Shown: positions 1 to 64,000 of the stretch, piece after piece
Layout of the letters: every line of letters starts with the position of its first letter
Numbering within the stretch: position 1 is the first letter of the stretch
Source: Candidatus Harrisonbacteria bacterium RIFCSPLOWO2_01_FULL_44_18
GTDB lineage: Bacteria > Patescibacteriota > Minisyncoccia > UBA6257 > WO2-44-18
Assembly (NCBI GenBank): GCA_001817915.1
Contig: MHJJ01000014.1
Location: 3,695 to 67,694 of the forward strand
DNA: 64,000 nt
Direction of reading: 5' to 3'
The notes under the pieces: model-generated
What the model was told of the DNA's origin: nothing
What the model saw: the letters and a program-made list of their open reading frames with translations, nothing else
Database searches by the model: none
Position numbers and translations under genes: made by a program

Positions 1-185
1 TGGCGTAGAAGGCGCTAATGATGACGAAAGCCGCCAATGACGACTGAAGAATAATTTTGGATTTGCCTTTTGTTATTTTTAATAATATTCGCGGCGCGGG
101 ATTGTCGTCAGGGACTTCTTTTTTTTGTAACTTCAAAAAATTTCCTTTATTCGAAGGGGCTTTGATGTCAACTATGAGCGGCTCG

Positions 186-1337
186 TTATTTTTTGATAAT
201 TTCATTGAATAGTTTTAGAGTTTGGCGCGCCGTGTTCGGCCAATTAAATTTTTGAACATTCCGCAAGCCGGCTTCCTGAAGTCTTTTTTTGAGAGCGGGG
301 TTATCTAAAATTTTTTTAACGGCTTCCGTTAATTCTTCAACCCGCCAGGGGTCTATTAAAATAGCCGATTGACCCAAGATTTCCGGAAGGGAAGCGCGAT
401 CGGCCGCGATTACCGGACAGCCACAGGCCTGAGCTTCAAGCGGCGGGAAGCCGAATCCTTCAAAAAAAGAAGGATAGATAAACACCTCAGCTAAATTATA
501 TAGCAAAACTCGATCTTCGCCGGAAACCGGACCAAAAAGCGCGATATCTTTACCGTAAGACGATTTGCCGATTTCGTTGGCGATGTTTTGATAAAGCCAA
601 CCCGGCCGGCCGGCCAAAATAAGTTTTAAATCTTTGAAACGCGGATTGCTTTTTAGGGCGTTAAAAGCGCGAATGATAGCCGGGATATTTTTTCTCGGTT
701 CCAATGTGCCTAAATATAAAATAAAAGGCGAATCTAGCTTGTGTTTGCCGCGAAAATCTTTTAGGCGCCGATCATCAGCCGACATTTTTTTAAATTGATC
801 ATCAACGCCCGAATAGATGACCGAAATTTTTTCTTCGGGTACGGCCAGCAAGTTTACGAGGTCTGATTTTGTAAATTCGGAAACAGCGATTATTTTTGCC
901 GCTTCCTGGGCTTGCTTTTTGTAATTCTGGAGCCAATGCCAAAATTTTTGTTTTTGGGAAAAGAAATACGGATGGCGCAAAAAAGAAAGATCGTGGAAGG
1001 TAATGACGCGGGGCGTTTCCGTCTTGGCCAATATGTTAAAATGCGGGCTAAAAATTAAATCGGCCTCGATAAAACGATCAAGTTTAGGCCAGGAAAGAAA
1101 GCGGCTTGAAACTTCAAAAATTTTATTCGGAATTTTCCAATCGATAATTTTTAGAGATTGGTAATTGGTAATTGGTAATTGGTAATTTAACGGTTGCTTA
1201 CGTAGGCCGCTGTAAAACAAAAAATAGCGATTAGCCGAATCAACGGCCAAAAGCGTTTTTAATAAATTACGGGCGTATTCTTCAATCCCAGAAAGACCCC
1301 CGCGCGTTAATACCCGCGCGTCAAAGATTATTTTCAT
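186..1337 (-). CDS. glycosyltransferase family 1 (GT4-like)
   Basis: 383-aa ORF. C-terminal EGFGFPPLEAQACGCPVIA motif typical of GT1 glycosyltransferases. Carries an in-frame tandem repeat at 1158-1188. Confidence 0.8.
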   Translation of the reverse strand: MKIIFDARVLTRGGLSGIEEYARNLLKTLLAVDSANRYFLFYSGLRKQPLNYQLPITNYQSLKIIDWKIPNKIFEVSSRFLSWPKLDRFIEADLIFSPHFNILAKTETPRVITFHDLSFLRHPYFFSQKQKFWHWLQNYKKQAQEAAKIIAVSEFTKSDLVNLLAVPEEKISVIYSGVDDQFKKMSADDRRLKDFRGKHKLDSPFILYLGTLEPRKNIPAIIRAFNALKSNPRFKDLKLILAGRPGWLYQNIANEIGKSSYGKDIALFGPVSGEDRVLLYNLAEVFIYPSFFEGFGFPPLEAQACGCPVIAADRASLPEILGQSAILIDPWRVEELTEAVKKILDNPALKKRLQEAGLRNVQKFNWPNTARQTLKLFNEIIKK

Positions 1338-1411
1338 ACAATCAATTTTTACTGTATGCTATATTTAGCGATTTGACAAAATAAGTCAGAGACTTTTCAA
1401 GGAGAAAAAAG

Positions 1412-2218
1412 ATGGTCGTTGACGGACGGGCGATAGCGCGAAAGATAATCAAAAGACTGCGCGCTCAAAAAACTCCGGCTAAAACTTTGGTGGCTTTGAT
1501 AGTTGACGGCGCCAGTTCGGCGGAGAAGTTTCTTGTTCAAAAGGAAAAAATCGCGAAAAAGCTCGGAGTGAATTTCAAAATCTGCCGATTTTCCGCTTTG
1601 ACGGCAACCACAGAATCAATTTTGAAATCACTGCGGGATTATTGCGGATCGGAAAATGTCGGCGGCGTGATCATCGAACGGCCATTGCCCGTTTTCATTG
1701 ACGTCAGAATGCTATTGAAAGAAATTACGCCCGCCAAAAATGTGGAAGCAGTTAATGAATTGGCGTTGCTCGTTGAGCCGGCGACCAAAACTTTTTTTAC
1801 CATTTTGAGCGAAATTAAACGCGATCTTGCCGGGCAAAATATCGCGGCGATTGGGAGAAGCGAAACCGTCGCCCTTCCCATCGGCAGATTTTTGAATAAA
1901 GAGAGAGAAAGATTGAAGTACCAATCCTTTACAATTATTCCGGCCAGGGAACTTTATAAACGCGCCTGGACAGAATGCTTGAAAAGCGCGGATATCGTTG
2001 TCGCGGCCGCCCGCATCCCCAATTTGATTACCGAAGAAAAAATAAAAGAAGGAGTGGTAGTCATCGACTTCGGTAAAAATGTTGATTTTGAAAACTGTAA
2101 AAATAGGGCATCTTTCATCACTCCGCCTCACGGAGGCGTTGGCCCGATTCTCGTAGCGCACGTATTTTCTAACTTCTACGCTCTGAATGGATCAACCCCT
2201 TTTTCTCTAATTTGTTAG
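1412..2218 (+). CDS. folD: bifunctional 5,10-methylene-THF dehydrogenase/cyclohydrolase
   Basis: 268-aa ORF with GRSETVALPIGRFL and C-terminal TPPHGGVGPILVAHVF motifs, FolD-like. SD-like GGAGAAAAAAGATG upstream. Confidence 0.75.
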   Translation: MVVDGRAIARKIIKRLRAQKTPAKTLVALIVDGASSAEKFLVQKEKIAKKLGVNFKICRFSALTATTESILKSLRDYCGSENVGGVIIERPLPVFIDVRMLLKEITPAKNVEAVNELALLVEPATKTFFTILSEIKRDLAGQNIAAIGRSETVALPIGRFLNKERERLKYQSFTIIPARELYKRAWTECLKSADIVVAAARIPNLITEEKIKEGVVVIDFGKNVDFENCKNRASFITPPHGGVGPILVAHVFSNFYALNGSTPFSLIC

Positions 2219-2246
2219 CGCCCCGATTAATCGCCGGGGCGTTTTA
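2217..2246 (+). terminator. rho-independent terminator after folD
   Basis: GC hairpin gcgccccgattaatcgccggggcg followed by TTTT. Confidence 0.6.
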
Positions 2247-2291
2247 TAATTTCTGCCAGAATAACAGCCCATTAGTATTTTATTGATCCCG

Positions 2292-2323
2292 TACTTCTAT
2301 TTCACAATCGGAATATAGAAGTA
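2292..2323. promoter_or_regulatory. 32-bp palindromic motif TACTTCTAT-N-ATAGAAGTA upstream of rplS
   Basis: Inverted repeat tacttctat...tatagaagta. A near-identical copy lies at 54723-54754 upstream of pheS and a related core at 14715-14735 upstream of leuS. Confidence 0.5.
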
Positions 2324-2456
2324 TTAACTTGAACGGTTATACGCCCCCTTGTAGCCAGTTTATTTTTATAGTAGGATATATCTATTGTTATATTGTATGG
2401 TTTGACGCGGCTCACCATAAAATGGCACGAATGGTAATCATCATGCGAAAAATCTT

Positions 2457-2846
2457 ATGATTGATTCTGAAACTAACAAAAAAATAAAGCCGGGCGCCGT
2501 GGTGCGTGTTTGGGAGAAAATACTCGCCGAGGGCGGGTCTTCGCCCGACGCCTCGTCAAAGGCAAGCGCGTCTCGGGAGCGCGCTTCTAGTGGAAAAGAA
2601 AGCGATAAATTCCGCTTTAGCAAGTTTGAAGGCCTTGTTTTGGCAAGAAAGCACGGCAATGAGTCCGGAGCCAGTTTTATTGTTCGCGCCACCGTTGCCG
2701 GCGTGGGCGTTGAAAAAGTTTATCCTATTCATTCGCCAATGATTGAAAAAGCGGAAATTATCAGTTCGCCTAAAAAAGTGCGCCGCGCCAAACTTTATTA
2801 CGTTCGCGGACTTTCTAAAAAAGAAACACGCCAGAAATTGGGATAA
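2457..2846 (+). CDS. rplS: 50S ribosomal protein L19
   Basis: KPGAVVRVWEKI ... GVGVEKVYPIHSPMIEKAEII ... RRAKLYYVRG match L19 conserved blocks. Has a Ser/Ala-rich internal insertion. Confidence 0.8.
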   Translation: MIDSETNKKIKPGAVVRVWEKILAEGGSSPDASSKASASRERASSGKESDKFRFSKFEGLVLARKHGNESGASFIVRATVAGVGVEKVYPIHSPMIEKAEIISSPKKVRRAKLYYVRGLSKKETRQKLG

Positions 2847-2876
2847 TGATTGAAAAACGGGATATTTTTAAATCCT

Positions 2877-2958
2877 GCCCAGGTGGAGGAATCGGCAGAC
2901 TCACTACTTTGAGGTGGTAGCGCCGTAAGGCATGCGGGTTCGAATCCCGCCCTGGGCA
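2877..2958 (+). tRNA. tRNA-Leu (anticodon GAG), type II
   Basis: Cloverleaf with acceptor GCCCAGG/CCTGGGC, anticodon loop TTGAGGT, long variable arm and T-arm GCGGGTTCGAATCCCGC. No encoded CCA. Close to E. coli tRNA-Leu(GAG). Confidence 0.85.
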
Positions 2959-2959
2959 C

Positions 2960-2987
2960 TTGACAAATTCTGTGGATATGCTATAAC
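2960..2987 (+). promoter_or_regulatory. sigma70-like promoter (TTGACA-16-TATAAC)
   Basis: cTTGACAAATTctgtggatatGCTATAAc. The same extended box GCTTGACAAATT...TGCTATAAT recurs at 22190-22217 and 13984-14010. Confidence 0.5.
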
Positions 2988-3079
2988 AGGGTTATACTTG
3001 AGTTGGGCGAGCTTATCGTGAGCTCGCTTGATAGCTCAAGGAATCAGTTCTTTGGCAAGGTTTTTGAGTAGGAGGCGCT

Positions 3080-3427
3080 ATGAGTGCTCTCACGATCGTT
3101 CTGGCGGCCAGCATTGTCATCATGGTTTTCGCGGCGGCCCTGATCTACAAGAGCAGGAAGTCCGGGAATCGCAGCGGCCTCGCGTCGGCGGATCAGCCCG
3201 CGCGTCCTCGCCCGAAGGTTCGGTTCGGCCAGTTCGAGACCGACCAACGGGTGGCCGTGCGTGGCATCGATCTCTTCGGGCGAGTCGAAGATCGCATGAT
3301 CGGCATGGGCAGGATCGTCGGCTTTGCCAATGGTGGCCGGGCGGTTCTTCAGATGGACAACCATCGGCCCGGCGTGTTCGTACGGCGAGTCATGCGCCGC
3401 CTCCGTTCGCTTGAGGTGCCTCGCTAG
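3080..3427 (+). CDS. hypothetical small membrane-anchored protein on GC-rich islet
   Basis: 115-aa ORF with a strong SD (AGGAGG) 6 nt upstream and an N-terminal TM helix. Local GC is about 65 % versus 40-45 % around it. A terminator follows on the same strand. Confidence 0.4.
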   Translation: MSALTIVLAASIVIMVFAAALIYKSRKSGNRSGLASADQPARPRPKVRFGQFETDQRVAVRGIDLFGRVEDRMIGMGRIVGFANGGRAVLQMDNHRPGVFVRRVMRRLRSLEVPR

Positions 3428-3543
3428 TATCTCGGTTCGACGGTAGAAGATCGTGGTTTCCGCTACGGTCGCAGTAACTTCCGTAGCGGACTCCTCGGCC
3501 TTCTGAAAAGGCCGACCACCACTCTCTCGGTTCGTCAGCGGAC

Positions 3544-3584
3544 GGCCGCCCAAGGTAACCCCTTGAGGCGGCCATTTTTTTTTG
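3544..3584 (+). terminator. rho-independent terminator ending the GC-rich islet
   Basis: ggccgcc...ggcggcc hairpin followed by a T9 run. Confidence 0.6.
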
Positions 3585-3603
3585 ATAAAATCATATTACC
3601 GAT

Positions 3604-4119
3604 ATGTATGAATGTTGCACTGAAGCGATAGTTTTAGATAAAGAAGATTTAGGCGAGGCGGACGCCCGAGTTTTTTTATTTACAAAATCGTTAGGTAAAG
3701 TTGTGGCGAAAGTTAAAAGCGCGAAAAAAATAACTTCAAAACTATCTTCGCATTTGGAACCGCTGAATTTAATAACCGTCCGGCTGGTGGAAAAGAACGG
3801 TTTTCAAGTGGTAGATGTTTTATCGAATCGGAAACTCCCGCAATCAGAGCTTCATATTTTAAATATGGTTAATCAGCTAAGCGCCGAGAATCAGCAAGAT
3901 CTTGAACTTTGGTCGGTTTTGACCGGCAGCATTGATTTAAGGCCGGTTGATTTTCAGAAACAAATTTTGAGCGCCTTGGGCTTTGATCCGAAATTCGCGA
4001 GTTGTCAAAATTGCGACAGACCCAGACCAGATTATTTTTCTTTGCTTGATACGAGTTACTTATGCCAAATTTGCGCGTTAAAATCAGGGGTTAGACAAAA
4101 TTGTTTTAAATTAAATTAG
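3604..4119 (+). CDS. recO: DNA repair protein RecO
   Basis: N-terminal OB-fold block (AIVLDKEDLGEADARVFLFTKSLGKVVAKVKSAKK) and C-terminal Cys4 zinc motif CQNC...CQIC, as in RecO. Confidence 0.65.
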   Translation: MYECCTEAIVLDKEDLGEADARVFLFTKSLGKVVAKVKSAKKITSKLSSHLEPLNLITVRLVEKNGFQVVDVLSNRKLPQSELHILNMVNQLSAENQQDLELWSVLTGSIDLRPVDFQKQILSALGFDPKFASCQNCDRPRPDYFSLLDTSYLCQICALKSGVRQNCFKLN

Positions 4120-4121
4120 TT

Positions 4122-5840
4122 ATGCTAACGAAACTTTATTGGATTTTAGCAATTGTTTTAATTTTGCTTATCGGTTTAGCCGGATTTTTTTGGTTTCAAT
4201 CCCGTTCAAATCAAGGCTTGGATTTGCAAATTAACGCTCCCGACGAAGTTTTAATTGGAGTGCCTTTTGATTTGGAAATCAACGTAACCAACGATTCCGG
4301 CGGCATTTTAAAAGACAGCAAACTTTCATTGGCCATTCCCGAAGATGTCGTGTTTGTGGGAAGCGCCGTCGGTAAAACCGTGGAATATAAAACATTGGGC
4401 AATTTGGGCGTCGGCAATTTGACCAAAGAAAGTTTTAAACTGATGGCGTTGGGCGAGGAGAATAGCTTGAGGCAAATCGAAGCCACCCTTAGTTATTTGC
4501 CGACTTCTTTGGGATCGCGATTTGAAATCGTAAAAAAAATTGATTTGGAAGCGGGCCAATTCGGCTTAGTTGTTGATTTAACGGCGCCGGAAAAAGTTTT
4601 CAGCGGCGAAGATTTTGAGATCGCCGCTTCTTATAAAAATGTTTCCGGCATTGATCTTTCGGGCCTTATCCTTAAAATGGAATATCCGCCGACGTTTAAT
4701 TTTATAGAATCTTCCTTGGAGCCGGACGCCGGGAACAATGTTTGGAATTTGGGAGATTTGCGGCGAGGTTCGGAAATGGAATTTAAAATAAAAGGAAACC
4801 TTATCGGCCCGGACGATTCATTTTTTGATTTAAGAGCCAGCCTAGAGGCCAATTTTTTGGGTAAAACCTATGTCATCAGCGGTAAATCGGCCAACGTCTC
4901 TATTTCGCCGTCGCCGCTCTCTTTGCGAATTTTCCTAAACGAGGATCCTGATTATGTTGCCGGGCCGGGCGATGTTTTAAATTATTCTCTGGCCTACGCC
5001 AACAACACCGACGTCGCGCTGCGGGACGTTGTTATTGAAGCGAAATTAATCGGTGAAATGTTTGACCTAAAAACTTTAAATACTAACGGAATTACCCGTT
5101 CCGGTGAAAACGCGCTGGTTTGGAACGCGTCAAATTTGCCCGAGCTGGCAGTTTTACCGGTCGGCGCTTCCGGGACAGTGAATTTTCAGACAAAAGTCGC
5201 GAACAGCTACCCCATAAAAAGATTGAGCGATAAAAATTTTGTTCTAAAAGCGGAAGCTCAAATTGAGTCGCCGACTGTGCCGTATTTTGTGGGAGCGCGG
5301 AAAACAGTCGGTCTGGCAAAGCTGGAAACTAAAGTTGCCGGGCAAATAAAAGTTGATACCAAAGTGTATTTTCGAGACGCGGCTTCAGGAATTTTGAATA
5401 AAGGGCCGATGCCTCTTAAAGCGGGGCAACCGACTCAATTTACCGCGCATTGGTTTATTACTAATTTTGGAACAGACGTCAGCGGCGTGGAAGTCAGAGC
5501 ATTTTTGGAAGGAAATGTTAGAATGATAGCAGATAAAACAAAGAGCAATAGCGGCGCTCTTCCGGTTTATAACGAAAGAACGCAGGAAGTGGTTTGGCTG
5601 ATAGATCGGATTCCGGCTACTAAAGGAGTAATCGGCGACCCCCTTGAGGCGATTTTTCAAATTGAGGCAATGCCTTCCGCTAATTTGGCCGGGACTTATA
5701 TGCCGCTTATAAAAAATAGCTCAATAACCGCCACGGACGATTTTACCGGATTAAAATTAAGCGGTTCGGATTTAGCCGCGACCACCGCGCTGCCGGACGA
5801 TCCGACAGTCGGTCCGCAAGGCGGCATCGTTAAGAATTAG
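4122..5840 (+). CDS. hypothetical membrane-anchored protein with repeated beta-rich (DUF11/CARDB-like) domains
   Basis: 572 aa. N-terminal TM helix, then several repeated about 100-aa modules with conserved N..G positions. No catalytic motif recognised. Confidence 0.55.
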   Translation: MLTKLYWILAIVLILLIGLAGFFWFQSRSNQGLDLQINAPDEVLIGVPFDLEINVTNDSGGILKDSKLSLAIPEDVVFVGSAVGKTVEYKTLGNLGVGNLTKESFKLMALGEENSLRQIEATLSYLPTSLGSRFEIVKKIDLEAGQFGLVVDLTAPEKVFSGEDFEIAASYKNVSGIDLSGLILKMEYPPTFNFIESSLEPDAGNNVWNLGDLRRGSEMEFKIKGNLIGPDDSFFDLRASLEANFLGKTYVISGKSANVSISPSPLSLRIFLNEDPDYVAGPGDVLNYSLAYANNTDVALRDVVIEAKLIGEMFDLKTLNTNGITRSGENALVWNASNLPELAVLPVGASGTVNFQTKVANSYPIKRLSDKNFVLKAEAQIESPTVPYFVGARKTVGLAKLETKVAGQIKVDTKVYFRDAASGILNKGPMPLKAGQPTQFTAHWFITNFGTDVSGVEVRAFLEGNVRMIADKTKSNSGALPVYNERTQEVVWLIDRIPATKGVIGDPLEAIFQIEAMPSANLAGTYMPLIKNSSITATDDFTGLKLSGSDLAATTALPDDPTVGPQGGIVKN

Positions 5841-5971
5841 GATTTTCCGTCAGAGGCGGATTCGCCTTCGGCGGAGGAATACAGAATTTAGGATTTAGGT
5901 ATAGGATTGGATAAATTCTACTTCCCTAAATTCTAAATTCTATATCCTATATTCTATTTTCAAAATCAACT

Positions 5972-7420
5972 ATGGATTTAATGGAAAAAATAGTTAATTT
6001 GTGCAAGCGTCGGGGTTTTATTTTTCCCGGCTCGGAAATTTACGGCGGTCTTGCCAACTCTTGGGATTACGGCCCACTTGGAGTTGAATTAAAAAATAAT
6101 ATCAAAAATGAATGGTGGAAAAGATTTGTGCGTCAGCGGACCGATATTGTCGGCATTGACGCCGCTTTAATGATGAATCCGAAAGTATGGGAAGCAAGCG
6201 GCCATCTCAAAGAATTTTCTGATCCGTTGGTGGAGTGCAAGAGTTGCCATAAGAGATTTAGGGTTGATGAATATGGAGACGAAGGAATGAAGGCGAAAAA
6301 AGAAAACCTTCCTGGTTTTTCTAACAAATCTCACCTTCTTAGTGTTAGAAGCAAAAATGATATTGCTTGTAAAAATTGTGGTTTAAAAGGAACACTTACT
6401 GATTTTCGTATGTTTAATTTAATGTTTAAAACTTTCCTCGGTCCTTCGGAAGACAGCGCCAGCGTCGTATATCTGCGTCCGGAAACGGCGCAGGCGATGT
6501 TTGTGGATTTTAAGCAGGTTTTGGAAACTGTCCGCAAGCGCGTGCCTTTCGGCATAGCTCAAGTCGGCAAAGCGTTTCGCAATGAGATAACGCCCGGCAA
6601 TTTTATTTTCCGTACGCGGGAATTTGAGCAAATGGAAATAGAATATTTTATCCGTCCGCCAGCCGGCGAAGAGTGGAAAAAGTATTTTGATATGTGGCTG
6701 GAAGAGATGAAAAATTGGTTAGTAAATTTAGGTGTTGATTTGAAGAAAATCCATTTTCGGGAAATCCCCGAGGAAGAACGAGCCCATTATTCAAAGCGCA
6801 CCGTGGACATTGACTATGAATTTCCGTTTGGCCAAAGCGAACTTTATGGTTTGGCGTATCGCGGCGATTTTGATTTGAAGAATCATATGGAAAAAAGCGG
6901 TCAGGATTTGCGATATACCGACCCGGATACCGGCGAAAAATTTGTGCCGCATGTTATTGAGCCGACTTGGGGAGTAGATAGATCAGTTTTAGTCGCGATG
7001 CTTGAGGCGTATCGCGAAGAGATAGTCGCGGACTCACGCGGACTGGACGCAGACTCGCGCGGAAAGAGAAGTAATGAGGAAGAAACGCGGGTAGTTATGA
7101 AGTTTCCGAAATGGCTCGCGCCGATAAAAGTCGCGATACTTCCGTTGTCCAAAAAGGAAGAGTTAATAAAAATCGCCAAGCCGCTATACGAACAGTTGGC
7201 TAAAAAATTCGTTTGCGAATATGACGAAACGCAGAGTATCGGCAGACGTTATCGCCGCCAAGACGAAATCGGCACGCCCTATTGCGTTACCGTTGATTTT
7301 GAAACAATAAATGATAAAGCGGTAACTATTCGCGATCGCGATACCATGAAACAGGAAAGAGTCGAGATTTCCGCTCTATCTAAAGTCTTAGAACAATCTA
7401 TTGGTTTCGGGAATCAATAG
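5972..7420 (+). CDS. glyQS: glycine--tRNA ligase (dimeric alpha2 type)
   Basis: N-terminal RRGFIFPGSEIYGGLANSWDYGPLG is diagnostic of class II GlyRS. Contains a 10-mer tandem insert at 7027-7063. Confidence 0.9.
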   Translation: MDLMEKIVNLCKRRGFIFPGSEIYGGLANSWDYGPLGVELKNNIKNEWWKRFVRQRTDIVGIDAALMMNPKVWEASGHLKEFSDPLVECKSCHKRFRVDEYGDEGMKAKKENLPGFSNKSHLLSVRSKNDIACKNCGLKGTLTDFRMFNLMFKTFLGPSEDSASVVYLRPETAQAMFVDFKQVLETVRKRVPFGIAQVGKAFRNEITPGNFIFRTREFEQMEIEYFIRPPAGEEWKKYFDMWLEEMKNWLVNLGVDLKKIHFREIPEEERAHYSKRTVDIDYEFPFGQSELYGLAYRGDFDLKNHMEKSGQDLRYTDPDTGEKFVPHVIEPTWGVDRSVLVAMLEAYREEIVADSRGLDADSRGKRSNEEETRVVMKFPKWLAPIKVAILPLSKKEELIKIAKPLYEQLAKKFVCEYDETQSIGRRYRRQDEIGTPYCVTVDFETINDKAVTIRDRDTMKQERVEISALSKVLEQSIGFGNQ

Positions 7421-7433
7421 ATTAGAATCCAAA

Positions 7434-8717
7434 ATGGCAAATTTTAAAAAAACAATTCTCAAAAATGGGCTTAGGATAGTTTTGGCGCCCCAGGCCGACA
7501 GTTTAACGGTTACGGTTTTAGTTTTGGTTGCCACCGGTTCAAAGTATGAAACCAAAGAGATCAACGGCATTTCTCATTTTTTAGAGCACCTTTGTTTTAA
7601 GGGCACGAAAAAGCGGCCAACGGCATTGGCCATCACTTCCGAACTTGACGGCATTGGCTCCGAGTACAACGCTTTTACCGGCGAAGAATACACCGGTTAT
7701 CACGCCAAAGTTGAAGCTCGGCATACCGATAAAATTCTGGACATCATTTCGGATCTTTACGTGAATCCGATTTTTGATCCGGCGGAAATTGAAAAAGAAA
7801 AAGGCGTTATCATTGAAGAACTTAATATGTATGAAGACCTGCCGATGCGCAAAGTTCAGGAAGTTTTTACAGAATTGCTTTACGGCGATCAGCCAGCCGG
7901 CTGGCCAATCGGCGGCCGCAAAGAAATTATTCAAAAGATCGCCCACGACGACATTATCAAATATCGTTCTCGGCACTATGTCGCTAATTCGACAGCCGTG
8001 ATAGTCAGCGGCGGCTTTTCCGCCAAAGGCGGAGAAAAATTGCTGGTTTCAAAAATCGAAAAATCTTTTAAAAACGTACTTATAGGAAAAAAGGGAACTA
8101 AAATAAAAACTCAAATTAACCAAACTAGGCCGGCTGTTTCAATTCAGTATAAGGAATCGGATCAAGCTCATTTAGTTTTGGGTTGCCACGCGTATGATAT
8201 TTTTGATAGGCGCCGTCATGCCTTGATGCTTTTGGCGGATATTTTAGGCGGCGGGATGAGTTCTCGTTTGTTTCAAAGAGTCAGAGAACAAATGGGCGCG
8301 GCTTATTATGTAAAAGCCGATCCGGAATTGCATACCGATCACGGGTATTTCGCGGTTTCCGCCGGAGTGGATAATCAAAAATTATTGCCGGTTATTAAAG
8401 CAATTTTGGAGGAACTGGCAAAGATCGGCCAAGGTTTAATTTCTGATAAAGAATTAAAACGAGCCAAAGACCATTTAAGCGGGGGATTGATAATCGGTTT
8501 GGAGACATCGGACGCGCTGGCGATGTTTTATGGCGGTCAGGAGATTTTTAAACGTGAGTTGATGACTCCGCGGGAATTGTTGAAAAAGATTGATTCCGTC
8601 GCGAAAAAAGAAGTAGTGGCCGCAGCCAAAGACATTTTCCAAAACTCAAAATTGAATTTGGCGCTTATCGGCCCTCACAAGAATTCTAAAGACATTGAAA
8701 AAATTTTGAGATTTTAA
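7434..8717 (+). CDS. M16 family zinc metallopeptidase (insulinase-like)
   Basis: Inverted zinc motif HFLEHLCFKGT (HxxEH). Start moved to the ATG at 7434 to avoid overlapping glyQS. Confidence 0.8.
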   Translation: MANFKKTILKNGLRIVLAPQADSLTVTVLVLVATGSKYETKEINGISHFLEHLCFKGTKKRPTALAITSELDGIGSEYNAFTGEEYTGYHAKVEARHTDKILDIISDLYVNPIFDPAEIEKEKGVIIEELNMYEDLPMRKVQEVFTELLYGDQPAGWPIGGRKEIIQKIAHDDIIKYRSRHYVANSTAVIVSGGFSAKGGEKLLVSKIEKSFKNVLIGKKGTKIKTQINQTRPAVSIQYKESDQAHLVLGCHAYDIFDRRRHALMLLADILGGGMSSRLFQRVREQMGAAYYVKADPELHTDHGYFAVSAGVDNQKLLPVIKAILEELAKIGQGLISDKELKRAKDHLSGGLIIGLETSDALAMFYGGQEIFKRELMTPRELLKKIDSVAKKEVVAAAKDIFQNSKLNLALIGPHKNSKDIEKILRF

Positions 8718-8822
8718 GCCGTGAAATTCAATTTGACTTATTTGTCGTGGTAAGCTATTCTTTATCGTAACAATTGTCGCCTTTTCGCGGTTCTCTTAAG
8801 TAGAGGACGGTATAAAATAAAA

Positions 8823-9848
8823 ATGGATTTTAAAAATTTCGACATTACTTGGGGAGGCCTTTGGCGGGTCTTTTTTATGGTTCTTTTGGTTTGGGCTTTG
8901 TTTATGGCTCGCGACGTTGTCATAGTTTTATTGCTGGCCATAGTTATTTCTTCCGCCCTTGATCCAATCGTGACATTTTTGCAAAAAAAGAAGATCCCGA
9001 GAATTTTGGGAGCGCTGGCGATTTTTATTTTAGTAATTTTCATTCTGGCGTTAATTTTCTACACCATCATTCCAATCGCCCTTTTTGAATTCAATAATTT
9101 ATTGGGCAGTCTTAGCCAAAGAACGGATTCGGTTTTTGAATTCGTTAAAGCCCCCGAGATTTTAGCTACTATCAATACCAGCCTGGAGAGATTGACCGAT
9201 ATCTTGCTAAGCGGCAGCGCTTCCGTCGTTGATATCGCCAGTAAATTTTTGGGAGGATTGGTTTTGCTGATTTCTGTTTTTGTTCTTTCTTTTTATCTTA
9301 CGGTTGACAAAGACGGCGTAGAAAGATTTCTCATCGCGGTTTTGCCAACGGCCTCCGAGTCCAAATTTTTGGATATTTACGCGCAAACTAAAAAGAAAAT
9401 CGGCGATTGGCTGAAGGGGCAAATATTTTTGAGTCTAACTATGGGCGTCGTGGTATTCGCGGGCTTGAAATTGCTGGGCGTAAAGTACAGTTTAGTTTTG
9501 GCTATCTTGGCCGGCGTTTTAGAACTTATTCCGTACGTCGGCCCTATTTTTAGCGGCACGGTCGCGGTTTTGATCGGTTTGACCGATTCATTTGCTTTAG
9601 GTCTTTATGTTCTTTTATTATTCATTGTTATTCAGCAACTTGAAGGCCATGTTTTAGTGCCGGCGGTTACCCGTTTCACCACCAACCTTAATCCCGTCGT
9701 GGTGTTGGTTAGTTTGATGATCGGCGCGAAAATTTTCGGTTTTGTCGGAGTTATTTTAGCCGTGCCATTGGCAGTAATGGCGCAGGAATTTATTGAGGAG
9801 TTGTCTCAGTCAAAGCAGCGCCGCCGAGACTCAAAACTCATTAGATGA
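8823..9848 (+). CDS. AI-2E family transporter (PerM/YhhT-like)
   Basis: 341 aa, about 8 TM helices, C-terminal AVPLAVMAQEF block typical of the UPF0118/AI-2E family. Confidence 0.65.
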   Translation: MDFKNFDITWGGLWRVFFMVLLVWALFMARDVVIVLLLAIVISSALDPIVTFLQKKKIPRILGALAIFILVIFILALIFYTIIPIALFEFNNLLGSLSQRTDSVFEFVKAPEILATINTSLERLTDILLSGSASVVDIASKFLGGLVLLISVFVLSFYLTVDKDGVERFLIAVLPTASESKFLDIYAQTKKKIGDWLKGQIFLSLTMGVVVFAGLKLLGVKYSLVLAILAGVLELIPYVGPIFSGTVAVLIGLTDSFALGLYVLLLFIVIQQLEGHVLVPAVTRFTTNLNPVVVLVSLMIGAKIFGFVGVILAVPLAVMAQEFIEELSQSKQRRRDSKLIR

Positions 9849-11344
9849 AAAAGTTTTATATTACCACTTCCATTGTTTATGTAAACGCGCCTCCGCATGT
9901 CGGTTTCGCGTTAGAATCCATTCAGGCGGATGTGTTAGCTCGGTATCATCGCCAAAAAGGCGATGAGGTTTTTTTTCTGACCGGCGCGGACGAGCATGGC
10001 GCTAAAATTGCGAGAGCCGCCGAGGCAGTCGGTAAAGATTTTCAGTTATTTGTTGACGAAATTGCCGCGAAAGTTAAAAAACTTAAAGACGTCCTGAATT
10101 TATCCTGGGACGATTTTATAAGGACCACTGATAAAAAACGCCATTGGCCCGGCGCTCAAAAATTATGGCGCGACATGGCCGCGGCCGGAGATCTTTATCG
10201 TAGAAAATATCGCGGCCTATATTGCGTTGGACACGAGGCGTTTGTTACCGAAAAAGATTTAATTGACGGCAAATGCCGAGATCATCAGAAGGAGCCGGAA
10301 GTTATTGAAGAGGAAAACTGGTTTTTTCGGTTATCAAAATATCAAAAGAAAATAGAATCAAGCATCAAGAAAAATAAATTAAGAATAATTCCGGAAGGGC
10401 GAAGAACGGAGGTTTTGTCTTTCATTAAAGAAGGCTTGGAGGATGTCAGCTTTTCTCGGCCGCGAAAAGATTTGTCTTGGGGTATCTCCGTGCCGGATGA
10501 CGAAACTAGCACGATGTATGTTTGGTGCGACGCTTTGGCGAATTATATTTCCGCCATCGGCTATGGCCAACAAAAAAGTTCTCCGCCGAAGGCGGATCCG
10601 CCTCAGGCGGAAAAGTTCACGAAATGGTGGCCTGCCGACATTCATTTAATTGGAAAAGATATTTTAAGATTTCACGCTTTGCTTTGGCCGGCGATGCTTC
10701 TTTCGGCAAAATTGCCGCTTCCTAAAAATATCTTTGTTCATGGGCATTTAACCGTTGATGGGCAAAAAATGTCCAAGAGCGTCGGCAATGTAGTAGATCC
10801 ATTTGAATTAGTCGCGAAGTATGGCATTGATCCGGCGCGCTATTATCTTTTGCGTGAGATTCCCAGCGGAGAAGACGGCGATTTTAGCTATAAAAAGCTT
10901 AAAGAAAGATACAACGGCGATTTAGCTAATGGCCTTGGGAATTTTGCCGCGCGCGTTTTAACTTTGGCGGAGAAATTGGGGGAGATAAAAGTTGATTTAA
11001 AAAGCGATGTTGATAAAGCAGTGGCTAAAAAAATCAAGGCGGTTCAAAAGAAAGTTGATGAAAAAATCACCGAATTCAAACTGCACGAGGCTTTAGCGGA
11101 AATTTGGGATTTGATCGCTTTTGGGGATAAATATGTTAATGAGAAAAAACCGTGGAACGCGTCGCTTAGCGTGAATGAAAAAGCGCGAACCATTTTTAAT
11201 TTAATCGCGATCTTGGATAATGTGGCGGCAATGCTATCGCCGTTTTTGCCGGAAACTTCTAAAAAAATTACCGAGAGCATTCATTGGTTATCAAAAAATA
11301 CTTTGAAAATTAAAAAATCCGCGATGCTTTTTCCGCGGATTTAA
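9845..11344 (+). CDS. metG: methionine--tRNA ligase (short form)
   Basis: HIGH-like PHVGFA and KMSKS (GQKMSKSVGNVVDP) motifs. N-terminal TSIVYVNAPPHVG block. Confidence 0.9.
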   Translation: MKKFYITTSIVYVNAPPHVGFALESIQADVLARYHRQKGDEVFFLTGADEHGAKIARAAEAVGKDFQLFVDEIAAKVKKLKDVLNLSWDDFIRTTDKKRHWPGAQKLWRDMAAAGDLYRRKYRGLYCVGHEAFVTEKDLIDGKCRDHQKEPEVIEEENWFFRLSKYQKKIESSIKKNKLRIIPEGRRTEVLSFIKEGLEDVSFSRPRKDLSWGISVPDDETSTMYVWCDALANYISAIGYGQQKSSPPKADPPQAEKFTKWWPADIHLIGKDILRFHALLWPAMLLSAKLPLPKNIFVHGHLTVDGQKMSKSVGNVVDPFELVAKYGIDPARYYLLREIPSGEDGDFSYKKLKERYNGDLANGLGNFAARVLTLAEKLGEIKVDLKSDVDKAVAKKIKAVQKKVDEKITEFKLHEALAEIWDLIAFGDKYVNEKKPWNASLSVNEKARTIFNLIAILDNVAAMLSPFLPETSKKITESIHWLSKNTLKIKKSAMLFPRI

Positions 11345-11345
11345 T

Positions 11346-11370
11346 CTATTGCTTCCGGGAAGCAATAGAT
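11346..11370. terminator. bidirectional terminator hairpin between convergent metG and the HAD gene
   Basis: ctattgcttccgggaagcaatag perfect hairpin. A second hairpin, aatccgcg...cgcggatt, overlaps the metG 3' end. Confidence 0.45.
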
Positions 11371-11374
11371 GGAA

Positions 11375-12031
11375 TCATTCTTCGCCGTTTTTAATAATTT
11401 CAATCAATTCCTCCAGCGAATCAATGATAAAGTCCGGATTGGCGGACATGATGTGCTGTTTTGAATTATATCCCCACGTGCAGCCGACGGTTACAATGCC
11501 TACTTTTTTAGCCGCCAGCATTCCATCAAAGGTGTCATCGGCATAAAAAGAATTTCCAGCCTCAACTTTGAAAAATTCCAATGTTTCTCTTAGGGCGTTT
11601 TCTTTCGGCCAGGCTCCGCCGCGCACGCGGTCAATCAAAGGCAGTAATTTTAATTCAGTTAATCTGCTATTAAGAATCGCGGGCACTTCAGCGCTTACTA
11701 TCGCGGTCAGTATTCGAAGATTTTTGCATTCTAATAACACTTTTTCCGCCGCATCATTTAGAACTGCCCCCTGCCAATGTTGCAGGAAAAATCGTTTTCT
11801 GATTTCATTTAACTTATCATGCGTGATTTCGGGCGGGATGCCGTATTTTCTGTAAAATTCAATGAAATTAGCGCTGATCTCGTCTCTGTAAGTTTCTTCC
11901 GGAGGCGGCGGTAAACTAAACCTTCTAAAAATTTCAACTGCCGAGTTGTAGCTTAGAGTAAAGCTATCAAACAGCGTCCCGTCCCAATCAAACATCGCCA
12001 ATCGCAAGTCAGTTAGTCGCGGATGAGTCAC
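11375..12031 (-). CDS. HAD-superfamily hydrolase (phosphatase)
   Basis: N-terminal DxDGT motif (MFDWDGTLFDS) and C-terminal ADDTFDGMLAAKKVG block. Confidence 0.8.
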   Translation of the reverse strand: MTHPRLTDLRLAMFDWDGTLFDSFTLSYNSAVEIFRRFSLPPPPEETYRDEISANFIEFYRKYGIPPEITHDKLNEIRKRFFLQHWQGAVLNDAAEKVLLECKNLRILTAIVSAEVPAILNSRLTELKLLPLIDRVRGGAWPKENALRETLEFFKVEAGNSFYADDTFDGMLAAKKVGIVTVGCTWGYNSKQHIMSANPDFIIDSLEELIEIIKNGEE

Positions 12032-12129
12032 CGGTTTTTCTCCTCGCAGTTTTTGAGTTAGTTCTCAAAGAGCTTTAACACATTATCAGTTAATGACTTA
12101 AGCGTCAATTTGCTATATTCTAAAATCTT

Positions 12130-13155
12130 ATGATACTTATTGATTCTCATACCCATATCCAATTTCCGGTTTATGATAATGATCGGGAGGCGGTTATTGA
12201 ACGCGCGAGAAACGCGGGGGTTTACCCCCACACCAAACGAGCATTGGCGTTAGAAGAAAATGATGCTCGTTATGGTGTGGGGGTAAAAATGATTTGCGTC
12301 GGCACTCAAGCATCAACTTCTGAATCGGCAATTAAGCTCGCGGAAAAATATCCAGAGGATGTTTGGGCGACAATCGGCTACCATCCCAATCATGTTGTGC
12401 CAGCGCAACATGCGCAGACTTTGCGGACTGGACGCAGACTTGCGCAGACAAATTGGTATCATGATCAGAAGGAGCAGAAATCGGCAAATCCGCCGCGATT
12501 TAATATTGAAGAACTGCGCAGGCTTGCTCAGCATCCGAAAGTCGTGGCGATCGGGGAGTGCGGTTTGGATTACTACCGACTAGCCGCTAGCGATTTGCCA
12601 CTAGCCACTAGGGTTAAAGAAAAACAGAAAGAAATTTTTTTGCAGCAAGTCGAACTTGCGCAGGAATTAAATAAAGCATTGATGATCCATTGCCGGCCAT
12701 CCAAAGGCACCAACGACGCCTACGAAGATTTGCTGAAGATTTTACAGGAGATTAAATTTTCTCAGAATGTAATTATTCATTTTTATGTTGGTTCTGTTGA
12801 AATGGCACGAAAATTTTTAGATGCCGGATTTTACCCCCACACCAAACGAGCATTATCGGGGGGCGTCAATGGCGCGAATGCTCGTTATGGTGCGGGGGTT
12901 TATTTTACCTTCGGTGGCGTGATTACATTTTCACGCGACTATGACGAAATTATAAAATACATTCCTCTGGATCGAATTCTTCTGGAAACCGACGCGCCCT
13001 ATGTCGCGCCGGAACCGTATCGCGGCCGCCGCAACGAACCGGCATACATCGTGGAAACCGCTAAAAAACTAGCGGAAGTTAAAAATGTAAGCTTTGAAAA
13101 AGTGGCTGAAATAACTACCAAAACTGCTGGACAGATTTTTAAGTTGCCATTATAA
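12130..13155 (+). CDS. tatD: TatD-family metal-dependent DNase with in-frame repeat insertions
   Basis: Begins LIDSHTHI and carries the GECGLDYY and ETDAPY motifs. It is about 80 aa longer than typical TatD because of three in-frame repeat insertions. Confidence 0.8.
   Translation: MILIDSHTHIQFPVYDNDREAVIERARNAGVYPHTKRALALEENDARYGVGVKMICVGTQASTSESAIKLAEKYPEDVWATIGYHPNHVVPAQHAQTLRTGRRLAQTNWYHDQKEQKSANPPRFNIEELRRLAQHPKVVAIGECGLDYYRLAASDLPLATRVKEKQKEIFLQQVELAQELNKALMIHCRPSKGTNDAYEDLLKILQEIKFSQNVIIHFYVGSVEMARKFLDAGFYPHTKRALSGGVNGANARYGAGVYFTFGGVITFSRDYDEIIKYIPLDRILLETDAPYVAPEPYRGRRNEPAYIVETAKKLAEVKNVSFEKVAEITTKTAGQIFKLPL
12221..12287. mobile_element. palindromic miniature element (CCCCACACCAAACGAG family), copy 1, inside tatD in-frame
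   Basis: TIRs tttacccccacaccaaacgagcat / atgctcgttatggtgtgggggtaaa. No stop codon; translated as VYPHTKRALALEENDARYGVGVK. Confidence 0.7.
12829..12906. mobile_element. palindromic miniature element, copy 2, inside tatD in-frame
   Basis: ttttacccccacaccaaacgagcat...atgctcgttatggtgcgggggtttatttt; translated as FYPHTKRALSGGVNGANARYGAGVYF. Confidence 0.7.
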
Positions 13156-13182
13156 TCATAATTGGCTTTTTGAGAGGAGAAT

Positions 13183-13575
13183 ATGCGAAAGTACGCCGCA
13201 TTGTTGATGATGGTATCAGCGTTGGGGTTTGGTATTTTGGCATTGTTATCTTTGGCTGGCATCGCGTTATGCGTCACTAAAGGATTGCCAAGAGAGAGTT
13301 TATGGTTCGCGTTGGCTGCATATTTCCCGATATCCGTAGGCGGATTCTTTGTCGTTTTGTTTTTTATATTTATCCTGGCTATGGAAAGCAATGATAATGT
13401 TCTTTTCGGCGCGGCGATTTTTTTAGGCTCTGTTTTTAGCATGTGCGTGACAGTAATTGCTACTGTCTCTGGCGTCCCGATGTTATTATTACCTGCCGCT
13501 ATTGGATGGGGATACGCCGTTGTAACTGTAATAACAGTCATGATACGGCGAAAACATAAAACAAAAGGGAATTAA
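13183..13575 (+). CDS. hypothetical small membrane protein (4 TM)
   Basis: 130-aa hydrophobic ORF with an SD (GAGAGGAG) upstream. Confidence 0.5.
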   Translation: MRKYAALLMMVSALGFGILALLSLAGIALCVTKGLPRESLWFALAAYFPISVGGFFVVLFFIFILAMESNDNVLFGAAIFLGSVFSMCVTVIATVSGVPMLLLPAAIGWGYAVVTVITVMIRRKHKTKGN

Positions 13576-13792
13576 GCGACGCGCTGCGCTTCATTAAAAG
13601 AGAATTAAAAGAAGCCAAGGGCCGATAAAAATCGGCCTTTTGTTTTACCTTTCAATAATGTAAATTATTGAAAGGTAAAACATTTTTAAAAGATCGTTGA
13701 AAAAAAGCTTGAGATTAATTACTGCGCAACAAATAACACAACAAACAACATCCTTACAAACTTGAGAATGTAAGGATGTTGTGTGGTAAGTG

Positions 13793-13962
13793 CGGTAAGC
13801 TCTGAATTACGAAACTCAGTTTTCCGTCATTGCGAGGAGGCTTTGCGACGCGGCAATCATACGTTGCTATCTGTATAAATGAATAAATAATAAAGTAAGA
13901 TTGCTTCGCGAATCCTCGCAATGACGATAGTTTGATAGTTTCGTAATTCAGAGCGGTAAGCG
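13793..13962. mobile_element. MITE-like element with 17-bp TIRs and 8-bp target-site duplication
   Basis: TIR ctctgaattacgaaact / agtttcgtaattcagag. Direct repeat cggtaagc on both flanks. Inner inverted repeat cgtcattgcgagg/cctcgcaatgacg. Confidence 0.6.
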
Positions 13963-13983
13963 TGTTGTGCCAAAAAATTTGCT

Positions 13984-14010
13984 TGACAAATTTTATAGGT
14001 TTGCTATTAT
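13984..14010 (+). promoter_or_regulatory. sigma70-like promoter (TTGACAAATT...TATTAT)
   Basis: gcTTGACAAATTttataggtttgcTATTAT immediately upstream of the 14062 CDS. Shares the extended box with the 2960 and 22190 promoters. Confidence 0.45.
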
Positions 14011-14061
14011 ATGGGAAGTTCGTTGATTGCTTTTCGAGGGCCATTTTCAGAAGGAGGAGCG

Positions 14062-14652
14062 ATGGAAGCGATGAGTAAGAACCATTGCTGTCTTTGTCAT
14101 AGTAATCCCGCCGAGGGTTTTTGCGTCTGTGATTGCAAGGAGCTGGCGAAGAACGCGCAGGCTGCGCCGGTTGCTTCGCCTGCGAATGCCGTTGCGGTTA
14201 TGCCCGATTTTCGGTTCAGCGTTCTTGAGCAAGCGCTTTTCCCGGTAATTGGTCTTTGGAATATTTTGGTGGGTTTAGTGAGAGGGATTTCCATAGCCTT
14301 GGGGTGTGCGGTAGTTTTGGGTTTGTGTACTTGGGTAATGCCAACTGCCGCGCGTAAGGGTTGTGTCGTTGACCACGCTAGTGCCAGCACGGACTGGAGT
14401 GCCATTTTTTTGGTTGGTTTATTGTTTTATCCGCTCTTTATTGTACTGGTTGTGTTCTTGGTTTTGTCTATTGGCGCGGCAATCGTGAGCGGTGATTGGG
14501 CTGGTTCAACGAAATGGGAGCAAAGCTACGACTATCTATTTAGCTACATTCAGCCCTTTTTAATTCCTCTTGCCGTTACCAACGCCTTGAGTCTCCTCTA
14601 CGAAATCGGCCGCACTAAGAGGAAGTTCGCTCAAGCGCCGATCAAGGTCTAA
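14062..14652 (+). CDS. hypothetical membrane protein with Cys-rich N-terminus
   Basis: Start set at the ATG preceded by the AAGGAGGA SD. N-terminal CCLCHSNP...CVCDC followed by 4 TM helices. Confidence 0.5.
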   Translation: MEAMSKNHCCLCHSNPAEGFCVCDCKELAKNAQAAPVASPANAVAVMPDFRFSVLEQALFPVIGLWNILVGLVRGISIALGCAVVLGLCTWVMPTAARKGCVVDHASASTDWSAIFLVGLLFYPLFIVLVVFLVLSIGAAIVSGDWAGSTKWEQSYDYLFSYIQPFLIPLAVTNALSLLYEIGRTKRKFAQAPIKV

Positions 14653-14671
14653 AGCGCCTAAAGCAAATACA

Positions 14672-14695
14672 CCCCGATGAGATGTCGGGGTTTTT
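14672..14695 (+). terminator. rho-independent terminator
   Basis: ccccgatgagatgtcgggg hairpin followed by TTTTT. Confidence 0.6.
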
Positions 14696-14703
14696 GATTT
14701 CTT

Positions 14704-14811
14704 GATTTCGGGAATCGATAGATACTTCTATCGATTCCCGAAATCGCCAAGTTAATTCAAATCCAAAAAGCCGATTCCCGAAATCACGCCGAACTATTGA
14801 TTTCGGGAATC
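14704..14811. promoter_or_regulatory. cluster of GATTCCCGAAATC palindromes (putative operator/repeat) upstream of leuS
   Basis: Perfect 42-bp palindrome gatttcgggaatcgatagatacttctatcgattcccgaaatc, plus a second pair at 14773-14811 overlapping the candidate -35/-10 (TATAAT at 14821-26) of leuS. The same 13-mer recurs at 37547-37599 upstream of the pilin gene. Confidence 0.5.
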
Positions 14812-14832
14812 ATAAAAGCCTATAATTTCTAT

Positions 14833-17385
14833 ATGCTGAAGTATAATTTTCGTAAAATAGAAAAAAAGTGGCAAGCCGTCTGGAAGCGCAATAAGTATAA
14901 GGTCTGGCGCGCCGCGGATTTTTCTAAAAATCAAAACCCAAAAGCTAAAAGCTATGTATTGGATATGTTTCCCTATCCCTCCGGCGAAGGACTGCATGTC
15001 GGCCATGTTGAGGGTTATACCGCTTCGGATATCTACGCGCGTTTTTTAAGAATGAACGGCCGTAATGTTTTGCATCCGATGGGATGGGACGCCTTTGGTT
15101 TACCTGCGGAAAATTACGCGATTAAGACAAAAACTCATCCCAGCTTGGTGGTAAAAAAGAATGTAAGGCGATTTAAAGCCCAATTAGACAGCTTGGGATT
15201 CAGCTACGATTGGCAAAGAGAAATTAATACCACCGACCCCGGATATTATAAATGGACGCAGTGGATTTTTCTGCAGATGTTCAAAAACGGCCTTGCTTAT
15301 GAAGCAGAGATGCCGGTTAATTGGTGTCCCTCTTGTAAAACCGTATTAGCCAATGAAGAGGTGATTGACGGCCATTGCGAACGTTGTGACAGCCTCGCAG
15401 AAAGAAAAAGTTTGAAACAATGGATTTTAAAAATTACCGATTACGCCGAGCGTCTGCTGAAGGATCTAGACGGGTTGGATTGGCCGGAGCGAGTAAAAGA
15501 AATGCAAAGAAATTGGATTGGCCGGTCAGAGGGGGTGATCATTAAGTTTCAAGTTTCAAGTTTAAAGTTTCCAATCGAAGTTTTTACGACTCGGCCGGAT
15601 ACTTTGGCCGGCGCCACTTATCTGGTTTTAGCGCCGGAACATCCGCTTATCAAAGACTTACAGCGCAAAATTAGGAATCCTAACGAGGTGACGCGTTATG
15701 TTGAGCAGGCGAGCCATAAATCAGAGCGCGAGCGACTGGCGGAAGTAAAAGAGAAAACCGGAGTCGAGCTTAAGGGCATTAAAGCCGTTAATCCTTTGAC
15801 CAACGAACAAATTCCGATTTGGGTCGCTGATTATGTTTTGGTCCATTATGGCACGGGCGCGATTATGGCAGTGCCGGCCCATGATCAAAGAGACTTTGAA
15901 TTTGCTCAGAAATTTGAGTTGCCGATAAAGATTGTTATTTGCCCGAATTATCCGGAACCCGTTTGCCCGATTTTAGAAAAAGCTTATGAAGGCGATGGAT
16001 ATTTGGTTGGTTCGGGCGAATTTGACGGCCTGCCTAATAACGAAGCTAAAAAAACGATTCTTGAATCGTTGATAAAAAAAGACTTGGCGAAAAAGACTGT
16101 TAATTACAAATTGCGGGATTGGGTTTTTTCCCGTCAGCGTTATTGGGGCGAGCCGATACCTTTGGTTTTTTGTAAAAATTGTAAAAAACAAGTGGAGAAT
16201 TTTAAATCTCAAAACCAAAATTATTCTTTTGATAAATTTAGTTTGGGAGAATTGTTAAATCCCGGTTGGACGGTCATTCCTGATTCAGAATTACCGGTCA
16301 AGTTGCCCAATGTTAAAAATTATCAGCCAACCGGCAAGGCCGAGTCGCCTTTGGCTGGCATTGAAAAATGGACCAAGACGAGTTGTCCCAGATGCGGCGG
16401 GTTAGCTACGCGAGAAACTAATACTATGCCGCAATGGGCGGGGTCTAATTGGTATTATTTGCGATATTTAGATCCCAAGAATAAAGAAGAATTAGTTGAT
16501 CACGACAAAGAAAAATACTGGATGGGAGTGGACTTATACATCGGTGGCGTAGAGCACGCGGTGTTGCATTTGTTGTACGCCCGCTTTTGGCATAAGTTTT
16601 TGTATGATATCGGCATAGTTTCCACCAAAGAACCTTTTGGCAAATTAATTAATCAAGGTTTAATTTTGGGGCCGGATGGCCAGAAAATGTCAAAATCGCG
16701 CGGCAATGTGGCAAATCCCGACGAAATAGTTTCTAAATTTGGCGCGGATTCTTTGCGGCTTTATGAAATGTTTATGGGGCCGTTGGAGGAGGCAAAACCG
16801 TGGGATTCCCGCGGGATCGTGGGAATGCACCGTTTTTTACAAAGAACGTGGAAGTTATTCACGAAACCGGGAATTGAAAAAAATCCGCGTAAATCTGCTT
16901 CTACCGACGCAGAATCCGCGTCAATCCGCGTAGCGAAGCTGTTACACAAAACTATCAAGAAAGTTACCGAAGATGTCAAAAATTTCCGGTTTAATACCGC
17001 TATCAGCGCGCTGATGATTTTAGTTAACGAAATGGAAAAGAATCCTCAATTACTAATTACTAATTACCAATTACTAATAAAATTGTTGTTTCCTTTCGCG
17101 CCGCATTTAGCTCAAGAACTTTGGCAAAAACTAGGAAATAAGAGTTTATTGGATTACGAGCCTTGGCCGGTCTGGGATGAAAAATTAATCCAAGAAGAAG
17201 AGTTTGAGTTAATTATTCAAATCAACGGCAAAATGCGGGGTAAAATTATGACTCAAAAGGGAATTGTCGAAGAAGACGCGAAAAAACTTGCATTCAGCCA
17301 AAATGTTATTAAGAAATGGATCGGCGGCAAAAAAATCAAAAAAACTATTTTCGTGAAAGATAGGTTGATAAATTTTATTGTTTGA
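14833..17385 (+). CDS. leuS: leucine--tRNA ligase
   Basis: HVGH motif (PYPSGEGLHVGHVEGY) and KMSKS (QKMSKSRGNV). Start set at the ATG at 14833, directly after a TATAAT, so the mRNA may be leaderless. Carries several in-frame repeats. Confidence 0.9.
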   Translation: MLKYNFRKIEKKWQAVWKRNKYKVWRAADFSKNQNPKAKSYVLDMFPYPSGEGLHVGHVEGYTASDIYARFLRMNGRNVLHPMGWDAFGLPAENYAIKTKTHPSLVVKKNVRRFKAQLDSLGFSYDWQREINTTDPGYYKWTQWIFLQMFKNGLAYEAEMPVNWCPSCKTVLANEEVIDGHCERCDSLAERKSLKQWILKITDYAERLLKDLDGLDWPERVKEMQRNWIGRSEGVIIKFQVSSLKFPIEVFTTRPDTLAGATYLVLAPEHPLIKDLQRKIRNPNEVTRYVEQASHKSERERLAEVKEKTGVELKGIKAVNPLTNEQIPIWVADYVLVHYGTGAIMAVPAHDQRDFEFAQKFELPIKIVICPNYPEPVCPILEKAYEGDGYLVGSGEFDGLPNNEAKKTILESLIKKDLAKKTVNYKLRDWVFSRQRYWGEPIPLVFCKNCKKQVENFKSQNQNYSFDKFSLGELLNPGWTVIPDSELPVKLPNVKNYQPTGKAESPLAGIEKWTKTSCPRCGGLATRETNTMPQWAGSNWYYLRYLDPKNKEELVDHDKEKYWMGVDLYIGGVEHAVLHLLYARFWHKFLYDIGIVSTKEPFGKLINQGLILGPDGQKMSKSRGNVANPDEIVSKFGADSLRLYEMFMGPLEEAKPWDSRGIVGMHRFLQRTWKLFTKPGIEKNPRKSASTDAESASIRVAKLLHKTIKKVTEDVKNFRFNTAISALMILVNEMEKNPQLLITNYQLLIKLLFPFAPHLAQELWQKLGNKSLLDYEPWPVWDEKLIQEEEFELIIQINGKMRGKIMTQKGIVEEDAKKLAFSQNVIKKWIGGKKIKKTIFVKDRLINFIV

Positions 17386-17400
17386 AGATAAGATGAGAGC

Positions 17401-19206
17401 ATGTGCGGAATTGCCGGTTATATAGGCAAAAAAGAGGGGTTGCCGATTGTATTCGGGACTTTGCGGAAATTAGAGTACAGGGGCTACGACTCGGCAGGCG
17501 TAGCTTATTTTGTTAAAAGACGAAAGTCTGGGGTCAAGGGCGTGAAGGTTGTAAAGACTGTTGGGAAATTAGATAATTTAGAGCAAGCTATTTTTGATAA
17601 AAAGTCTTCATTGGCCGCGGCCGCTATCGGACATACGAGATGGGCTACCCATGGGCCTCCCAATGAAATTAACGCTCATCCCCACTGGGACTGCAAAAAA
17701 GAAATTTTTCTCGTTCATAACGGCATCATTGAAAATTATAAAGAATTAAAAGAAGAATTATTAAAAGCGGGGCATCATTTCCGTTCACAAACCGATACTG
17801 AAGTGGCAGTTCATTTGATTGAAGAATATGGTTTTGAGAAAGCTCTTAAGAAAATAGTTGGAGCTTATGCGTTTGCCATAATTTATAGAAAAGAACCAAA
17901 CAAGATTTATTTTGCTCGCCTGGGAAGTCCATTGGTAGTGGGAGTGGGACAGGAAGAGTATTATTTAGCTTCAGATCCAACGGCATTAGCTGGCTTAGTA
18001 AAGCGAGTTATCTATTTAAAGGATGGGCAAAGAGGGGTTTTGAGTCTCGGCGGATTTAAAATCGGTCCGACTAGACCAAAAGTCGAGCCGCTCGATATTG
18101 ATCCGGAACAGGCCAGAAAAGGCGACTTTCCGCATTTTATGCTCAAGGAAATTTTCGAGGGTCCGGAGGTGGTTAGATCGGCTTTGCGCGGCAGGCTTTT
18201 CCCCGAAAGGAATTTAGTGAAACTCGGCGGCCTAGAAAGCGCGGCGGATAAATTAAAAAAGATTAGACGGTTGGAAATTATTTCATGCGGCACCTCTTAT
18301 TATTCGGGCCTAGCCGGCGAACTGCTGTTTGAAGAGCTGTCTGAATTGCCGGCTGAAATACACCTTGCTTCCGAGTATCGATATCGGAAAGATCCAACCC
18401 AAAAGAGAGCCGCCTGTGTATTTATTTCGCAATCCGGCGAAACCGCCGACACTTTAGCGGCCCTAAAAAAAGCCGGCAGTCGCGGATATTTAACATTGGG
18501 GGTAGTAAATGCCGTCGGCTCAAGCATTGCTCGCGCTACCGAGGCCGGCGTGTACAATCATGCCGGACCGGAAATCGGGGTTGCTTCCACCAAAGCTTTT
18601 TTATCGCAACTCAGCGTTTTGGCGCTTATGTCTTTGTTTTTGTCAAAAAATAAGAAAAGCAAAACGGCTAAAGAAGTAATGAGAGAACTTTCCGCGATTC
18701 CCGGTAAAATTAAATTAATTTTGGCGCAAAGCGATAAAATAAAAGAGCTGGCTAAAAAATATTTAAAATATAAAAACTTTCTATACTTGGGAAGAGGATA
18801 TAATTACCCGACAGCGTTGGAAGGCGCGTTGAAAATAAAAGAAATCGCTTATGTTCATGCCGAAGGATACGCCGGCGGCGAAATGAAACACGGCCCCATC
18901 GCGCTGGTAGATAAAAATTTCCCAATCGTTGCCATCGTCACTCAAAATGGCGTTTATGAAAAAATGATTTCTAACCTGGAAGAAATCAAAGCTCGCGGCG
19001 GCCCCATTTTGGCGATCGCCACCGTCGGGGATAAAAACATCGGCAAGCTGGCTGACGATGTTTTTTATGTTCCAAAAACCGTTAGGCAACTTGAGCCGAT
19101 GTTGAATGTCGTGCCGCTGCAGCTTTTCGCTTATTACTTTGGCGCGCTGAAAGGTTATGATGTAGATAAGCCAAGAAATTTAGCAAAAAGTGTTACAGTA
19201 GAATAA
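17401..19206 (+). CDS. glmS: glutamine--fructose-6-phosphate aminotransferase
   Basis: N-terminal MCGIAGY (Cys nucleophile) and two SIS domains. C-terminal end is DVDKPRNLAKSVTVE. Confidence 0.9.
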   Translation: MCGIAGYIGKKEGLPIVFGTLRKLEYRGYDSAGVAYFVKRRKSGVKGVKVVKTVGKLDNLEQAIFDKKSSLAAAAIGHTRWATHGPPNEINAHPHWDCKKEIFLVHNGIIENYKELKEELLKAGHHFRSQTDTEVAVHLIEEYGFEKALKKIVGAYAFAIIYRKEPNKIYFARLGSPLVVGVGQEEYYLASDPTALAGLVKRVIYLKDGQRGVLSLGGFKIGPTRPKVEPLDIDPEQARKGDFPHFMLKEIFEGPEVVRSALRGRLFPERNLVKLGGLESAADKLKKIRRLEIISCGTSYYSGLAGELLFEELSELPAEIHLASEYRYRKDPTQKRAACVFISQSGETADTLAALKKAGSRGYLTLGVVNAVGSSIARATEAGVYNHAGPEIGVASTKAFLSQLSVLALMSLFLSKNKKSKTAKEVMRELSAIPGKIKLILAQSDKIKELAKKYLKYKNFLYLGRGYNYPTALEGALKIKEIAYVHAEGYAGGEMKHGPIALVDKNFPIVAIVTQNGVYEKMISNLEEIKARGGPILAIATVGDKNIGKLADDVFYVPKTVRQLEPMLNVVPLQLFAYYFGALKGYDVDKPRNLAKSVTVE

Positions 19207-19442
19207 AGGGCTTTGTCTGAAATTTCGAGCCGCAAGCGATGAAATTTCAGGAACAAAACCTTTACCCCCTCACTCATTCTAGTAAAGATATGGCAATAGC
19301 GCCCAATCAGAGACGTAAGTCGGCTTCGCCTCTACTGATTCTGAAATACCGCAATCGTTGCTGGAATGAGTGAGGGGGTGCTCGATTTTGTGGCTAAATT
19401 TTCATCGCCACAAACGGGCTCGAAAATTTAGACAAAATCGGC
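19207..19442. repeat. nested inverted-repeat structured element
   Basis: ccccctcactcattc...gaatgagtgagggggt, plus outer arms tcgagccgcaagcgatgaaattt / aaattttcatcgccacaaacgggctcga. Confidence 0.4.
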
Positions 19443-20303
19443 ATGCATAAATTCATCGGTCTAATTTTATTAGTTGTCATAATTGGCTTTGTTTTTTTCG
19501 CGTACAATAAATTGCCGCAGTATTTTGGACGGGATTCTGATAAGAGCGATACGCAAAAGCCGCCGGCTTTTCAGTCAAAGATTAAGCCGGCGCCGGTAAT
19601 TGTCCGTCAGGAAAAAAGCGCCATCTCTGCCGTCGGAACCGTTGTTTCTAATTTAGAAAAAGTGAAAATTTCAGGAATCAGGCCGGCTAGCAGCGGGAGG
19701 AATTACAGCGAAATATCGCTTTCGGCTAATCTTCAAGAAGGAGAAAAAATTAATATTACCGGCTGGCAGATTAAAAGCAATAAAGCATATTTTTTTGTTC
19801 CCAGGGGAGCGGAAATTTATGAACCCGGCGGCTTGTCCGCCCCGAGTGATATTTATTTGCGCCGCGGCGATAAAGCGCGATTATATTCCAACACTAGCCG
19901 AGTGGGTCTCAATTTCAAGTTGAATAAGTGTATTGGTTATTTGGAAACCGCGGGATCGTTTACGCCGTCGCTTCCAAAAAATTGTCCGCGCGCCAATCGT
20001 TCAGAGATTGTCGGTTTTTCCGGCGCTTGCCAGGATTATAGTTTAAGTTTGCGGACTTGCGCGCCGGCTAACGATAATCCGCCGGTTCCTTATAACGATC
20101 AGCCGTGCAGAGATTTCTTAAAAACATTTACTTATCTGGGATGCTTTGAACGATATCAAGATGACGCGGATTTTCTTTCTCGGGAATGGTGGATTTGGCT
20201 GGGCGATTCTTTCGGCAATCAAGCGGATATTTTAGATCCTCGCCACGATCAAGTGCGGCTTTATGATGATAAAGGAAATTTGGTAGACGAGTATACTTAT
20301 TAA
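19443..20303 (+). CDS. hypothetical secreted/membrane-anchored protein
   Basis: 286 aa. N-terminal TM/signal anchor and a Cys-containing C-terminal domain. No recognised motif. Confidence 0.5.
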   Translation: MHKFIGLILLVVIIGFVFFAYNKLPQYFGRDSDKSDTQKPPAFQSKIKPAPVIVRQEKSAISAVGTVVSNLEKVKISGIRPASSGRNYSEISLSANLQEGEKINITGWQIKSNKAYFFVPRGAEIYEPGGLSAPSDIYLRRGDKARLYSNTSRVGLNFKLNKCIGYLETAGSFTPSLPKNCPRANRSEIVGFSGACQDYSLSLRTCAPANDNPPVPYNDQPCRDFLKTFTYLGCFERYQDDADFLSREWWIWLGDSFGNQADILDPRHDQVRLYDDKGNLVDEYTY

Positions 20304-20339
20304 TTTAGTGACATGTTTCATGTGACATGTGCCAGGGTT

Positions 20340-21392
20340 CTATTTTCTCTCGCTTAATATCGCTTTCGCTTCGAATTCTTTGCCTTGTCTCAAGACTTTT
20401 AGTTTTAATACATCGCCGACTTCAAGATTTTCCAGGAAATCCTGAATCGTCTTTTGAGTAGAGATTTTTTCGCCGTTGCATTCCAGAACAATATCTTTTT
20501 CTTTTATGCCTGATTTATCCGCCGGACTATTGTGGATAATGGCGGATGAATGAGGGCCGTGGCTGATAACCAAAGCGCCATAGCCAACCGGCAGATTTAA
20601 TTTTTCCTTAAGATCTTCATCAATGGTAATATAGCGAAGACCAAGAAGCGGCCGGCGGATTCGCCCATGTTCCTTTAGGTCATGAAGGTCTCTTTTTACG
20701 GTATTGATCGGAATAGCAAAGCCGAGATTTTGAGCGCCGAAGACGATAGCCGCGTTGATGCCGATTGCTTCGCCGTCCAGATTAACTAACGGACCGCCGG
20801 AATTCCCCGGATTGATGGCCGCGTCGGTTTGGATCAAGCCGCGCAATTCCTGAAGCGGCTGTTTTGGGCCGATTGCCGCTTGGATTGATCGGGAGAGTCC
20901 GGAAATGATGCCGGCTGAAACTGTATTTTTAAAAAGACCAAGGGCGTTGCCGATAGCCAAAACGGTTTCGCCTAACTCCACCTTCGAAGAATCGCCTAAT
21001 TTAACTATTGGAAGTTTATTGGCCGGCGGATTGATTTTGATGATTGCTACGTCATCGATTGGGTCGCGCGCCAGAATTTGCGCCTTATATTTTTTGTCGT
21101 CATTGGTGATTACGGCATACTCCGCCTCGCCGTCCGAGATGACATGTTTGTTAGTAACAATAATTCCATTGGCATCAACAATAAATCCCGAGCCGCCGCC
21201 GATTTTGACCATCCCGCGCGCGTCAATCATTTCCTCGGGAATTTGAAGATGAGGATCGCCGGAAGGAAATAGCGGCAACAATTCCGGAGGTATTTCTTTT
21301 TCTATCGCCTCAAGACTTTTTGAAATTACAATCGAAACTACCGACGGCATCACTTTTTTAATTGTTTTAGTAAGAGGGGATTTTTCAGCCAT
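20340..21392 (-). CDS. htrA: HtrA/DegP-family serine protease with PDZ domain
   Basis: Trypsin-like blocks GSGFIVDANGIIVTNKHV and GNSGGPLVN, with a C-terminal PDZ domain. Confidence 0.85.
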   Translation of the reverse strand: MAEKSPLTKTIKKVMPSVVSIVISKSLEAIEKEIPPELLPLFPSGDPHLQIPEEMIDARGMVKIGGGSGFIVDANGIIVTNKHVISDGEAEYAVITNDDKKYKAQILARDPIDDVAIIKINPPANKLPIVKLGDSSKVELGETVLAIGNALGLFKNTVSAGIISGLSRSIQAAIGPKQPLQELRGLIQTDAAINPGNSGGPLVNLDGEAIGINAAIVFGAQNLGFAIPINTVKRDLHDLKEHGRIRRPLLGLRYITIDEDLKEKLNLPVGYGALVISHGPHSSAIIHNSPADKSGIKEKDIVLECNGEKISTQKTIQDFLENLEVGDVLKLKVLRQGKEFEAKAILSERK

Positions 21393-21424
21393 GTAATAAA
21401 TTATACCATTTCTATATAAAAATT

Positions 21425-21667
21425 TGGACCTAGCCAGAATCCCCTGCCTGCCGGCAGGCAGGGAACTGGCGTTTCCTCATTGTCCCGACAGCAAAGGTGG
21501 ACCCAAGGAGATTCGAACTCCTGACCTCCACATTGCAAATGTGGCGCTCTAGCCAACTGAGCTATGGGCCCACCTTTACTGTCGTGGATCCTCGACTTCA
21601 TTTTATTATATTTTTTAAAAAAGTGCGTCGGGACAAATGAGGTGTTCTGCCACTGAACTATAGGCCC
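21425..21667 (-). tRNA. interrupted tRNA-Ala(UGC)-like gene with 151-nt insert that contains the intact tRNA-Ala
   Basis: 5' exon 21634-21667: GGGCCTA TA GTTC AGTGGCA GAAC A CCTCA TTTG. 3' exon 21425-21482: CAA TGAGG AAAC GCCAG TTC[22-nt palindrome]GATT CTGGC TAGGTCC A. The acceptor stem pairs with G3:U70. The anticodon loop reads TTTGCAA once the insert is removed. The insert is bounded by 7-bp inverted repeats TCCCGAC/GTCGGGA. Confidence 0.45.
21498..21571 (-). tRNA. tRNA-Ala (anticodon UGC)
   Basis: GGGCCCATAGCTCAGTTGGCTAGAGCGCCACATTTGCAATGTGGAGGTCAGGAGTTCGAATCTCCTTGGGTCCA. G3:U70 Ala identity pair, anticodon loop TTTGCAA. No encoded CCA. Confidence 0.85.
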
Positions 21668-21890
21668 GCCCACTTGATTTATATTATTCGATTGTTTGGA
21701 TTTTCGCCAGACTTTGTTTGCCAATAAAATCTAACGGTTCAACGCGTTGAACCATTAGAGTTTTTTGATTCCTCAACATAATATTTATATTTCTAAACTA
21801 GTTATGCGCGGCATAAAGGAACCGGCGTCAAATACTTCGGGCTTCGGCGAGGCGAAGCTTGCTTACGCTAAAGCTTTGACGAAGCGAATG

Positions 21891-21977
21891 CGGAGACGGG
21901 AGGATTCGAACCTCCGATGCCCTTTCGGGCATACCGCATTTCGAGTGCGGCCCATTCAACCACTCTGGCACGTCTCC
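21891..21977 (-). tRNA. tRNA-Ser (anticodon CGA), type II
   Basis: GGAGACG...CCGCA CTCGAAA TGCGG..., long variable arm TATGCCCGAAAGGGCATC, T-arm GGAGGTTCGAATCCTCC, acceptor 3' strand CGTCTCC, discriminator G. Confidence 0.85.
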
Positions 21978-21979
21978 AA

Positions 21980-22159
21980 TGCCCTCGGGAAGAATCGAAC
22001 CTCCATCCGCGCGTTAGGAGTGCGCTGTTCCCCGCCTGCCATCGCTTGTGCCCCCAGAAAGAATCGAACTCTCATCTTTCCCTTAGGACGGGATTGCTCG
22101 GTCCATTGAGCTATGGGGGCTCAGGCCATGGCGGGCAGTATCCATTGAACTACGAGGGC
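21980..22159 (-). tRNA. interrupted tRNA-Arg(CCU)-like gene with 108-nt insert in the D-loop containing the intact tRNA-Arg
   Basis: 5' exon 22139-22159: GCCCTCG TA GTTC AATGGATA. 3' exon 21980-22030: GAAC A GCGCA CTCCTAA CGCGC GGAT GGAGG TTCGATT CTTCC CGAGGGC A. Acceptor and D stems are perfectly complementary across the insert. The insert is flanked by CCCGCC/GGCGGG. Confidence 0.45.
22049..22120 (-). tRNA. tRNA-Arg (anticodon CCU)
   Basis: GCCCCCA TA GCTC AATGGACC GAGC A ATCCC GTCCTAA GGGAA AGAT GAGAG TTCGATT CTTTC TGGGGGC A. Confidence 0.75.
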
Positions 22160-22167
22160 ACGCAATT

Positions 22168-22196
22168 ATTATATTCGATCTTCGGCAACTTGACAA
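22168..22196 (-). promoter_or_regulatory. promoter of the minus-strand tRNA operon (TTGTCA-17-TATAAT)
   Basis: Minus strand reads TTGTCAAGTTGCCGAAGATCGAATATAAT, 8 nt upstream of the first tRNA-like 5' end at 22159. Confidence 0.5.
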
Positions 22197-22217
22197 ATTA
22201 TGTAGACCTGCTATAAT
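22190..22217 (+). promoter_or_regulatory. divergent promoter (TTGACA-16-TATAAT) for the 22259 gene
   Basis: TTGACAAATTatgtagacctgcTATAAT. Its -35 hexamer overlaps the -35 of the opposing tRNA promoter. Confidence 0.5.
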
Positions 22218-22258
22218 TTGGTTAAAGTGCGATAGTTCCCCGAAGGGGGATTTTTTTT

Positions 22259-22720
22259 ATGAATAAGAACATAGGCATCATATTCATTTTCGCCTTGACT
22301 CTGCCGACAACTTTCGCGGGGCAGCTTTATATTGTCGCCCCAGTCTTTGGTGAAGAAACTAACATTTTGGACATTCTTAGCAATCAAATAGCCGTTAGTT
22401 CTCTTTCGGGCGACATGCCGTTTTTTAATAATTCGGCGAGGATGAACGTTGTTGTCACCGGTTATTCTTCCACTCATGATCAAACAGACAGCACCCCGTT
22501 TATTACTGCTTCAGGGAAGCGGGTGCGGGACGGAATTATCGCCGCTAATTTTTTGAAGTTTGGCGCTCGGATTCAGATTCCGGAAATCTTCGGCGACAAG
22601 ATTTTTGTTGTTGAAGATCGGATGGCTCGCCGGTTTTCTGATCGGGTTGATATTTGGTTTCCGGACAGGGCGACGGCTTTAAAATTCGGGAAAAAAGAAG
22701 TGGAGATTGTTATACTCTAA
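22259..22720 (+). CDS. 3D-domain (MltA/YabE-like) cell-wall-associated protein
   Basis: Signal peptide, then TGYSSTHDQTDSTPFITASGKRVRDGIIAANFLKFGARIQIPE...IFVVEDRMARRFSDRVDIWF, typical of the 3D domain. Confidence 0.6.
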   Translation: MNKNIGIIFIFALTLPTTFAGQLYIVAPVFGEETNILDILSNQIAVSSLSGDMPFFNNSARMNVVVTGYSSTHDQTDSTPFITASGKRVRDGIIAANFLKFGARIQIPEIFGDKIFVVEDRMARRFSDRVDIWFPDRATALKFGKKEVEIVIL

Positions 22721-22772
22721 ATCAGAACCCATTAAAAATTCCTCCTAGGGGAGGAATTTAGAAATGGAGGAA

Positions 22773-23402
22773 TTAGAAATGGAAGGCGGCACCGGTTAAC
22801 AAGAAGAATAAGCCATTTATGGCAAAAGAAATAATCGGACTTAAAAACGGCAAAAGGATTATGACAATCAGCAGGCCGAACATGCCAAGACGGTCAAAGT
22901 TTTGTTGCTGGTGAGGCGAAAGGTTTAAAATTGTCCCCAATAGCTTGGATCCGTCCAAAGGGGGAATGGGTATCAAATTAAACAGGCCGAGGATTAAATT
23001 AATAAAGACCATTAAAGCTAGCAGGGATGTTGCAAGTTCGCCGACGGAAAATAAGAGTAAAAGTCGTAAAATCAATCCGAAGACAATTGCCAAAAGGAAA
23101 TTAGTAGCCACTCCGGCAAATGATACCCAGAACATTCCTTTGCGATAACTGAAAAATCTGCTCGGGTCTATTGGCACCGGTTTTGCTCCGCCGAGAATAA
23201 AAGGCGAGCCCATCAGTATTAGCGCGGCAGGAAGCAAAAGCGACATTAAAGGGTCAATGTGAGGAATCGGATTAAGCGTAAGCCGCCCGGCCAACTTTGC
23301 GGTAGGATCGCCAAATTTCAGCGCCATCCAGCCGTGAGCTATTTCATGTAGAATTGCCGAAAATATGAGGATTGCCAAGACCGTAATCCACCAGACCAGC
23401 AT
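22773..23402 (-). CDS. M50 site-2 protease family protein
   Basis: HEIAHG zinc motif and LNLIPIPPLDG motif. Start set at the ATG at 23402, preceded by AGGAGGTG contributed by the adjacent MITE TIR. Confidence 0.8.
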   Translation of the reverse strand: MLVWWITVLAILIFSAILHEIAHGWMALKFGDPTAKLAGRLTLNPIPHIDPLMSLLLPAALILMGSPFILGGAKPVPIDPSRFFSYRKGMFWVSFAGVATNFLLAIVFGLILRLLLLFSVGELATSLLALMVFINLILGLFNLIPIPPLDGSKLLGTILNLSPHQQQNFDRLGMFGLLIVIILLPFLSPIISFAINGLFFLLTGAAFHF

Positions 23403-23405
23403 GAG

Positions 23406-23630
23406 CCACCTCCTTTCATATAAATCTCTGTCTGACTTCCGATGTCCCCAATATTGATAATTTTCCGAAGGGCAATCGGCTGGAAGCCGATCGGACATCG
23501 GAAGTCTCAATATTAGGACATCCGATATCCGTCCCGATGTTCATCGGGATCGCCTGCGGCGAGAATATAATATTTGGGATATCGGATGTCTGCCAGCAGC
23601 GCGACCGAGAGCTTATATGAAAGGAGGTGG
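23406..23630. mobile_element. MITE-like element with 17-18-bp TIRs (CCACCTCCTTTCATATAA)
   Basis: ccacctcctttcatataa...ttatatgaaaggaggtgg, with internal inverted repeats gacttccgatgtcc/ggacatcggaagtc. Confidence 0.55.
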
Positions 23631-23761
23631 CCGCGCCTCCTCAATTTTCAATGAACCGCAATGTAAGTTAAATTATTGTATAGAATGGTTTCGATGTCAA
23701 AATCAGATAGGTTGTCGCGATTATTGCATATCAGACTTGGATTTATTAAATTATATATTAC

Positions 23762-23835
23762 GGGCCTATAGTGAAGCGGTATCACGGATCCATGGCATGG
23801 ATCAAGTCGGGGTTCGACTCCCCGTAGGTCCACCA
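23762..23835 (+). tRNA. tRNA-Ala (anticodon GGC) with encoded CCA
   Basis: GGGCCTA TA GTGA AGCGGTA TCAC G GATCC ATGGCAT GGATC AAGT CGGGG TTCGACT CCCCG TAGGTCC A CCA. G3:U70 present. Confidence 0.8.
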
Positions 23836-23919
23836 GACAGGAAATTGCAAGCGAGGCGACTGCCCCTGTTTTAGGCAGGCACATTTGGCGGGTTTTTATA
23901 TACTAGAGAAACGGGCGCG

Positions 23920-23948
23920 TTGACTACGCGTCACGGCTTCATATATTA
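23920..23948 (+). promoter_or_regulatory. sigma70-like promoter (TTGACT-17-TATATT) for the GNAT gene
   Basis: TTGACTacgcgtcacggcttcatATATATTAT, with a GGGGGT SD before the ATG at 23982. Confidence 0.45.
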
Positions 23949-23981
23949 TATTTCTGTACGTTGAAAGGGGGTAAGCCGGCT

Positions 23982-24464
23982 ATGATCAAAGTCGCGCTTT
24001 TTAATGAAATTTCCCATGAATTAGGCAATACTCTTCTTGTGGATGTCACAAGCAGGATCGTTGAAAGGATTAATAATCTTTTGAGGCAGTTGTCAGTCAA
24101 CGCTCCATATTGGACTATCGGATGTTTCGCGGAGTTTTTGCGGCAGTCCAATAATCATTTAGTTGTTGCTATTGATGGCAAAATTATTGCTGGTATGGGA
24201 ACGGTTATTTTGAGCTATTCTTTAATGGGCCGTCACGCGAGGATCGAGGATGTGATTGTAGATAAACCATATCTCGGTAAGGGTTTGGGTCGAAAAATTG
24301 TCGAGGAATTAATCAGAATCGCCAACAAGGAAGGAGCAAGATGGATTGATTTAACCAGCAATTCTTCGCGAGTCGGGGCACTGAAGCTTTATAGAAGCTT
24401 GGGATTTAAGGATGTGGCGACAAATTGTTTGCGGCTGGCTTTGGGAGAGCAGGATTCGAGCTAG
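23982..24464 (+). CDS. GNAT-family N-acetyltransferase (C-terminus supplied by a MITE)
   Basis: Acetyl-CoA-binding motif KGLGRKIVEELIRIA. The last 7 codons and the stop codon lie inside the TIR of the 24444 element. Confidence 0.7.
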   Translation: MIKVALFNEISHELGNTLLVDVTSRIVERINNLLRQLSVNAPYWTIGCFAEFLRQSNNHLVVAIDGKIIAGMGTVILSYSLMGRHARIEDVIVDKPYLGKGLGRKIVEELIRIANKEGARWIDLTSNSSRVGALKLYRSLGFKDVATNCLRLALGEQDSS

Positions 24465-24713
24465 CATCAATTTAGTGAGCCAATTCCCGCCCATCTTCTT
24501 TGTTACTCGTCGCTTATGTGCCTATTGGCACACTACGCTCCTCGCGCCTTGAATCTGGACAGGAATTGGCTCACCCGAAGGGAAGAGAGAATTTGAGCCA
24601 AGTTCGAGGAACGACGAGGAGGTTGTGCTGGTAAGCACATCGACGAGGAGTGACAAAGAAATTGGCTCAAATTCTCTCTTCTAAATTTGACGCCAGTTCG
24701 AATCCTGCTCTCC
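24444..24713. mobile_element. MITE-like element with about 33-bp TIRs whose ends resemble a tRNA T-arm/acceptor (GTTCGAATCCTGCTCTCC)
   Basis: ggagagcaggattcgagctagcatcaatttag ... ctaaatttgacgccagttcgaatcctgctctcc. A short copy of about 70 bp lies at 48682-48752. Confidence 0.6.
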
Positions 24714-24759
24714 TAGAGAAATAACCGCGGTTTCAAAAAATTCCCTCGAATGAGGGAAT

Positions 24760-25464
24760 TTAAATTGGATTTTGAATAATGTCGGGGATCATTGATGGAA
24801 CCAGTCCCAAGCGGTTACGCGCGGAACGGGGATCGCAAAACATGATCATAATCTTGTTTGTTCTGAAATGAACGTATGCTTGATATTGAGATAGATCGCC
24901 GTCGCCATTATCGGCGCACCAAATCGCCTGTTCATTAAAAATAAGTTTTTTTCTAAGCAAGCGGCGGATCAGCCAAGTGTAGACGTAGACTACGGCCCTT
25001 TCCCGAATTTGCGTTTCTCCAGTGAAGCGTTCTTCTTGATCGAAAAAACTTTTCCGCAAACTGCCGCTTAGAATCGCCTTTCTTAGCAAATACCACTTGA
25101 GTTCGCAGGTCTCGCGCTTCACGAAATCCATTTTTGTAATATCTGCCGCCTCTTCGCTTAAAATCGAGTTTTTCGCCTGGACAAATTTTACCCCCGGAAT
25201 TTTACCGCATAGAAATATAATCCTATTTATTGTGAGCGGGCGATTGGCGCCGTCTTGAGTTAGGCCCGGGAAGAGCACATAGTCGTCTTTACATTCTATG
25301 AGTTTAGCCGGAGAAAAGGGGATGACATCCAGACGCGTTTTTTCTGGAATAGATAATTTTGTTTTCCAAATCTCGCAGACTTCCATATAATCCATAAAAT
25401 TGTTTCCCATTATTTTTCGAGCGCCCCAGCGGGAGGTTCCATCATCTGTCATTTCGCGCCTCAT
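24760..25464 (-). CDS. hypothetical protein (orphan, in tRNA/MITE hotspot)
   Basis: 234-aa ORF with no recognisable motif. AT-rich upstream region. Confidence 0.5.
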   Translation of the reverse strand: MRREMTDDGTSRWGARKIMGNNFMDYMEVCEIWKTKLSIPEKTRLDVIPFSPAKLIECKDDYVLFPGLTQDGANRPLTINRIIFLCGKIPGVKFVQAKNSILSEEAADITKMDFVKRETCELKWYLLRKAILSGSLRKSFFDQEERFTGETQIRERAVVYVYTWLIRRLLRKKLIFNEQAIWCADNGDGDLSQYQAYVHFRTNKIMIMFCDPRSARNRLGLVPSMIPDIIQNPI

Positions 25465-25559
25465 TGAATTTTTTGATGAACTGCTTAAACTATAAAGATT
25501 AGTGAAAAATTAGTCAATTAGGGGTAAAATATTTTTAAATTGCCCTAAGAAATAAATTT

Positions 25560-25592
25560 GGAAGCGTTGCAGAGTGGACGAATGCACCATTT
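25560..25592 (+). pseudogene. tRNA-Ser 5' fragment (acceptor + D arm duplicate)
   Basis: GGAAGCGTTGCAGAGTGGACGAATGCACC aligns to the first about 30 nt of the adjacent tRNA-Ser. No matching 3' half was found. Confidence 0.4.
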
Positions 25593-25607
25593 GGCTCTAT
25601 TCAAAGC

Positions 25608-25694
25608 GGAGGGTTGGCAGAGTGGTCTAACGCGCCGCACTTGAAATGCGGTTTCCCGGAAACGGGATCACAGGTTCGAATCCTGTACCCTCCG
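25608..25694 (+). tRNA. tRNA-Ser (anticodon UGA), type II
   Basis: Acceptor GGAGGGT/ACCCTCC, anticodon arm CCGCA CTTGAAA TGCGG, long variable arm, T-arm ACAGGTTCGAATCCTGT. Flanked by 12-bp inverted repeats tctattcaaagc/gctttgaataga. Confidence 0.85.
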
Positions 25695-25768
25695 CTTTGA
25701 ATAGAAACTTGTCCTCCGAAGGAGGATCCGCCTCCGGTGGAAAATGCGGTATCGCAACCAAAAAGAAA

Positions 25769-25790
25769 AACTCCGCGTTGCGGAGTTTTT
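25769..25790 (+). terminator. rho-independent terminator
   Basis: ctccgcgttgcggag hairpin followed by TTTTT. Confidence 0.55.
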
Positions 25791-26400
25791 ATAATGAGGG
25801 TTTTCCGGGCAATTCATGGCATTTGTAACAACGGACTTCGTAAGTTTCTTTGCCGCCGACCCGGATCAAAGGAGCATGGTAAGCCGCCGGTTTTCCTCTG
25901 ATTAGCCGTTGTGGTAATCTTGCCGGTTTTTTACAGCGGCCGCAGTGGGCGGCATCGCGCCTATCAATGCCGTCAGCCAAGGCCATCAAAAGAGGAGTTG
26001 AACCAAAGGGTTCGCCACGAAAATCCAGATCAAGGCCGGCCGCGATGACATCGTATCCCGCGGCGCAAATTTCACTTACCACCAGGTGTAAATTCGATGC
26101 CGCTGAAAAAAATTGAACTTCGTCCATGGCCGCCACATTAAAATGGCGCGTTCGTCCTAAAATTCGCAGCATTTTTTCCGGCTTATCAGTCTCAATTTCA
26201 TGAGCCGCCATTTTATTGCCATCGGCGCTTTCGATAAAACCTCGTTGACTGCGGGTGTCAATGCTGGGCTTAAACACAATCACTTTTCGCCCGCCATATT
26301 CCCTAAGCCGTTTAATTCGGCGAATAAGCTCATCGGTTTTTCCCGAAAACATTGTGCCGGTGATCACTGTCAACTTTCCTCTTGTGATTTTTTTGTTCAT
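25789..26400 (-). CDS. tdk: thymidine kinase
   Basis: P-loop GTMFSGKTDELIRR and C-terminal zinc ribbon CxxC...CxxC. Start set at the ATG at 26400 with a GAGGGGAG SD. The upstream extension of the long ORF lies in a MITE. Confidence 0.8.
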   Translation of the reverse strand: MNKKITRGKLTVITGTMFSGKTDELIRRIKRLREYGGRKVIVFKPSIDTRSQRGFIESADGNKMAAHEIETDKPEKMLRILGRTRHFNVAAMDEVQFFSAASNLHLVVSEICAAGYDVIAAGLDLDFRGEPFGSTPLLMALADGIDRRDAAHCGRCKKPARLPQRLIRGKPAAYHAPLIRVGGKETYEVRCYKCHELPGKPSL

Positions 26401-26440
26401 CGTCTCCCCTCGGAATTTTTCTATCAAGCAGCTGATGTCC

Positions 26441-26706
26441 AGAACCCATCTCAATAATAATCCCCAAACGCGTTCTTGGCTAGGGCCTGTCTGAGTGCGA
26501 GGCTTTCCGACGCAGGCGTACCTGAAAGGTACGTCGAGGAGGAATAACGAAGCAATCGGACAGGATAGCCAGAACCCGAAGGGATATGGCTCTTTTTGTC
26601 CATCGCGGCGTTGTCTCCTTTTCATCGTATTCTTTGAGTACGACTTCGTCGTCGCGCCTTGCGCTGAATGAAAAGAGTTCACATCGCGTTAGGAATTATT
26701 ATTGAG
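26441..26706. mobile_element. MITE-like element with 21-bp TIRs (AGAACCCATCTCAATAATAAT)
   Basis: agaacccatctcaataataat...attattattgagatgggttct. The interior is rich in hairpins (gcgtacctgaaaggtacgtc). Confidence 0.55.
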
Positions 26707-26754
26707 ATGGGTTCTCGTATATAATAAAGGTAAAATAATACGCAATTTTAATAA

Positions 26755-29373
26755 ATGATTACCAAAGAAACTTTGCGAAAATCTTTTTGGGCTTTGCCGG
26801 TTCACGAGGCGCTTGACGCGCTTGAAACTACTGCCAGCGGGTTGATGCGGGATGAAGCAGAAGAGCGTCTTAGGGTTTTCGGGAAAAACGTTTTAGCCAA
26901 AAGGATAAGAATAACTAAATTAAAAATTCTTGTCAGGCAGTTCGGAAGCCCGCTGATTTTTCTTTTGTTAATTGCCGGCGGCGTTACTTTGTTTTTGAAG
27001 GATTTTAAGGATGCCGGATTTATTCTTGCCGCCGCTTTAATAAACGCGATTTTGGGATTTTATCAAGAAAGCAAAGCCGAGACGGCGTTGGCGCATTTAA
27101 GAACTTACATCAGAGAACGCAATCGCGTATTTAGAGATAATCACGAGATAGAAGTTGATTCCAGCGAATTAGCGCCGGGAGACGTCATCCATTTATCTCA
27201 AGGGGATCGGATACCCGCGGACTGCCGATTAATTTATGTCAACGATTTTGCCGTTGATCAAGCGATTTTAACCGGCGAATCCCTGCCGGTTTCTAAAGAT
27301 ATCAAGCCCGCCAGTTTTCAGGCAGTCCTCGCGGATCAGAATTCAATGGTCTTTAGCGGCACGGTGGCGGTACAGGGGTTTGCCAATGCCGTTGTTTCCG
27401 CTACCGGCAAATACACCGAATTGGGGAAAATCGCCGCTCTAGTCGCGAGGCCGGAAAAGGAACGCACTCCTCTTCGCGAGGCAATAAATAAATTCAGTAT
27501 TAAGGCCAGCATTATTTTGATCGGATTAACGGCCCTGATTTTTTCGCTCGGCGTTTTGACGGGAAGTTCATTGCTGGATATGTTTTTGATTTCGGTGGCG
27601 ATCGTAGTTTCGGCGATACCGGAAGGATTGCCAATCGCGATGACCGTCATTTTGGCGGTAGGCGTGCAAAGATTGGCGTGGAAAAAAGGAATTGTCCGCA
27701 AATTGCTCGCGGCGGAAACAATGGGCAGCACCTCGGTAATTTTGACTGATAAGACCGGCACCTTGACTGAAGCCAAGATGGAACTTTCGGAAATAAAAGT
27801 TTATAAGGAGGACCGCGCGGAAGAGCGGAAAGAAACGATATTAAAACTCGCCATCCTTAATAGCGACGTGGTGATAGAAAATCCCGGCGATTCGCCTTTT
27901 GACTGGGAAATTATTGGCCGGCCGCTGGAGGTGGCGATTGTCAGATCGGCGGCCAAATTTGATATTTTGGCGCCGGATGTTCGTAAGAAAATGAAAGCCG
28001 TCGATTATCTTCCATTTAGTTCCGTAAATAAATTTTCGGCAAACGTTATTCAGCAAGGTTCGAAATATTTACTTAGCGTGTTCGGCGCGCCGGAAATTTT
28101 ATTAAAATTTTCTAATTTGCCCGATAATTCGCGCCGCCAAATTCATAGAGATGTCGACAAGGTCGCCTATGGCGGCGCGAGAGTTTTAGCAGTCGCGACA
28201 AAAGAATTATCGGGCATTGAAGGAGTTTCGCTTCGCCAGAAAGAAATTTTTAAAGATTTGGATTTTTTGGGAACAATGTCTTTTAGGGACCCGATTCGCA
28301 AAGAAGTCAGAGACGCGGTTAATCGGGTCGCTCAAGCCGGTGTCCGCACTTTAATTGTCACGGGAGATCATCGCGGCACCGCGGAGTTTGTAGCTAAAGA
28401 AGTCGGCATTTCTATTGATGGCGATAGTGTCATTGACGGCGCTGAACTTGACGCGCTGAACGATGAAGATCTTAAAAATAGACTTCCGAATTTAAGGATT
28501 GTTTCGCGGGTAAGTCCGGAAGGAAAATTGAGGATAGTTAAAGCGCTTCAGGGGATAGGGGAGATTGTGGCAATGACCGGCGACGGCGTGAATGACGCCC
28601 CAAGTTTAAAGGAAGCTGATATCGGCGTTAGCATGGGTTCGGGCACCGATGTTGCTAAAGATGTATCGGATTTAGTTTTGCTTGACGATAATTTTGAAAC
28701 CATCGTGGAAGCCGTGGCTGAGGGCCGAAGGATTATACAAAATATCAGAAAAGTAATCGTTTATCTGCTTTCAAATGCTTTGGACGGATTGATTTTAATT
28801 GGCGGGTCCTTGCTTATCGGCTTGAGCTTGCCGTTGAACGCGCTGCAGATTCTTTGGGTTAATTTTTTTACCGATAGTTTTCCGGCAATCGCCTTGGCTT
28901 TTGAAAAAAAGATTGACCATTGGGTTGATCGTCCCGCGCCAATCCATAAAGGATTGCTTGACTCGGAAATGAGATTTTTGATTCAAGTGATCGGAGCGCT
29001 CACGAGTGTTTTGCTTTTGGTTTTATACGTTGGCTTGCTTTATTTGGGTATTGAAGAAAAATTGGTTCACACTTTTATCTTTGCCGCCTTTGGGACATAC
29101 AGTTTGTTTTTGGTTTTCGCGGTTCGAAGTTTGAGACGGAGTATTTTCACTTATAATCCTTTTTCAAACCCCGCGCTTTTGGGAAGCGTGATTTTAGGAT
29201 TGGGATTAATGGCGATCGCGATTTACGTTCCTTTTCTCCAAAAATTATTCGGCACCATGCCCTTGCCGTTAAACTGGCTCTGGGGCATCGTGGGTTTGGG
29301 AATTTTGAATGTCTTCGCGATTGAGTTTGGAAAGTGGGTTTTTAGAAAAAAACAACTAACAACTAACAACTAA
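26755..29373 (+). CDS. cation-transporting P-type ATPase (P2-type, Ca2+/Mg2+-like)
   Basis: DKTGTLT phosphorylation motif, TGDGVNDAPSLK, TGES and about 10 TM helices. The C-terminus and stop codon run into a heptamer tandem repeat. Confidence 0.9.
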   Translation: MITKETLRKSFWALPVHEALDALETTASGLMRDEAEERLRVFGKNVLAKRIRITKLKILVRQFGSPLIFLLLIAGGVTLFLKDFKDAGFILAAALINAILGFYQESKAETALAHLRTYIRERNRVFRDNHEIEVDSSELAPGDVIHLSQGDRIPADCRLIYVNDFAVDQAILTGESLPVSKDIKPASFQAVLADQNSMVFSGTVAVQGFANAVVSATGKYTELGKIAALVARPEKERTPLREAINKFSIKASIILIGLTALIFSLGVLTGSSLLDMFLISVAIVVSAIPEGLPIAMTVILAVGVQRLAWKKGIVRKLLAAETMGSTSVILTDKTGTLTEAKMELSEIKVYKEDRAEERKETILKLAILNSDVVIENPGDSPFDWEIIGRPLEVAIVRSAAKFDILAPDVRKKMKAVDYLPFSSVNKFSANVIQQGSKYLLSVFGAPEILLKFSNLPDNSRRQIHRDVDKVAYGGARVLAVATKELSGIEGVSLRQKEIFKDLDFLGTMSFRDPIRKEVRDAVNRVAQAGVRTLIVTGDHRGTAEFVAKEVGISIDGDSVIDGAELDALNDEDLKNRLPNLRIVSRVSPEGKLRIVKALQGIGEIVAMTGDGVNDAPSLKEADIGVSMGSGTDVAKDVSDLVLLDDNFETIVEAVAEGRRIIQNIRKVIVYLLSNALDGLILIGGSLLIGLSLPLNALQILWVNFFTDSFPAIALAFEKKIDHWVDRPAPIHKGLLDSEMRFLIQVIGALTSVLLLVLYVGLLYLGIEEKLVHTFIFAAFGTYSLFLVFAVRSLRRSIFTYNPFSNPALLGSVILGLGLMAIAIYVPFLQKLFGTMPLPLNWLWGIVGLGILNVFAIEFGKWVFRKKQLTTNN

Positions 29374-29457
29374 CAACTAACAACTAACAACTAACAACTA
29401 ACAACTAACAACTAACAACTAACAACTAACAACTAACAACTAACAACTAACAACTAA
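29351..29457. repeat. tandem heptamer (CAACTAA) x about 15
   Basis: aacaactaacaactaac... perfect copies covering the ATPase stop codon and the 3' end of convergent comF. Confidence 0.9.
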
Positions 29458-30167
29458 ACCTTGGCTATTACCAGTCCGATGACTCTTGCCGCGCCGGCTT
29501 TTCGTAAAATTTTTACTGCTTCGTTCATAGTACTGCCGGAAGTAAATACGTCATCGATCGGGATTATCTTTTTGCCCTTAATCAACTCCGGATTTTTTAC
29601 CGCGAAGCATCCGGCAATGTTCTCTTGCCTTTTTTCTAATCCTTTTATTTCCGGCTGGGGCTTAGTATTTTTTATTCTGATTAAATTGCCGGTCATCAAT
29701 TTCACGCCAAGGGTTTTGCTGATTTCTTCGGCAATGGCTTCAGATTGATTAAACCCGCGCCCCCTTTCTCGAGAAGGATGAAGCGGGATCGGGATAATCA
29801 AACTTGCGGGACTTATTGGCCTTATAGGCCCTATGTAGGCCAGCAGGATTTTCGCCAGCGGTTTGGCGGCGCATTTTTGTTTTTTGTACTTGAGCCGCCA
29901 AATCAGTTTTTTTACTTTTTCATCGTCATAGGACGTTGCCGCGCCCAATAAGTAGGAGTCTTTTTTGTGGCAGACTTTTTTATTGTCGGCTAATCTTGCC
30001 CGACAGATCGAGCAATACAACGCGGTATTTATAGGAATAGAATTAAAACAAGAAGCGCAGATATATTCTTCCTTTTCGGTTTTTTGAAGAGCTTTTTCGC
30101 AAATCAAACAAATCGGCGGGGAGAGAATATCCAAAACAGCGCCTTTTAATCTTATTAAGTAATTCAT
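29454..30167 (-). CDS. comF: ComF-family competence protein (double zinc ribbon + phosphoribosyltransferase domain)
   Basis: N-terminal PPICLICEKAL...CASCF zinc ribbon, and a C-terminal PRTase motif KKIIPIDDVFTSGSTM. Confidence 0.75.
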   Translation of the reverse strand: MNYLIRLKGAVLDILSPPICLICEKALQKTEKEEYICASCFNSIPINTALYCSICRARLADNKKVCHKKDSYLLGAATSYDDEKVKKLIWRLKYKKQKCAAKPLAKILLAYIGPIRPISPASLIIPIPLHPSRERGRGFNQSEAIAEEISKTLGVKLMTGNLIRIKNTKPQPEIKGLEKRQENIAGCFAVKNPELIKGKKIIPIDDVFTSGSTMNEAVKILRKAGAARVIGLVIAKV

Positions 30168-30390
30168 AAGACCTCTTGCTTAATAATTTTTCGTTACGAA
30201 ATGGATAAATTTGAGGCGAAACAAAGCGAAAATTTCGAGGCATATACAAGAGTATCTGTCGAGAAATTTTCGCAAAGTTGTAGCCCAAATTTATACATTG
30301 CAGTAGAAAAGGTTATTACGCAAGAGGTCTATATTCTGGTATACTAAAGCTAGATTGTCGTTAAGGCAAATTCACTGAACTAAGAACTAA

Positions 30391-31470
30391 ATGGCTTTCG
30401 ATTTTTTTAAATCTTTACTCGGCGCCCAAAATTATTTGGCGGTTGATATCGGCACTACTTCGATAAAGGTTTTAGAATTTTCAAAAAAATCCAACGGCCG
30501 GCCGGCTCTTCGCAATTACGGATTTTTGGAAACCTACGGCTATCTGGAAAGATTTAATGAAGCCCTTCAAACCAGTAGTTTGAAAATGCTTGATGTGGAG
30601 GCGGCGAAGTATTTAAAAATAGTTTTGGATCGCGCCGGAATCAAGTCGCGGTCGGCGGTCGCGTCCATACCCGCCTTTATGGCCTTTACCACTTTAATCG
30701 AACTGCCAATGATGAGCGAAGCTGAAACTTCGCAGACAATGGATTTTCAGGCAAAACAGTATATTCCCATCCCGGTAAAAGCGGCCGCGATTGATTGGAT
30801 AAAGATAGGCGAACGCGAGGACGAAGAGGGGCGAAAGAGACAGCAAGTTTTTTTGATTTCCGTTCCAAAGGAACAAATTGAAAAATATCAAAAGATTTTC
30901 CGGCTAGCCGGTTTGAAATTAGCCGCTTTGGAAATCGAGGGTTTGAGTCTTGCTCGAGCGCTTAGCCGAGGCATTAAAGAGCCGGTTTTGATTGTTGATA
31001 TCGGCGCTCGTTCAACCAGCCTGACCGTCGGAGTAGACGGGCTTTTGAGATTCGCCGGTCAAACCGATTTTGCCGGCGGCTCCTTGACTCAAGCAGTGGC
31101 TTCGGGTTTGGGCATCGCCGCCCGACGAGCTGAAGAATTGAAGTGGCGGAAGGGCTTAATCGCCACCGGCGGCGAGCAAGAGTTATCCACACTGATGCTA
31201 CCGTTTTTAGATGTTATAATTAATGAGGCGAAAAGAGTCAAGCAGAATTACGAAACCAGTTATCAGAATAAGATAGCCGCGGTTATTTTGGCGGGAGGCG
31301 GGGCAAATTTGTTGGGTATAGAGAAATATTTTGGTCAACAGATAGAACTGCCGGCATCTTTAGCCGCTCCCTTCAAAGAGATTGACTATCCGCCGGAGAT
31401 TGCCTCGTTAATCAAAGATTTGGGACCGGCATTTTCAGCCGCGATAGGACTAGGGATGAAAGGGCTATAA
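30391..31470 (+). CDS. pilM: type IV pilus assembly ATPase-like protein PilM
   Basis: Actin-like fold signature LAVDIGTTSIKVLEF. Position at the head of the pilus operon. Confidence 0.85.
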   Translation: MAFDFFKSLLGAQNYLAVDIGTTSIKVLEFSKKSNGRPALRNYGFLETYGYLERFNEALQTSSLKMLDVEAAKYLKIVLDRAGIKSRSAVASIPAFMAFTTLIELPMMSEAETSQTMDFQAKQYIPIPVKAAAIDWIKIGEREDEEGRKRQQVFLISVPKEQIEKYQKIFRLAGLKLAALEIEGLSLARALSRGIKEPVLIVDIGARSTSLTVGVDGLLRFAGQTDFAGGSLTQAVASGLGIAARRAEELKWRKGLIATGGEQELSTLMLPFLDVIINEAKRVKQNYETSYQNKIAAVILAGGGANLLGIEKYFGQQIELPASLAAPFKEIDYPPEIASLIKDLGPAFSAAIGLGMKGL

Positions 31471-31612
31471 CGAAGTAATCGCGAACAACGCGAATCTATG
31501 CAAAATAATGCTAATAATTTATTCGCGTTATTTCGAATCAGATTAGCATTATTCGCGATTACTCCGATTCGTGTTATTTTGAAACAAATTAGCATTATTC
31601 GCGATTACTCCG
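31471..31612 (+). repeat. 145-bp structured intercistronic element, copy 1 (pilM stop to pilN start)
   Basis: cgaagtaatcgcgaacaacgcgaa...aatgctaataatttattcgcgttatttcgaatcagattagcattattcgcgattactccgATG, with several internal inverted repeats. Near-identical copies lie at 34958-35108 and 36183-36331. Confidence 0.85.
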
Positions 31613-32146
31613 ATGAATCAAAATCTTGTTGATAAATTTGAAACGGAAAGATTGCCGACCGGGTGGCCATGGCGGTTATTTTTGTTCAGTTTTTTGCTTT
31701 TCGCGGCGACGGTCGTCAGTTATTTTGGTTTGTCATTGGGCTATAAGCCGTTTTTAAACAGGCAAATTGCCGGAAAGGAAGCGGAAGTTAATCAATTGGC
31801 GGCGGCCGTTCCCGAAGCCGAGCAGGAAAATTTTATTAGATTTTATTCTCAATTGGCGAATTTGGAGAAAGTCTTAAACAACCATGTTGTTTCTTCCGCC
31901 CTCTTTCCATTTTTAGAAAGAAATACCAACGTCCAGATATATTACAATATCTTGGATTTCAGCGCTTCGGAGAAGAGATTGACTTTGGATGGCGTTGCTC
32001 AAAACTACGATATTTTAGCGCAGCAGCTCGAGGCTTTCACTCAAGCTAAAGAGGTTGAGCGGTTTTTAATCAATGAATCGCAATTAAGCGAAGGAAAAAT
32101 AAGATTTCGGGTATCGCTATTTTTAGCGCCGCAAGTATTGAGATAA
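31613..32146 (+). CDS. pilN: type IV pilus assembly protein PilN-like
   Basis: Single N-terminal TM, then a coiled-coil periplasmic domain. Position after pilM. Confidence 0.6.
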   Translation: MNQNLVDKFETERLPTGWPWRLFLFSFLLFAATVVSYFGLSLGYKPFLNRQIAGKEAEVNQLAAAVPEAEQENFIRFYSQLANLEKVLNNHVVSSALFPFLERNTNVQIYYNILDFSASEKRLTLDGVAQNYDILAQQLEAFTQAKEVERFLINESQLSEGKIRFRVSLFLAPQVLR

Positions 32147-32147
32147 A

Positions 32148-32717
32148 ATGAAGGCTTCAACTAAAAGAATTTTCAGTTTGTTGGGAATCGCCGCTTTGTT
32201 GGTGGCGACATTGGCGGTTTACGCGAGTTTAATCAGGCCTGAATATGAAATTGTGGCCCAGCTTCGCGGCGTTCTTTCGGCAAAGACCAAATTGCTTGAA
32301 GAACAGGGGCGGGTAATCGCTCAAGTTCAGGATTTGATCGCGCAGTATCAAGGCGCGGCTCAGCTTCAGGAAACTATTTCTCTGGCATTGCCAACGGATG
32401 AAGCAACGGCCTCTATTTTCCAGCAAGTTAACGCCATTGCCAGAGCGAACGGCCAGTCCACTCAGGCTTTTGGTTTAACGGCTTTGGCCATTAAGCCGGC
32501 GTCCAGCGACGCGCCCGGATCCAAAGGATTGGGGACGCTGCGGCTGAACTTCCGCCTTTTGGGTAATTACGGAGGATTTAAGGGATTCTTAAAAGCTCTT
32601 GAGACCAATGTCCGAGTTATGGATTTAGCCGGTTTGAAAATGGAACAGGCCGGTCGCCCCAATCAAGATTTATATTTTTATAATTTAGTGGTCGATACAT
32701 ACTATCAATCACATTAG
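32148..32717 (+). CDS. pilO: type IV pilus assembly protein PilO-like
   Basis: N-terminal TM plus coiled coil. Gene order pilM-N-O. Confidence 0.55.
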   Translation: MKASTKRIFSLLGIAALLVATLAVYASLIRPEYEIVAQLRGVLSAKTKLLEEQGRVIAQVQDLIAQYQGAAQLQETISLALPTDEATASIFQQVNAIARANGQSTQAFGLTALAIKPASSDAPGSKGLGTLRLNFRLLGNYGGFKGFLKALETNVRVMDLAGLKMEQAGRPNQDLYFYNLVVDTYYQSH

Positions 32718-32832
32718 TCTGTTATCGCGAGGCATTTATGCCGAGCTAGTTACCAGTTACCAATTACTTCGTGGAATCGCCGTGTAATCAGTAACTTGCT
32801 CAACATAAAGGTTTCGCGACACAGTTCAAAGT

Positions 32833-33123
32833 ATGGCCATACTTGTCAGCGAGCAAAAAAAACCGATTAACTGGTTCGCCATAATTTTTGTGGTGATTTT
32901 AATCGCGCTAGTCGCGGGCGGCGCCTACTATTTGTTTTTTGCTCCGACGCCGGGTATTGAAATAATCGTGCCTCCATCGCTTCAATCCGTTACTAAAATT
33001 TCCCAGGTTGAATTCGACCCGGCCGCCGTAGTTAACAGCCGGGCATTCAAAGTTTTGCGTTCTTATACCGGCTTGCCAAGTGTCGGAACGTTGGGAAGAG
33101 GTAATCCGTTTATTGGTTTTTAA
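32833..33123 (+). CDS. hypothetical small membrane protein in pilus operon
   Basis: 96 aa with a single TM (FAIIFVVILIALVAGGAYYLFF). Confidence 0.4.
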   Translation: MAILVSEQKKPINWFAIIFVVILIALVAGGAYYLFFAPTPGIEIIVPPSLQSVTKISQVEFDPAAVVNSRAFKVLRSYTGLPSVGTLGRGNPFIGF

Positions 33124-33223
33124 TAATTGTATAGACCGATGCTAAAAATGCGAAATAAATGCGAATTATGCGAAGTATAAAGTTTTTTCGCAACATTCGC
33201 ATCATCAATTTCGCATCGGTAAC

Positions 33224-34957
33224 ATGAAAGATCAAGACCTCTTAAAATCTTTAATCGAAGCCGGTTTTTTAACTTCCGATCAGGAAGATAAGATTTCCAA
33301 AGAATCAGCCGTTCTTCATAAAAGCGCCGAAGATATTATTTACGGCCGGCATTTGGTTGATGAAGCCGAGGTGGCGAAAATAAAAAGCCGGCTGTTGGGC
33401 GTTCCTTATAAAAAAGTTGATGTTGATGAGCTAGGCGACGAGCTTTTGGGTTTAATCCCGGAAGAAACCGCCCGGACTTATAAAGTTTTTCCGATTTCTC
33501 GGACAAAAGATTTGCTGGTGGTAGGGATGCTTCATCCGGACGATCCGAAGGCCCAAGAAGCCCTTCGTTTTATCGCTAAACAATCGCGCGTCAGTCTCGG
33601 GATTTATTTGGTGACGCCCTCCGACGTGGAATTAGTTTCGCGAAAATACGCTCCTTATAAAAGCGAGGTTCAGGCCGCGCTGCAGTCTTTAAATATAAAA
33701 CCCGGCCAAGGCGTTTCTTCTTTTCAGAGAGTGATAAAACTGGAAGAAGCGGCCGCCGCCGCCGAAGAGGCGCCGGTTATTAGAATTGTAGCTTCGACTC
33801 TGCGCGAAGCGGTTAACGCCAACGCTTCCGACATTCACATTGAGCCGCAGCGCGCTCGGTTAAGAATCAGATTTCGGCTCGATGGCGATCTGCAGGAGGT
33901 TTCTTCTTTGCCCATAGAACTTCATCAGCCCATAATTTCCCGAATTAAAATTTTATCCAGTTTGAAAATTGATGAAACGCGCGTTCCTCAAGACGGGCGT
34001 TTTAGGACTGTTATTTATGACCGCGAGATAGATTTTCGCGTTTCCACTTTTCCGACGCCGGCCGGCGAAAAAGCGGCTCTGCGGGTTCTTGACCCGACTA
34101 TCGGTTTGCGAAGTCTTGATGATTTGGGTTTGATCGGAAGAAATTTAGACATCGCTAAGGAAGCAATTGAAAAACCTTACGGCATGGTCTTGATTACCGG
34201 TCCGACCGGATCCGGCAAAACAACAACGCTTTACGCTTTGATGCAGGTTCTTAATAAAGAAAGCGTCAATGTCGTGAGCCTTGAAGACCCGGTGGAATAT
34301 ACGATTGACGGCGTCAATCAATCGCAGGTTCGTCCGGAGATCGGCTATGATTTTGCCTCGGGCCTGCGCCAGATTTTGCGCCAAGATCCGGACATTATGA
34401 TGGTCGGCGAGATTCGCGACAGCGAAACCGCCGCTTTGGCGATTCACGCGGCTCTGACGGGGCACATCGTGCTTTCAACTTTGCATACCAATAATGCCGT
34501 CGCCGTTATTCCGCGCTTAACAGATATGAAAGTCGAGCCGTTTTTATTGCCGAGTTCTTTAAATTTAATGATATCTCAACGTTTGGTTTCTCGGCTTTGC
34601 CAGCGCTGTAAAAAAGCCGAGGATCCCTCGCCGAAAATTCTGGAAGAAATTAAAAAAGAAATTGAGAAACTTCCGGCCGTTGTCAGGGTCAAGTACCGGG
34701 AACCGTATAAAATTCATCATTCGCCGGGATGCAAGTTCTGCAATAACAAGGGGTTTGTCGGCCGAATAGCCCTGTTTGAAGTTCTTCAGATGACTCCGGA
34801 ATTGGCGGAGATAATAGCCGCCGGGATCAATGAGGCAAAAATTTTAGCCGAAGCCAAGCGGCAAGGGATGATTAGTTTGCGCCAGGACGGCGTGGTAAAA
34901 GCGCTAGACGGTTTGGTGAGCGTGGAAGAAGTATTAAGAGAAACAGAAGAACTGTGA
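33224..34957 (+). CDS. pilB: type IV pilus assembly ATPase PilB (GspE family)
   Basis: Walker A GPTGSGKTTTLYA, Asp box, His box and a tetracysteine motif (CQRC...CKFC). Confidence 0.9.
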   Translation: MKDQDLLKSLIEAGFLTSDQEDKISKESAVLHKSAEDIIYGRHLVDEAEVAKIKSRLLGVPYKKVDVDELGDELLGLIPEETARTYKVFPISRTKDLLVVGMLHPDDPKAQEALRFIAKQSRVSLGIYLVTPSDVELVSRKYAPYKSEVQAALQSLNIKPGQGVSSFQRVIKLEEAAAAAEEAPVIRIVASTLREAVNANASDIHIEPQRARLRIRFRLDGDLQEVSSLPIELHQPIISRIKILSSLKIDETRVPQDGRFRTVIYDREIDFRVSTFPTPAGEKAALRVLDPTIGLRSLDDLGLIGRNLDIAKEAIEKPYGMVLITGPTGSGKTTTLYALMQVLNKESVNVVSLEDPVEYTIDGVNQSQVRPEIGYDFASGLRQILRQDPDIMMVGEIRDSETAALAIHAALTGHIVLSTLHTNNAVAVIPRLTDMKVEPFLLPSSLNLMISQRLVSRLCQRCKKAEDPSPKILEEIKKEIEKLPAVVRVKYREPYKIHHSPGCKFCNNKGFVGRIALFEVLQMTPELAEIIAAGINEAKILAEAKRQGMISLRQDGVVKALDGLVSVEEVLRETEEL

Positions 34958-35108
34958 TATAATTAACGAAGTAATCGCGAACAACGCGAACCTATGCAAA
35001 ATAATGCTAATAATTTATTCGCGTTATTTCGAATCAAATTAGCATTATTCACGATTACTCCGATTCGTGTTATTTTGAAACAAATTAGCATTATTCGCGA
35101 TTACTCCG
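34958..35108 (+). repeat. 145-bp structured intercistronic element, copy 2 (pilB stop to pilT start)
   Basis: About 95 % identical to copy 1. Confidence 0.85.
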
Positions 35109-36182
35109 ATGGACGATTACAAACAAAAACTAGATGAATTACTGTTGACTACGGCGAAACAGAACGCTTCGGATCTTCATTTGGCCGTCGGTCGCCGTCC
35201 GACTTTAAGGATTGACGGCGCTTTAGTGCCTTTGCAAAAAGAGACGATATTAACTCCCGAGTCAGCCGAGGGTTTGATCAGCGCCTTTTTAACGCCGGAG
35301 CAAAAGGAAGAATTTCTAAAAAATAAGGAGCACGATCTTTCCTATTCTTTTGAAGACAAAGCCCGGTTTCGCGTCAATGTTTTTTATCAGCGGGGATTTA
35401 TGGCCGCCGCTTTGCGCTTGATACCGGCTCAAATAAGGACAGTCGAAGAACTTAATTTGCCGCCAGTCTTGCACGATTTTACCCGTCTTTCTCAAGGTTT
35501 TGTTTTACTTGTCGGTCCGGCCGGCCACGGCAAATCTACAACGATGGCCGCGCTGGCGGATGAAATCAATCATCAGCGCACCGCTCATATCATTAGCATT
35601 GAAGATCCCATTGAGTATTTATTTTCTCAAGATCGGAGCATTATTTCTCAAAGAGAGGTGAGAAATGATACGCCGGATTTTCACAAAGCGCTCCGTTCTG
35701 TTTTAAGACAAGACCCGGATGTGGTGATAATCGGCGAAATGCGCGACCCGGAGTCAATCTCAACGGCGCTGACGGCCGCCGAAACCGGCCACTTGGTTTT
35801 TTCAACGCTTCATACCAATTCCGCCTCCCAAACGATAGATAGAATTATTGATAGTTTTCCGCCCGCCCAACAGAGCCAGATTACATCTCAATTATCCGCC
35901 ACATTAGTCGGCATTGTTTCTCAACGTTTAATTCCGCGGGTTGACGGCGGCCGTATGCCGGCTTGCGAAGTAATGCTCGTTAATTCGGCGATCAGAAATT
36001 TGATCCGCGAGAGAAAGGCGTATCAAATTGATTTGGTGATTGAAACCAGCATGCAGGAAGGAATGTTAACTCTTAACCGTTCTTTAATCGGTTTGGTGAA
36101 AAAGAGGCAGATTTCAATTGAAAACGCGGAGCTTTATTCATTGAACCCGAGCGAGTTGAGGATATTATTGGAGAGAACATAA
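35109..36182 (+). CDS. pilT: twitching motility ATPase PilT
   Basis: Walker A GPAGHGKSTTMAA; PilT-type retraction ATPase blocks. Confidence 0.9.
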   Translation: MDDYKQKLDELLLTTAKQNASDLHLAVGRRPTLRIDGALVPLQKETILTPESAEGLISAFLTPEQKEEFLKNKEHDLSYSFEDKARFRVNVFYQRGFMAAALRLIPAQIRTVEELNLPPVLHDFTRLSQGFVLLVGPAGHGKSTTMAALADEINHQRTAHIISIEDPIEYLFSQDRSIISQREVRNDTPDFHKALRSVLRQDPDVVIIGEMRDPESISTALTAAETGHLVFSTLHTNSASQTIDRIIDSFPPAQQSQITSQLSATLVGIVSQRLIPRVDGGRMPACEVMLVNSAIRNLIRERKAYQIDLVIETSMQEGMLTLNRSLIGLVKKRQISIENAELYSLNPSELRILLERT

Positions 36183-36331
36183 CGAAGTAATCGCGAACAA
36201 CGCGAACCTATGCAAAATAATGCGAATACTGTTAACGGAGCAATCGCTAATAATGCGAATTTTGGCAAAATAATGCTAATAATTTATTCGCGTTATTTTG
36301 AATCAGATTAGCATTATTAGCGATTACTTCG
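36183..36331 (+). repeat. structured intercistronic element, copy 3 (variant; pilT stop to pilC start)
   Basis: Same 5' block taacgaagtaatcgcgaacaacgcgaacctatgcaaaataatgc and same 3' block aatgctaataatttattcgcgttattttgaatcagattagcattatt. The central segment is diverged. Confidence 0.8.
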
Positions 36332-37540
36332 ATGAAATATAGATACAGCGCCAGAACTAAAGTTGGGGATTTGCAGGTGGGATTTGTCGAGGCCGTTAAT
36401 CGCGACGCCGCGGCCAATATTTTAATTAGCCACGATCTTTTTGTTTTGAGTTTGGAATCGGCGGAGGCGTCAAGGTGGTTTGGCTGGATTTTGGGTTTTT
36501 TCCGACGAGTAAAAAAGATTGACCTGATGATTTTTACCCGCCAATTCGCCACCATGCTTGAAGCAAAAATTCCCTTAGGCGATTCCCTGAAAAGTCTTTA
36601 CGCTCAAACTAAGAATGTCGCTTTGAAAGAAACAATTTTTGAAATTTCTTCGGATATTGACGCCGGCCTTTCGCTTTCTCAATCTTTAAGCCGCCACGCC
36701 AATATCTTTTCGGAATTTTACATTAATTTGGTGCAGGCTTCGGAAGTGACCGGCCGCATTGAAGAGGCGGTTGGTTTTTTGGCAGACTATCTAGACAAGG
36801 AAATCTCTTTATTGGGACGCGTCCGCAGCGCCCTTATCTATCCGGTTTTTGTTATCGGCTTATTCATAGTCGTGGTTGGCGTTATGGTCGGCACGGTCTT
36901 CCCTCAGCTTTTGCCGATTTTTGAGGAGTCGGCGGCGGAGCTGCCTTTAATCACCAGCCTGCTTTTAAATTCCGGAAATTTCATCGCTGATTGGTGGTTG
37001 GCGATTCTGGTTATTCTGGCAATTCTTATCACTGTTTTGGTTGATTATTTCCGCACCGAAGAGGGCAGAATTATTCAGGATCAGTTGCTTATTAACACAC
37101 CGGTTGTGGGAGGCTTATTTAGAAAAATGTATGTCGCGAGATTCGCGGAGGCGGTCAGCGTTTTAATAAAAGGAGGAATTCCGATTGCTCAAGCAATGGA
37201 AATAAGCAGTCATACTGTTGGAAGTTTTGTTTATCGCGAGGCATTGCATGAGGTGGCGGAAGCTATCCGCGGGGGCGAGTTGCTGTCGCAAGCCTTGTCG
37301 CGCGACACGAATTATTTTCCGCCGATCGTCAGCCAAATGGTGGCGGTAGGCGAACGCACCGGCAAGCTGGACGAGATGTTTGGACGCGTAGCCAAATTTT
37401 ATACGCGCGAGGTTGATGCCACAGTGGGTAATTTAGTAGAATTAGTTCAGCCGACTCTTATGGTGGTTATCGGCTTAGGAGTGGGATTGCTTTTTGCGGC
37501 TGTATTGTTACCGATTTACAATTTGGCAGCAACATTTTAG
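36332..37540 (+). CDS. pilC: type IV pilus platform protein PilC (GspF family)
   Basis: Two GspF repeats and 3 TM segments; C-terminal end LLPIYNLAATF. Confidence 0.9.
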   Translation: MKYRYSARTKVGDLQVGFVEAVNRDAAANILISHDLFVLSLESAEASRWFGWILGFFRRVKKIDLMIFTRQFATMLEAKIPLGDSLKSLYAQTKNVALKETIFEISSDIDAGLSLSQSLSRHANIFSEFYINLVQASEVTGRIEEAVGFLADYLDKEISLLGRVRSALIYPVFVIGLFIVVVGVMVGTVFPQLLPIFEESAAELPLITSLLLNSGNFIADWWLAILVILAILITVLVDYFRTEEGRIIQDQLLINTPVVGGLFRKMYVARFAEAVSVLIKGGIPIAQAMEISSHTVGSFVYREALHEVAEAIRGGELLSQALSRDTNYFPPIVSQMVAVGERTGKLDEMFGRVAKFYTREVDATVGNLVELVQPTLMVVIGLGVGLLFAAVLLPIYNLAATF

Positions 37541-37546
37541 GATTTC

Positions 37547-37599
37547 GATTCCCGAAACCGATAGTGGATTTCGGGAATCCAGCGGATTCCCGAAATCCC
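37547..37599. promoter_or_regulatory. GATTCCCGAAATC palindrome cluster upstream of major pilin gene
   Basis: gattcccgaaaccgatagtggatttcgggaatc and ggattcccgaaatcc. Same motif family as at 14704-14811. Confidence 0.5.
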
Positions 37600-37640
37600 A
37601 AATTTAGGACTTATTATTGAAATATGCTATACTTAAATAT

Positions 37641-38111
37641 ATGAAAAAGGGTTTTACTTTAATTGAAGTTTTAATCGTTGTTTCCATCATTGGACTTTTG
37701 GCTTCGGTGATTTTGGTCGGCTTAGGCGGCTTTCGAGCGCGCGGCCGAGACGCTCGCCGAGTGGCGGATTTAAGACAAGCCCAGAATGGTTTGGAACTTT
37801 ATTACACTAAATTTGGCGTTTACCCTGATTCAACTACTTGGCAGACATTGGGCGGCGCCTTAATTAGCGCGGGAATCGGAGTTAATGCCGTTCCTAACGA
37901 TCCTACTGCCAACTGGAATTATGGGTATTGCCGCTTCAATACCGACAGTTATGTGGTGGCGGCTTATTCGGAAGACATCGGCAATCCAAATTTGAAGCAA
38001 TATCCGCAAGCCACGACTTTTCCTTGCGATCCCGTTCTTTCCGGAACTCCGGGAAATCCCAGCTGCAGCAAAGAAGGCACAGTCACCAATAAATTTTGCT
38101 TAATATTTTAA
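37641..38111 (+). CDS. pilA: type IV pilin (major pilin, PilA-like)
   Basis: Prepilin leader MKKG|FTLIEVLIVVSIIGLLASV, with a C-terminal Cys pair (CDP...PSC). Confidence 0.8.
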   Translation: MKKGFTLIEVLIVVSIIGLLASVILVGLGGFRARGRDARRVADLRQAQNGLELYYTKFGVYPDSTTWQTLGGALISAGIGVNAVPNDPTANWNYGYCRFNTDSYVVAAYSEDIGNPNLKQYPQATTFPCDPVLSGTPGNPSCSKEGTVTNKFCLIF

Positions 38112-39010
38112 TAATTCAATCCGTTTTGCCATCTGTTTTTTTATTTGTTTTTGGCCTTGGCATCGGTAGTTTTTTGAATGTTGTGGTTTTGCGTTACCAA
38201 GTTAACCAGCGGCTTTTTGATTTTAAAATCATTGGCGGCCGCTCTTACTGCCCGTTTTGTCAAAAAAAATTATCTTGGTATGAGTTAATCCCGCTGGCGA
38301 GTTTTTTGATTCAAAAAGGCCGCTGCCGGAGTTGCGGTCAGAAGATCTCTTGGCAATATCCGCTGGTTGAATTAGCAACCGGTTTGGCTTTCGCGTTTAT
38401 TCCAAATTATCTATACAAATTCTACGGCGTAGCAACAACGCTTTTAGCCAATCAAACAATAGCTTGGTATTATCTCTTGTTGGTAATCTGGATTTTAGCG
38501 GCCTTGGCTTTAATTTTGCTTTCGGTAATTGATTTCCGGCTTTCGATAATTCCCGATCAGATAAATTTATTCTTGGGTCTTTTGGGAATCGCGTCCATTT
38601 TTATAAAAGATCTTTTTGATAAATTCGGCCTGTTGGAAGGGTCGTTTCTAAAAAATTACGCTTTATTTTTCGGATTACGGGATAATATCTGGCTCAATCA
38701 TTTGTTTGCCGCGTTTTTGGCGGCGGCGATTTTTGGCGCGATAATTTTTTTGAGCCGCGGACGAGGAATGGGGATGGGGGATTTAAAATTAGGAACGGCG
38801 CTTGGCTTGTTGTTGGGCTGGCCGGATATTTTATTGGCGTTGATTCTGGCGTTTGTTATCGGCGGAATTTTTGGCGCGGCTCTGATTTTGACTCGCAAAA
38901 AAACTATGAAAAGCAGTATTCCATTCGGCCCATTTATAGTTGCGGGCGTTTTTTTGGCAATCTTTTTCGGCCATCAAATTCTGGAATGGTACCTACATTT
39001 ATTGAATTGA
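38096..39010 (+). CDS. pilD: prepilin peptidase (A24 family)
   Basis: N-terminal CPFC...CRSC zinc motif and polytopic membrane domains with conserved Asp residues. Confidence 0.85.
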   Translation: MLNILIIQSVLPSVFLFVFGLGIGSFLNVVVLRYQVNQRLFDFKIIGGRSYCPFCQKKLSWYELIPLASFLIQKGRCRSCGQKISWQYPLVELATGLAFAFIPNYLYKFYGVATTLLANQTIAWYYLLLVIWILAALALILLSVIDFRLSIIPDQINLFLGLLGIASIFIKDLFDKFGLLEGSFLKNYALFFGLRDNIWLNHLFAAFLAAAIFGAIIFLSRGRGMGMGDLKLGTALGLLLGWPDILLALILAFVIGGIFGAALILTRKKTMKSSIPFGPFIVAGVFLAIFFGHQILEWYLHLLN

Positions 39011-39057
39011 TTTTGGGTTTGATTTTTGATGATTGAATGCGGGGTGTTTATTTCTGT

Positions 39058-39143
39058 TCACTACTATCTCATAAGATAGTGATAAGATAGCGATGCTTAG
39101 AGTATTTGTTTATGCTTACCACTATCTCGCGAGATAGTGGTGG
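39058..39143. promoter_or_regulatory. pair of palindromic operators (CACTATCTC...GAGATAGTG)
   Basis: actatctcataagatagt inverted repeat and the perfect 20-bp palindrome cactatctcgcgagatagtg. Confidence 0.5.
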
Positions 39144-39330
39144 GTGTGAAATACCATGATTTCACGTAATGGTCATATACGATTACCGCGAAAAATCCAC
39201 AGCCAACATTAGGTAAATTCGGTTTCGGCTATGACTGCGATGTCAAATCTTGTCGACAAAATCGCCAAGAGCAATATGGTTCCGAGCGACCCCGCGCAAT
39301 AATAGGCGGCGATGCGGAATCTAACGCCAA

Positions 39331-39362
39331 TCAAGCGCTTGTGGAAACACAAGCGCTTTTTA
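39331..39362 (+). terminator. rho-independent terminator ahead of minor pilin gene
   Basis: aagcgcttgtggaaacacaagcgctt hairpin followed by TTTT. Confidence 0.55.
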
Positions 39363-39399
39363 TTTGTTTAGTCGCGTGAATTCAGTTAAAATTATAGTA

Positions 39400-39915
39400 A
39401 TGTCTCAAAAAACTTCCGCAGGCTTCACAATTCTTGAAATGCTGGTGATTGTCAGCGTGATGGCTTTGCTTTCGGCGATGCTTTTGGTTTATAACCGCTC
39501 CGGCGAAAAACAGATTTCTTTATTTAAAGAACAAGCCAAAGTGATAAGCGTGATTTTGCGAAGCAAAGCTCTTGCGATTCAGACATTTCAGCAAGCAACG
39601 CCGGGCTGCGGATACGGCGTTCATTTTGAAGCCGGAAAGTATTGGATTTTCCGCGATCTGCCCGATCCGACAACCGGATGCAGCGGCAGTGACAGAAAAT
39701 ATTCCGGTTCGGCCGAGAATTTTGAAGTATTTACGCTGGAGTCCGGACTTTATTTTTCCGAACTGACGCTTTCCGATATTCTTTTTGTGCCGCCAGACCC
39801 GCGAGTATTTTTAAATCCGGATCAAGCCGAAGCAACTATAACCCTTTCCACATCAGATAACGCTTCCCAAGTGAATATAAAAATCAATGACGCCGGACAA
39901 GTTACAACGCAATAA
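39400..39915 (+). CDS. type IV pilin-like protein (minor pilin)
   Basis: Leader MSQKTSAG|FTILEMLVIVSV prepilin cleavage/methylation motif. Confidence 0.65.
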   Translation: MSQKTSAGFTILEMLVIVSVMALLSAMLLVYNRSGEKQISLFKEQAKVISVILRSKALAIQTFQQATPGCGYGVHFEAGKYWIFRDLPDPTTGCSGSDRKYSGSAENFEVFTLESGLYFSELTLSDILFVPPDPRVFLNPDQAEATITLSTSDNASQVNIKINDAGQVTTQ

Positions 39916-40387
39916 CGGCCAGGTGATGGTTGAGGCGATGTTGGCGATTACCATCGCGGTTATCGGGCTTTTGGGGATTTTTTCTTTGGTGTCCAGATCG
40001 TTGAGTCTCAACAGGGTAGTGTTAGACAGATACATCGGAACTTATTTGGCGGCGGAAGGAATTGAAATCGTGAAAAATATGATTGACGCCAATGTTATTC
40101 AGGCCAAGCCCTGGAATGTTGATCTCGCGTCCGGCAGTTACGAAGTTGATTATAATGATTCAACATTACAGCCGGGCAGCAATCGATTTATTTCGCACGA
40201 TTCGGCTAGCGGTTTTTATAGCTATGATTCCGGCGAGCCAACCCGCTTTAAGCGGTCTGTGACCATTGAATATCCGGGCGCGGGCGCGGGCGAGAAAATG
40301 AAAGTTAATTCAGTCGTCAAATGGACCACTCGCGGCGGCGGCAATTTCGAAGTTAATCTTGAAGATCATTTTTTTAACTGGCGATAG
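39887..40387 (+). CDS. type IV pilin-like protein (minor pilin, PilV-like)
   Basis: Leader MTPDKLQRNNG|QVMVEAMLAITIAV, with Glu at +5. Confidence 0.6.
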   Translation: MTPDKLQRNNGQVMVEAMLAITIAVIGLLGIFSLVSRSLSLNRVVLDRYIGTYLAAEGIEIVKNMIDANVIQAKPWNVDLASGSYEVDYNDSTLQPGSNRFISHDSASGFYSYDSGEPTRFKRSVTIEYPGAGAGEKMKVNSVVKWTTRGGGNFEVNLEDHFFNWR

Positions 40388-40444
40388 TATAAGCAGAAAT
40401 ACGCGGATTTATGCAAAAATTAGAAGCGGATACACGCAGAAAAT

Positions 40445-40945
40445 ATGGCAACTAAAAGAAGCGGTTTTACGGTGGTTGAGCTACTCGTGGCAATGACGGT
40501 GTTTGCCGTTGTCATTACGATTGCCACCGGCAGTTTTATTCGGGCTTTAAGAACCCAGCAAGGAACGGCGGCTTTAATCGCGGTTAATGACAATGCCAAT
40601 TTGACTTTAGAACAAATGGCCCGAGAAATTAGAACCGGGCAGAATTTTACTTCGCCAAATCCGCAGCAGCTTGATTTTACCAGCGCCTTAGCGCATCAAA
40701 TTACCTACCGACTGGATTTGATCAATCAAGCGATTGAACGGACAGACAACGGCGTAGCGCGTCCGATTACCGCCAGCAATGTCAAAGTTAAAAAACTATC
40801 TTTTGTTTTGATCGGCGATCAACTTACCGATGGCCGGCCGCCGCGAGTGACGATTACGCTCACGGTCGGAACTGACGCGCGCAATCTTCAAGATGTTACT
40901 GCCACGCTTCAAACAACCGTTAGTTCCAGAATACTCGATGGATAA
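40445..40945 (+). CDS. type IV pilin-like protein (minor pilin)
   Basis: MATKRSG|FTVVELLVAMTVFAVV prepilin motif. Confidence 0.65.
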   Translation: MATKRSGFTVVELLVAMTVFAVVITIATGSFIRALRTQQGTAALIAVNDNANLTLEQMAREIRTGQNFTSPNPQQLDFTSALAHQITYRLDLINQAIERTDNGVARPITASNVKVKKLSFVLIGDQLTDGRPPRVTITLTVGTDARNLQDVTATLQTTVSSRILDG

Positions 40946-40972
40946 ATCGAATGTGTTATAATAAAAATAACG

Positions 40973-43489
40973 ATGGATAAATGGCTTAAATTATTATCTA
41001 TAGTTTTAATTATTGCCGTTTCGGTTTATTTGATTTCGGCTAAAACCGCGCAAGCGGCTTCTTTCCTGCAAATCATTGCCGGAGTATTCGCGGTTGTTTT
41101 TTCCGTGGCTCTTATCGCGCTTACCGGCGGCCTTGGGGCCGCGGCGGTATGCACTGTTACTTGTGGCGTTGTCGGAGGTTTCGCGTCCGGCGCGGTAGGC
41201 ACCGGCATTGTTGGCGCGGTTAACGCCGGCGCTATCGCTTGCGCCACCGGTTTGATTTGTTCAAGCGGAACAGCCGGGCCGGTCGCGGTTTATGCGCCGC
41301 AAACCGACGAAACCTGCGCTTATCAAGTTAATGTTGCTTTTTATAATACCGATCCTAAACTGCCGGATGATGAATCAGCTCAAGTGGCCATTTACCGTAT
41401 AGATGGGATAAGCACGGAAACATATATTCATGAGTATCATAAAGTTGCTTGGTTGTTAGGCGCTCCGGAAAAAACAGGACCGGGTTTATACAGCTATAGA
41501 TGGGGTGATGGATATTATTCTTACGCCGAATCCGGCCAACTTGGGCTTAATGCCGTAAGCGATTTTTACGGATCTCTTGGCAAAGACTATTACGATCATC
41601 CATGGACTTATAGTCCTTCAGCCAGCCCTCTGGCTATAGTCCCTTATAATAATATCTGTGACGATCAAGGAATGTGCCGATTTATAGACGCCAATCCTCC
41701 GTCCAATCAGTACGTGATTTATATGGCGAAATTGATGAGGAATTATACTCAAGGTGTCGTTAAGGAGTCGGGCGGATTAAAATTTTATAATCCGGATTCG
41801 TCTCTTGCAGATGCAATCGCGGCTGTGCCCGCTAACGCTCAACATAAGACCGCCACCTCTGAAGTTTTTTCCAAGCCGAGCGGTGTTGGAGGAGGGCCTG
41901 GATTTGGAGGAGCAGGGCAGCAGCCGATGCTTCTTTATAAACTATCAGACCCAGCCGGCAAAATAACAAGTAAATTCTTATCGGCAAAACCCGGGGAGCA
42001 AGCGACATTAACAACCGTAACTTATGACAGCGACGATCGTCCGACAAATGTAAATCTCGGCTCGGCGCTTTACTTTTTCGCGATTAAGGGGACGCCTGAT
42101 CCGACATTGTGCGCCATTACGATTACGGGGACGCCGCCTACGACGCCAACCTCCGCGCCGTTTTCCGTTGATTGTTCGGTTTCGCCTTCCAGCGCGGTTG
42201 TTAATCAAAATGTAAATTGGTCAGCTTCGGCTTCCGGAGGAAGCGCTCCTTATGCTTATTCATGGTCAGGCACGGATGGACTTTCCAGTAATTATTCTTC
42301 ATTTAATGTTTCTTATGCCGGTGAAGGCAGTAAAACCGCTTCCGTTACTGCTAATTCGTCAGATGGACAAACGGCGACAGCGAATTGCGGCAGTGTGGCG
42401 ATAGTCCCGGCGCTTTCGGCGAGTTGTTCGGTTTCTCCGACAACGGCAGTGGTTAATCAGTCGGTAACTTGGGACGCGACCGCGTCCGGCGGCGCCGGGT
42501 CTTATGTTTATAGTTGGTCAGGCACCGACGGATTAACCGGCAATAATTCTTTGGTTACGACATCGTATTCAACCTCCGGATTAAAAACCGGAAGCGTGAC
42601 CGTGGGTTCTGGCGGGCAAACCGTAACTGTTAATTGCGCCGGCGGGCCGGGAGGCGGAGTACAGGTGTTTCCGGCGCAGTTGATTGTGGCGCCGCCATCG
42701 GCCACTGTGGATATCAATGAAACGTTACAATTTAACGCGATATACGAACTGGGATCATTTGATTCTCAAGTGGTGACTGCGTCGGCGAATTGGTCTTCAG
42801 ATAATTCGGGCATCGCGGCAGTCAATAATTCCGGTCAAAGGGGCTTAGCTACTGGCGTTTCCGGCGGTTCGGCAAACATCACCGCGAATTATACCGACGC
42901 TTTTGGCAATACTTTTTCAGCCGCTTCCAACATTACCGTGCCTCCCGCGCCTACGGTCAACGTAACTCCGGTGCCTACGGGAGGAGGCGGAGCCGGCGGG
43001 GGAGCAGGCGAATATTGCGGTTCGGTAACGCTTTCTATTGATGTTTCAAATGCGGCTACTTATGACATTCTCCGAAACGGCGTACAAATCGCGTCTGATC
43101 TTTCTCCGTCGCAAACATCTTATACTGATACCAATGTCGCGTTGCACTCCAGTTATCAATATCAAGTCATTGCCGAAAGACCGACAGTTTCCACCGTTTC
43201 CGCGCCGGTTAACGTGTATACCAATTGCCTTCCTCAATGTAGTTTCAGCGCCCAGCCGGCCAGTATTGTAAAATTTGACGATACGGATCTTATTTGGGAT
43301 TGTCAGTACGCGAGCGCTTGTTCGATTTCGCCGACAGTAGGGCCGGTTTCTCCGACCAGCGGCACCAGTAAAGTTTTTCCGGAGAGCGCGATAACTTATA
43401 CGCTGTCCTGCAGCAATGCTGACGGCGCGCGAAATTGGCCAGCCACGGTTAATGTCACCGAACCGGCGATTATTGAAGTAATCCCATAG
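40973..43489 (+). CDS. large secreted Gly/Ala-rich protein with tandem Ig-like (PKD/Big_2-like) domains, candidate pilus-associated adhesin
   Basis: 838 aa. Signal peptide (AQA|AS), then a Gly/Ala/Cys-rich hydrophobic segment. Two about 90-aa repeats (CSVSP..AVVNQ.V.W.A.ASGG...Y.YSWSGTDGL), a Big_2-like module and Cys-containing C-terminal domains. Confidence 0.7.
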   Translation: MDKWLKLLSIVLIIAVSVYLISAKTAQAASFLQIIAGVFAVVFSVALIALTGGLGAAAVCTVTCGVVGGFASGAVGTGIVGAVNAGAIACATGLICSSGTAGPVAVYAPQTDETCAYQVNVAFYNTDPKLPDDESAQVAIYRIDGISTETYIHEYHKVAWLLGAPEKTGPGLYSYRWGDGYYSYAESGQLGLNAVSDFYGSLGKDYYDHPWTYSPSASPLAIVPYNNICDDQGMCRFIDANPPSNQYVIYMAKLMRNYTQGVVKESGGLKFYNPDSSLADAIAAVPANAQHKTATSEVFSKPSGVGGGPGFGGAGQQPMLLYKLSDPAGKITSKFLSAKPGEQATLTTVTYDSDDRPTNVNLGSALYFFAIKGTPDPTLCAITITGTPPTTPTSAPFSVDCSVSPSSAVVNQNVNWSASASGGSAPYAYSWSGTDGLSSNYSSFNVSYAGEGSKTASVTANSSDGQTATANCGSVAIVPALSASCSVSPTTAVVNQSVTWDATASGGAGSYVYSWSGTDGLTGNNSLVTTSYSTSGLKTGSVTVGSGGQTVTVNCAGGPGGGVQVFPAQLIVAPPSATVDINETLQFNAIYELGSFDSQVVTASANWSSDNSGIAAVNNSGQRGLATGVSGGSANITANYTDAFGNTFSAASNITVPPAPTVNVTPVPTGGGGAGGGAGEYCGSVTLSIDVSNAATYDILRNGVQIASDLSPSQTSYTDTNVALHSSYQYQVIAERPTVSTVSAPVNVYTNCLPQCSFSAQPASIVKFDDTDLIWDCQYASACSISPTVGPVSPTSGTSKVFPESAITYTLSCSNADGARNWPATVNVTEPAIIEVIP

Positions 43490-43543
43490 GCGGAAGCGCG
43501 CTATTCGGATGCATAAGGTCGAAAAAATGTTATAATTTTAATT

Positions 43544-43843
43544 ATGGAAGATAAATTTCAGCTTTATAGAAAATGGTTTTGGGTCGGGATTGCTGTCGGG
43601 GCCTTGAATATGCTGTTGGGGATAATATACGGGATAGCCGTTTGGACGGAGCCGCCCGGGCATCGCAAGGAAGGAGTAATAATTATTTTTTGGTCAGTTC
43701 TGGCGTTTCTATTCCTGTATTATGTTGTCGGTCCTTGGTTGGCTGAATTGGGAGTTTTGCCGAATTTAGTTCTTGTCCCGGAACAAGTCGGTCAGCAACC
43801 CGGAGTCGTGCCGACATTGCCTACTTTGCCAGCCGCGCAATAG
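43544..43843 (+). CDS. hypothetical small membrane protein (2 TM)
   Basis: 99-aa hydrophobic ORF. Confidence 0.4.
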   Translation: MEDKFQLYRKWFWVGIAVGALNMLLGIIYGIAVWTEPPGHRKEGVIIIFWSVLAFLFLYYVVGPWLAELGVLPNLVLVPEQVGQQPGVVPTLPTLPAAQ

Positions 43844-43847
43844 AGTT

Positions 43848-44225
43848 ATGAATAGGGGGCAAGTTATGTTAATGACGGTGCTGGTTTTGAGCGGCACTAT
43901 TTTAGTAGCCACCACAATCGCGGGGCTTCTAATGCTTTATCAAATCAGGCAATCGGTTAATGTCAGCCAATCGGCGCAGGCGATTTTTGCCGCCGATGCC
44001 GGTTTGGAATGGGAATTGTACCGACATTACAGGGATCCCGTCTATCAGAGGCCCAGCTTGACTAACGGAGCTGATTTTACAACGACTTTAATTCCTGACG
44101 GCATTCCTTCATTAGCCAATGTTTCGGTAAAATCTGTCGGAAAGGCGGGCGCGACTGGTCAAACAGCCAGAGCTTTTCAGCTTTTATTTTCGGCATTTCC
44201 GGCTACTACGCCGCCGACGCCTTAG
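43848..44225 (+). CDS. pilin-like/PilX-like hypothetical protein
   Basis: MNRGQVMLMTVLVLSGTILVATTIAG is a pilin-type N-terminal helix, but it lacks Glu at +5. The start was chosen to avoid overlap with the upstream ORF. Confidence 0.45.
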   Translation: MNRGQVMLMTVLVLSGTILVATTIAGLLMLYQIRQSVNVSQSAQAIFAADAGLEWELYRHYRDPVYQRPSLTNGADFTTTLIPDGIPSLANVSVKSVGKAGATGQTARAFQLLFSAFPATTPPTP

Positions 44226-44261
44226 TCGCCGAGCTATCGCATTATCTAGATTCATAATTTT

Positions 44262-44440
44262 CCGTTCTCACCAGATATTTTTCTCTTGCCCTCGCGACCT
44301 GCTTCGCGCGTTTAACGCCGCTATTTCCGGCCCTCCCGACGCGTATCGGGAGAAGGACGTTTCGCTCCCGAAAATAGCGGCTACGCGCTCGCGGTATCCC
44401 GCTCGGGTCGCGTTCAGAAAATCTGGTGGGAACTAACCAC
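44262..44440. ncRNA. candidate structured RNA (rod-like nested helices, GC-rich)
   Basis: Perfectly nested complementary arms: caccagatattttctc/gaaaatctggtg, cgcgacc/ggtcgcg, gccgctattt/aaatagcggc, ctcccg/cgggag and ggag...ctcc. Strand not determined. Confidence 0.35.
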
Positions 44441-44467
44441 TCCACGTTTTATCCATAAACCTGCTAA

Positions 44468-46531
<2,064 letters not shown>

Positions 46532-46581
46532 TTACAACCGGGTATATTTATTTAGTTCATTGAAATCTTTTAGGAGCTACC

Positions 46582-46932
46582 GTGCGCATTGTAGGTCTAG
46601 GCAGACGGGCTTTGTTTCTTATCCCTTCAGTAAAAGTTTATAATCCGAAACATTCTAAGACTCGTCAAAGTATTGCCAAGACAATTCATAATTTCTTATT
46701 GGCGACATTCGGGGGTTATACTTGCGCCTCCGGAAATATTTACGGCTATTATAGTTCAGAGGCCGCGGAGTATGACGAATTGCGGGAGTTTCGAGTAGGA
46801 TTTAAAGAAGACGAAAAGAAAACAAAAGTTCCGCTTCTTCAAGAGTTTCTTGCAAAAATTTGTGAAGATATTGGCGAAGAGTGTATTTATTTGGAGTGCG
46901 GCGAAGACGCGATGTTGGTTTATCCGAGGTGA
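46582..46932 (+). CDS. hypothetical protein
   Basis: 116 aa; GTG start 4 nt after AGGAG. No motif recognised. Confidence 0.45.
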   Translation: MRIVGLGRRALFLIPSVKVYNPKHSKTRQSIAKTIHNFLLATFGGYTCASGNIYGYYSSEAAEYDELREFRVGFKEDEKKTKVPLLQEFLAKICEDIGEECIYLECGEDAMLVYPR

Positions 46933-46934
46933 CT

Positions 46935-47378
46935 ATGGCTTTCTTGATTCAGTTTCAGCGTCGGGCGATTGAAAGCTTGAAATCGCATCTTTTTCGGCCG
47001 CGGCACGCGATTGAAGATATTCATCACTTGCGGTCAGTTATTTCGGGCAATTTCACCTGTGACGGAGTATCGCTTGACATACTGGGCGTGAGCAAGGGAG
47101 TCGGTACCTGCTCGGATATTCACGGAATGGATGTTTTGGTTTTGGGATGGAGTAAAAGTCATAGATGCCGCGCGGCCAACGAGATATCGCTTGAGAAGAT
47201 CAAGCGTTGCGCTTACGCGGTTCTATTGCGCCAAGCAACCGAAGAGGAAGCGAAAAGCCAGCATTTTGCTCCCGATGTCGCTGTTTTATGCGTTGAATTA
47301 TTGAGAATAACAGATATCGCGTCCGACTATACCAATTTTCAATCAACCGGCCTTTACGCTTGCTATGCCGCGATATAG
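46935..47378 (+). CDS. hypothetical protein
   Basis: 147 aa. Start set at the ATG 2 nt after the upstream stop (GTGACTATGG). Tightly coupled to the 46582 gene. Confidence 0.45.
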   Translation: MAFLIQFQRRAIESLKSHLFRPRHAIEDIHHLRSVISGNFTCDGVSLDILGVSKGVGTCSDIHGMDVLVLGWSKSHRCRAANEISLEKIKRCAYAVLLRQATEEEAKSQHFAPDVAVLCVELLRITDIASDYTNFQSTGLYACYAAI

Positions 47379-47386
47379 TTTTTGCT

Positions 47387-47447
47387 AAACCCCCACACCA
47401 AATGAGTTTCAAGATTCTATAAAAACTCGTTATGGTGTGGGGGTAAA
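47387..47447. mobile_element. palindromic miniature element (CCCCACACCAAA family), copy 3, intergenic
   Basis: aaacccccacaccaaatgag...ctcgttatggtgtgggggtaaa, followed by a terminator-like hairpin cccgccttcgagcggg. Confidence 0.7.
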
Positions 47448-47509
47448 CCCGCCTTCGAGCGGGTTTTATTATTATTGACTAGTATCGCGGCTGGGAGTAT
47501 TTTTAAGAC

Positions 47510-48664
47510 ATGTTTATCACTTCGGAATCAGTTACCGAAGGCCATCCCGACAAGATGGCCGATCAGATTTCCGATGCCATTTTAGACGAAGTTTTAAGGC
47601 GCGACCCTTATGGCCGCGTGGCTGTTGAAACTCTTCTTACTAAAAATTTAGCGGTTATTGCCGGCGAGGTGACCACGCGCCATCGTTTTGACGCTGAAAA
47701 AATCGCGCGCAAAGTTATCAAAGAAATTGGCTATATCGATTCTGCCTATGGTTTTGATTCCAAGACTTCAAAAGTCCAAGTATTTTTAAATCAGCAATCG
47801 CCGGATATTGCTCAAGGAGTAAGTCAATATCGCGAGGAAAAACCGGAAAGCGTGGGCGCCGGCGATCAGGGCATTATGTATGGCTATGCCACGAATGAGA
47901 CGCCGGCTCTAATGCCGCTGCCGATTTTTTTAGCCCATAATTTAACTCGCCGTTTAGCCGAGGTTAGAAAAAAGGGAATTTTGAAATATTTAAGGCCAGA
48001 TGGTAAGGCGCAGGTAACAATTGAATATCAAAACGGCCGGCCCCGGCGAGCGCATACGATCTTGATCTCAACTCAGCACGCGCCGGAAGTGAAGCACGAG
48101 CAGATTAAAAAAGATGTTATCAATAAAGTAGTGGGCGCGGTTTTGTCAAAGAAATTAGTTGATAAAAATACGCGATTTTTGGTTAATCCGACCGGCCGTT
48201 TCGTAATCGGCGGGCCGGAAGGGGACACCGGTCTTACGGGGCGAAAAATAATCGTTGATACTTATGGTGGAGTTGCTTCTCATGGCGGCGGCGCTTTTTC
48301 CGGCAAGGATCCGACAAAAGTTGATCGCTCCGCCGCTTACGCCGCGCGATGGGTGGCTAAAAATATCATTGCCGCCGGTTTAGCCGATAAAGTCCAAACG
48401 CAAGTGGCTTATGCCATTGGCATTCCAGAGCCGTTGGCGGTGAATATTGATACTTTTGGCACGGGTAAAATACCAGACGAGAAATTGTCCGGAGTTGTCG
48501 CCGAAGTTTTTGATTTGCGCCCCGGAATGATTATTAAAAACCTGCGGCTCCGCCGGCCAATTTATCGCCAAGTGGCCGCTTATGGACATTTTGGAAGAAT
48601 TGATCTTGATTTACCCTGGGAAAAAACCGATAAAGTAGGGGAGCTGAAAAGACGGTTAAAGTAG
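47510..48664 (+). CDS. metK: S-adenosylmethionine synthetase
   Basis: [20 protein letters not shown] and [22 protein letters not shown] motifs. Confidence 0.9.
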
Positions 48665-48681
48665 CGTCAATCCCGCGCCTA

Positions 48682-48752
48682 GGAGAGCAGGATTCGAACT
48701 AGCGTCAAATTTAGAAGAGAGAATTTGAGCCAAGTTCGAATCCTGCTCTCCT
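48682..48752. mobile_element. short copy of the tRNA-end-like MITE (GGAGAGCAGGATTCGAAC TIRs)
   Basis: ggagagcaggattcgaactagcgtcaaatttagaagagagaatttgagccaagttcgaatcctgctctcc. Confidence 0.6.
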
Positions 48753-48756
48753 ATTA

Positions 48757-48786
48757 TCCGCCTAAATGGCGGATTTTTGTTTTTGA
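48757..48786 (+). terminator. rho-independent terminator after metK
   Basis: ccgcctaaatggcgg hairpin followed by ATTTTTGTTTTT. Confidence 0.55.
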
Positions 48787-48810
48787 ATAAACAAGTTATA
48801 ATTAAACTTA

Positions 48811-49110
48811 ATGGCTGAAATTAACAAAAAATCCTTGGAGCATTTGGCCGATTTGGCGCGGTTGGAGCTTTCCGGAAAAGAAAGCGAGAGTTTTTTAGTT
48901 GATCTGCAAAAAATTCTTGATCATTTTAATGAATTGCAAGAACTAAACACCGAAGAGGTTCAGCCGATGACTGGAGGGACAATGTCTAAAAATGTTATGC
49001 GCGAAGACGAAATTTTTAAAGAAGACCATTACACTGATGCCGGAAAGTTGGCCGAGCAATTTCCTGAACGCCAAGACGGGTTTTTGAAAATACCCCCGGT
49101 GTTTGAATAA
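48811..49110 (+). CDS. gatC: Asp-tRNA(Asn)/Glu-tRNA(Gln) amidotransferase subunit C
   Basis: 99 aa; LEHLADLARLELS...LQKILDHFNELQELNTEEVQPM is typical of GatC. Confidence 0.8.
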   Translation: MAEINKKSLEHLADLARLELSGKESESFLVDLQKILDHFNELQELNTEEVQPMTGGTMSKNVMREDEIFKEDHYTDAGKLAEQFPERQDGFLKIPPVFE

Positions 49111-49190
49111 ACTCCACCAATATGACTAATCAAGCACCAATATGCCAATATGCGAATTCGTATATTCGCGCTATATTCGTATATTAGTGA
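49111..49190. repeat. about 80-bp leader repeat (ACTCCACCAATAT...TCGTATATTCGCGCTATATTCG), copy 1 upstream of gatA
   Basis: About 85 % identical to 63821-63890, upstream of nusG. Both end a few nt before the start codon. Confidence 0.8.
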
Positions 49191-49196
49191 AGTTTT

Positions 49197-50672
49197 ATGC
49201 ACTTACACGATTTAACAATCAAAAAGTTCCACGAAGGTTTACTAAAAAAAGATTTTTCCGCGCTGGAAATAACGAAGGAATTTTTTGATTACATTGAAGT
49301 TAAGGATAAAGAAATTGGGGCTTATCTTTCCTTGGCCAAAGACGAAGCATTTTTGCGGGCCGAAAAAGCAGATTTAAAAATTGCCAAAGACGAACCGATG
49401 GACGCGCTGAGCGGGGTGCCGCTCGCGATCAAAGACAATATTTTGATTGATGGCCAGCCGGCTACTGCCGCATCTAAAATTTTGGAAAATTATAAGGCGG
49501 TTTATGACGCAACGGTAATTAAGAAATTAAAAGCCGTTGGAGCGGTTTTCCTTGGCAAAACTAATATGGACGAGTTTGCCATGGGTTCTTCGACAGAAAA
49601 TTCCGGATTTAAATTAACTAAGAATCCTTATGATTTGGAACGAGTTCCGGGAGGGTCTTCCGGCGGTTCGGCAGCCGCGGTTGCCGCCCATATGGCAGTG
49701 GCCGCCTTTGGTTCTGATACCGGCGGTTCAATTCGACAGCCAGCCAGTTTCTGCGGTGTTGTCGGATTAAAGCCGACTTATGGAGCGGTTTCTCGACATG
49801 GATTGATCGCGATGGCTTCAAGCTTGGATCAGATCGGCCCTTTTACGAAAACCGTTGAAGACGCGGCGATTTTATTTAAAACTATTGCCGGAAAAGATCA
49901 GTTTGATTCTACCAGCGTTGAAACAAATTATAATGATGAATTATTAAATCCAAAGCTTGAAGATGTTAAAAAACTGACCGTCGGTCTGCCGGAAGAATAT
50001 TTTATAAGCGGCGTTGAGCCAGGCGTCATTAAAGCAGTTGAATCGGCAATCAATCAATTCAAAAGTTTGGGGATTAATTTTAAAAAAATCAGTTTGCCGC
50101 ACACCAAATACGCCTTATCTTGCTACTATATCATTATGCCCGCGGAAGTTAGCGCCAATTTAGCTCGTTTTGATGGTATAAGATATTCCAAAATCCAAAA
50201 TCCAAAATCCAAAATCCAAAACTTGCTGGAATTGTATAAAAGACAGCGCAGCGAAGGATTCGGGCCGGAAGTGAAGCGAAGAATTATTCTGGGAACTTTT
50301 GTTTTATCATCCGGATATTACGATGCTTACTATGCCAAAGCGCAGAAGGCGCGCGCGCTGATCAAAAAAGATTTTGATGAAGCATTCAAAGAAGTAGATG
50401 TTATTCTTACTCCGGTCGCGCCAACGCCGGCATTCAAATTCGGAGAAAAAACCAGCGACCCATTGGCGATGTACCTTTCTGACATATTTACCATTCCAGT
50501 CAATCTTGCTGGCTTACCCGCTATTTCGATACCAGTGAAACAAGCGACAAGCGACATGTCGCGCGTCACAAGTCATAAGCCACTGCCTATCGGTTTTCAA
50601 TTGATTGGCAAACATTGGCGAGAGGCCGATATTTTGGGGATGGGGATGTTTTATGAAAGATTACAAATTTAA
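49197..50672 (+). CDS. gatA: Glu-tRNA(Gln)/Asp-tRNA(Asn) amidotransferase subunit A
   Basis: Amidase signature GGSSGGSAAAVAA, Ser-cisSer-Lys triad context. In-frame TCCAAAA tandem repeat at 50187-50221. Confidence 0.9.
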   Translation: MHLHDLTIKKFHEGLLKKDFSALEITKEFFDYIEVKDKEIGAYLSLAKDEAFLRAEKADLKIAKDEPMDALSGVPLAIKDNILIDGQPATAASKILENYKAVYDATVIKKLKAVGAVFLGKTNMDEFAMGSSTENSGFKLTKNPYDLERVPGGSSGGSAAAVAAHMAVAAFGSDTGGSIRQPASFCGVVGLKPTYGAVSRHGLIAMASSLDQIGPFTKTVEDAAILFKTIAGKDQFDSTSVETNYNDELLNPKLEDVKKLTVGLPEEYFISGVEPGVIKAVESAINQFKSLGINFKKISLPHTKYALSCYYIIMPAEVSANLARFDGIRYSKIQNPKSKIQNLLELYKRQRSEGFGPEVKRRIILGTFVLSSGYYDAYYAKAQKARALIKKDFDEAFKEVDVILTPVAPTPAFKFGEKTSDPLAMYLSDIFTIPVNLAGLPAISIPVKQATSDMSRVTSHKPLPIGFQLIGKHWREADILGMGMFYERLQI

Positions 50673-50688
50673 TTAAATTTGTAAAAAT

Positions 50689-51219
50689 ATGACAAACAAA
50701 GTTATTCAATTTTCAATTCAAGCCAGCGGGATTATTGGGAATTTTTTAGATGAAAATCTTCTCTGGCTGCGGATCGTTTCGTTTATTATTTCCGGCCTGC
50801 TTTTGTGGGGAATTATTTATTGTATTTTAGGCAGCAGTTATCTTAAAACTAAAACCGATCAGTGGATGGATTTTTTGGGAGTGGGAGACGTAGGCCGCCG
50901 CAGGCAGTTGCGCGGATGGAGACAAATTAAAAAGCGATTGAAAACCGACGAAATGACAAATTGGAAATTAGCGATAGCAGAAGCGGATAAAATTCTAGAC
51001 GAGATTTTTAAAATGAGCGGTCTGCGCGGGGAAACGACGGAAGATCGTTTTAAGCAAGTCGCGCCAACCCAACTTTCTAACATTGAAGAGATTATGCAAG
51101 CTCATAAATTGCGCGATCGGGTTATGCGCGAGCCGGATTTTGTTATTAGTCAGGAGGAAGCTGGAGCCGCCATTGCTATTTATCAAAAAGCTTTCAAGAA
51201 ACTTGGTTTGCTTGACTAA
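50689..51219 (+). CDS. hypothetical membrane protein
   Basis: 176 aa, one hydrophobic segment, no motif. Sits where gatB would be expected. Confidence 0.5.
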   Translation: MTNKVIQFSIQASGIIGNFLDENLLWLRIVSFIISGLLLWGIIYCILGSSYLKTKTDQWMDFLGVGDVGRRRQLRGWRQIKKRLKTDEMTNWKLAIAEADKILDEIFKMSGLRGETTEDRFKQVAPTQLSNIEEIMQAHKLRDRVMREPDFVISQEEAGAAIAIYQKAFKKLGLLD

Positions 51220-51296
51220 TATATAATAATTCCGCTAAAATTTCTAAAGTTCCTTAGTTCCTTGCGTCAAAGATTTATATAAAGGGAGGTGGCAGG

Positions 51297-51557
51297 ATGG
51301 CCGAGGACAGACCAGTGAATGTTGGTGTTACTATTATGGTTTTTTGTCAATTTAAGGGAAAACTTGCTCGCGCCTTTGTGTCCGAGGAAACGCATACGAG
51401 ATTAAGAAAGATAATTAATTATGGCCGGTTTGACGGCCGGAAAGAATGGAGTTTGGTAGGGATTTTGCGAAGGGCATTTACGTTATATGGCATTTCTGAA
51501 AACGCGATCAAAAAATATCTTGATGAGCTTGAAAGGAAGATAAGAGACGATAAATGA
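51297..51557 (+). CDS. hypothetical small protein
   Basis: 86 aa; strong SD (AGGGAGGTGG). A terminator (caccctaacgggtg + T-run) follows at 51589-51612. Confidence 0.5.
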   Translation: MAEDRPVNVGVTIMVFCQFKGKLARAFVSEETHTRLRKIINYGRFDGRKEWSLVGILRRAFTLYGISENAIKKYLDELERKIRDDK

Positions 51558-51623
51558 GCGATGAACAGGGCCCAGCCGTAATTTCAAAACACCCTAACGG
51601 GTGCTTTTTGTTTCAGCAGTCTG

Positions 51624-51698
51624 CGCGGGCGGCCGGATTTGAACCGGTGACCTTCCGCGTGACAGGCGGACGCTCTAACCAGACTGAGCTACGCCCGC
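51624..51698 (-). tRNA. tRNA-Asp (anticodon GUC)
   Basis: GCGGGCG TA GCTC AGTCTGGTTA GAGC G TCCGC CTGTCAC GCGGA AGGTC ACCGG TTCAAAT CCGGC CGCCCGC G. The flanks extend the acceptor helix by 4 bp (CTGC/GCAG). Confidence 0.85.
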
Positions 51699-51728
51699 GC
51701 AGATTGCTGGAATACCTTTGTTAATATA

Positions 51729-53078
51729 CTATTTTTTAATTTGTTTTACAATTTTTTTGAATTTTCTTCCGCGATCTTTATAATCTTTGAACATGTCAAA
51801 ACTGGCGGCGCCGGGAGAAAAGACGATAGTAACTGGCAATCGGTAATCGGCAATTAGAGACTTCGCAGTTTTATATGCAATTTTAATAGCAGATTCTAAA
51901 TTGCCGCCTTTTCTAATTACTATTTTCTGGTTACTAATTACTGAGGCTATTTTATTTTTATTTTCGCCAAAAAGCATAACAGCTTTGACATTGCAGGCTT
52001 TTTTAATGGCATCGGCAAGAGGTTTATAATTGAGATTTTTATCTTTTCCGCCGGCAATCAAAATGGTTAATTGGTTTGTTGATTGGCTGGTTATTTGGTT
52101 ATTAGAAAAGGAAAGAACGGCGGCGGCGGAAGTTTGCGGATTGGTGCTCGCGGAATCATTGTAAAAATCTATTCTAGAATTCATTCCAACGTTCTTAAGA
52201 ACGTTGGAATGAATTTTTATACCGCGGACGAATTCCAGCCGATGCTCTATTCCTTTAAATTCCGCGATTGTTTTATCAATGATATGGTCGGGACAGTCCA
52301 GATTTTGGGCGATTGCTTTTGCCATCGCGGCGTTTTTTTGATTATGATCGCCCGGGATTTGCAGACCGGGTAGGCCAATGTTTTCCGGAGAAACGGGGAT
52401 TTTTCGAGCAGGCGATTGATCGGCAATCCATTTTGAAAACTTGTTATCAGAGGAATAAAATATCTTATCTTGTTTTGAATTCTGAAAACGGCCGATGTTA
52501 GCTTTGGCATTAATATATTCTTTGAAATTTTTGTGACTATCTAGGTGATCGGGGAAAATATCTAAAATCGCCGCCAATCGCGGAGATTTCGCGAGGTCTT
52601 GGAGTTGAAAACTAGAGAGTTCCAGAATAACCATTGTTCGAGAATCAATTTTTGGCAATATTTCCAGCGCCGACTTGCCGATATTTCCAGCCAAGGCCGC
52701 CTTAAATCCGGAGTTTTTGAGAATTTGATAAAGCAATGTGGCAGTTGTGCCCTTCCCCTTGGTGCCCGTTATTCCGATGACGATTTGTCCGTGATGTCCG
52801 TGTTCAGTCCGCGTGGTTCCGTGAAGTTGTTCAAAGAACAACTTAGTGGCGCTGGAGAAACGAATCCCTTTTTTGATGGCGCGCTGAATCTGCGGTAAAT
52901 TGTACGGCACTCCCGGCGAGCGAAAAACAACATCAAACTTGTCGAGATTTTTTAAATAATTTTTGTCCCGTTTTTGATCCAGAATTTCAATTTTTGCTCC
53001 GCCATAAATCGGCGAGCGTTTCAAGAATTTGAGCGTTGATTTTCCTTCTATTCCAAAGCCCAGAATCGCGATCTTCAT
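51729..53078 (-). CDS. murD: UDP-N-acetylmuramoylalanine--D-glutamate ligase
   Basis: N-terminal Rossmann MKIAILGFGIEG and Mur-ligase P-loop GITGTKGKGTT. Contains an in-frame 30-bp palindrome at 52183-52213. Confidence 0.85.
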   Translation of the reverse strand: MKIAILGFGIEGKSTLKFLKRSPIYGGAKIEILDQKRDKNYLKNLDKFDVVFRSPGVPYNLPQIQRAIKKGIRFSSATKLFFEQLHGTTRTEHGHHGQIVIGITGTKGKGTTATLLYQILKNSGFKAALAGNIGKSALEILPKIDSRTMVILELSSFQLQDLAKSPRLAAILDIFPDHLDSHKNFKEYINAKANIGRFQNSKQDKIFYSSDNKFSKWIADQSPARKIPVSPENIGLPGLQIPGDHNQKNAAMAKAIAQNLDCPDHIIDKTIAEFKGIEHRLEFVRGIKIHSNVLKNVGMNSRIDFYNDSASTNPQTSAAAVLSFSNNQITSQSTNQLTILIAGGKDKNLNYKPLADAIKKACNVKAVMLFGENKNKIASVISNQKIVIRKGGNLESAIKIAYKTAKSLIADYRLPVTIVFSPGAASFDMFKDYKDRGRKFKKIVKQIKK

Positions 53079-53131
53079 ATTTACACAATATACAAAAAAC
53101 TCGCCCGTGGCGAGTTAGAGATAGCTAGAAT

Positions 53132-53566
53132 CTAGATAATTCTTTTTACTAAAACCACCGGATGTTTTGTTCCGGGAACGGGTTTTATTTCTACGCCTCT
53201 TTTGCTTGAACAATGAGTCATGTGCCTGTTTCCGATATATATTGCCACGTGGCCAATCAGCAATTCCCGATTGTCTAGAATAACTGTCCGAGGTCTGTGT
53301 CCTTTGAAAAACAATAAATCGCCGATTTCCCAAAGTTCGGGATTGCCAACCGCGACTTCTTTTCCGCAAAGTGCCTGAAGATTGGAACTGCGCGCCAGAT
53401 TGATTCCGAATTTTCCAAATATATATTTTACGAACAAGGAGCAATCGAAATAATTTGGCGTATCCTCGTTTTTCGCGCCGTATTTATAAGGCCTACCTAA
53501 CAGCTTAACTGATTCCAGGATTATTTTTTTCTGGATATTTCGTTTCGGCTTTTCGCTGGGCGTCAC
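53132..53566 (-). CDS. NlpC/P60 (C40) family peptidase
   Basis: YFDCSLFVKYIF (catalytic Cys) and HVAIYIGNRHMTHCS (His). 144 aa. Confidence 0.7.
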   Translation of the reverse strand: MTPSEKPKRNIQKKIILESVKLLGRPYKYGAKNEDTPNYFDCSLFVKYIFGKFGINLARSSNLQALCGKEVAVGNPELWEIGDLLFFKGHRPRTVILDNRELLIGHVAIYIGNRHMTHCSSKRGVEIKPVPGTKHPVVLVKRII

Positions 53567-53606
53567 CGGTGCCTCTTTAAAGGGCTAATTATCATTTTAT
53601 CGAGAC

Positions 53607-53636
53607 CCCATAAGGCTTGTCAATCGCAAGGATAGT
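53607..53636 (+). promoter_or_regulatory. sigma70 promoter (TTGTCA-17-TATAAT) driving tRNA-fMet
   Basis: TTGTCAatcgcaaggatagtttgaTATAAT, ending 4 nt before the tRNA 5' end. Confidence 0.55.
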
Positions 53637-53639
53637 TTG

Positions 53640-53711
53640 ATATAATATTCTCGCGGGGTAGAGAAGTAGTATCTCGCAAGGCCCATAACCTTGAGATCGT
53701 TGGTGCAATTC
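53640..53711 (+). tRNA. initiator tRNA-fMet (anticodon CAU) with non-canonical D and T loops
   Basis: CGCGGGG TA GAGA AGTAGTA TCTC G CAAGG CCCATAA CCTTG AGATC GTTGG TGCAATT CCAAC CCCCGCA A. The acceptor stem is identical to E. coli tRNA-fMet, including the C1:A72 mismatch. The D-loop lacks GG and the T-loop is TGCAATT rather than TTCRAAT. Confidence 0.65.
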
Positions 53712-53742
53712 CAACCCCCGCAACAAAATTTTTACTTTAATT

Positions 53743-53805
53743 GCCGGCGTAGCTCAGCGGCACCCCGCACTAAAACAAGTTTAGTACGGGGCAAGGAGCG
53801 AGCCA
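53743..53805 (+). pseudogene. tRNA 5' fragment (acceptor + D arm) with hairpin insertion
   Basis: GCCGGCG TA GCTC AGCGGCA, then the hairpin CCCCGCACTAAAACAAGTTTAGTACGGGG, then GAGC. No anticodon arm, T arm or acceptor 3' strand follows. Confidence 0.4.
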
Positions 53806-53809
53806 AGAT

Positions 53810-53884
53810 GGCTGGGTAGCTCAGTGGTAGAGCAGGCGTTTCATAAGCGCCAGGTCGCGAGTTCGATCCTCGCCCCAGCCACCA
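53810..53884 (+). tRNA. tRNA with CAU anticodon, elongator Met or lysidine-type Ile2, CCA encoded
   Basis: GGCTGGG TA GCTC AGTGGTA GAGC A GGCGT TTCATAA GCGCC AGGTC GCGAG TTCGATC CTCGC CCCAGCC A CCA. G1:C72 is paired, so it is not an initiator. The AGAGCAGGCG...GGTCGC blocks resemble E. coli tRNA-Ile2. Confidence 0.75.
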
Positions 53885-53966
53885 AAATTTGTGATGCCCC
53901 CTTGTTTTATTGCTGTCAGTCTACTAATCTAAGTCCGTACTTTGAAAAGTCATTTTTGGAGGGAAC

Positions 53967-54317
53967 GTGGCGGAGCAATTGGTGTGGGTAGGATTTACGG
54001 CCATCCTTTTTCTTGTCGGACTTTGTGTATTGGGCGCCATTTTGTCAATTGAGAAAAAGTCAAAGCGATACGCATCTTTGGCCGCCCTTTATTTTTTTGT
54101 TTGCGGTATGGTATGCGTTTTCGCGGGATTAGTAACTGCGATGCCCTGGTTTAAATTTTTTATGATGTTGGCGGCCGGGTGTAATCTTATTTGGGGGATA
54201 GAATATGTGCGGCAATATCATAAGGAAAGTAAAAAGGCTTCGCTACCATGTCCCGAGGAAAACCGCGAAAAGCAAAAGACGAATCAGGGCGCGGAGCATT
54301 TTGATAGATACGCGTAA
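53967..54317 (+). CDS. hypothetical membrane protein
   Basis: 116 aa, 3 TM; GTG start 3 nt after GGAGGGAAC. Confidence 0.45.
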   Translation: MAEQLVWVGFTAILFLVGLCVLGAILSIEKKSKRYASLAALYFFVCGMVCVFAGLVTAMPWFKFFMMLAAGCNLIWGIEYVRQYHKESKKASLPCPEENREKQKTNQGAEHFDRYA

Positions 54318-54626
54318 GCTTGGAAAGGAGGTGGGATCATAACAGCCACGACTGCTATGGCCGTTTCAGTTGCAGTGATTCTCGTTATATCTATCGCGGC
54401 AACCTTACTTTTCAGACATAGTCGCAGATTACACCTTTTTTGCGGTGTTCGGGATTTGATGTTTGCCGGTTTGTCTTTTCTGTCATTCGCGATTCATAAT
54501 TTTCACTGGCTTTGGTCTTGGGTCCCTTTATATTTTTTTTGATATCAGGCTTACTGCAGTTGCGTAAAGGAATGGAATCTCCACCAGTATGCGCAGTATG
54601 CAAAGAGTGCACCGACGGTAAAATTA

Positions 54627-54652
54627 ATCCCCCTAATTAGGGGGATTTTATA
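54627..54652 (+). terminator. rho-independent terminator
   Basis: aatccccctaattagggggatt hairpin followed by TTAT. Confidence 0.5.
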
Positions 54653-54722
54653 ATTTTGGAAAATGACTTCGGTGTTTATTCCAATGTTCTTAAGAACTTG
54701 AGAATAACCTTTAATTTCTATA

Positions 54723-54754
54723 TACTTCTATTTCACAATCGAGACATAGAAGTA
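54723..54754. promoter_or_regulatory. TACTTCTAT-N-ATAGAAGTA palindrome upstream of pheS (second copy)
   Basis: tacttctatttcacaatcgagacatagaagta; compare 2292-2323. Confidence 0.5.
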
Positions 54755-54831
54755 CAGCTTATAATATAAAGAAAAATAATTTATCATCAGAAGAATTCGT
54801 ATTTTCCTCCAAAAATGTTAAAATAATAAGC

Positions 54832-55977
54832 ATGGATATTCAAGATTTACGACATTCTTTTCATCACGAGATCAAAGGCGTTAAAGACGCAAAAACCCTT
54901 GAGGGGTTTAGAATAAAGTATTTAGGGCGCAAAGACGGCGAGCTTACTAAAATTTTGCGTTCACTGAAAGATTTGCCGTTGGCAAAAAAGAGAAAAATTG
55001 GTCCTGCCGCCAATAATTTGCGAAAGGAAATCGAAGTCGCTTTAGAAGCAAAACTTAAGGAGCTACAAACTACAAACTACAAACTACAAACTAGAATTGA
55101 TGTTACTATGCCCGGCAAAAAGATTCCGGTCGGGCATCTTCACCCGCTGACTTTGATGGAAAATAGAATTCGGGAAATTTTCCGCGGTTTGAATTTTTCC
55201 GTTGTTGAAGGCCCGGAGATAGAAACCGAACATTATAATTTTGACGCTTTAAATATTCCGGCTAATCATCCAGCTAGGGATATGTGGGACACCTTTTGGT
55301 TAAAACTTTCTGCCAACGGCGGAAAGTTCGCCCAACCAGATTTGCGAAGCAAATCTGGTTTAGGGCTAAAAACGCAGACTAACGCAGAAAAAATTCCGCG
55401 TGAGTCCGCGTCAAGTCCGCGTGTGTCTGCGCTGTTAAGAACTCACACCAGTCCGATGCAGATTCGTTATATGGAAACGCATCGGCCGCCGTTTCAGATA
55501 ATTGTGCCCGGACGAGTATTTCGTTATGAGGCTACTGACGCTTCCCACGAAATCAATTTTCATCAAGTTGAGGGTTTGATGGTCGGAGAAAATATCAATC
55601 TGGCTAATTTTAAATATATTATTGAGGAATTTTTCCGCCAGCTTTTCGGCGCCGGCACGCATATCCGTTTTCGCCCAAGTTATTTTCCGTTTGTCGAACC
55701 CGGTTTGGAAATAGACATTCTCCTTGACAGGAGCGCAGAAGAACGCGGACTATACGCAGACCAACGTGGAAAAAGTCTGCGTGAATCCGCGTGGTTGGAG
55801 GTGATGGGCGCGGGAATGGTGCATCCCAATGTTTTTCGAGCCGTTGGTTATGATTCCAGAAAGGTCCAGGGTTTTGCTTTCGGTTTGGGCATAGAAAGGC
55901 TGGCGATGATTAAATATAAGATCCCCGATATACGATTGTTCTACTCGGGAGACCTGCGTTTCATTAACCAGTTTTGA
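54832..55977 (+). CDS. pheS: phenylalanine--tRNA ligase alpha subunit
   Basis: Class II motifs RPSYFPFVEPG and GAGMVHPNV. Contains in-frame repeats at 55063-55094, 55394-55434 and 55743-55794. Confidence 0.9.
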   Translation: MDIQDLRHSFHHEIKGVKDAKTLEGFRIKYLGRKDGELTKILRSLKDLPLAKKRKIGPAANNLRKEIEVALEAKLKELQTTNYKLQTRIDVTMPGKKIPVGHLHPLTLMENRIREIFRGLNFSVVEGPEIETEHYNFDALNIPANHPARDMWDTFWLKLSANGGKFAQPDLRSKSGLGLKTQTNAEKIPRESASSPRVSALLRTHTSPMQIRYMETHRPPFQIIVPGRVFRYEATDASHEINFHQVEGLMVGENINLANFKYIIEEFFRQLFGAGTHIRFRPSYFPFVEPGLEIDILLDRSAEERGLYADQRGKSLRESAWLEVMGAGMVHPNVFRAVGYDSRKVQGFAFGLGIERLAMIKYKIPDIRLFYSGDLRFINQF

Positions 55978-56084
55978 TGAATGCCACGATGAATTATGAG
56001 GCACGAATTATGAATTATGCAGCATGAATTTTAGCCGAAGGCCATCCTTGATTCATAATTCCTAATTCATAATTCAACAAAACA

Positions 56085-58055
56085 ATGAAATTTTCCTACA
56101 CATTATTAAAAAAACTGGCGCCCGTTATAAAAAGCTCCGAGCAACTGATGGAAGCCTTAGCTTTTCATGCTTTTGAAGTTGAAAAAGTTGATGGCGATGT
56201 TATAGACATCGTCATTCCTGCTAATCGTTATTCTGATGCCGCCTCGCATTATGGGATGGCCGTGGTAGTGTCGGCAATTTTAGGCAAAAAAACGCCAGAA
56301 TTAAAACTGCCGGCGCTAAAGTCTAAAGCGCAAAGTTTAAACTTCAAAGTTGGCATTGATTCCAAAAAGCTTTGTCCGCGTTACAGCGGACTTTATGCCG
56401 AGATTAACAAGATTGGTAAATCTCCCGAGTGGATGCAAAAAATTTTAATTTCCTGCGGTTTGCGTCCAATTAACAACATCGTTGACGTGATGAATTATGT
56501 GATGCTGGAAATAGGACAACCATTACACGCTTTCGATTTTGACGAAATAGAAAGCGTGAAATCCAAAATCCAAAATCCAAAATCCAAAAATATTGTCGTT
56601 AGATTAGCAAAAGAAGGCGAAAAAATTGAAACAATTGATGGTGGCAAATATGACCTCGATGTAAATGATTTAGTAATAGCGGATGAAAAAGGGGCATTAG
56701 CGATTGCCGGGGTAAAAGGCGGAAAGCGCGCCGAGGTTTCTTTAAAAACTAAACGTATTATTGTTGAGGCGGCGAATTTCGATTCGGTTAGCGTTTACAA
56801 AACTTCTCGGCGGCTCAATTTATTCACTGATGCTTCGGCGCGCTTTTCTCATGGACTAGCACCCGTGTTAGTTGAAAAGGGGATTAAGAGAGCGGCTCAG
56901 CTTTTGAAAGAAGTTTGCGGCGCCAGATTGGGCGATTGGCTCGATGTGAACTATGTGAAGCCGAGTAAAACGATTATCAAGTTTGACGTGGAAAGATTTA
57001 ATAAGTTGACCGGACTTAGTTTAAGCGAAAAAGCGTGTTTGGAATATCTTAAAAAATTAGGATTTCAAGCAAGGGGCAAATTTATTGAGCCGCCGGCTGA
57101 ACGGACCGACATTTTGATTTTCGAGGATTTAGCCGAGGAAATTGTTAATCTTTATGGGTATGACCGGTTGCTTTCGGTTGTCCCGCGCGCGCTCTTGAGC
57201 CCTTCTGGAGCGGAAGATCAAATAGTTCTTAAAGATAAAATCAGAAGCATTCTAACCGGCTTTGGCTTGAGTGAAGTTTATAATTATTCTTTCATCGGAG
57301 AGCCTGATCCGAATCTACAAAATAAATTTTCATTGGTGGAGCTGGTAAATCCAATTGCCGATGATAAGAAATACCTGCGGCCCAGTTTATTTCCTCACTT
57401 GACTAGAAATATCGAAGAGAATTTTCGGTTTTACGATGAAGTAAGGATTTTTGAAATCGGTCGCGTTTTTGCGAAGGCAAGCGGCAAGAACGGTATAGCA
57501 AGCGGCATTAATGAGCAATTGAGTTTGGGGATCGCATTGGGGCTTAAAAAAGGCGCGCCATTTTTGGAGTTGAAAGGAATTGTTGAACAAATGCTCGGAC
57601 AAGCGGGCTTAGTTGATTATTTTACAAAAGAAGACGGCGAAGGTCGTTTACGGCTTGAATCCGATCATCGCACGCTCGGGTATTTAATTGCCAAAGACAA
57701 TAAAGCCCTTGCGGAAATTAATCTTGATGAATTGCTTCAATTGGTGGTCGGCGAAAAAGAATATAGGCCATTGCCGAAATATCCATCGGCGACGCGCGAT
57801 CTTTCATTTATGGTTGACGCTGAAGCGAGAGTAGCCGCGATTCAAAATATTATTGAAAATACCAGCCATTTACTCGATGACGCCGACTTATTGGATTGGT
57901 ACGAAGACCCGAAACTTGGCCCGAATAGAAAAAGTCTTACTTTTCGATTAGTTTTCCAAGCCGAAGATCGAACTTTAACCGATGAGGAAGTCGATCAAGA
58001 GTTAGGCAAAATTGTAGCCAGTTTGAAGGAGAAGTTTGATGTAGAATTAAGATAA
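56085..58055 (+). CDS. pheT: phenylalanine--tRNA ligase beta subunit (short form)
   Basis: B3/4 and B5 domain blocks and a C-terminal FDSA-like domain. Follows pheS. In-frame AAATCCA repeat at 56559-56590. Confidence 0.85.
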   Translation: MKFSYTLLKKLAPVIKSSEQLMEALAFHAFEVEKVDGDVIDIVIPANRYSDAASHYGMAVVVSAILGKKTPELKLPALKSKAQSLNFKVGIDSKKLCPRYSGLYAEINKIGKSPEWMQKILISCGLRPINNIVDVMNYVMLEIGQPLHAFDFDEIESVKSKIQNPKSKNIVVRLAKEGEKIETIDGGKYDLDVNDLVIADEKGALAIAGVKGGKRAEVSLKTKRIIVEAANFDSVSVYKTSRRLNLFTDASARFSHGLAPVLVEKGIKRAAQLLKEVCGARLGDWLDVNYVKPSKTIIKFDVERFNKLTGLSLSEKACLEYLKKLGFQARGKFIEPPAERTDILIFEDLAEEIVNLYGYDRLLSVVPRALLSPSGAEDQIVLKDKIRSILTGFGLSEVYNYSFIGEPDPNLQNKFSLVELVNPIADDKKYLRPSLFPHLTRNIEENFRFYDEVRIFEIGRVFAKASGKNGIASGINEQLSLGIALGLKKGAPFLELKGIVEQMLGQAGLVDYFTKEDGEGRLRLESDHRTLGYLIAKDNKALAEINLDELLQLVVGEKEYRPLPKYPSATRDLSFMVDAEARVAAIQNIIENTSHLLDDADLLDWYEDPKLGPNRKSLTFRLVFQAEDRTLTDEEVDQELGKIVASLKEKFDVELR

Positions 58056-59104
58056 TGAAAACATTACGACTAGTTTTACTTCTGGTGTCAGTTGGCATAC
58101 TGGCTTTGGCTGGGGGAGTGTTCGCGCGGTATGGCTATGAAAAGGTTTCGGTGGCGCGCGCGCAAAAGATAGTTCAAAAATCAACCGAGCGTTTGTCGGA
58201 AATTAAGTCTTTTGAATACTCGGCTAAAGCAAAAATTGAGCAAGCTGGGCCCCCGCTTCCTGGGACTTCGGCAGTAATCGCGATAGACGGCGTTTCGGAT
58301 TTTAGTAGCGCGCAGAATCCAAAAAGCCGTTCTCTCTTGACTGTAATGCCCGAAAGTTTTCAGACGACCCTTTTGCCAAAAGACGCAGTTATAAGTTTAG
58401 AAACTAGACATTTGGGGAAAATTTATTATTTGAGACTAGCAATATCACCAGAGCTACTTCCCTTCTTACCACTCCAACTTCCCAAAGATTGGATTAAAAT
58501 TGATTTCGAAGAAGCGCGAAAATCACTTTTACCAAGTTTACCGGGCGTCCCGAAGGGCGCGGAGCAGGTGCGATTGTCCGAAGAGCAAAAAGCTAAACTT
58601 AAAGAGATTATTATCAAAGCCAAGCTTTTAAAGATAACGGCGGTTTTGCCCGGCGAAAAATTGGACGACATAGACACCTACCGCTATGGATTTGTAATAG
58701 ACAAAAACGCCCTTATAGATTTTGCCTGGCAGTTAATAGCATTACAGTTAGAGCTTATGCAGCAAATACAACCAGATCAGCCGGTTGATAAAGAAGCCCT
58801 GGGAAAAGCCAATGCCGATTTTAGAAAAAAGCTGGAAGAGCAGTTAGCGCTAATTGTAATGCCTAAAGGTGAAATATGGATAAGCAAAGCTGATCTTTTG
58901 CCCCGCAAAATATCTTTAGTTTGGGAGCCGACATTTCTTGGACAGACTACACCGACCGGTAAACTGGGCATAGAATTTATCTTTAAAAGTTTTAACCAAC
59001 CCGTAGAAGTACAAATTCCTTTTCCGACGAAATCACTTGAAGAAGTTATGGGGGCGCTTTTTGGCGATTTCTTTGGAGGTATTCCAGCCCCATTAGTAAA
59101 ATAG
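58055..59104 (+). CDS. hypothetical secreted/anchored protein
   Basis: 349 aa with an N-terminal signal anchor. Start overlaps the pheT stop. Confidence 0.5.
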   Translation: MKTLRLVLLLVSVGILALAGGVFARYGYEKVSVARAQKIVQKSTERLSEIKSFEYSAKAKIEQAGPPLPGTSAVIAIDGVSDFSSAQNPKSRSLLTVMPESFQTTLLPKDAVISLETRHLGKIYYLRLAISPELLPFLPLQLPKDWIKIDFEEARKSLLPSLPGVPKGAEQVRLSEEQKAKLKEIIIKAKLLKITAVLPGEKLDDIDTYRYGFVIDKNALIDFAWQLIALQLELMQQIQPDQPVDKEALGKANADFRKKLEEQLALIVMPKGEIWISKADLLPRKISLVWEPTFLGQTTPTGKLGIEFIFKSFNQPVEVQIPFPTKSLEEVMGALFGDFFGGIPAPLVK

Positions 59105-59215
59105 TCCATAGTTTGTAAACTAATTTTGACATAGAATTGCGACAGAGAGTTGTCGTTTCCCAATATCCTTGAGTTGTCATCGAGTTGCCATCTCCCAATA
59201 TCCTTGAGTTGTCAT

Positions 59216-59293
59216 CTCCCGTTATGCGCGCTATAGCGCGCATAACGGGAGATTTTAAGTAAATTAATTTAGCCGCCAATTCTGGCGGCTTTT
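59216..59293. terminator. two tandem hairpin terminators between convergent genes
   Basis: cccgttatgcgcgctatagcgcgcataacggg followed by ATTTT, and gccgccaattctggcggc followed by TTTT. Confidence 0.55.
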
Positions 59294-59303
59294 GCGTTAA
59301 TCA

Positions 59304-59549
59304 TCATTCGCGTTCATCATCGGATTTTTCTTGTTCTTCGGGATCAATTCCAATTAGTTCAAACTTCCTTTTTTCAAGCTTTTCCAGCGCCTCAATCAAC
59401 GGCATATCCATTTGTAAAAATCCTTTTTCAATGTGCCCTGCGCAGATTTTAAGAAATCTATCAATCCATAAGGCTTCATGGAGGGCGTCTACCGCTTTTT
59501 CTTCTTCTTGCTTAAAAAATTCATCCGCTTCGCGATCTATGTTGCCCAT
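59304..59549 (-). CDS. hypothetical acidic small protein
   Basis: 81 aa; strong SD (AGGAGGTGGCAG) 1 nt from the ATG. Confidence 0.55.
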   Translation of the reverse strand: MGNIDREADEFFKQEEEKAVDALHEALWIDRFLKICAGHIEKGFLQMDMPLIEALEKLEKRKFELIGIDPEEQEKSDDERE

Positions 59550-59688
59550 CTGCCACCTCCTTTCTATACCTATAGTCTAGTTTAATCCATTATAACTCAT
59601 AAAATCAAACGGAATTAAAATCTTGCATTATTGCGTTAATTATGTAAAATTATCACAGTTCTTTACAACCACAATTTAGAGGTCAACG

Positions 59689-59949
59689 ATGCATTTCAAA
59701 ACCGCGTGTCTGCTGGCAGTCGGCCTTATGGACGTTGTTACTTTTAGCTGGGCGATACATATTCATAGAACCGAACTCCATTCTTTCAAAGAAGATTTGT
59801 TATTCGGCGCCGCCGCGTTTTTTGCCCTGTTATTTTTCGCGATTATGTCCAGCCATAGATGTTGTAGGTCAAGGTGGAGGTCAAGCAAGAATACAGAGAA
59901 TACAATCGGCCGCGACGAGTTTTGCCGCGTGGAGAGTAAATATGGCTAA
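59689..59949 (+). CDS. hypothetical small membrane protein
   Basis: 86 aa, 2 TM, SD AGAGG. Its stop overlaps the next start (ATGGCTAA). Confidence 0.4.
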   Translation: MHFKTACLLAVGLMDVVTFSWAIHIHRTELHSFKEDLLFGAAAFFALLFFAIMSSHRCCRSRWRSSKNTENTIGRDEFCRVESKYG

Positions 59950-60232
59950 GAGATCAGGTGGTCAAAGGCTTTGTTTGCGTTGCGGCAAAGCAAAAGTCGC
60001 TTCTTGCAGAATTACTCGTGACCTCTGTTTGGAAATTGAATTGATTTTAAGGCGAGATCCTCAGTTGCCGCAGAGAGTCAAGAGATCATTGAACGAGATA
60101 GATAAAAGATTTTATTGGACTCTTAAAAATGGTGTTTTATACCCCTCCGAGAAGCTGGCAAAAAGAGGCGAAAAACCTCACAAATTGCTTAGCGGCGGCC
60201 GCGCTTCCAAGAAAAGATCGCCAAAACACTAG
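59943..60232 (+). CDS. hypothetical basic small protein with CxxC...C motif
   Basis: 96 aa (MAKRSGGQRLCLRCGKAKVASC...), SD GGAGAG. Translationally coupled to the upstream ORF. Confidence 0.45.
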
Positions 60233-60319
60233 CCAGCCAAATCAGGTTGGTTTTTTATTTGTTTTTGACGATGAAATTTGCTATAATTAAATAGTCTTAA
60301 AAGAGGTCTATTTATTAAA

Positions 60320-63300
60320 ATGGCTAAAACAAAAGCAAAAAAAGCGAGTAAAAATGAGGAGAAACAGCCTTCTTATACTGCCAAAGACATTTATGTTTTG
60401 GAAGGATTGGAGCCGGTTCGAAAGCGGCCGGGGATGTATATTGGCACAACTGATGTTGCTGGCCTACACCACCTAATTTATGAAGTCGTTGATAATTCAA
60501 TTGACGAGGCGATGGCCGGATACGCGAAAAATATTCAAGTTGAGTTTTTGCCGGGCAATCGGATAGCGGTAACCGATGATGGCCGCGGCATTCCGGTAGA
60601 GATTCATAAACAAACCAAAAAATCCGCGCTTGAAACCGTGATGACAACTTTGCATGCCGGAGGGAAATTTGGCGGCGAATCTTATAAAGTCTCCGGCGGC
60701 TTGCATGGCGTCGGCGTTTCGGTAGTTTGCGCCCTCTCAAAGTGGATGAAAGCGGAGGTTTGCCGCGATAAAGGACTTTATGTTCAAGAATATGAGCGCG
60801 GTAAACCGCAATATAAAGTTAAAAAAATAGCAAAGTGCGATAGTACCGGCACTAAAGTAACTTTTGAGCCGGATCCGGAAATTTTTAAAACGATTGAATT
60901 CGACCGCAAGCGCGTCTTGGATCATTTGCGCCAGCAAGCTTTTCTTACTAAAGGCGCAAGAATCGAAGTCATCGATATTCGCGAAAAAACGCCTTTTTAC
61001 CACGCCTTCTATTTTGACGGCGGACTTTTATCATTTATCAAATTTCTTAACCGCAGCGAAAAACCGCTGCAAGAGACGCCTTTTTACATTAATAAAACCT
61101 CGGAGGGCGTGGAGGTTGAGGCGGTTTTTACTTATAATAACGAATTGGAAATTCAGGAATTGAGCTTTGCCAATAATATTTATACTCCTGATGGCGGGAT
61201 GCATTTGACCGGTTTTCGTTCGGCCTTAACCCGCACTTTAAATGATTATGCTCGCGGCAACGATTATGTTAAAAAAGATGAAGATAATTTGACTGGTGAT
61301 GATGTGAGGGAGGGTCTTGTTGCCATTGTTTCGGTGAAAATTCGCGAGCCGCAATTTGAAGGCCAGACTAAGGCAAGGTTAGGAAATTCTGAAGCCAGGA
61401 CGGCGGTTGAGGGCGTTATCGGTGAAGCGCTTAAGGAATTTTTGGAAAGAAATTCTGTCGATGCCAGGCGTATCATGGAAAAATGCCTGTTGGCCGCTAA
61501 GGCCAGGAAAGCGGCTAAAGCGGCGAAAGAAACCGTGCTACGCAAGGGGATTTTAGAAGGATTAACTCTGCCCGGAAAATTAGCCGATTGTAGTTCAAGA
61601 AACCCCGAAGAATCGGAGTTGTTTATCGTGGAAGGAGATAGCGCCGGTGGGTGTTTTTTCGGTGAAACAAAAGTAGCTTTATTAGATGGAAGGAATATCT
61701 CGTTTAAAGATTTAGTTGAGGAAGAAAAAAAAGGAAAGAAAAATTTTTGTTATACCATAAAAAAAGATGGCCATATTGGCGTTGCTCCTATTTTAAATCC
61801 AAGAATAACCAGGCAGAATGCTAAAGTGGCTAAGGTTATTTTGGATAATGGTCAAGAAATTATATGTACGCCAGGTCATAAGTTTATGCTTAGAGATGGC
61901 ACTTTTAGAGAGGCCAAAGATTTAAATTGCAGAGATTCTTTAATGCCTTTATATCGAAAAAAATCGGAGATTGGAGGGCGAATAACAATTGATGGGTATG
62001 AAATGGTCTACAATCCTAAAGAAAATTTTTGGAGGTTTACTCATGTTTTATCAGATGGGCTTAATTTAGAAAATAAAACGTATTTTGAAACTAATGGACC
62101 ACAAAGGCACCATAAAGATTTTAATAAATTAAATAATAATCCGAATAATATTACCCGACTATCCAAAGAAGATCATTTTAGAATCCATCAAGAAATTGCC
62201 CTGACCGTATTGAGAAGCCCAGAGGTTTTAGAAAAATTAAGGAAAATAAGGCAATCCCCCGAATATAGAAATAGGATAAGCAAAAAAATGCGCGAGCCCA
62301 GAATGAGAGCCATACTTAGCGAAAGAGCCAAAAAACAATGGGAAAACGAGAATTATAAAAAATTTATGGCTCAGAAGTTTTTAGGATTTTATAAAAATAA
62401 TGAGGAATACAGAAATAAAAATAAAAAATTACTGTACAAAAGCCAGATGGAGTATTGGAACAACGAAGACAACAGAAAGAAACAAGCCGAAAGGGTTAGA
62501 AATTATTTCCATAAAAATTTAGTCATAAGGTCTTGGCTTTCTCAAATCGCGAAACAGCAGTGGGATGATTCAGCTCTAATAAAATGGAGGGCGAACAAAA
62601 CCAAAGAACAATGGACTCAAGCATTTAGAATTAAAAGGAGCATGGCTTATAGCAAGACATATAAAGAGAAGGCCCTGAAATTGCTAAAAGAACTTTTTGA
62701 TGGAAATGGGAAAATTGAAAAAGGAGAATATACACGGGAAAGACTTATTAGAAAAGACAAATCTATCCTTAGATATGAAACCATTTGTGAAAGATTTTTT
62801 GATAGTGATGAAAATAAATTGAAAGAAGCCGTAATAAATTACAATCATAAAATTAAAGCAGTGATTCCATTAGAAGAAAAGATGGACGTATACGATATAG
62901 AGGTTCCCAATACTCACAATTTTGCTCTTGCTTCTGGAGTTTTTGTTCATAATAGTAGTAAGCAAGGACGTGACCGGCGAACTCAAGCAATTCTTCCGCT
63001 TAAGGGCAAGATTTTGAATGTGGAAAAATCAAGGATTGATAAAATGCTTTTGAACAAAGAGATTAAAGCGTTAGTGGTTGCCATAGGAACGGCGATAGCC
63101 GAGTCGTTCGATATCAATAAATTGCGCTACCATAAAGTGATTTTAATGACTGACGCCGATGTTGACGGATCGCATATCCGGACTTTGCTTTTGACTCTTT
63201 TTTATCGCTACTTTCCCCAAATTATTGACGAAGGCCATCTTTACATCGCCCAACCCCCGCTTTATCGCGTTCAAAAAGGCAAAGAAATAAGCTATATTTA

Positions 63301-63553
63301 CAGAGAAGAAGAAAGAGAAAAATTACCGAAAGAGGGGATTAATTTACAGCGCTATAAAGGTCTTGGCGAAATGAATCCGGAACAGCTTTGGGAAACGACC
63401 ATGGATCCGGCCAAAAGAGCATTGAGGATAGTGAAGGTGGATGATGTCGAAGAGGCTGATAGAATGTTTGATGTTTTGATGGGTGAAGACGTTGAGCCGA
63501 GGAAAAATTTTATACAAGCCCACGCTCTTTCAGTTAAAAACTTCGATATATAA
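60320..63553 (+). CDS. gyrB: DNA gyrase subunit B containing an intein
   Basis: Exteins total 643 aa with GyrB ATPase and Toprim blocks (HAGGKFGG, EGDSAGG|S.KQGRDR, MTDADVDGSHI). A 434-aa insertion sits between GG and S. Confidence 0.9.
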   Translation: MAKTKAKKASKNEEKQPSYTAKDIYVLEGLEPVRKRPGMYIGTTDVAGLHHLIYEVVDNSIDEAMAGYAKNIQVEFLPGNRIAVTDDGRGIPVEIHKQTKKSALETVMTTLHAGGKFGGESYKVSGGLHGVGVSVVCALSKWMKAEVCRDKGLYVQEYERGKPQYKVKKIAKCDSTGTKVTFEPDPEIFKTIEFDRKRVLDHLRQQAFLTKGARIEVIDIREKTPFYHAFYFDGGLLSFIKFLNRSEKPLQETPFYINKTSEGVEVEAVFTYNNELEIQELSFANNIYTPDGGMHLTGFRSALTRTLNDYARGNDYVKKDEDNLTGDDVREGLVAIVSVKIREPQFEGQTKARLGNSEARTAVEGVIGEALKEFLERNSVDARRIMEKCLLAAKARKAAKAAKETVLRKGILEGLTLPGKLADCSSRNPEESELFIVEGDSAGGCFFGETKVALLDGRNISFKDLVEEEKKGKKNFCYTIKKDGHIGVAPILNPRITRQNAKVAKVILDNGQEIICTPGHKFMLRDGTFREAKDLNCRDSLMPLYRKKSEIGGRITIDGYEMVYNPKENFWRFTHVLSDGLNLENKTYFETNGPQRHHKDFNKLNNNPNNITRLSKEDHFRIHQEIALTVLRSPEVLEKLRKIRQSPEYRNRISKKMREPRMRAILSERAKKQWENENYKKFMAQKFLGFYKNNEEYRNKNKKLLYKSQMEYWNNEDNRKKQAERVRNYFHKNLVIRSWLSQIAKQQWDDSALIKWRANKTKEQWTQAFRIKRSMAYSKTYKEKALKLLKELFDGNGKIEKGEYTRERLIRKDKSILRYETICERFFDSDENKLKEAVINYNHKIKAVIPLEEKMDVYDIEVPNTHNFALASGVFVHNSSKQGRDRRTQAILPLKGKILNVEKSRIDKMLLNKEIKALVVAIGTAIAESFDINKLRYHKVILMTDADVDGSHIRTLLLTLFYRYFPQIIDEGHLYIAQPPLYRVQKGKEISYIYREEEREKLPKEGINLQRYKGLGEMNPEQLWETTMDPAKRALRIVKVDDVEEADRMFDVLMGEDVEPRKNFIQAHALSVKNFDI
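61652..62953 (+). mobile_element. GyrB intein with HNH-type homing endonuclease domain
   Basis: Begins Cys (CFFGETKVALLDG, block A), block B ICTPGHKF, and ends VFVHN with S as the +1 residue. Central HH...N...N...H motif (RHHKDFNKLNNNPNNITRLSKEDHFRIH). Composition is AT-richer than the exteins. Confidence 0.8.
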
Positions 63554-63630
63554 GAACGGAGAGGTTAGATGCGACAGATGGGGGTTGGGGGTTGACAATT
63601 CATCAAAAATTTACTAAAATATAAAATAAT

Positions 63631-63816
63631 ATGTTAGCTAAATTTCAGGCGTTCCTACAAGAATCGAAACAAGAATTTAAGAGAATCAACTGGCCGGATT
63701 TTCAGGAAACCAGGCGTTTAACTTTAATCGTTATAGGGTTGTCGCTCGGGGTAGCAATTTTTCTGGGCTTGCTGGATTTTATATTCAGCAGTTTATTGCA
63801 GAAATTGATTTTATAA
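63631..63816 (+). CDS. secE: preprotein translocase subunit SecE
   Basis: 61 aa with a single C-terminal TM (LTLIVIGLSLGVAIFLGLLDFIF). Immediately upstream of nusG. Confidence 0.7.
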   Translation: MLAKFQAFLQESKQEFKRINWPDFQETRRLTLIVIGLSLGVAIFLGLLDFIFSSLLQKLIL

Positions 63817-63820
63817 CTCC

Positions 63821-63890
63821 ACCAATATACTAATCAAGCACCAATATACAAATTCGTATATTCGCGCTATATTCGCCATATTGGCGAAGT
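63821..63890. repeat. about 80-bp leader repeat, copy 2 (upstream of nusG)
   Basis: actccaccaatatactaatcaagcaccaatatacaaattcgtatattcgcgctatattcgccatattgg. Confidence 0.8.
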
Positions 63891-63894
63891 AACA

Positions 63895-64000
63895 TGAAGA
63901 CTGAAGAAAAAAAATTAACTAGACATTGGTATGCCATTCATACTTATTCCGGATATGAAGACGCAGTGTCTCGTTATTTAAAACAAAGGGTTGAGTCGTT
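63895..64000 (+). CDS. nusG: transcription antiterminator NusG (5' partial)
   Basis: MKTEEKKLTRHWYAIHTYSGYEDAV matches the NusG NGN-domain start. Runs off the window. Confidence 0.7.

What the first reader, a model, noticed from the sequence alone, without database searches (positions are those of the whole stretch)
3000..3590. GC-rich (~65 %) islet inserted immediately 3' of tRNA-Leu(GAG)
Composition jumps from about 42 % to about 65 % GC for about 580 bp. The islet is bounded by the tRNA-Leu 3' end on one side and a strong terminator on the other. It encodes a 115-aa membrane-anchored protein with high-GC codon usage and a canonical AGGAGG SD. A tRNA-adjacent compositionally foreign segment is the classic footprint of horizontal acquisition. 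No integrase or att duplication is visible.
Basis: seen in the sequence. Interest (0 to 1): 0.5.

Follow-up and report, generated by a model that had tools for sequence, protein, structure and literature searches.

The report
GC-rich orphan membrane-protein gene beside tRNA-Leu
The GC-rich patch is a real, separately transcribed gene for a small membrane-anchored protein from a tiny uncharacterised family, and its GC-richness travels with that family, so it is not clear evidence of recent insertion at the tRNA.

Summary
Window 3076-3578 is the most GC-rich stretch of the 64 kb (65.7% against 44.0 ± 4.7%) and the most tetranucleotide-deviant. Contigs from at least 12 independent assemblies reproduce both junctions, so it is not a mis-join. 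It matches no known RNA family.

It is a one-gene transcription unit:
- a promoter of the host's own type
- a hairpin at the 5' end
- AGGAGG followed by a 115-aa ORF
- two 3' hairpins and a terminator

The ORF is a real gene. An exhaustive HMMER search found two homologs of 101 and 108 aa, with aligned N-termini and the same layout. Third codon positions are the least conserved. The predicted protein has an N-terminal membrane helix, a disordered linker and an SH3-like small beta-barrel. Its function is unknown.

The family has only three members among about 15 billion proteins. In all three hosts (44, 51 and 53% GC) the gene has GC3 of 0.75-0.82, above its neighbours. High GC is therefore a family trait and cannot date an acquisition.

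I found no integrase and no repeat of the tRNA 3' end. About 120 nt of host-like promoter and leader separate the tRNA from the GC-rich core. Lateral origin remains plausible, because the family is patchy and sits in a different genomic context here. Integration at the tRNA is not supported. Interest is modest.

The parts
2877..2959 (+). tRNA-Leu(GAG). This is the upstream neighbour, and no CCA is encoded. It is context only and not demonstrably part of the unit.
   Evidence: ARAGORN. Rfam tRNA, 49.2 bits.
2960..2987 (+). Sigma-70-type promoter: TTGACA (2960-2965), a 16-nt spacer ending in TGC, then TATAAC (2982-2987). The -35 hexamer directly abuts the tRNA 3' end. The predicted start of transcription is near 2994 (inferred).
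   Evidence: Sequence. The same extended motif, TTGACAAATT-N10-TGCTATA, occurs exactly at 22190 and with one mismatch at 13983; four matches were found against 0.17 expected. Both homologs carry the same promoter architecture.
2997..3040 (+). Stem-loop at the 5' end of the leader, about 19 pairs. Inferred to stabilise the mRNA. It is absent from the two homologs.
   Evidence: RNA folds. The 86-nt leader folds at -28 kcal/mol, z = -2.0. Alignment A2 shows it as a window-specific insertion.
3070..3075 (+). Shine-Dalgarno sequence AGGAGG, 4 nt before the ATG.
   Evidence: Sequence. The homologs have AAGGAG at the equivalent place.
3080..3427 (+). CDS of 115 aa (NCBI OGY63070.1 / OGY65148.1, hypothetical protein A2745_01445). 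It has a membrane helix at about residues 3-28, a basic and disordered linker at 29-48, and an SH3-like beta-barrel domain at about 57-110 with a basic C-terminal VRRxxRRLR motif.
3459..3515 (+). Two GC-rich hairpins in the 3' UTR: 3459-3490 with a 10-bp stem and 3495-3515 with an 8-bp stem. They are specific to the window; in the homologs the stop codon is followed directly by the terminator.
   Evidence: Fold (z = -2.6). Inverted repeat I1. Alignment A3.
3544..3583 (+). Intrinsic terminator: a GGCCGCC-CAAGG / CCTTG-A-GGCGGCC stem followed by A and T9.
   Evidence: Fold at -28.4 kcal/mol, z = -4.8. Equivalent terminators follow both homologs (z = -4.6 and -5.8).
3604..4119 (+). recO, the downstream neighbour, with host-like composition. 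Context only.
   Evidence: Pfam RecO_N, 8.7e-13. GC3 is 0.37.

Best explanation
The islet is a genuine one-gene transcription unit in a Candidatus Harrisonbacteria (CPR/Parcubacteria) genome from the Rifle aquifer.

Anatomy: a strong promoter of the host's own type sits directly after tRNA-Leu. It drives an mRNA that starts with a stable 5' hairpin, carries an AGGAGG ribosome-binding site and a 115-codon ORF, and ends in two hairpins plus an intrinsic terminator.

Product: a single-pass membrane protein. The N-terminal helix is followed by a K/R cluster, so the C-terminus should face the cytoplasm (inferred from the positive-inside rule). A flexible basic linker ties an SH3-like small beta-barrel of about 55 residues, with an Arg-rich tail, to the membrane. 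Most likely this is a membrane-tethered binding or adaptor module for a protein or nucleic-acid partner (inferred from the fold only).

Family: extremely rare, with three members. All three are stand-alone units of promoter, ORF and terminator next to a tRNA gene. All three have GC3 of 0.75-0.82 whatever the host's GC. The GC-richness is therefore a maintained property of the gene family. It could be held by selection on the mRNA, or by continued exchange with an unsampled GC-rich gene pool.

Origin: the patchy distribution and the different genomic context here suggest the gene reached this position by lateral transfer or relocation at some point. It did not arrive as an integrase-borne island targeted to the tRNA.
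For: Shown:
- Real junctions. Independently assembled contigs, identical to the window across the islet and its junctions, cover one or both boundaries.
- Coding. Two homologs turned up in an exhaustive phmmer search of 1.84 billion representatives. P0097 scored E = 1.5e-5 against the library and 1e-14 pairwise; P0099 scored 2.1e-4 and 8e-9. Their N-termini align, the TM/linker/domain layout matches, and 23 columns are invariant. Third codon positions are the least conserved, 0.36-0.42 against 0.50-0.61. GC3 > GC1 > GC2.
- Rarity. A profile search of 5.8 billion clusters, a metagenome scan and a viral scan added no members.
- Common unit architecture and tRNA adjacency.
- GC3 against neighbours: 0.767 vs 0.446 +/- 0.033 in the window, 0.745 vs 0.55-0.62 in L024, and 0.817 vs 0.61-0.62 in L028.
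- Age of the trait. L024 and L028 share the order ORF - tRNA-His - M28 peptidase. Their M28 proteins are only 56% identical and their tRNA-His genes match at 48 of 72 positions.
- Host-type promoter.
- No integrase in the neighbourhood and no tRNA-end repeat.
Against: - Function and topology are inferred only. The AF2 model rests on three sequences (mean pLDDT 68.6), and the fold is too generic to name a partner.
- The GC3 excess in the two homologs is judged against only 2-5 neighbouring genes each.
- The hosts of the homologs are not identified taxonomically.
- No close relative with an empty site was found, so the timing and direction of any transfer are open.
- No consistent extra mRNA structure appears in the CDS. 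Synonymous-shuffle z is +0.2 for the window gene and -2.3 and -2.7 for the homologs, while the rplS control gives -2.2. The selective reason for high GC3 is therefore unexplained.
- There are no expression data.
Confidence: 0.6

Rival explanations
1. One reading: this is a remnant of a tRNA-targeted integrative element. A foreign GC-rich segment integrated at the 3' end of tRNA-Leu and later lost its integrase and its att repeat.
For: - It is the most extreme compositional outlier of the window and lies next to a tRNA.
- The homologs also lie next to a tRNA gene.
- An rve transposase sits 180 nt upstream of one homolog.
- The family is patchy, and the context here differs from that of the homologs.
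Against: - There is no repeat of the tRNA-Leu 3' end at the far boundary.
- No recombinase occurs among the neighbours, which are a HAD hydrolase, DUF4012, GT4, FolD, L19, RecO, a 572-aa protein and an aminoacyl-tRNA synthetase.
- A host-type promoter abuts the tRNA, and host-like GC extends to about 3075.
- In the homologs the gene lies 5' of tRNA-His, which is not the side integrases normally use.
- The homologs keep high GC3 at a syntenic site across deep divergence, so composition does not date an insertion.
Confidence: 0.15
2. The gene is an ancient, vertically inherited, lineage-restricted gene that most relatives have lost. Its GC-rich synonymous sites are held entirely by selection, for example for mRNA stability or expression, and no lateral transfer was involved.
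For: - GC3 is 0.75-0.82 in all three hosts, although synonymous sites are saturated between copies.
- L024 and L028 are syntenic.
- The promoter is of host type.
- The mRNA is bracketed by 5' and 3' hairpins.
Against: - Only three members exist among about 15 billion proteins, which would require very many losses.
- The window's context (rplS - tRNA-Leu / recO) is unrelated to that of the homologs (tRNA-His - M28).
- The region upstream of recO is a synteny breakpoint in relatives.
- The dinucleotide signature is also atypical for the host.
- No CDS-specific structure signal appears in the window gene.
Confidence: 0.2
3. The islet is a structured non-coding RNA, GC-rich for folding, and the ORF is a by-product of its composition.
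For: - The whole transcript folds better than dinucleotide shuffles (z = -3.2).
- Long ORFs arise easily at 64% GC. A 169-aa antisense ORF and a 128-aa ORF in another sense frame are present.
Against: - No Rfam family matches even at E <= 10.
- The homologs conserve the protein, with the third codon position the least conserved and the start codons aligned.
- The antisense ORFs are not conserved.
- RNAalifold gives a covariation term of only -2.2, with many broken pairs.
- The window CDS is no more structured than its synonymous shuffles.
Confidence: 0.03
4. The islet is an assembly chimera, or contaminating high-GC DNA joined into a low-GC contig.
For: - The composition changes abruptly.
- Many metagenome contigs end or begin near the islet (3491-3721), and one 655-nt contig covers only 2976-3630.
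Against: - Contigs identical to the window across the islet span the left junction (L001-L005), the right junction (L014-L017) or both (L006, L007, L008, L013). They come from different samples and assemblers.
- The breaks coincide with strain SNPs at 3718-3747 inside recO.
- The homologs show the same gene embedded in other genomes.
Confidence: 0.02

Closest known systems
tRNA-associated genomic islands or islets (integrase-mediated, att-flanked)
   Same: A compositionally deviant segment lies next to a tRNA gene and carries an accessory gene with a patchy distribution.
   Different: - It is only about 0.5 kb and holds one gene.
- It has no integrase and no duplication of the tRNA 3' end.
- A host-type promoter lies between the tRNA and the deviant core.
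- The deviant composition is shared by homologs in other hosts.
SH3-like small beta-barrel domains (KOW of Spt5/NusG, Tudor, PWWP, chromo, KapB, R67 DHFR; survey in bioRxiv 10.1101/140376)
   Different: - There is no sequence-profile match to any Pfam, NCBIfam or PDB family.
- The barrel is tethered to the membrane by an N-terminal helix.
- No conserved KOW or Tudor signature residues were identified.
Orphan (ORFan) genes of CPR bacteria, which have many lineage-specific hypothetical proteins. The genome comes from the Rifle aquifer MAG set (Anantharaman et al. 2016, PMC5079060, a paper that mentions Harrisonbacteria).
   Same: An unannotated hypothetical protein with almost no homologs in a streamlined CPR genome.
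   Different: The gene has its own consensus promoter and terminator. Its GC3 lies about 10 sd above the host's genes, and that trait is shared across the family.
Type I toxins (Hok/Gef/MokW-like small membrane peptides)
   Same: A small protein with an N-terminal hydrophobic helix is encoded by a structured, stand-alone mRNA. One family member gave a weak PHROG hit to MokW-like host killing (E = 0.089).
   Different: - At 101-115 aa it is about twice as long as these toxins, and it has a conserved soluble domain.
- The hit is not significant and occurs in only one member.
- No antisense RNA or antisense promoter is evident.

Membership tests
tRNA-targeted integrative island/islet | A site-specific recombinase (integrase) gene within or next to the segment | tested here: not met
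   The ORFs and called genes around the islet are a HAD hydrolase, DUF4012, GT4, FolD, L19, the 115-aa ORF, RecO, a 572-aa protein and an aminoacyl-tRNA synthetase.
tRNA-targeted integrative island/islet | A direct repeat of the tRNA 3' end (attL/attR) at the distal boundary | tested here: not met
   The repeat finder on 2800-3750 with a 7-nt seed found no repeat involving 2930-2960. The only repeats are chance-level 10-12-mers inside the islet.
tRNA-targeted integrative island/islet | The foreign composition starts at the tRNA 3' end | tested here: not met
   GC is 42-50% from 2951 to 3075, and that stretch holds a host-type promoter. The rise begins near 3076.
tRNA-targeted integrative island/islet | Presence/absence polymorphism among close relatives (an empty site) | not testable with these tools
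   The closest RecO relative is 61% identical and lies on a 2-kb contig that starts 85 nt upstream of recO. Other relatives are 55% identical or less and have different genes upstream.
Known structured RNA family (Rfam 15: RNase P, tmRNA, 6S, ROOL, GOLLD and others) | A covariance-model match | tested here: not met
   Only the tRNA passes. The best other match is a terminator-like ctRNA hit at 20 bits, E = 0.23.
Known structured RNA family (Rfam 15: RNase P, tmRNA, 6S, ROOL, GOLLD and others) | Conservation of base pairs rather than of codons among homologs | tested here: not met
   The third codon position is the least conserved. RNAalifold gives a covariation term of -2.2 with many broken pairs across three sequences.
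SH3-like small beta-barrel fold | A five-stranded small barrel topology | tested here: met
KOW / Tudor / SH3 sequence families (Pfam) | A profile-HMM match above the family threshold | tested here: not met
   Pfam gave 0 families for the 115-aa protein at E <= 1. NCBIfam gave 0. The best PDB sequence-profile hit was E = 0.17.
Type I toxin (Hok/Gef-like) | A hydrophobic peptide under about 60 aa with a cognate antisense RNA | tested here: not met
   The family proteins are 101-115 aa and have a conserved soluble domain. The PHROG MokW hit was E = 0.089 in one of three members. No antisense promoter was reported in 2300-4300.

The most novel reading that the evidence does not exclude
The three family members may be copies of a minimal, integrase-less gene cassette (promoter, ORF, terminator). 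It would either move between tRNA-proximal sites of CPR-type bacteria, or be under unusual selection that holds GC3 at about 0.8 regardless of a host GC3 of 0.45-0.62. Either way, nucleotide composition would be functionally constrained at the mRNA level, for example in a dual-function or exceptionally stabilised mRNA. Composition-based HGT calls for such genes in CPR genomes would then be misleading.
Probability: 0.15. Interest if true: 0.55.

Novelty: new member of a known kind. Interest (0 to 1): 0.3.

Why it matters
The practical value is cautionary. A textbook-looking HGT footprint, a GC jump next to a tRNA, turns out to be a well-formed gene with a host-type promoter. Its odd composition is shared by distant homologs in other hosts, so composition alone cannot date or prove an acquisition.

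The work also defines a previously unrecognised protein family. It has three members, each a membrane-tethered SH3-like barrel, and it occurs in uncultured groundwater bacteria. A gene that holds GC3 near 0.8 in genomes of 44-53% GC is a small, testable case for selection on synonymous sites or on mRNA stability.

None of this changes current understanding of CPR biology.

Tried and rejected
- **Known RNA families:** Rfam at gathering threshold and at E <= 10 gave nothing but the tRNA. A GGAAGTCCGGG string that resembles RNase P CR-I was noted by eye. I dismissed it because no RNase P model matched and that stretch is not conserved in the homologs.
- **Similar DNA in phages or plasmids:** blastn found no match.
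- **Protein family libraries:** Pfam, PHROGs, PADLOC, NCBIfam and PDB sequence searches gave nothing significant.
- **First protein search:** the word-indexed search found only the protein itself. The exhaustive phmmer was needed to find the two homologs. Four other hits there (P0095, P0096, P0098, P0100) are long proteins (836-1323 aa) matched only over several short stretches; the two I inspected, P0095 and P0096, are internally repetitive, and I treated all four as spurious.
- **Further members:** the profile search, metagenome scan and viral scan added none.
- **Empty site through recO relatives:** Genome contigs and five context look-ups showed that recO, the 572-aa gene and the aaRS gene stay together, but the region upstream of recO varies. 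No empty site could be obtained.
- **Contig breaks as a sign of presence/absence polymorphism:** all contigs agree with the window, and the breaks coincide with strain SNPs in recO.
- **Antisense 169-aa ORF as the real gene:** rejected. It is not conserved in the homologs, and in L025 the antisense ORF runs through tRNA-His.
- **Selection for CDS secondary structure:** the synonymous-codon shuffle test was inconsistent and no better than the rplS control.
- **The 10-nt direct repeat TCTCGGTTCG** flanking the two extra 3' hairpins: about 0.4 such repeats are expected by chance in 951 nt (my estimate), so I did not pursue it.
- **afdb50 fold search:** the library was unavailable.

Full report
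**1. The observation**

The sequence is as described. tRNA-Leu(GAG) lies at 2877-2959. GC rises from about 42-50% to 56-74% between about 3076 and 3578, then drops to 26-38%.

In 300-nt windows the peak is 65.7% (3124-3423), against a window-wide mean of 44.0% and sd of 4.7%. That is the maximum of the 64 kb. The other peaks are weaker (at most 59%) and ordinary. One is a tRNA cluster at 21.8-22.2 kb. The other is an 838-aa surface protein rich in G, A, S and T at 40973-43489.

The four 500-nt windows that start at 2901-3201 are the four most tetranucleotide-deviant windows in the 64 kb. A GC-normalised dinucleotide measure ranks the window starting at 3001 second.

The 115-aa ORF (3080-3427) follows AGGAGG (3070-3075). 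Its GC1/2/3 is 0.67/0.47/0.77. The 27 long ORFs of the window have GC3 of 0.446 +/- 0.033, with a maximum of 0.50. A bulged stem-loop plus T9 at 3544-3583 is a convincing intrinsic terminator (z = -4.8).

One correction is needed. The GC-rich core does not begin at the tRNA. Positions 2960-3075 have host-like composition.

**2. It is not an artefact**

The 115-aa protein is NCBI 'hypothetical protein A2745_01445' of Candidatus Harrisonbacteria bacterium RIFCSPHIGHO2_01_FULL_44_13. Harrisonbacteria is one of the CPR groups named in the Rifle aquifer study (PMC5079060).

Contigs that carry the ORF or recO come from different samples and assemblers (JGI, ENA megahit and scaffolds, Logan). Across the islet and both junctions they match the window exactly, and between them they span both junctions.

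Many of these contigs end between 3630 and 3721 or begin at 3491-3526. The one slightly divergent contig, L002, has four SNPs at 3718-3747, inside recO. The breaks are therefore better explained by strain variation there than by a join at the islet. No contig lacking the islet was seen.

**3. Anatomy of the unit**

- **Promoter.** Directly after the tRNA comes TTGACA (2960-2965), a 16-nt spacer ending in TGC, and TATAAC (2982-2987). The extended motif TTGACAAATT-N10-TGCTATA recurs at 22190 (exact) and at 13983 (one mismatch) in front of other genes of the window. Four matches were found against 0.17 expected by chance. This is the host's own kind of strong promoter.
- **Leader.** The predicted leader begins with a hairpin of about 19 bp (2997-3040).
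- **3' end.** After the stop codon come two GC-rich hairpins (3459-3490 and 3495-3515) and then the terminator.
- **Neighbours.** rplS lies upstream (2457-2846) and recO downstream (3604-4119). Both have host-like composition.

**4. Coding gene or RNA?**

Rfam gives nothing but the tRNA, even at E <= 10.

The word-indexed protein search found only the protein itself. An exhaustive phmmer search of 1.84 billion cluster representatives found two small proteins with the same layout. P0097 (101 aa) scored E = 1.5e-5 against the library and 1e-14 pairwise. P0099 (108 aa) scored 2.1e-4 and 8e-9.

- The three N-termini align, which confirms the start codon.
- All three have a hydrophobic helix followed by basic residues, a variable linker, and a conserved block: G..E....VA......FG.V.D...G....F...G..V...VRR...RLR.
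- At the DNA level, identity by codon position is 0.50-0.56, 0.54-0.61 and 0.36-0.42. The third position is the most diverged and close to saturation. That is the signature of selection on a protein.
- Antisense ORFs are not conserved.
- RNAalifold on the three transcripts gives a covariation term of only -2.2 kcal/mol, with many broken pairs.
- Synonymous-codon shuffles show no extra structure in the window's CDS (z = +0.2). The homologs give -2.3 and -2.7, and the rplS control gives -2.2.

The ORF is a real gene.

**5. The protein**

With the three-sequence alignment, AlphaFold2 gives:
- a helix at residues 3-28
- a low-confidence linker at 29-48
- a five-stranded beta domain at 57-110, with pLDDT 70-80

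Pfam, NCBIfam, PHROGs, PADLOC and PDB sequence profiles give nothing significant.

The K/R cluster right after the helix implies, by the positive-inside rule (established knowledge, applied here by inference), that the barrel is cytoplasmic and tethered to the membrane. My best guess is a membrane-tethered binding or adaptor module. This step is inferred and not shown.

**6. The family and its contexts**

A profile search of 5.8 billion clusters, a metagenome-contig scan and a viral-contig scan added no members. The family therefore has three sequence clusters among about 15 billion proteins.

Both homologs sit in the same arrangement: promoter (TTGACAAAT...TGCTATA), AAGGAG, ORF, intrinsic terminator, tRNA-His(GTG), then M28 peptidase. 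In L024 this continues with groES, groEL and IMPDH.

Upstream, one lineage has an rve transposase and the other an M48 peptidase. The two host lineages are far apart. Their M28 proteins are 56% identical and their tRNA-His genes match at 48 of 72 positions.

All three genes are thus stand-alone units next to a tRNA gene. In the window the gene lies 3' of tRNA-Leu. In the homologs it lies 5' of tRNA-His.

**7. What the composition means**

| Locus | Host GC | Gene GC3 | Neighbours' GC3 |
|---|---|---|---|
| Window | 44% | 0.767 | 0.446 +/- 0.033 (27 long ORFs) |
| L024 | 51% | 0.745 | 0.55-0.62 (five neighbours) |
| L028 | 53% | 0.817 | 0.61-0.62 (two neighbours) |

Each gene has only five A-ending codons. 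GC3 is therefore 0.75-0.82 in all three hosts, even though synonymous sites between the copies are saturated.

L024 and L028 share the locus, and their flanking genes are deeply diverged. The simplest reading is long residence there without amelioration. On that reading the GC-richness is maintained and belongs to the family. It is not a fresh donor signature.

The same reasoning weakens the inference of recent acquisition for the window. It does not remove the possibility of lateral origin:
- The family is extremely patchy.
- The window's context is unrelated to that of the homologs.
- The region upstream of recO is a synteny breakpoint in relatives, while recO, the 572-aa gene and the aaRS gene stay together.
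- The dinucleotide signature is atypical for the host.

What maintains the high GC3 is unexplained. mRNA stability is a reasonable guess, given the 5'-terminal hairpin and the 3' hairpins. The CDS-structure test gave no consistent support.

**8. The tRNA-integration model**

- There is no integrase among the neighbours.
- No repeat of the tRNA-Leu 3' end occurs anywhere in 2800-3750.
- The -35 hexamer of a host-type promoter abuts the tRNA.
- About 120 nt of host-like sequence separate the tRNA from the deviant core.
- No empty site could be obtained. The nearest RecO relative is only 61% identical and lies on a 2-kb contig that starts 85 nt upstream of recO.

The classic model is not supported, but a very old and eroded event cannot be excluded.

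**9. Verdict**

What is present is a well-formed monocistronic gene for a membrane-tethered SH3-like small protein. It belongs to a three-member orphan family whose GC-rich codon usage does not depend on host composition.

It is a new, uncharacterised family of an ordinary kind, an orphan accessory gene. The one curious property, maintained high GC3, is worth a note. It also warns against composition-only HGT calls. Interest is modest.

Noticed in passing
window 2960-2987, 13983-14008, 22190-22215 (also 56179-56204, weaker): A recurrent extended promoter motif, cTTGACAAATT-N10-TGCTATA(A/T)T, gives four matches against 0.17 expected. It appears to be this organism's strong-promoter consensus. 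The same motif precedes the two homologs in other genomes (L025 964-989, L028 930-955).
   Followed up: partly
window 2457-2846 (rplS): Ribosomal protein L19 carries an extra low-complexity segment of about 25-30 residues rich in S, A and E (roughly residues 24-50). The Pfam match only starts at residue 47, at profile position 31. The segment produces a local GC bump of 50-55% at 2500-2700.
   Followed up: no
window 3718-3747 (inside recO); also 317-346: Clustered strain SNPs, four within 30 nt, occur in one independently assembled contig (L002). Several other assemblies break at the same place (contig ends at 3716 and 3721). This suggests co-existing strains in the aquifer samples.
   Followed up: partly
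window 3604-7119 and loci L010, L011, L012, L019, L021, L023: A short RecO (157-185 aa) is followed in all examined relatives (40-55% RecO identity) by a conserved protein of about 570-630 aa, with no confident Pfam domain and an N-terminal membrane helix. An aminoacyl-tRNA synthetase gene (tRNA-synt_2b plus HGTP_anticodon) follows in the window and in L019, L021 and L023. The region upstream of recO is variable.
   Followed up: partly
window 40445-43489: A pilin-like protein with a prepilin-type N-terminus (GFTVVELLVAM) is followed by an 838-aa G/A/S/T-rich repeat protein. The latter accounts for the second-tier GC peaks (58-59%) at 41.0-42.7 kb.
   Followed up: no
window 3430-3439 and 3525-3534: An exact 10-nt direct repeat, TCTCGGTTCG, brackets the two extra 3'-UTR hairpins that the homologs lack. 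About 0.4 such repeats are expected by chance in this region (my estimate), so it may mean nothing.
   Followed up: partly
L025 11-859 and L027 90-938: An rve-family (IS-type) transposase lies about 180 nt upstream of, and divergent from, the P0097 homolog. Contigs L024 and L026 start just short of it, as expected for a repeated IS.
   Followed up: no
window 3394-3416 (CDS codons for VRR...RRL): A short CGGCG-N7-CGCCG hairpin is present in all three homologs (A3 columns 396-412). It shows no covariation and coincides with invariant Arg codons, so it is probably a by-product of protein conservation.
   Followed up: partly

What the first reader, a model, noticed from the sequence alone, without database searches (positions are those of the whole stretch)
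7027..7063. Family of about 40-bp GC-rich 10-mer tandem inserts (RCGCRGACTN x4) embedded in-frame in several essential genes
Related repeats occur in both orientations in:
- glyQS: cgcggactca cgcggactgg acgcagactc gcgcggaaag (7027-7063)
- tatD: 12411-12449
- leuS: 16881-16935
- pheS: 55394-55434 and 55743-55794

Each adds a short Arg/Ala/Asp/Ser-rich loop (for example ADSRGLDADSRGKRS). They are more GC-rich than their host genes. Together with the other in-frame repeats, this suggests a genome-wide class of coding mini-insertions tolerated in aminoacyl-tRNA synthetases.
Basis: seen in the sequence. Interest (0 to 1): 0.65.

Follow-up and report, generated by a model that had tools for sequence, protein, structure and literature searches.

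The report
Four-unit repeat module inside essential genes
The GC-rich 10-mer x4 stretch in glyQS is a real copy of an abundant, fixed-architecture 37-bp DNA repeat found across ultra-small CPR/Patescibacteria genomes, which sits in frame in variable-length loops of many unrelated essential proteins (and between genes), much like the 'selfish' palindromic elements of Rickettsia.

Summary
All five reported sites exist, and I found a decayed sixth in murD and a weak intergenic one. Clusters occur 6 times against 0.18 expected.

The window comes from Candidatus Harrisonbacteria RIFCSPLOWO2_01_FULL_44_18. The insert-bearing proteins recur identically in independent assemblies, so this is not an assembly artefact.

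The repeat is not a variable tandem array. It is a fixed module of exactly four CGCRGA cores spaced 10-11-10 bp:
- consensus CGCRGACTnACGCRGACTnnACGCRGACTnACGCRGA
- found solo, or as a head-to-head pair (38 '+-' against 0 '-+')
- no conserved flanks

The exact module was found only in low-GC contigs, most labelled Patescibacteria, at an estimated 100-200 copies per Mb. About 63% lie in long ORFs and 37% outside.

It is read in all three frames and both orientations, so DNA is conserved, not peptide. Most orthologues lack the inserts. They fall in variable-length loops that other lineages fill with other repeat families.

Best reading: a non-autonomous dispersed DNA element, analogous to RPEs, filtered by selection for frame, loop position and a weaker mRNA hairpin. 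Its mobilising or binding factor is unknown. The link to aminoacyl-tRNA synthetases is a sampling effect.

The parts
7027..7063 (+). Solo four-unit module in glyQS (CGCGGA-CGCGGA-CGCAGA-CGCGGA, spacing 10-11-10). It encodes VADSRGLDADSRGK and makes the loop 10 aa longer than the family baseline.
   Evidence: nhmmer E=5e-9
12413..12449 (+). Solo module in tatD; one core is mutated to TGCGGA. It encodes AQTLRTGRRLAQT. It is a clean 16-aa (48-bp) insertion relative to the syntenic relative L130.
   Evidence: E=8e-5
16884..16932 (-). Degenerate module in leuS, with cores mostly on the minus strand (ACGCGGATT variant) and one inverted core. It encodes NPRKSASTDAESASIRV. The LeuRS of L129 and L130 share it.
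52787..52823 (-). Decayed module on the sense strand of murD. Three of its four cores are CACGGA. It encodes HGTTRTEHGHHG, about 11 aa absent from PDB MurD 3lk7.
55372..55433 (.). Composite (head-to-head) element in pheS loop 1: 2 forward plus 4 reverse cores. It encodes TQTNAEKIPRESASSPRVSA. A separate palindrome is inserted just upstream, at 55325-55368.
   Evidence: z=-2.65; E=6e-10
55734..55791 (.). Composite element in pheS loop 2: 4 forward plus 2 reverse cores. It encodes SAEERGLYADQRGKSLRESA. The PheS of L128 carries the same element with 21 bp (two units) more.
   Evidence: z=-4.07; E=2e-8
40388..40441 (+). Weak, degenerate module-like array in the spacer just upstream of a pilin-like gene. 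It is the only candidate non-coding copy in the window.
   Evidence: (E=0.45)

Best explanation
The glyQS repeat is one copy of a dispersed, non-autonomous DNA repeat family found in low-GC contigs, most labelled Patescibacteria (CPR).

What is shown:
- The basic element is a fixed 37-bp module of four CGCRGA(CT) iterons spaced 10-11-10 bp.
- It occurs alone, or as a head-to-head pair with unit 1 outward and a loop of 3-38 nt.
- Copies are created at the DNA level rather than by local slippage. The same module, with unrelated flanks, sits in many unrelated genes and spacers, in both orientations and all three frames.

What is inferred:
- Copies persist in coding DNA only where selection allows. 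Length must be a multiple of three, there must be no stop codon, and the site must be a loop that tolerates extra length.
- For composite copies, the orientation that puts the weaker, A.C-mismatched hairpin in the mRNA is favoured.
- The encoded peptide is a by-product and probably close to neutral for the host enzyme.
- The spread mechanism is unknown. The leading candidates are trans-mobilisation by an unidentified enzyme that recognises the iterons, or recombinational copy-paste.
- Near-invariance of five of the six core positions across contigs spanning 24-55% GC and several labelled Patescibacteria lineages implies a conserved trans-acting factor.
For: - Fixed architecture: spacing 10-11-10 recurs in many genomes. 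In an unbiased test, unit 1 is present in 120 of 127 cases, a unit 0 in 2 and a fifth unit in 8.
- Polarity: adjacent pairs are '+-' 38 times and '-+' 0 times. Inverted cores occur within 25 nt downstream in 16 cases and upstream in 1.
- Abundance and spread: 254 modules in 790 kb of metagenome loci. The exact module is in 14 low-GC loci, most labelled Patescibacteria, and in no high-GC locus. None is in the viral contigs matched.
- No conserved peptide: three sense frames and antisense readings are all used.
- Lineage-specific insertions in variable-length loops:
  - GlyRS, PheS, LeuRS, TatD and MurD.
  - The same PheS and GlyRS loops hold other repeat families in other lineages.
  - The AF2 model gives low confidence for the PheS inserts.
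- Frame filter: core-to-core length mod 3 is 2 in 19 of 27 composites inside ORFs. For 24 composites outside ORFs the three residue classes number 10, 8 and 6.
- Hairpin-strand bias inside ORFs: 30 against 4 by unit count. The sense RNA fold is weaker in 28 against 11 cases, Wilcoxon p=0.0014.
- Some copies decay (murD, tatD), as expected for non-essential DNA.
- No transposase lies in the window or between inverted modules. That is consistent with a non-autonomous element.
Against: - No mobilising enzyme, target-site duplication or presence/absence polymorphism between close strains was found, so mobility is inferred rather than shown.
- Inserts shared with relatives keep their nucleotide sequence better than synonymous sites of the host gene: glyQS 12/12 identical codons against a 47% background; leuS 12/14; pheS 11/13. 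A purely neutral, selfish relic should not do that. It points to nucleotide-level selection, to homogenisation, or to repeated independent insertion.
- Solo modules have no hairpin potential (z=-0.3 and +1.6), unlike classical REP, RPE and MITE elements.
- Copies are only modestly over-represented outside ORFs (37% of copies against about 22% of bases).
Confidence: 0.6

Rival explanations
1. Host-functional iteron array. The four in-phase CGCRGA cores are one helical turn apart and would be the binding platform of a conserved CPR DNA-binding protein, for example a nucleoid, segregation or regulatory factor. Selection would maintain the arrays, and they would sit inside genes because these tiny genomes have almost no spacer DNA.
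For: - Spacing of 10-11-10 bp, about one helical turn, and a fixed copy number.
- Core positions are 92-100% conserved across contigs spanning 24-55% GC, while spacer bases vary.
- Synonymous sites inside shared inserts are more conserved than in the host gene.
- No transposase was found.
Against: - No protein partner is known.
- Copies are absent from most orthologues of each host gene, and positions differ between genomes.
- Clearly decayed copies exist (murD).
- Within this window the copies are clumped, at 7-17 kb and 52-56 kb, with only one weak candidate (40388-40441) in the 35 kb between.
- Density of an estimated 100-200 per Mb and frequent duplicate copies within a genome (L040) look like proliferation.
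Confidence: 0.2
2. Local replication slippage. Each array arose in place by tandem duplication of a 10-mer and behaves as a variable-number (contingency-type) repeat.
For: - Tandem Repeats Finder reports period-10 arrays.
- The orthologous pheS loop-2 elements of the window and L128 differ by 21 bp, which is two units.
Against: - Copy number is fixed at four.
- The same core sequence and 10-11-10 spacing occur at hundreds of unrelated loci and genomes.
- Spacer bases differ between units within an array.
- No length variants appear among independent assemblies or in the 90%-identity clusters.
Confidence: 0.03
3. Protein-level explanation. The stretches are selected peptide loops, or ancestral parts of these enzymes, and the DNA similarity is secondary.
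For: - The inserts are hydrophilic.
- Some are shared by two or three lineages, for example GlyRS P0139 and LeuRS P0284 and P0262.
Against: - The same DNA module is translated in three frames and on both strands into unrelated peptides.
- 37% of copies lie outside long ORFs.
- In glyQS the differences from the relative fall in spacer bases and change amino acids (S to L), while the cores are untouched.
- Most orthologues and all PDB homologues lack the inserts.
Confidence: 0.05
4. DNA-uptake-signal-like motif. CGCRGACT would be a self-recognition tag for the competence machinery of these naturally competent bacteria. It would accumulate genome-wide, including in tolerant coding positions.
For: - The window encodes a type IV pilus cluster and a ComFC-like protein.
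- From my own knowledge of Neisseria and Pasteurellaceae uptake sequences: known uptake signals also occur in coding DNA and as inverted pairs.
Against: - Single cores are not enriched in the window (115 observed against 124 expected). Only the four-unit module is.
- The fixed copy number, spacing and polarity are not features of known uptake sequences.
Confidence: 0.05
5. Assembly or sequencing artefact.
For: None beyond the repetitive nature of the sequence.
Against: - Identical insert-bearing proteins occur on 11-19 contigs from independent samples and assemblers and in two NCBI MAGs.
- Related copies are present in hundreds of independent contigs.
Confidence: 0.01

Closest known systems
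Rickettsia palindromic elements (RPE; Ogata et al. 2000 and 2002, as summarised in PMC10969869)
   Same: - A dispersed repeat family.
- Inserted in frame into many unrelated housekeeping genes of a reduced-genome bacterium, as well as into spacers.
- The insertions are compatible with protein fold and function.
- No transposase of its own.
   Different: - RPEs are about 100-150 bp and palindromic, and each family encodes one conserved peptide.
- This module is 37 bp (80-110 bp as a pair) and is built of four direct iterons.
- It is often not palindromic at all.
- It is read in all frames and both orientations.
- It was found in contigs labelled with several Patescibacteria lineages rather than one genus.
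- There is no sequence similarity to RPEs.
REP/BIME elements mobilised by RAYT (IS200/IS605-like Y1) transposases
   Same: - Short, abundant, GC-rich and non-autonomous.
- No target-site duplication.
- Pairs occur in a defined inverted arrangement.
- One strand folds better than the other.
   Different: - REPs are imperfect palindromes with a conserved GTAG/CTAC end and are almost exclusively extragenic.
- Here the unit is an array of direct iterons and most copies lie in ORFs.
- No such conserved terminal tetranucleotide appears in the consensus, and no RAYT gene was found in the window.
MITEs (for example Correia, ERIC, BOX)
   Same: - The composite form looks like two terminal inverted repeats joined by a short loop.
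- In-frame fusions of intragenic MITEs are known (PMC10969869).
   Different: - No target-site duplication was seen.
- No parental IS with the same ends was found.
- Solo half-elements are the commonest form.
Direct-repeat protein-binding arrays with helical periodicity (iterons, parC-type centromeres, OmpR/PhoB-type boxes); comparison from my own knowledge
   Same: Short direct repeats spaced 10-11 bp apart in a fixed small number.
   Different: Those arrays lie at origins, centromeres or promoters and have known binding proteins. These arrays are scattered at an estimated 100-200 per Mb, mostly inside genes, and no partner is known.

Membership tests
Rickettsia palindromic elements (RPE) | Dispersed repeat inserted in frame in many unrelated ORFs at positions the protein tolerates | tested here: met
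Rickettsia palindromic elements (RPE) | Element is a palindrome of about 100-150 bp | tested here: not met
   Solo modules are 37 bp and do not fold (z=-0.3 and +1.6). Only the composite forms are palindromic, at 60-110 bp.
Rickettsia palindromic elements (RPE) | Each family encodes one conserved peptide in a fixed frame | tested here: not met
   All three frames and both orientations are used.
REP/BIME-RAYT | Imperfect palindrome of 20-40 bp with a conserved terminal GTAG/CTAC | tested here: not met
   The consensus shows four direct cores and no such conserved terminal tetranucleotide.
REP/BIME-RAYT | Extragenic location | tested here: not met
   161 of 254 copies lie in stop-free frames of at least 120 aa. 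All strong copies in the window are in genes.
REP/BIME-RAYT | Cognate RAYT gene in the genome, usually flanked by REPs | tested here: inconclusive
   No Y1 transposase is in the 64-kb window. The rest of the genome was not examined.
MITE | Terminal inverted repeats | tested here: inconclusive
   Composite copies have inverted modules with fixed polarity (38 against 0). Most copies are solo modules.
MITE | Target-site duplication | tested here: not met
   The 15-nt flanks of 25 modules share no conserved sequence. The flanks of each copy were not compared with each other, apart from tatD, where no duplication is evident against L130.
MITE | Parental autonomous IS with the same ends | tested here: not met
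   ORFs lying between inverted modules 0.3-6 kb apart are MFS-like (weak hit, below Pfam's cut-off), DoxX or unannotated, not transposases. The sample was small.
Variable-number tandem repeat / contingency locus | Copy number varies between strains through slippage | tested here: not met
   Copy number is fixed at four. Independent assemblies and 90%-identity clusters show no length variants. Raw reads were not available.
DNA uptake sequence | A single short motif over-represented genome-wide | tested here: not met
   The core 6-mer count is 115 against 124 simulated.

The most novel reading that the evidence does not exclude
The four-iteron module is the recognition substrate of a conserved, still unidentified Patescibacteria protein. 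That protein could be a new kind of trans-acting single-strand or hairpin recombinase that copies 37-bp half-sites, or a chromosome-organising factor whose binding arrays are kept under nucleotide-level selection inside essential genes.

Observations this would explain:
- fixed copy number and helical phasing
- strict head-to-head polarity
- A-type and G-type arm asymmetry
- cores conserved beyond synonymous expectation
Probability: 0.22. Interest if true: 0.85.

Novelty: new variant of a known kind. Interest (0 to 1): 0.62.

Why it matters
**Scale.** Patescibacteria are among the largest bacterial radiations and have tiny, gene-dense genomes. A repeat present at an estimated 100-200 copies per Mb, written into essential enzymes, would be a notable feature of their genome and protein evolution that I could not find described.

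**Practical consequences:**
- It inflates and diversifies loops of marker proteins used for phylogeny and annotation.
- It creates strong hairpins inside mRNAs.
- It marks loops in GlyRS, PheS, LeuRS, TatD and MurD that accept extra length.

**Testable lead.** The fixed four-iteron architecture, polarity and strand asymmetries point to a specific, still unknown protein. That gives a concrete handle for finding a new mobilisation or DNA-binding system in organisms that are now genetically tractable (Saccharibacteria).

Tried and rejected
- **Rfam.** Only tRNAs were found in the window, so the repeat is not a known RNA family.
- **Literature.** Six searches covered the core sequences, RPE, MITE or REP together with CPR, and in-frame repeats. 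None found a description of this family.
- **Transposon ends.** A Bacillota MAG (L028, L042, L075, L082, L099) has an intergenic repeat with the same core. I suspected transposon ends. The DNA between two copies encodes flagellar proteins as judged by eye from the translations (FlgK/FlgL-like), not a transposase. Its spacing by my reading is 10-10-10, so it is a different family.
- **Autonomous parent element.** I searched between inverted modules and found none.
- **Intrinsic terminator role.** Only 1 of 24 intergenic composites has a T-rich tail.
- **Phage origin.** No 10-11-10 module occurs in the IMG/VR matches.
- **Arm covariation.** I tested whether the R position covaries between arms to preserve pairing. 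It does the opposite: identical in 25 of 100 against 42 expected.
- **Phylogenetic placement of carriers.** P-distance and NJ analysis scatter carriers among non-carriers, but the tree is star-like. It cannot separate shared ancestry with losses from repeated insertion.
- **High-GC hits.** Matches in Streptomyces and Myxococcales in the genome scan look like chance or other tandem repeats.
Full report
**1. The observation**

Positions 7027-7063 read CGCGGACTCA CGCGGACTGG ACGCAGACTC GCGCGGA. Tandem Repeats Finder calls a period-10 array there, and related arrays at 12426-12449, 16913-16931 and 55395-55431.

The motif is far more frequent than chance allows:
- RCGCRGACT occurs 11 times against 1.21 expected, and no shuffle reaches 11.
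- Clusters of three or more CGCRGA/TCYGCG cores at about 10-bp spacing occur six times against 0.18 in Markov simulations.
- The core 6-mer itself is not enriched (115 against 124). The signal lies in the clustering.

I added two more:
- a decayed copy in murD at 52787-52823, with CACGGA variant cores
- a weak intergenic copy at 40388-40441

NCBIfam confirms the host genes as GlyRS, a TatD-family hydrolase, LeuRS, PheS and MurD. All reading frames stay open. The inserts are 55-73% GC against 40-45% for the rest of their genes.

**2. Source organism and the artefact question**

The exact PheS, GlyRS and TatD proteins belong to Candidatus Harrisonbacteria bacterium RIFCSPLOWO2_01_FULL_44_18. They are in two NCBI MAGs and on 11-15 contigs. 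The PheS gene is on 19 contigs from JGI and several ENA assemblies. Members of the 90%-identity clusters show no length change at the inserts. An assembly artefact is excluded. Read-level heterogeneity could not be examined.

**3. The inserts are lineage-specific and lie in variable-length loops**

- **GlyRS.** 68 of 120 closest homologues carry the baseline loop EEEAPTAEEGESETR. The query has EEIVADSRGLDADSRGKRSNEEETR. Only one homologue, P0139, has the same insert. A mycobacterial GlyRS structure has a gap there.
- **PheS.** The two sites are the two most length-variable loops of the family, with base states of about 17-22 aa and 20 aa.
  - Other lineages fill the same two loops with entirely different repeat families.
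  - Examples are the TNDxxQTTNNSR..VVSR type, the NQKSKIKN type, the ANGGKFAQPDLRSKSGLG type and a Zn-knuckle.
- **LeuRS.** The site is a loop of 36-64 aa. P0284 and P0262 share the insert.
- **TatD.** The syntenic relatives L129 and L130 lack the module. Against L130 it is a clean 16-aa (48-bp) insertion. Most TatD relatives are 255-300 aa against 341 here.
- **MurD.** About 11 extra residues relative to PDB 3lk7.
- **Structure.** An AlphaFold2 model of PheS gives pLDDT below 50 for residues 163-199 and about 55 for residues 300-320. Neighbouring conserved segments are also poorly modelled, so this is weak support.

**4. What the repeat really is**

*Architecture.* The array is not a variable tandem repeat. 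It is a fixed module of four cores with start-to-start spacing 10-11-10. The consensus is CGCRGACTnACGCRGACTnnACGCRGACTnACGCRGA(A/C), with unrelated flanks.

In an unbiased test I searched only for units 2-4 and then inspected the neighbours:
- Unit 1 sits at exactly -10 in 97 of 127 cases, and in 120 of 127 with at most one mismatch.
- A unit further upstream occurs in 2 cases.
- A fifth unit occurs in 8 cases.

*Distribution.*
- The exact module occurs in 14 of the 119 genome loci. All 14 are low-GC (0.33-0.49).
- Most of the 14 are labelled Saccharibacteria, Paceibacterota, Jorgensen-, Sungii- or Doudnabacteria, or simply 'bacterium'.
- No high-GC locus has it, and none of the 30 viral contigs matched does.
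- In 790 kb of metagenome loci an HMM of the module finds 254 copies. After removing the one copy per locus that selected it, I estimate roughly 170 per Mb. The window has about 100 per Mb.

**5. DNA is conserved, not peptide**

Of the 254 copies:
- 99 lie sense in long open frames
- 62 lie antisense in long open frames
- 93 (37%) lie in no long frame, against about 22% of bases in that class

All three sense frames are used: TNADxTQTNAE, ADxRGLxADxRG and RGLTQTxRGLTQ. Antisense readings include PRKSASSPRKSA. In the window the same DNA gives ADSRGLDADSRG (glyQS), AQTLRTGRRLAQT (tatD), NPRKSASTDAESASIRV (leuS) and TQTNAEKIPRESASSPRVSA (pheS). This rules out a selected peptide motif. It also shows there is no special tie to aminoacyl-tRNA synthetases.

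**6. Higher-order structure and asymmetries**

- **Polarity.** Adjacent modules are '+-' 38 times and '-+' never. The composite element is therefore [module>]-loop(3-38 nt)-[<module], with unit 1 outward. The two pheS copies are of this kind. They fold as DNA with z=-2.7 and -4.1, whereas the solo glyQS and murD modules do not fold (z=-0.3 and +1.6).
- **R position within a module.** It tends to be uniform: AAAA 32 against 10 expected, GGGG 19 against 6.
- **R position between arms.** It is anti-correlated: identical in 25 of 100 against 42 expected. One strand therefore folds with G.T wobbles and the other with A.C mismatches.
- **Strand bias inside ORFs.** The sense strand is the A.C strand 30 times against 4. 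The sense RNA fold is weaker in 28 of 39 unique elements, mean -31.8 against -36.6 kcal/mol, Wilcoxon p=0.0014.
- **Frame constraint.** Core-to-core length of composites inside ORFs is 3n+2 in 19 of 27. Outside ORFs the three residue classes number 10, 8 and 6.
- **Not terminators.** Intergenic composites lack T-tails (1 of 24).

**7. Age and constraint**

Several window inserts are shared with relatives whose host proteins are only 60-70% identical. Codon alignments show the insert is better conserved than synonymous sites of its gene:

| Comparison | Identical same-amino-acid codons in insert | Background | p |
|---|---|---|---|
| glyQS vs L126 | 12/12 | 47% | 1e-4 |
| leuS vs L129 | 12/14 | 50% | 0.006 |
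| pheS loop 1 vs L162 | 11/13 | 46% | 0.006 |
| pheS loop 1 vs L163 | 8/11 | 36% | 0.015 |
| four other comparisons | at or above background | | not significant |

- In glyQS the only differences are in spacer bases, and they change the amino acid.
- In pheS loop 2 the differences are mainly at the R positions, and the L128 copy is 21 bp (two units) longer.

There is an important caveat. Different repeat families hit the same loops in different lineages, so independent insertion of the same family at the same hot spot would mimic conservation. Distances place carriers among non-carriers, but the trees are star-like and cannot decide. Decayed copies in murD and tatD show that not every copy is maintained.

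**8. Mechanism**

*Shown:*
- a defined DNA module copied to many unrelated places
- filtered in coding DNA for frame, for position in a variable-length loop and for hairpin strand

*Inferred:* spread by a trans-acting factor that recognises the iterons.
- No transposase lies in the window.
- None lies between distant inverted modules either.
- No target-site duplication was seen.

Near-invariance of five core positions across contigs spanning 24-55% GC and several labelled Patescibacteria lineages argues for a conserved protein partner. That partner could be a mobilising enzyme or a binding protein with a host role. I put the selfish, non-autonomous-element reading at about 0.6 and the host-functional array at about 0.2. 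Slippage, peptide function, uptake signal and artefact are all low.

**9. Comparison with known systems**

- **RPEs** are the closest analogue: dispersed repeats inserted in frame into many housekeeping genes of a reduced genome (PMC10969869, citing Ogata et al. 2000 and 2002). This family fails two RPE-defining features, namely a long palindrome and one peptide per family. It is unrelated in sequence and was found in contigs labelled with several Patescibacteria lineages.
- **REP/BIME-RAYT and MITEs** share the non-autonomy and the inverted pairs. They do not share the direct-iteron architecture, the coding location, or (for MITEs) target duplications and a parental IS.
- **Literature.** Six searches found no description in CPR. 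The library is not exhaustive.

**10. Verdict**

It needs three corrections. The class is not specific to synthetases. It is not a slippage array. And it extends well beyond this genome. I rate it a new variant of a known kind, of above-average interest.

Noticed in passing
window 12220-12288, 12823-12900 (both in tatD) and 47385-47452 (intergenic): A second dispersed element: a long, near-perfect hairpin, (TTT)ACCCCCACACCAAACGAGC...loop...GCTCGTTATGGTGTGGGGGT(AAA). DNA fold z-scores are -9.9, -4.2 and -8.7. Two copies are in frame in TatD (YPHTKRAL...ARYGxGV) and are cleanly absent from the syntenic TatD of L129 and L130. One copy is intergenic and has compensatory changes in the inner stem. 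A near-identical TatD variant (P0127) differs only by 4 residues inside the second copy.
   Followed up: partly
window 55325-55368 (pheS loop 1): A third in-frame element: the palindrome CCAGATTTGC-GAA-GCAAATCTGG (z=-7.8), encoding ANGGKFAQPDLRSKSGLG. It sits next to the four-unit composite, where relatives L162 and L164 carry two further forward units. The same peptide type occurs alone in the PheS of P0031, P0048 and P0070.
   Followed up: partly
window 1157-1187, 15544-15571, 17048-17078, 50187-50221, 55063-55093, 56559-56589; also 29351-29457: Tandem heptamer arrays of 4-5 copies, mostly perfect (100% matches; two are 90-91%), lie in frame inside a GT4 glycosyltransferase, leuS (twice), gatA, pheS and pheT. 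They encode peptides such as SKIQNPKSKIQN and ITNYQLLI. Similar peptides fill variable loops of homologues in other CPR genomes. A 15-copy AACAACT array overlaps the 3' end of the P-type ATPase ORF and continues into the downstream spacer. Three heptamers make 21 bp, or 7 codons.
   Followed up: partly
window 60320-63553: The GyrB gene is 1077 aa and contains an intein (Pfam Intein_splicing, residues 454-878) between the GyrB domain and Toprim.
   Followed up: no
window 31521-31614 and 35017-35110: The same 46-bp unit occurs as two tandem copies at two places. Each lies just upstream of a gene in the type IV pilus cluster (an unannotated 177-aa ORF and the second T2SSE ATPase gene).
   Followed up: no
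window 11312-11346: The inverted repeat AAATCCGCG...CGCGGATTT overlaps the stop codon of metG. It shares the core hexamer, but it looks like an ordinary 3'-end hairpin rather than a module.
   Followed up: no
L028, L042, L075, L082, L099 (Bacillota bacterium MAG220): An intergenic repeat family, TTGAATGG-ACGCGGACT-n-ACGCGGACT-TTTTGGAC-TTCGCGGAC-TTTTT, has the same core but 10-10-10 spacing by my reading. It occurs in both orientations around what look by eye like flagellar genes. It seems to be a distinct family outside CPR.
   Followed up: partly
PheS homologues P0015, P0021, P0030, P0079 and others (loop 2): Many CPR PheS proteins carry a CxxC...CxxC Zn-knuckle of 32 or 39 aa in the same loop that holds repeat elements in other lineages. 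P0030 and P0076 appear to have extra sequence inside the knuckle.
   Followed up: no

What the first reader, a model, noticed from the sequence alone, without database searches (positions are those of the whole stretch)
12221..12906. Palindromic miniature elements inserted in-frame, twice, inside tatD (RPE-like behaviour)
Two copies of a 66-78-bp element with TIRs TTTACCCCCACACCAAACGAGCAT / ATGCTCGTTATGGTG(T/C)GGGGGTAAA sit inside the TatD reading frame at 12221-12287 and 12829-12906, without stop codons. They add about 22 and 26 residues (…YPHTKRAL…ARYGVGV…). A third copy lies intergenic at 47387-47447.

In-frame palindromic element insertion into conserved genes is best known from Rickettsia palindromic elements. 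Here it affects a CPR-like genome and a nuclease fold.
Basis: seen in the sequence. Interest (0 to 1): 0.75.

Follow-up and report, generated by a model that had tools for sequence, protein, structure and literature searches.

The report
In-frame hairpin mobile elements inside tatD
Two copies of a tiny hairpin-shaped mobile DNA element sit in frame inside an otherwise intact TatD nuclease gene of a Harrisonbacteria (CPR) genome; the same element family is inserted in frame in many housekeeping genes across CPR bacteria, and its full-length form is a 305-bp unit that encodes only an 85-residue GIY-YIG nuclease.

Summary
TatD (12130-13155, +) carries two hairpin elements, 61 and 67 nt long. They add 21 and 23 residues that are absent from the 21 closest homologues and from solved TatD structures. 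A third copy is intergenic (47389-47444), and a sibling hairpin lies at 19264-19379. Both inserts fall in helix-to-strand loops on the face of the TIM barrel opposite the catalytic residues, which are all conserved.

A genome-collection scan found 100 paired elements in 49 mostly Patescibacteria assemblies. Twenty-eight short copies lie inside long ORFs (UvrA, LeuRS, LigA, Mfd, DnaG, TsaD, MurB and others). Of these, 27 have length 3n+1 and most are read in one phase (PHTKR...RYGVGV). Flanks follow T-NN-[ACCCCC...GGGGGT]-NN-A, and the NN pair is a direct repeat in 54 of 100 elements against 14 expected. That indicates a TNNA target with a 2-bp duplication, so each insertion adds 3n nucleotides.

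The same 21-bp bulged arms flank an 85-aa single-domain GIY-YIG gene at fixed distances, in a 305-bp unit. The TatD inserts therefore look like non-autonomous (MITE-like) derivatives of a minimal GIY-YIG element. The behaviour resembles Rickettsia palindromic elements (RPE), and the architecture resembles Ssn/SRM nuclease-hairpin pairs. Mobilisation by the nuclease is inferred, not shown.

The parts
12130..13155 (+). tatD (TatD/YcfH-family metal-dependent hydrolase), 341 aa, intact ORF that hosts two elements
   Evidence: ORF list. Pfam PF01026 matches positions 1-253 of 253, E 1e-73. H7, H9, E143, H187, H217 and D288 are invariant in the 22-sequence alignment. The identical protein is found in Harrisonbacteria assemblies.
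12221..12287 (+). Element copy 1. Core ACCCCC...GGGGGT is 12224-12284 (61 nt = 3n+1), with flanks T-TT / AA-A. It is translated as (V)YPHTKRALALEENDARYGVG(V), residues 31/32-51/52, a 21-codon insertion.
   Evidence: It replaces a single residue of solved YcfH 6l25. In the AF2 model it lies between helix 19-27 and strand 51-56, with pLDDT below 50.
12830..12902 (+). Element copy 2. Core is 12833-12899 (67 nt = 3n+1), flanked by T-TT ... TT-A (a 2-bp direct repeat). It is translated as YPHTKRALSGGVNGANARYGAGV, residues 235-257, a 23-codon insertion. The right arm carries one mismatch (GGTGCGGGGGT).
   Evidence: In the AF2 model it lies between helix 223-231 and strand 257-261. The predicted uninterrupted site GCCGGATTTTATTTTACCTTCGG exists at the homologous position of another TatD gene (L121).
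47386..47447 (+). Element copy 3, intergenic. Core is 47389-47444 (56 nt, not 3n+1), flanked by T-AA ... AA-A. The inner stem carries compensatory changes relative to copies 1 and 2 (GAGCAT/ATGCTC becomes GAGTTT/AAACTC).
   Evidence: It lies between an ORF ending at 47378 and the next ORF starting at 47510.
47445..47476 (+). Terminator-like hairpin plus T-rich tail immediately after copy 3. This is host sequence, not part of the element.
19264..19379 (+). Sibling hairpin element of 116 nt, intergenic downstream of the 601-aa ORF ending at 19206. Its termini are ACCCCCTCACTCATTC ... GAATGAGTGAGGGGGT. The outer ACCCCC.CAC / GTG.GGGGGT is shared with the tatD elements, but the inner arm differs.

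Best explanation
The two tatD inserts are non-autonomous (MITE-like) copies of a hairpin mobile element that is widespread in Patescibacteria. The element is T-NN-[ACCCCCACACCA-AAYGAG-xxx ... xxx-CTCRTT-N-TGGTGTGGGGGT]-NN-A. It has a 21-bp stem with a 1-nt bulge around a variable interior. The autonomous form is a 305-bp unit in which the same arms enclose only an 85-aa single-domain GIY-YIG nuclease gene. Inferred mechanism: the nuclease recognises the arms or hairpin and makes a 2-nt staggered cut at TNNA sites, as other GIY-YIG enzymes do. Host repair or ligation then joins the element, which duplicates the central NN. Because cores of 3n+1 nt plus the 2-bp duplication add whole codons, and the arms are stop-free in 5 of 6 frames, copies that land in genes can be translated. 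They persist where the extra 20-26 residues sit in tolerant surface loops. In TatD both inserts lie in helix-to-strand loops on the non-catalytic face of the TIM barrel, so the enzyme probably stays functional. Shown here: the anatomy of the element, its absence from homologues, its family-wide in-frame pattern, the TNNA/2-bp signature and the fixed GIY-YIG association. Inferred: that the GIY-YIG protein is the mobilising enzyme, the cut geometry, and that the inserts are translated.
For: Insertion relative to homologues and solved structures. Loop location and conserved catalytic residues. Family: 100 non-redundant paired elements in 49 assemblies, nearly all labelled Patescibacteria. In-frame signature: 47 of 67 short elements are 3n+1 (p = 9e-10), as are 27 of 28 inside ORFs of at least 150 aa (p = 2e-12); 22 of those 28 are read in the phase xAC-CCC-CAC-ACC. 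Host ORFs are genuine housekeeping genes: UvrA, a ClpB-type AAA+ ATPase, LeuRS, LigA, Mfd, DnaG, TsaD (twice), MurB, a Mur ligase, Asd and Fpg. Target and TSD: T at -3 in 91% and A at +3 in 86% of elements; the NN pair is a direct repeat in 54 of 100, against 14.2 +/- 3.3 expected and a maximum of 27 in 20,000 permutations; inverted NN pairs are depleted, 7 against 16. The predicted empty site for tatD copy 2 exists uninterrupted in a homologue. Stem positions 19-21 vary between copies while Watson-Crick pairing is kept in 68-72 of 79. GIY-YIG link: the 304-309-nt forms encode an 85-aa PF01541-only protein. Y5, Y16, R26, H30, N31, E62 and N64 are invariant in 26 sequences. Five of five homologues chosen by protein similarity alone are flanked by the arms, which start 28 nt before the ATG and end 18-19 nt after the stop (one left arm is degenerate). 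Long and short forms co-occur in the same assemblies, and one assembly holds several copies of the 76-nt subfamily at different sites. Medium-sized forms keep similarity to the end of the long form.
Against: No GIY-YIG gene lies in the 64-kb window, and the rest of this genome could not be scanned. No nuclease activity, excision event or filled/empty polymorphism within a population was observed. In 40 of 100 elements the NN pair is neither a direct nor an inverted repeat; tatD copy 1 itself has an inverted pair (TT/AA). A recurrent non-matching combination, TTC...AAA (14 cases), is unexplained. A nuclease alone cannot carry out strand transfer. Short-element interiors are unrelated to the GIY-YIG gene, and copies 1 and 2 share arms but not loops, so neither is a recent copy of the other. 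Short elements show no orientation bias relative to GC skew. Translation of the inserts is inferred only from the frame and stop-codon statistics.
Confidence: 0.7

Rival explanations
1. The hairpins are Ssn/SRM- or REP-like genomic repeats, and their GIY-YIG partner is a domesticated ssDNA-specific nuclease. That nuclease would modulate transformation or recombination, as shown for Neisseria SsnA/NTS. The repeats would then spread by recombination, gene conversion or uptake of foreign DNA rather than by nuclease-driven transposition.
For: Ssn proteins are single-domain GIY-YIG enzymes of about 94 aa. [quoted passage not shown] The CPR protein is likewise single-domain and 85 aa.
Against: The 2-bp direct repeats at a TNNA site, present at almost four times the chance rate, are an insertion signature that recombination does not predict. 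The same 76-nt subfamily sits at unrelated sites within one assembly. NTS repeats are rarely in genes (2%), whereas here 28 of 67 short copies are in ORFs. The SRM consensus is absent near the long elements.
Confidence: 0.15
2. The hairpin acts at the RNA level. It would be an intervening sequence removed from the mRNA, or an RNase III, attenuator or stability element, and would not be translated.
For: The hairpins are very stable as RNA (-32 to -42 kcal/mol). Copy 2 is followed by a U-rich stretch. CPR rRNA genes are known to carry excised insertions, some encoding GIY-YIG proteins.
Against: If the element were removed there would be no selection for length or frame. Yet 27 of 28 genic copies are 3n+1, all 28 (by the selection criterion) are stop-free in the host frame, and most share one phase. 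There was no Rfam match. None of 20 loci with long or medium elements lies in an rRNA gene.
Confidence: 0.05
3. The short hairpins are mobilised by some other transposase, such as a DDE or HUH IS elsewhere in the genome. The GIY-YIG gene would be only a passenger captured between the arms.
For: Most prokaryotic MITEs depend on IS transposases. The window itself has no GIY-YIG gene.
Against: Every 85-aa GIY-YIG gene examined sits between the arms at the same spacing, in 304-309 bp with no room for another gene, in many unrelated genomic contexts. No larger element with these arms was seen: the two pairs of 812-1161 nt are made of separate hairpins. The catalytic residues are invariant.
Confidence: 0.05
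4. The segments are lineage-specific, selected protein loops (a functional TatD elaboration), or an assembly artefact, rather than mobile DNA.
For: The ORF is intact and the catalytic residues are conserved.
Against: The segments are absent from all 21 closest homologues and from solved structures. The same DNA hairpin is found intergenically and in dozens of unrelated genes. The identical sequence was assembled independently on 12 contigs. All five substitutions in the central 2.3 kb of a population variant fall in insert 2, as expected for an unconstrained segment.
Confidence: 0.03

Closest known systems
Rickettsia palindromic elements (RPEs; Ogata et al. 2000, 2002, as summarised in PMC10969869)
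   Same: Both are palindromic repeats that insert in frame into unrelated, often essential, protein-coding genes and are carried as extra peptide segments compatible with the fold. Both occur in small genomes.
   Different: RPEs are about 100-150 bp and were described in Rickettsia. No mobilising enzyme or TSD is mentioned in the review consulted. The present elements are 56-88 bp, occur in Patescibacteria, show a TNNA/2-bp signature and share their arms with a GIY-YIG gene. Sequence homology to RPEs was not tested.
Ssn nucleases with NTS/SRM hairpin repeats (Chenal et al. 2025, PMC11893778)
   Same: Both have a single-domain GIY-YIG protein of about 85-94 aa whose gene is bracketed by hairpin-forming repeats that are also scattered through the genome. 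The Ssn authors themselves note the IS-like and REP/RAYT-like architecture.
   Different: In Ssn systems each repeat is its own 20-50-nt hairpin and the gene lies between separate hairpins. Here the gene lies inside one hairpin, whose two arms form the TIRs. The published SRM consensus does not match (0 hits). NTS repeats are rarely genic (2%), and no TSD or in-frame behaviour was reported. Membership of cd10448 could not be tested; the nearest solved relatives are UPF0213 proteins.
Prokaryotic MITEs (for example Correia, ERIC, Nezha; review PMC10969869)
   Same: Shared features are small size, terminal inverted repeats, short target duplication, multiple copies, no coding capacity, and TIRs shared with a coding partner.
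   Different: The partner is not an IS with a DDE or HUH transposase. It is a 305-bp unit with a lone GIY-YIG nuclease. The TIRs pair into a single long bulged hairpin. Copy lengths show 3-nt periodicity.
REP/BIME elements with RAYT (IS200/IS605-like Y1 transposases)
   Same: A small gene is flanked by the same palindromic repeats that are dispersed in the genome, with hairpin recognition presumed.
   Different: There is no HUH/Y1 protein. The GTAG/CGTC-type heads are absent. REPs are extragenic, whereas these elements are frequently intragenic and in frame.
GIY-YIG homing endonucleases (I-TevI type) and the GIY-YIG-encoding insertions in CPR rRNA genes (PMC11270868)
   Same: They share the GIY-YIG catalytic domain. 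A 2-nt staggered cut is typical of the superfamily (background knowledge). Non-intron GIY-YIG insertions in CPR were judged to be 'outside the context of homing'.
   Different: Homing endonucleases carry a C-terminal DNA-binding domain (about 250 aa in total), have long specific targets and lack TIRs. The present protein is 85 aa, and the only target consensus seen is TNNA. No rRNA context was found in 20 loci.

Membership tests
MITE (non-autonomous TIR element) | Terminal inverted repeats conserved among copies | tested here: met
   The arms are 21 bp with a 1-nt bulge. The outer 12 nt are near-invariant. Positions 19-21 covary and stay paired in 68-72 of 79 elements.
MITE (non-autonomous TIR element) | Target-site duplication | tested here: met
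   There are 54 direct 2-nt flank matches in 100 elements, against 14.2 +/- 3.3 by permutation. Window copies 2 and 3 show the duplication; copy 1 does not.
MITE (non-autonomous TIR element) | Multiple copies at unrelated sites, small, with no transposase ORF | tested here: met
   There are 3 copies plus 1 sibling in 64 kb. Sizes are 56-88 nt.
MITE (non-autonomous TIR element) | An autonomous partner with the same TIRs that encodes the mobilising enzyme | tested here: inconclusive
   A partner with identical arms exists and encodes a GIY-YIG nuclease. Whether that protein mobilises the element is untested. No partner lies in the window.
Rickettsia palindromic elements | In-frame insertion of a palindromic repeat into conserved ORFs at positions compatible with the fold | tested here: met
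Rickettsia palindromic elements | Sequence homology to RPE families and occurrence in Rickettsia | not tested
The hosts here are Patescibacteria.
Ssn / SRM system | Single-domain GIY-YIG protein of about 90 aa | tested here: met
   The protein is 85 aa. PF01541 is the principal Pfam domain, with only weak overlapping hits to the related GIY-YIG-like models T5orf172 and MUG113. About 320 homologues were found, and nearly all of the 120 listed are 85 aa.
Ssn / SRM system | [quoted passage not shown] | not testable with these tools
   Neither CDD nor an SsnA sequence was available. The nearest solved structures are UPF0213 proteins 1zg2 and 1ywl (E 8e-7 and 2e-4). NCBIfam gave nothing above its cutoff.
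Ssn / SRM system | Gene flanked by repeats that match the SRM consensus HGTCWYN(0-2)YYVSBRHN(0-5)WNVSBRGN(0-2)RNCYNB | tested here: not met
   There were 0 matches within +/-300 nt of 9 long elements, and 7 in 826 kb overall.
Ssn / SRM system | Site-specific cleavage of ssDNA only, next to the hairpin | not testable with these tools
   This needs biochemistry.
REP / RAYT | Associated HUH (Y1) transposase-like gene and GTAG/CGTC-headed REPs | tested here: not met
   The associated gene is GIY-YIG. The arms start with ACCCCC.
GIY-YIG homing endonuclease | Catalytic domain plus a DNA-binding domain, a long specific homing site, and no TIRs | tested here: not met
   The 85-aa protein has no extra domain. 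Insertion sites are unrelated apart from TNNA. TIRs are present.
TatD/YcfH hydrolase (host gene) | Full-length PF01026 match with conserved metal-binding His/Glu/Asp residues | tested here: met

The most novel reading that the evidence does not exclude
The 305-bp unit (two 21-bp bulged arms around an 85-aa GIY-YIG gene) would be an autonomous DNA transposon of a previously unrecognised class, and possibly the smallest known. It would move by 2-nt staggered cleavage at TNNA followed by host ligation or repair. Its 3n-compatible, stop-free miniature derivatives would have colonised and be translated within housekeeping genes throughout Patescibacteria. This would also give a mechanistic model for RPE-like coding palindromes and for the spread of Ssn-associated hairpin repeats.
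Probability: 0.35. Interest if true: 0.9.

Novelty: new variant of a known kind. Interest (0 to 1): 0.75.

Why it matters
It extends 'selfish DNA inside protein-coding genes', so far a Rickettsia curiosity, to the Candidate Phyla Radiation. There it affects core genes such as UvrA, LeuRS, LigA, DnaG, TsaD and Mur enzymes, which may account for some of the unexplained insertions in CPR proteins. It also ties such coding palindromes to a specific candidate enzyme, a lone 85-aa GIY-YIG nuclease related in architecture to the recently discovered Ssn ssDNA nucleases, whose biological role outside Neisseria is open. The TNNA/2-bp duplication is direct sequence evidence that such nuclease-hairpin pairs behave as mobile elements, and this can be tested with a very small protein and short oligonucleotides. 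On the practical side, these inserts inflate and perturb CPR protein alignments and gene calls: start codons are sometimes called inside the arms. A compact hairpin-guided nuclease may also be of use as a molecular tool.

Tried and rejected
(1) Rfam at gathering thresholds found only tRNAs in the window. In 20 loci with long or medium elements it found only tRNAs and one L10 leader. This gives no support for a known RNA family or for an rRNA-insertion context.

(2) The window was searched by tblastn for a GIY-YIG gene, and none was found.

It found the exact 23-mer, but in a distant TatD homologue (L121), not in a near-identical strain. It therefore supports the inferred pre-insertion sequence but is not a filled/empty polymorphism.

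(4) The viral-contig scan gave four single-arm hits and no paired element, so there is no evidence for phage carriage.

(5) The SRM regex of Chenal et al. gave no match.

(6) Orientation against GC skew showed no bias for short elements (29 vs 20). Lagging-strand-specific insertion of the IS200/IS605 kind is therefore not supported. All seven long elements have the ORF co-directional with the leading strand.

(7) blastn-short between medium and long interiors gave one weak hit. Only a MAFFT alignment shows the residual similarity near one end, so 'deletion derivative' rests on weak evidence.

(8) NCBIfam gave nothing above its cutoff for the 85-aa protein.

(9) Seven literature searches found no description of this CPR element. 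The supplements of the Ssn paper are not held, so SsnA could not be compared.

The single-arm hits in non-CPR genomes are at about the rate expected by chance for this pattern in 596 Gb (my estimate).
Full report
OBSERVATION. The window encodes a 341-aa ORF at 12130-13155 (+) that matches Pfam TatD_DNase over the whole model (E 1e-73). An identical protein is annotated in Candidatus Harrisonbacteria assemblies from the Rifle aquifer. It occurs under two NCBI protein accessions and on 12 contigs, so the sequence has been assembled independently. The 20-mer TACCCCCACACCAAACGAGC, with up to 3 mismatches, occurs three times in the window (12223, 12832, 47388) against 0 expected. Each site is the left arm of a long hairpin with a free energy of -32 to -42 kcal/mol and z-scores of -4 to -8.8 on either strand. 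The refined cores are 12224-12284 (61 nt), 12833-12899 (67 nt) and 47389-47444 (56 nt). A fourth hairpin with the same outer termini but a different inner arm lies at 19264-19379.

THE INSERTS ARE INSERTIONS. An alignment with the 21 closest TatD homologues (57-69% identity over aligned columns, 274-334 aa) shows two gaps that only the window protein fills. One is 21 residues after RARNAG (VYPHTKRALALEENDARYGVG). The other is 23 residues after DAGF (YPHTKRALSGGVNGANARYGAGV). Solved TatD/YcfH structures also lack both: query residues 32-52 correspond to one residue of 6l25. The residues that are invariant in the alignment include H7, H9, E143, H187, H217 and D288; that these are the metal ligands of the TatD fold is background knowledge.

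An AlphaFold2 model (pTM 0.80) gives a confident TIM barrel. Insert 1 lies between helix 19-27 and strand 51-56. Insert 2 lies between helix 223-231 and strand 257-261. Both have pLDDT below 50. These are alpha-to-beta loops at the N-terminal ends of the strands, which is the face opposite the catalytic C-terminal ends (general TIM-barrel knowledge). One caveat applies: the low confidence is expected in any case, because no aligned sequence contains the inserts.

A CPR-WIDE FAMILY. Allowing one mismatch in the outer 12-mer, I recovered 100 non-redundant paired elements in 49 assemblies. Nearly all are labelled Patescibacteria, including Harrison-, Nealson-, Lipton-, Doudna-, Wildermuth-, Staskawicz- and Wolfebacteria, Paceibacterota, Minisyncoccales and many 'Saccharibacteria'-labelled MAGs. 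Single-arm hits in other phyla look like chance matches.

The stem is 21 bp with a single bulged base after position 12 on one arm (T in 54, G in 19, C in 4, A in 2). Positions 19-21 differ between copies (for example G 30, C 23, T 13, A 6 at position 19) while Watson-Crick pairing is kept in 68-72 of 79 elements. Window copy 3 is an example of such compensatory change.

Sixty-seven elements are short (50-100 nt), and 47 of these have length 3n+1 (p = 9e-10). Twenty-eight short elements are spanned by ORFs of at least 150 aa, and 27 of those 28 are 3n+1 (p = 2e-12). In 22 of the 28 the host reads the element in the phase xAC-CCC-CAC-ACC ... GGT-GTG-GGG-GTx, which gives (Y/H/N/D)PHTKR...(R/S)(Y/S/F)GVGV as in TatD. 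The host ORFs are genuine conserved genes by Pfam: UvrA (two inserts), a ClpB-type AAA+ ATPase, LeuRS, a class-V aminotransferase, LigA, Mfd, DnaG, a TPP enzyme, a Mur ligase, MurB, TsaD (twice), Asd, a radical-SAM protein, Fpg, an Fe-hydrogenase and an amino-acid kinase. Several domain matches are split in two by the insert. One assembly (CAYNVZ01) holds several copies of a 76-nt subfamily at different sites, so short elements proliferate as short elements.

TARGET AND DUPLICATION. The base at -3 is T in 91% of elements and the base at +3 is A in 86%. The two bases in between are identical on the two sides, as a direct repeat, in 54 of 100 elements. Permutation of the flanks gives 14.2 +/- 3.3 with a maximum of 27 in 20,000 trials. 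Inverted matches are depleted, 7 against 16 expected. The simplest reading is insertion into TNNA with duplication of NN, mostly at TTTA/TAAA, TTCA/TGAA and TTGA/TCAA.

A core of 3n+1 nt plus 2 duplicated bases adds whole codons. That explains the 3-nt periodicity. It also explains the flanking residues: the codon xTN gives a hydrophobic residue and NAC gives Y, H, N or D. TatD copy 2 (T-TT-core-TT-A) and copy 3 (T-AA-core-AA-A) fit this pattern. Copy 1 (T-TT-core-AA-A) does not and looks like a palindromic extension. The predicted pre-insertion sequence of copy 2, GCCGGATTTTATTTTACCTTCGG, occurs uninterrupted at the homologous A-G-F-Y-F-T-F-G position of another TatD gene (L121). The T and the A are therefore host bases.

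THE CODING PARTNER. Nine pairs are 299-309 nt long. On the strand where the bulged arm comes first they contain one ORF of 85 aa (MFFVYILKSKKD.ELYIGYTNDLRKRLKEHNLG...), and one copy, L040, appears to be disrupted. This ORF is a GIY-YIG catalytic domain with no further domain (PF01541, E 1e-13 to 1e-16). About 320 homologues were retrieved. Nearly all of the 120 listed are exactly 85 aa, and those that carry a source name are from Patescibacteria or Parcubacteria. Y5, Y16, R26, H30, N31, E62 and N64 are invariant in 26 sequences; these correspond to the canonical GIY-YIG catalytic residues by background knowledge.

To avoid circularity I took five homologues chosen only by protein similarity and contig length and fetched their loci. 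All five genes are bracketed by the arms. The left arm begins 28 nt before the ATG and the right arm ends 18-19 nt after the stop. One left arm is decayed. Most are flanked by TGA|...|GAA, and they sit between unrelated housekeeping genes. Long and short forms co-occur in the same assemblies. Elements of 120-145 nt keep residual similarity to the ORF-distal end of the long form, which is weak evidence for an origin by deletion. The 64-kb window has no GIY-YIG gene, so its copies are non-autonomous as far as can be seen.

MECHANISM (INFERRED). GIY-YIG enzymes such as I-TevI and Eco29kI typically leave 2-nt overhangs (background knowledge). A 2-nt stagger at TNNA followed by host fill-in or ligation would give the duplication observed. 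I therefore propose that the 85-aa nuclease recognises the arms or hairpin and provides the breaks that mobilise both the 305-bp unit and, in trans, the short hairpins. In gene-dense CPR genomes, selection would then leave in genes only those copies that preserve the frame and sit in tolerant loops.

Several findings count against this or remain unexplained. In 40% of elements the flanks match in neither orientation. The combination TTC...AAA recurs. Interiors occur in both orientations relative to the bulge (L050 versus L002). Orientation relative to the host ORF is biased 23:5, while orientation relative to GC skew is not. Left flanks are enriched for GGGGT or GGAT. A lone nuclease also cannot perform strand transfer.

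RIVALS. (a) The system could be a domesticated Ssn-type ssDNA nuclease with its repeats spreading by recombination. The duplication signature, the multiple unrelated sites and the high genic fraction argue against this. (b) The hairpin could act or be removed at the RNA level. The frame and stop-codon statistics argue against removal, and no Rfam family matches. (c) Another transposase could mobilise the hairpins with GIY-YIG as a passenger. The invariant 305-bp architecture argues against this. (d) The segments could be a selected protein loop or an artefact. This is excluded. In a population variant (L122) the central 2.3 kb is identical to the window except for five substitutions, all in insert 2. 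This fits an unconstrained or error-prone segment, although assembly error cannot be excluded.

COMPARISON WITH WHAT IS KNOWN. In behaviour the element is like Rickettsia palindromic elements, which are palindromic repeats fused in frame into metabolic genes. Homology to RPEs was not tested.

In architecture the closest system is Ssn/SRM (Chenal et al. 2025). That system has single-domain GIY-YIG ssDNA nucleases of about 94 aa, whose genes are flanked by hairpin repeats present in hundreds of copies. Its authors note the IS-like layout and list Rickettsia and Wolbachia among repeat-rich genomes. The present element differs in four ways. The gene sits inside one hairpin rather than between separate hairpins. 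The SRM consensus is not met. NTS repeats are only 2% genic. No TSD was reported for Ssn. Membership of cd10448 could not be tested, and the nearest solved relatives are UPF0213 proteins.

The element meets the formal MITE criteria except for a proven mobilising enzyme. It is not REP/RAYT (no HUH protein) and it is not a classical homing endonuclease (no DNA-binding domain, no specific site, TIRs present). A survey of CPR rRNA insertions reported GIY-YIG-encoding, non-intron insertions 'outside the context of homing', together with short ORF-less insertions. These may be the same family, but none of 20 loci examined here is in an rRNA gene. Seven literature searches found no description of this element.

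VERDICT. The finding is real and the RPE-like reading is supported. The added value is threefold: a family-wide in-frame pattern across Patescibacteria, a TNNA/2-bp insertion signature, and a minimal GIY-YIG-encoding partner. I rate it a new variant of known kinds (coding MITEs and Ssn-like nuclease-hairpin pairs), with interest 0.75. The bolder reading is a new class of minimal GIY-YIG transposon, at probability about 0.35.

Noticed in passing
window 19264-19379: A 116-nt hairpin with termini ACCCCCTCACTCATTC ... GAATGAGTGAGGGGGT lies intergenic after the 601-aa ORF ending at 19206. It shares the outer ACCCCC.CAC ends with the tatD elements but has different inner arms. It is probably a sibling family with its own partner.
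   Followed up: partly
window 12395-12455 (TatD residues about 92-111): This is a third low-confidence segment of TatD, built from GCGCAGAC-type direct repeats. Homologues carry low-complexity segments of 0-25 residues at exactly this position (for example ADQNADTRG, HARTSQTERGLTQT). It may be another in-frame repeat family or a slippage hotspot.
   Followed up: partly
L122 (ENA k141_2093878), equivalent to window 12866-12894: A near-identical population variant differs from the window in its central 2.3 kb only by five substitutions. All five are in insert 2, three of them in the right arm, where they weaken the hairpin. This is either decay of the element or an assembly error at a palindrome.
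   Followed up: partly
L127, L129, L130, L135 (about 2970-3280 in each): Full-length GIY-YIG units are wedged between housekeeping genes. The upstream gene can end in the TGA at the left boundary (seen in L129). In L127, L129, L130 and L135 the downstream gene is called from a GTG inside the right arm (position 3269/3270). The element may therefore supply or distort start codons in annotations.
   Followed up: no
L050 7743-7818 versus L002 5199-5273, and other 73-79-nt copies: The interior carries two small hairpins with compensatory changes (for example GGCACC-GAAG-GGTGCC and TAAC-GAAG-TTA). It occurs in both orientations relative to identical bulged arms, as if it had been inverted by recombination between the arms.
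   Followed up: no
window 31471-31612, 34967-35108, 36183-36331: A different inverted-repeat family recurs here (CGAAGTAATCGCGAACAACGCGAAT / ATTAGCATTATTCGCGATTACTCCG), with several copies within 5 kb.
   Followed up: no
window 48680-48753 and 24582-24681: These palindromes contain AGTTCGAATCCTGCTCTCCTA, which resembles the 3' end of a tRNA, and share AATTTGAGCCAAGTTC. No tRNA is called at either position.
   Followed up: no
window 30169-30330: A large imperfect palindrome, with 79-nt arms that are 72% complementary and separated by 4 nt.
   Followed up: no
L121 3006-3911 (TatD) and 520-3009 (829-aa ORF); protein P0112: Other CPR proteins carry different Ala/Gly/Lys-rich in-frame segments that their relatives lack (EGLPAEASAKAG, PVRRATPQGDASGVSGG, YAKATEGEPAFAQATAGKQIS). 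This suggests that further families of coding palindromes exist in these genomes.
   Followed up: no
flanks of the 100 elements (loci L001-L120 and the window): The region 5-8 nt upstream of elements is G-rich (GGGGT, GGAT), and the downstream side shows the complementary bias (AACCCC, AATCC). The non-matching flank combination TTC...AAA recurs 14 times. Neither feature is explained by a simple TNNA/2-bp duplication model.
   Followed up: partly
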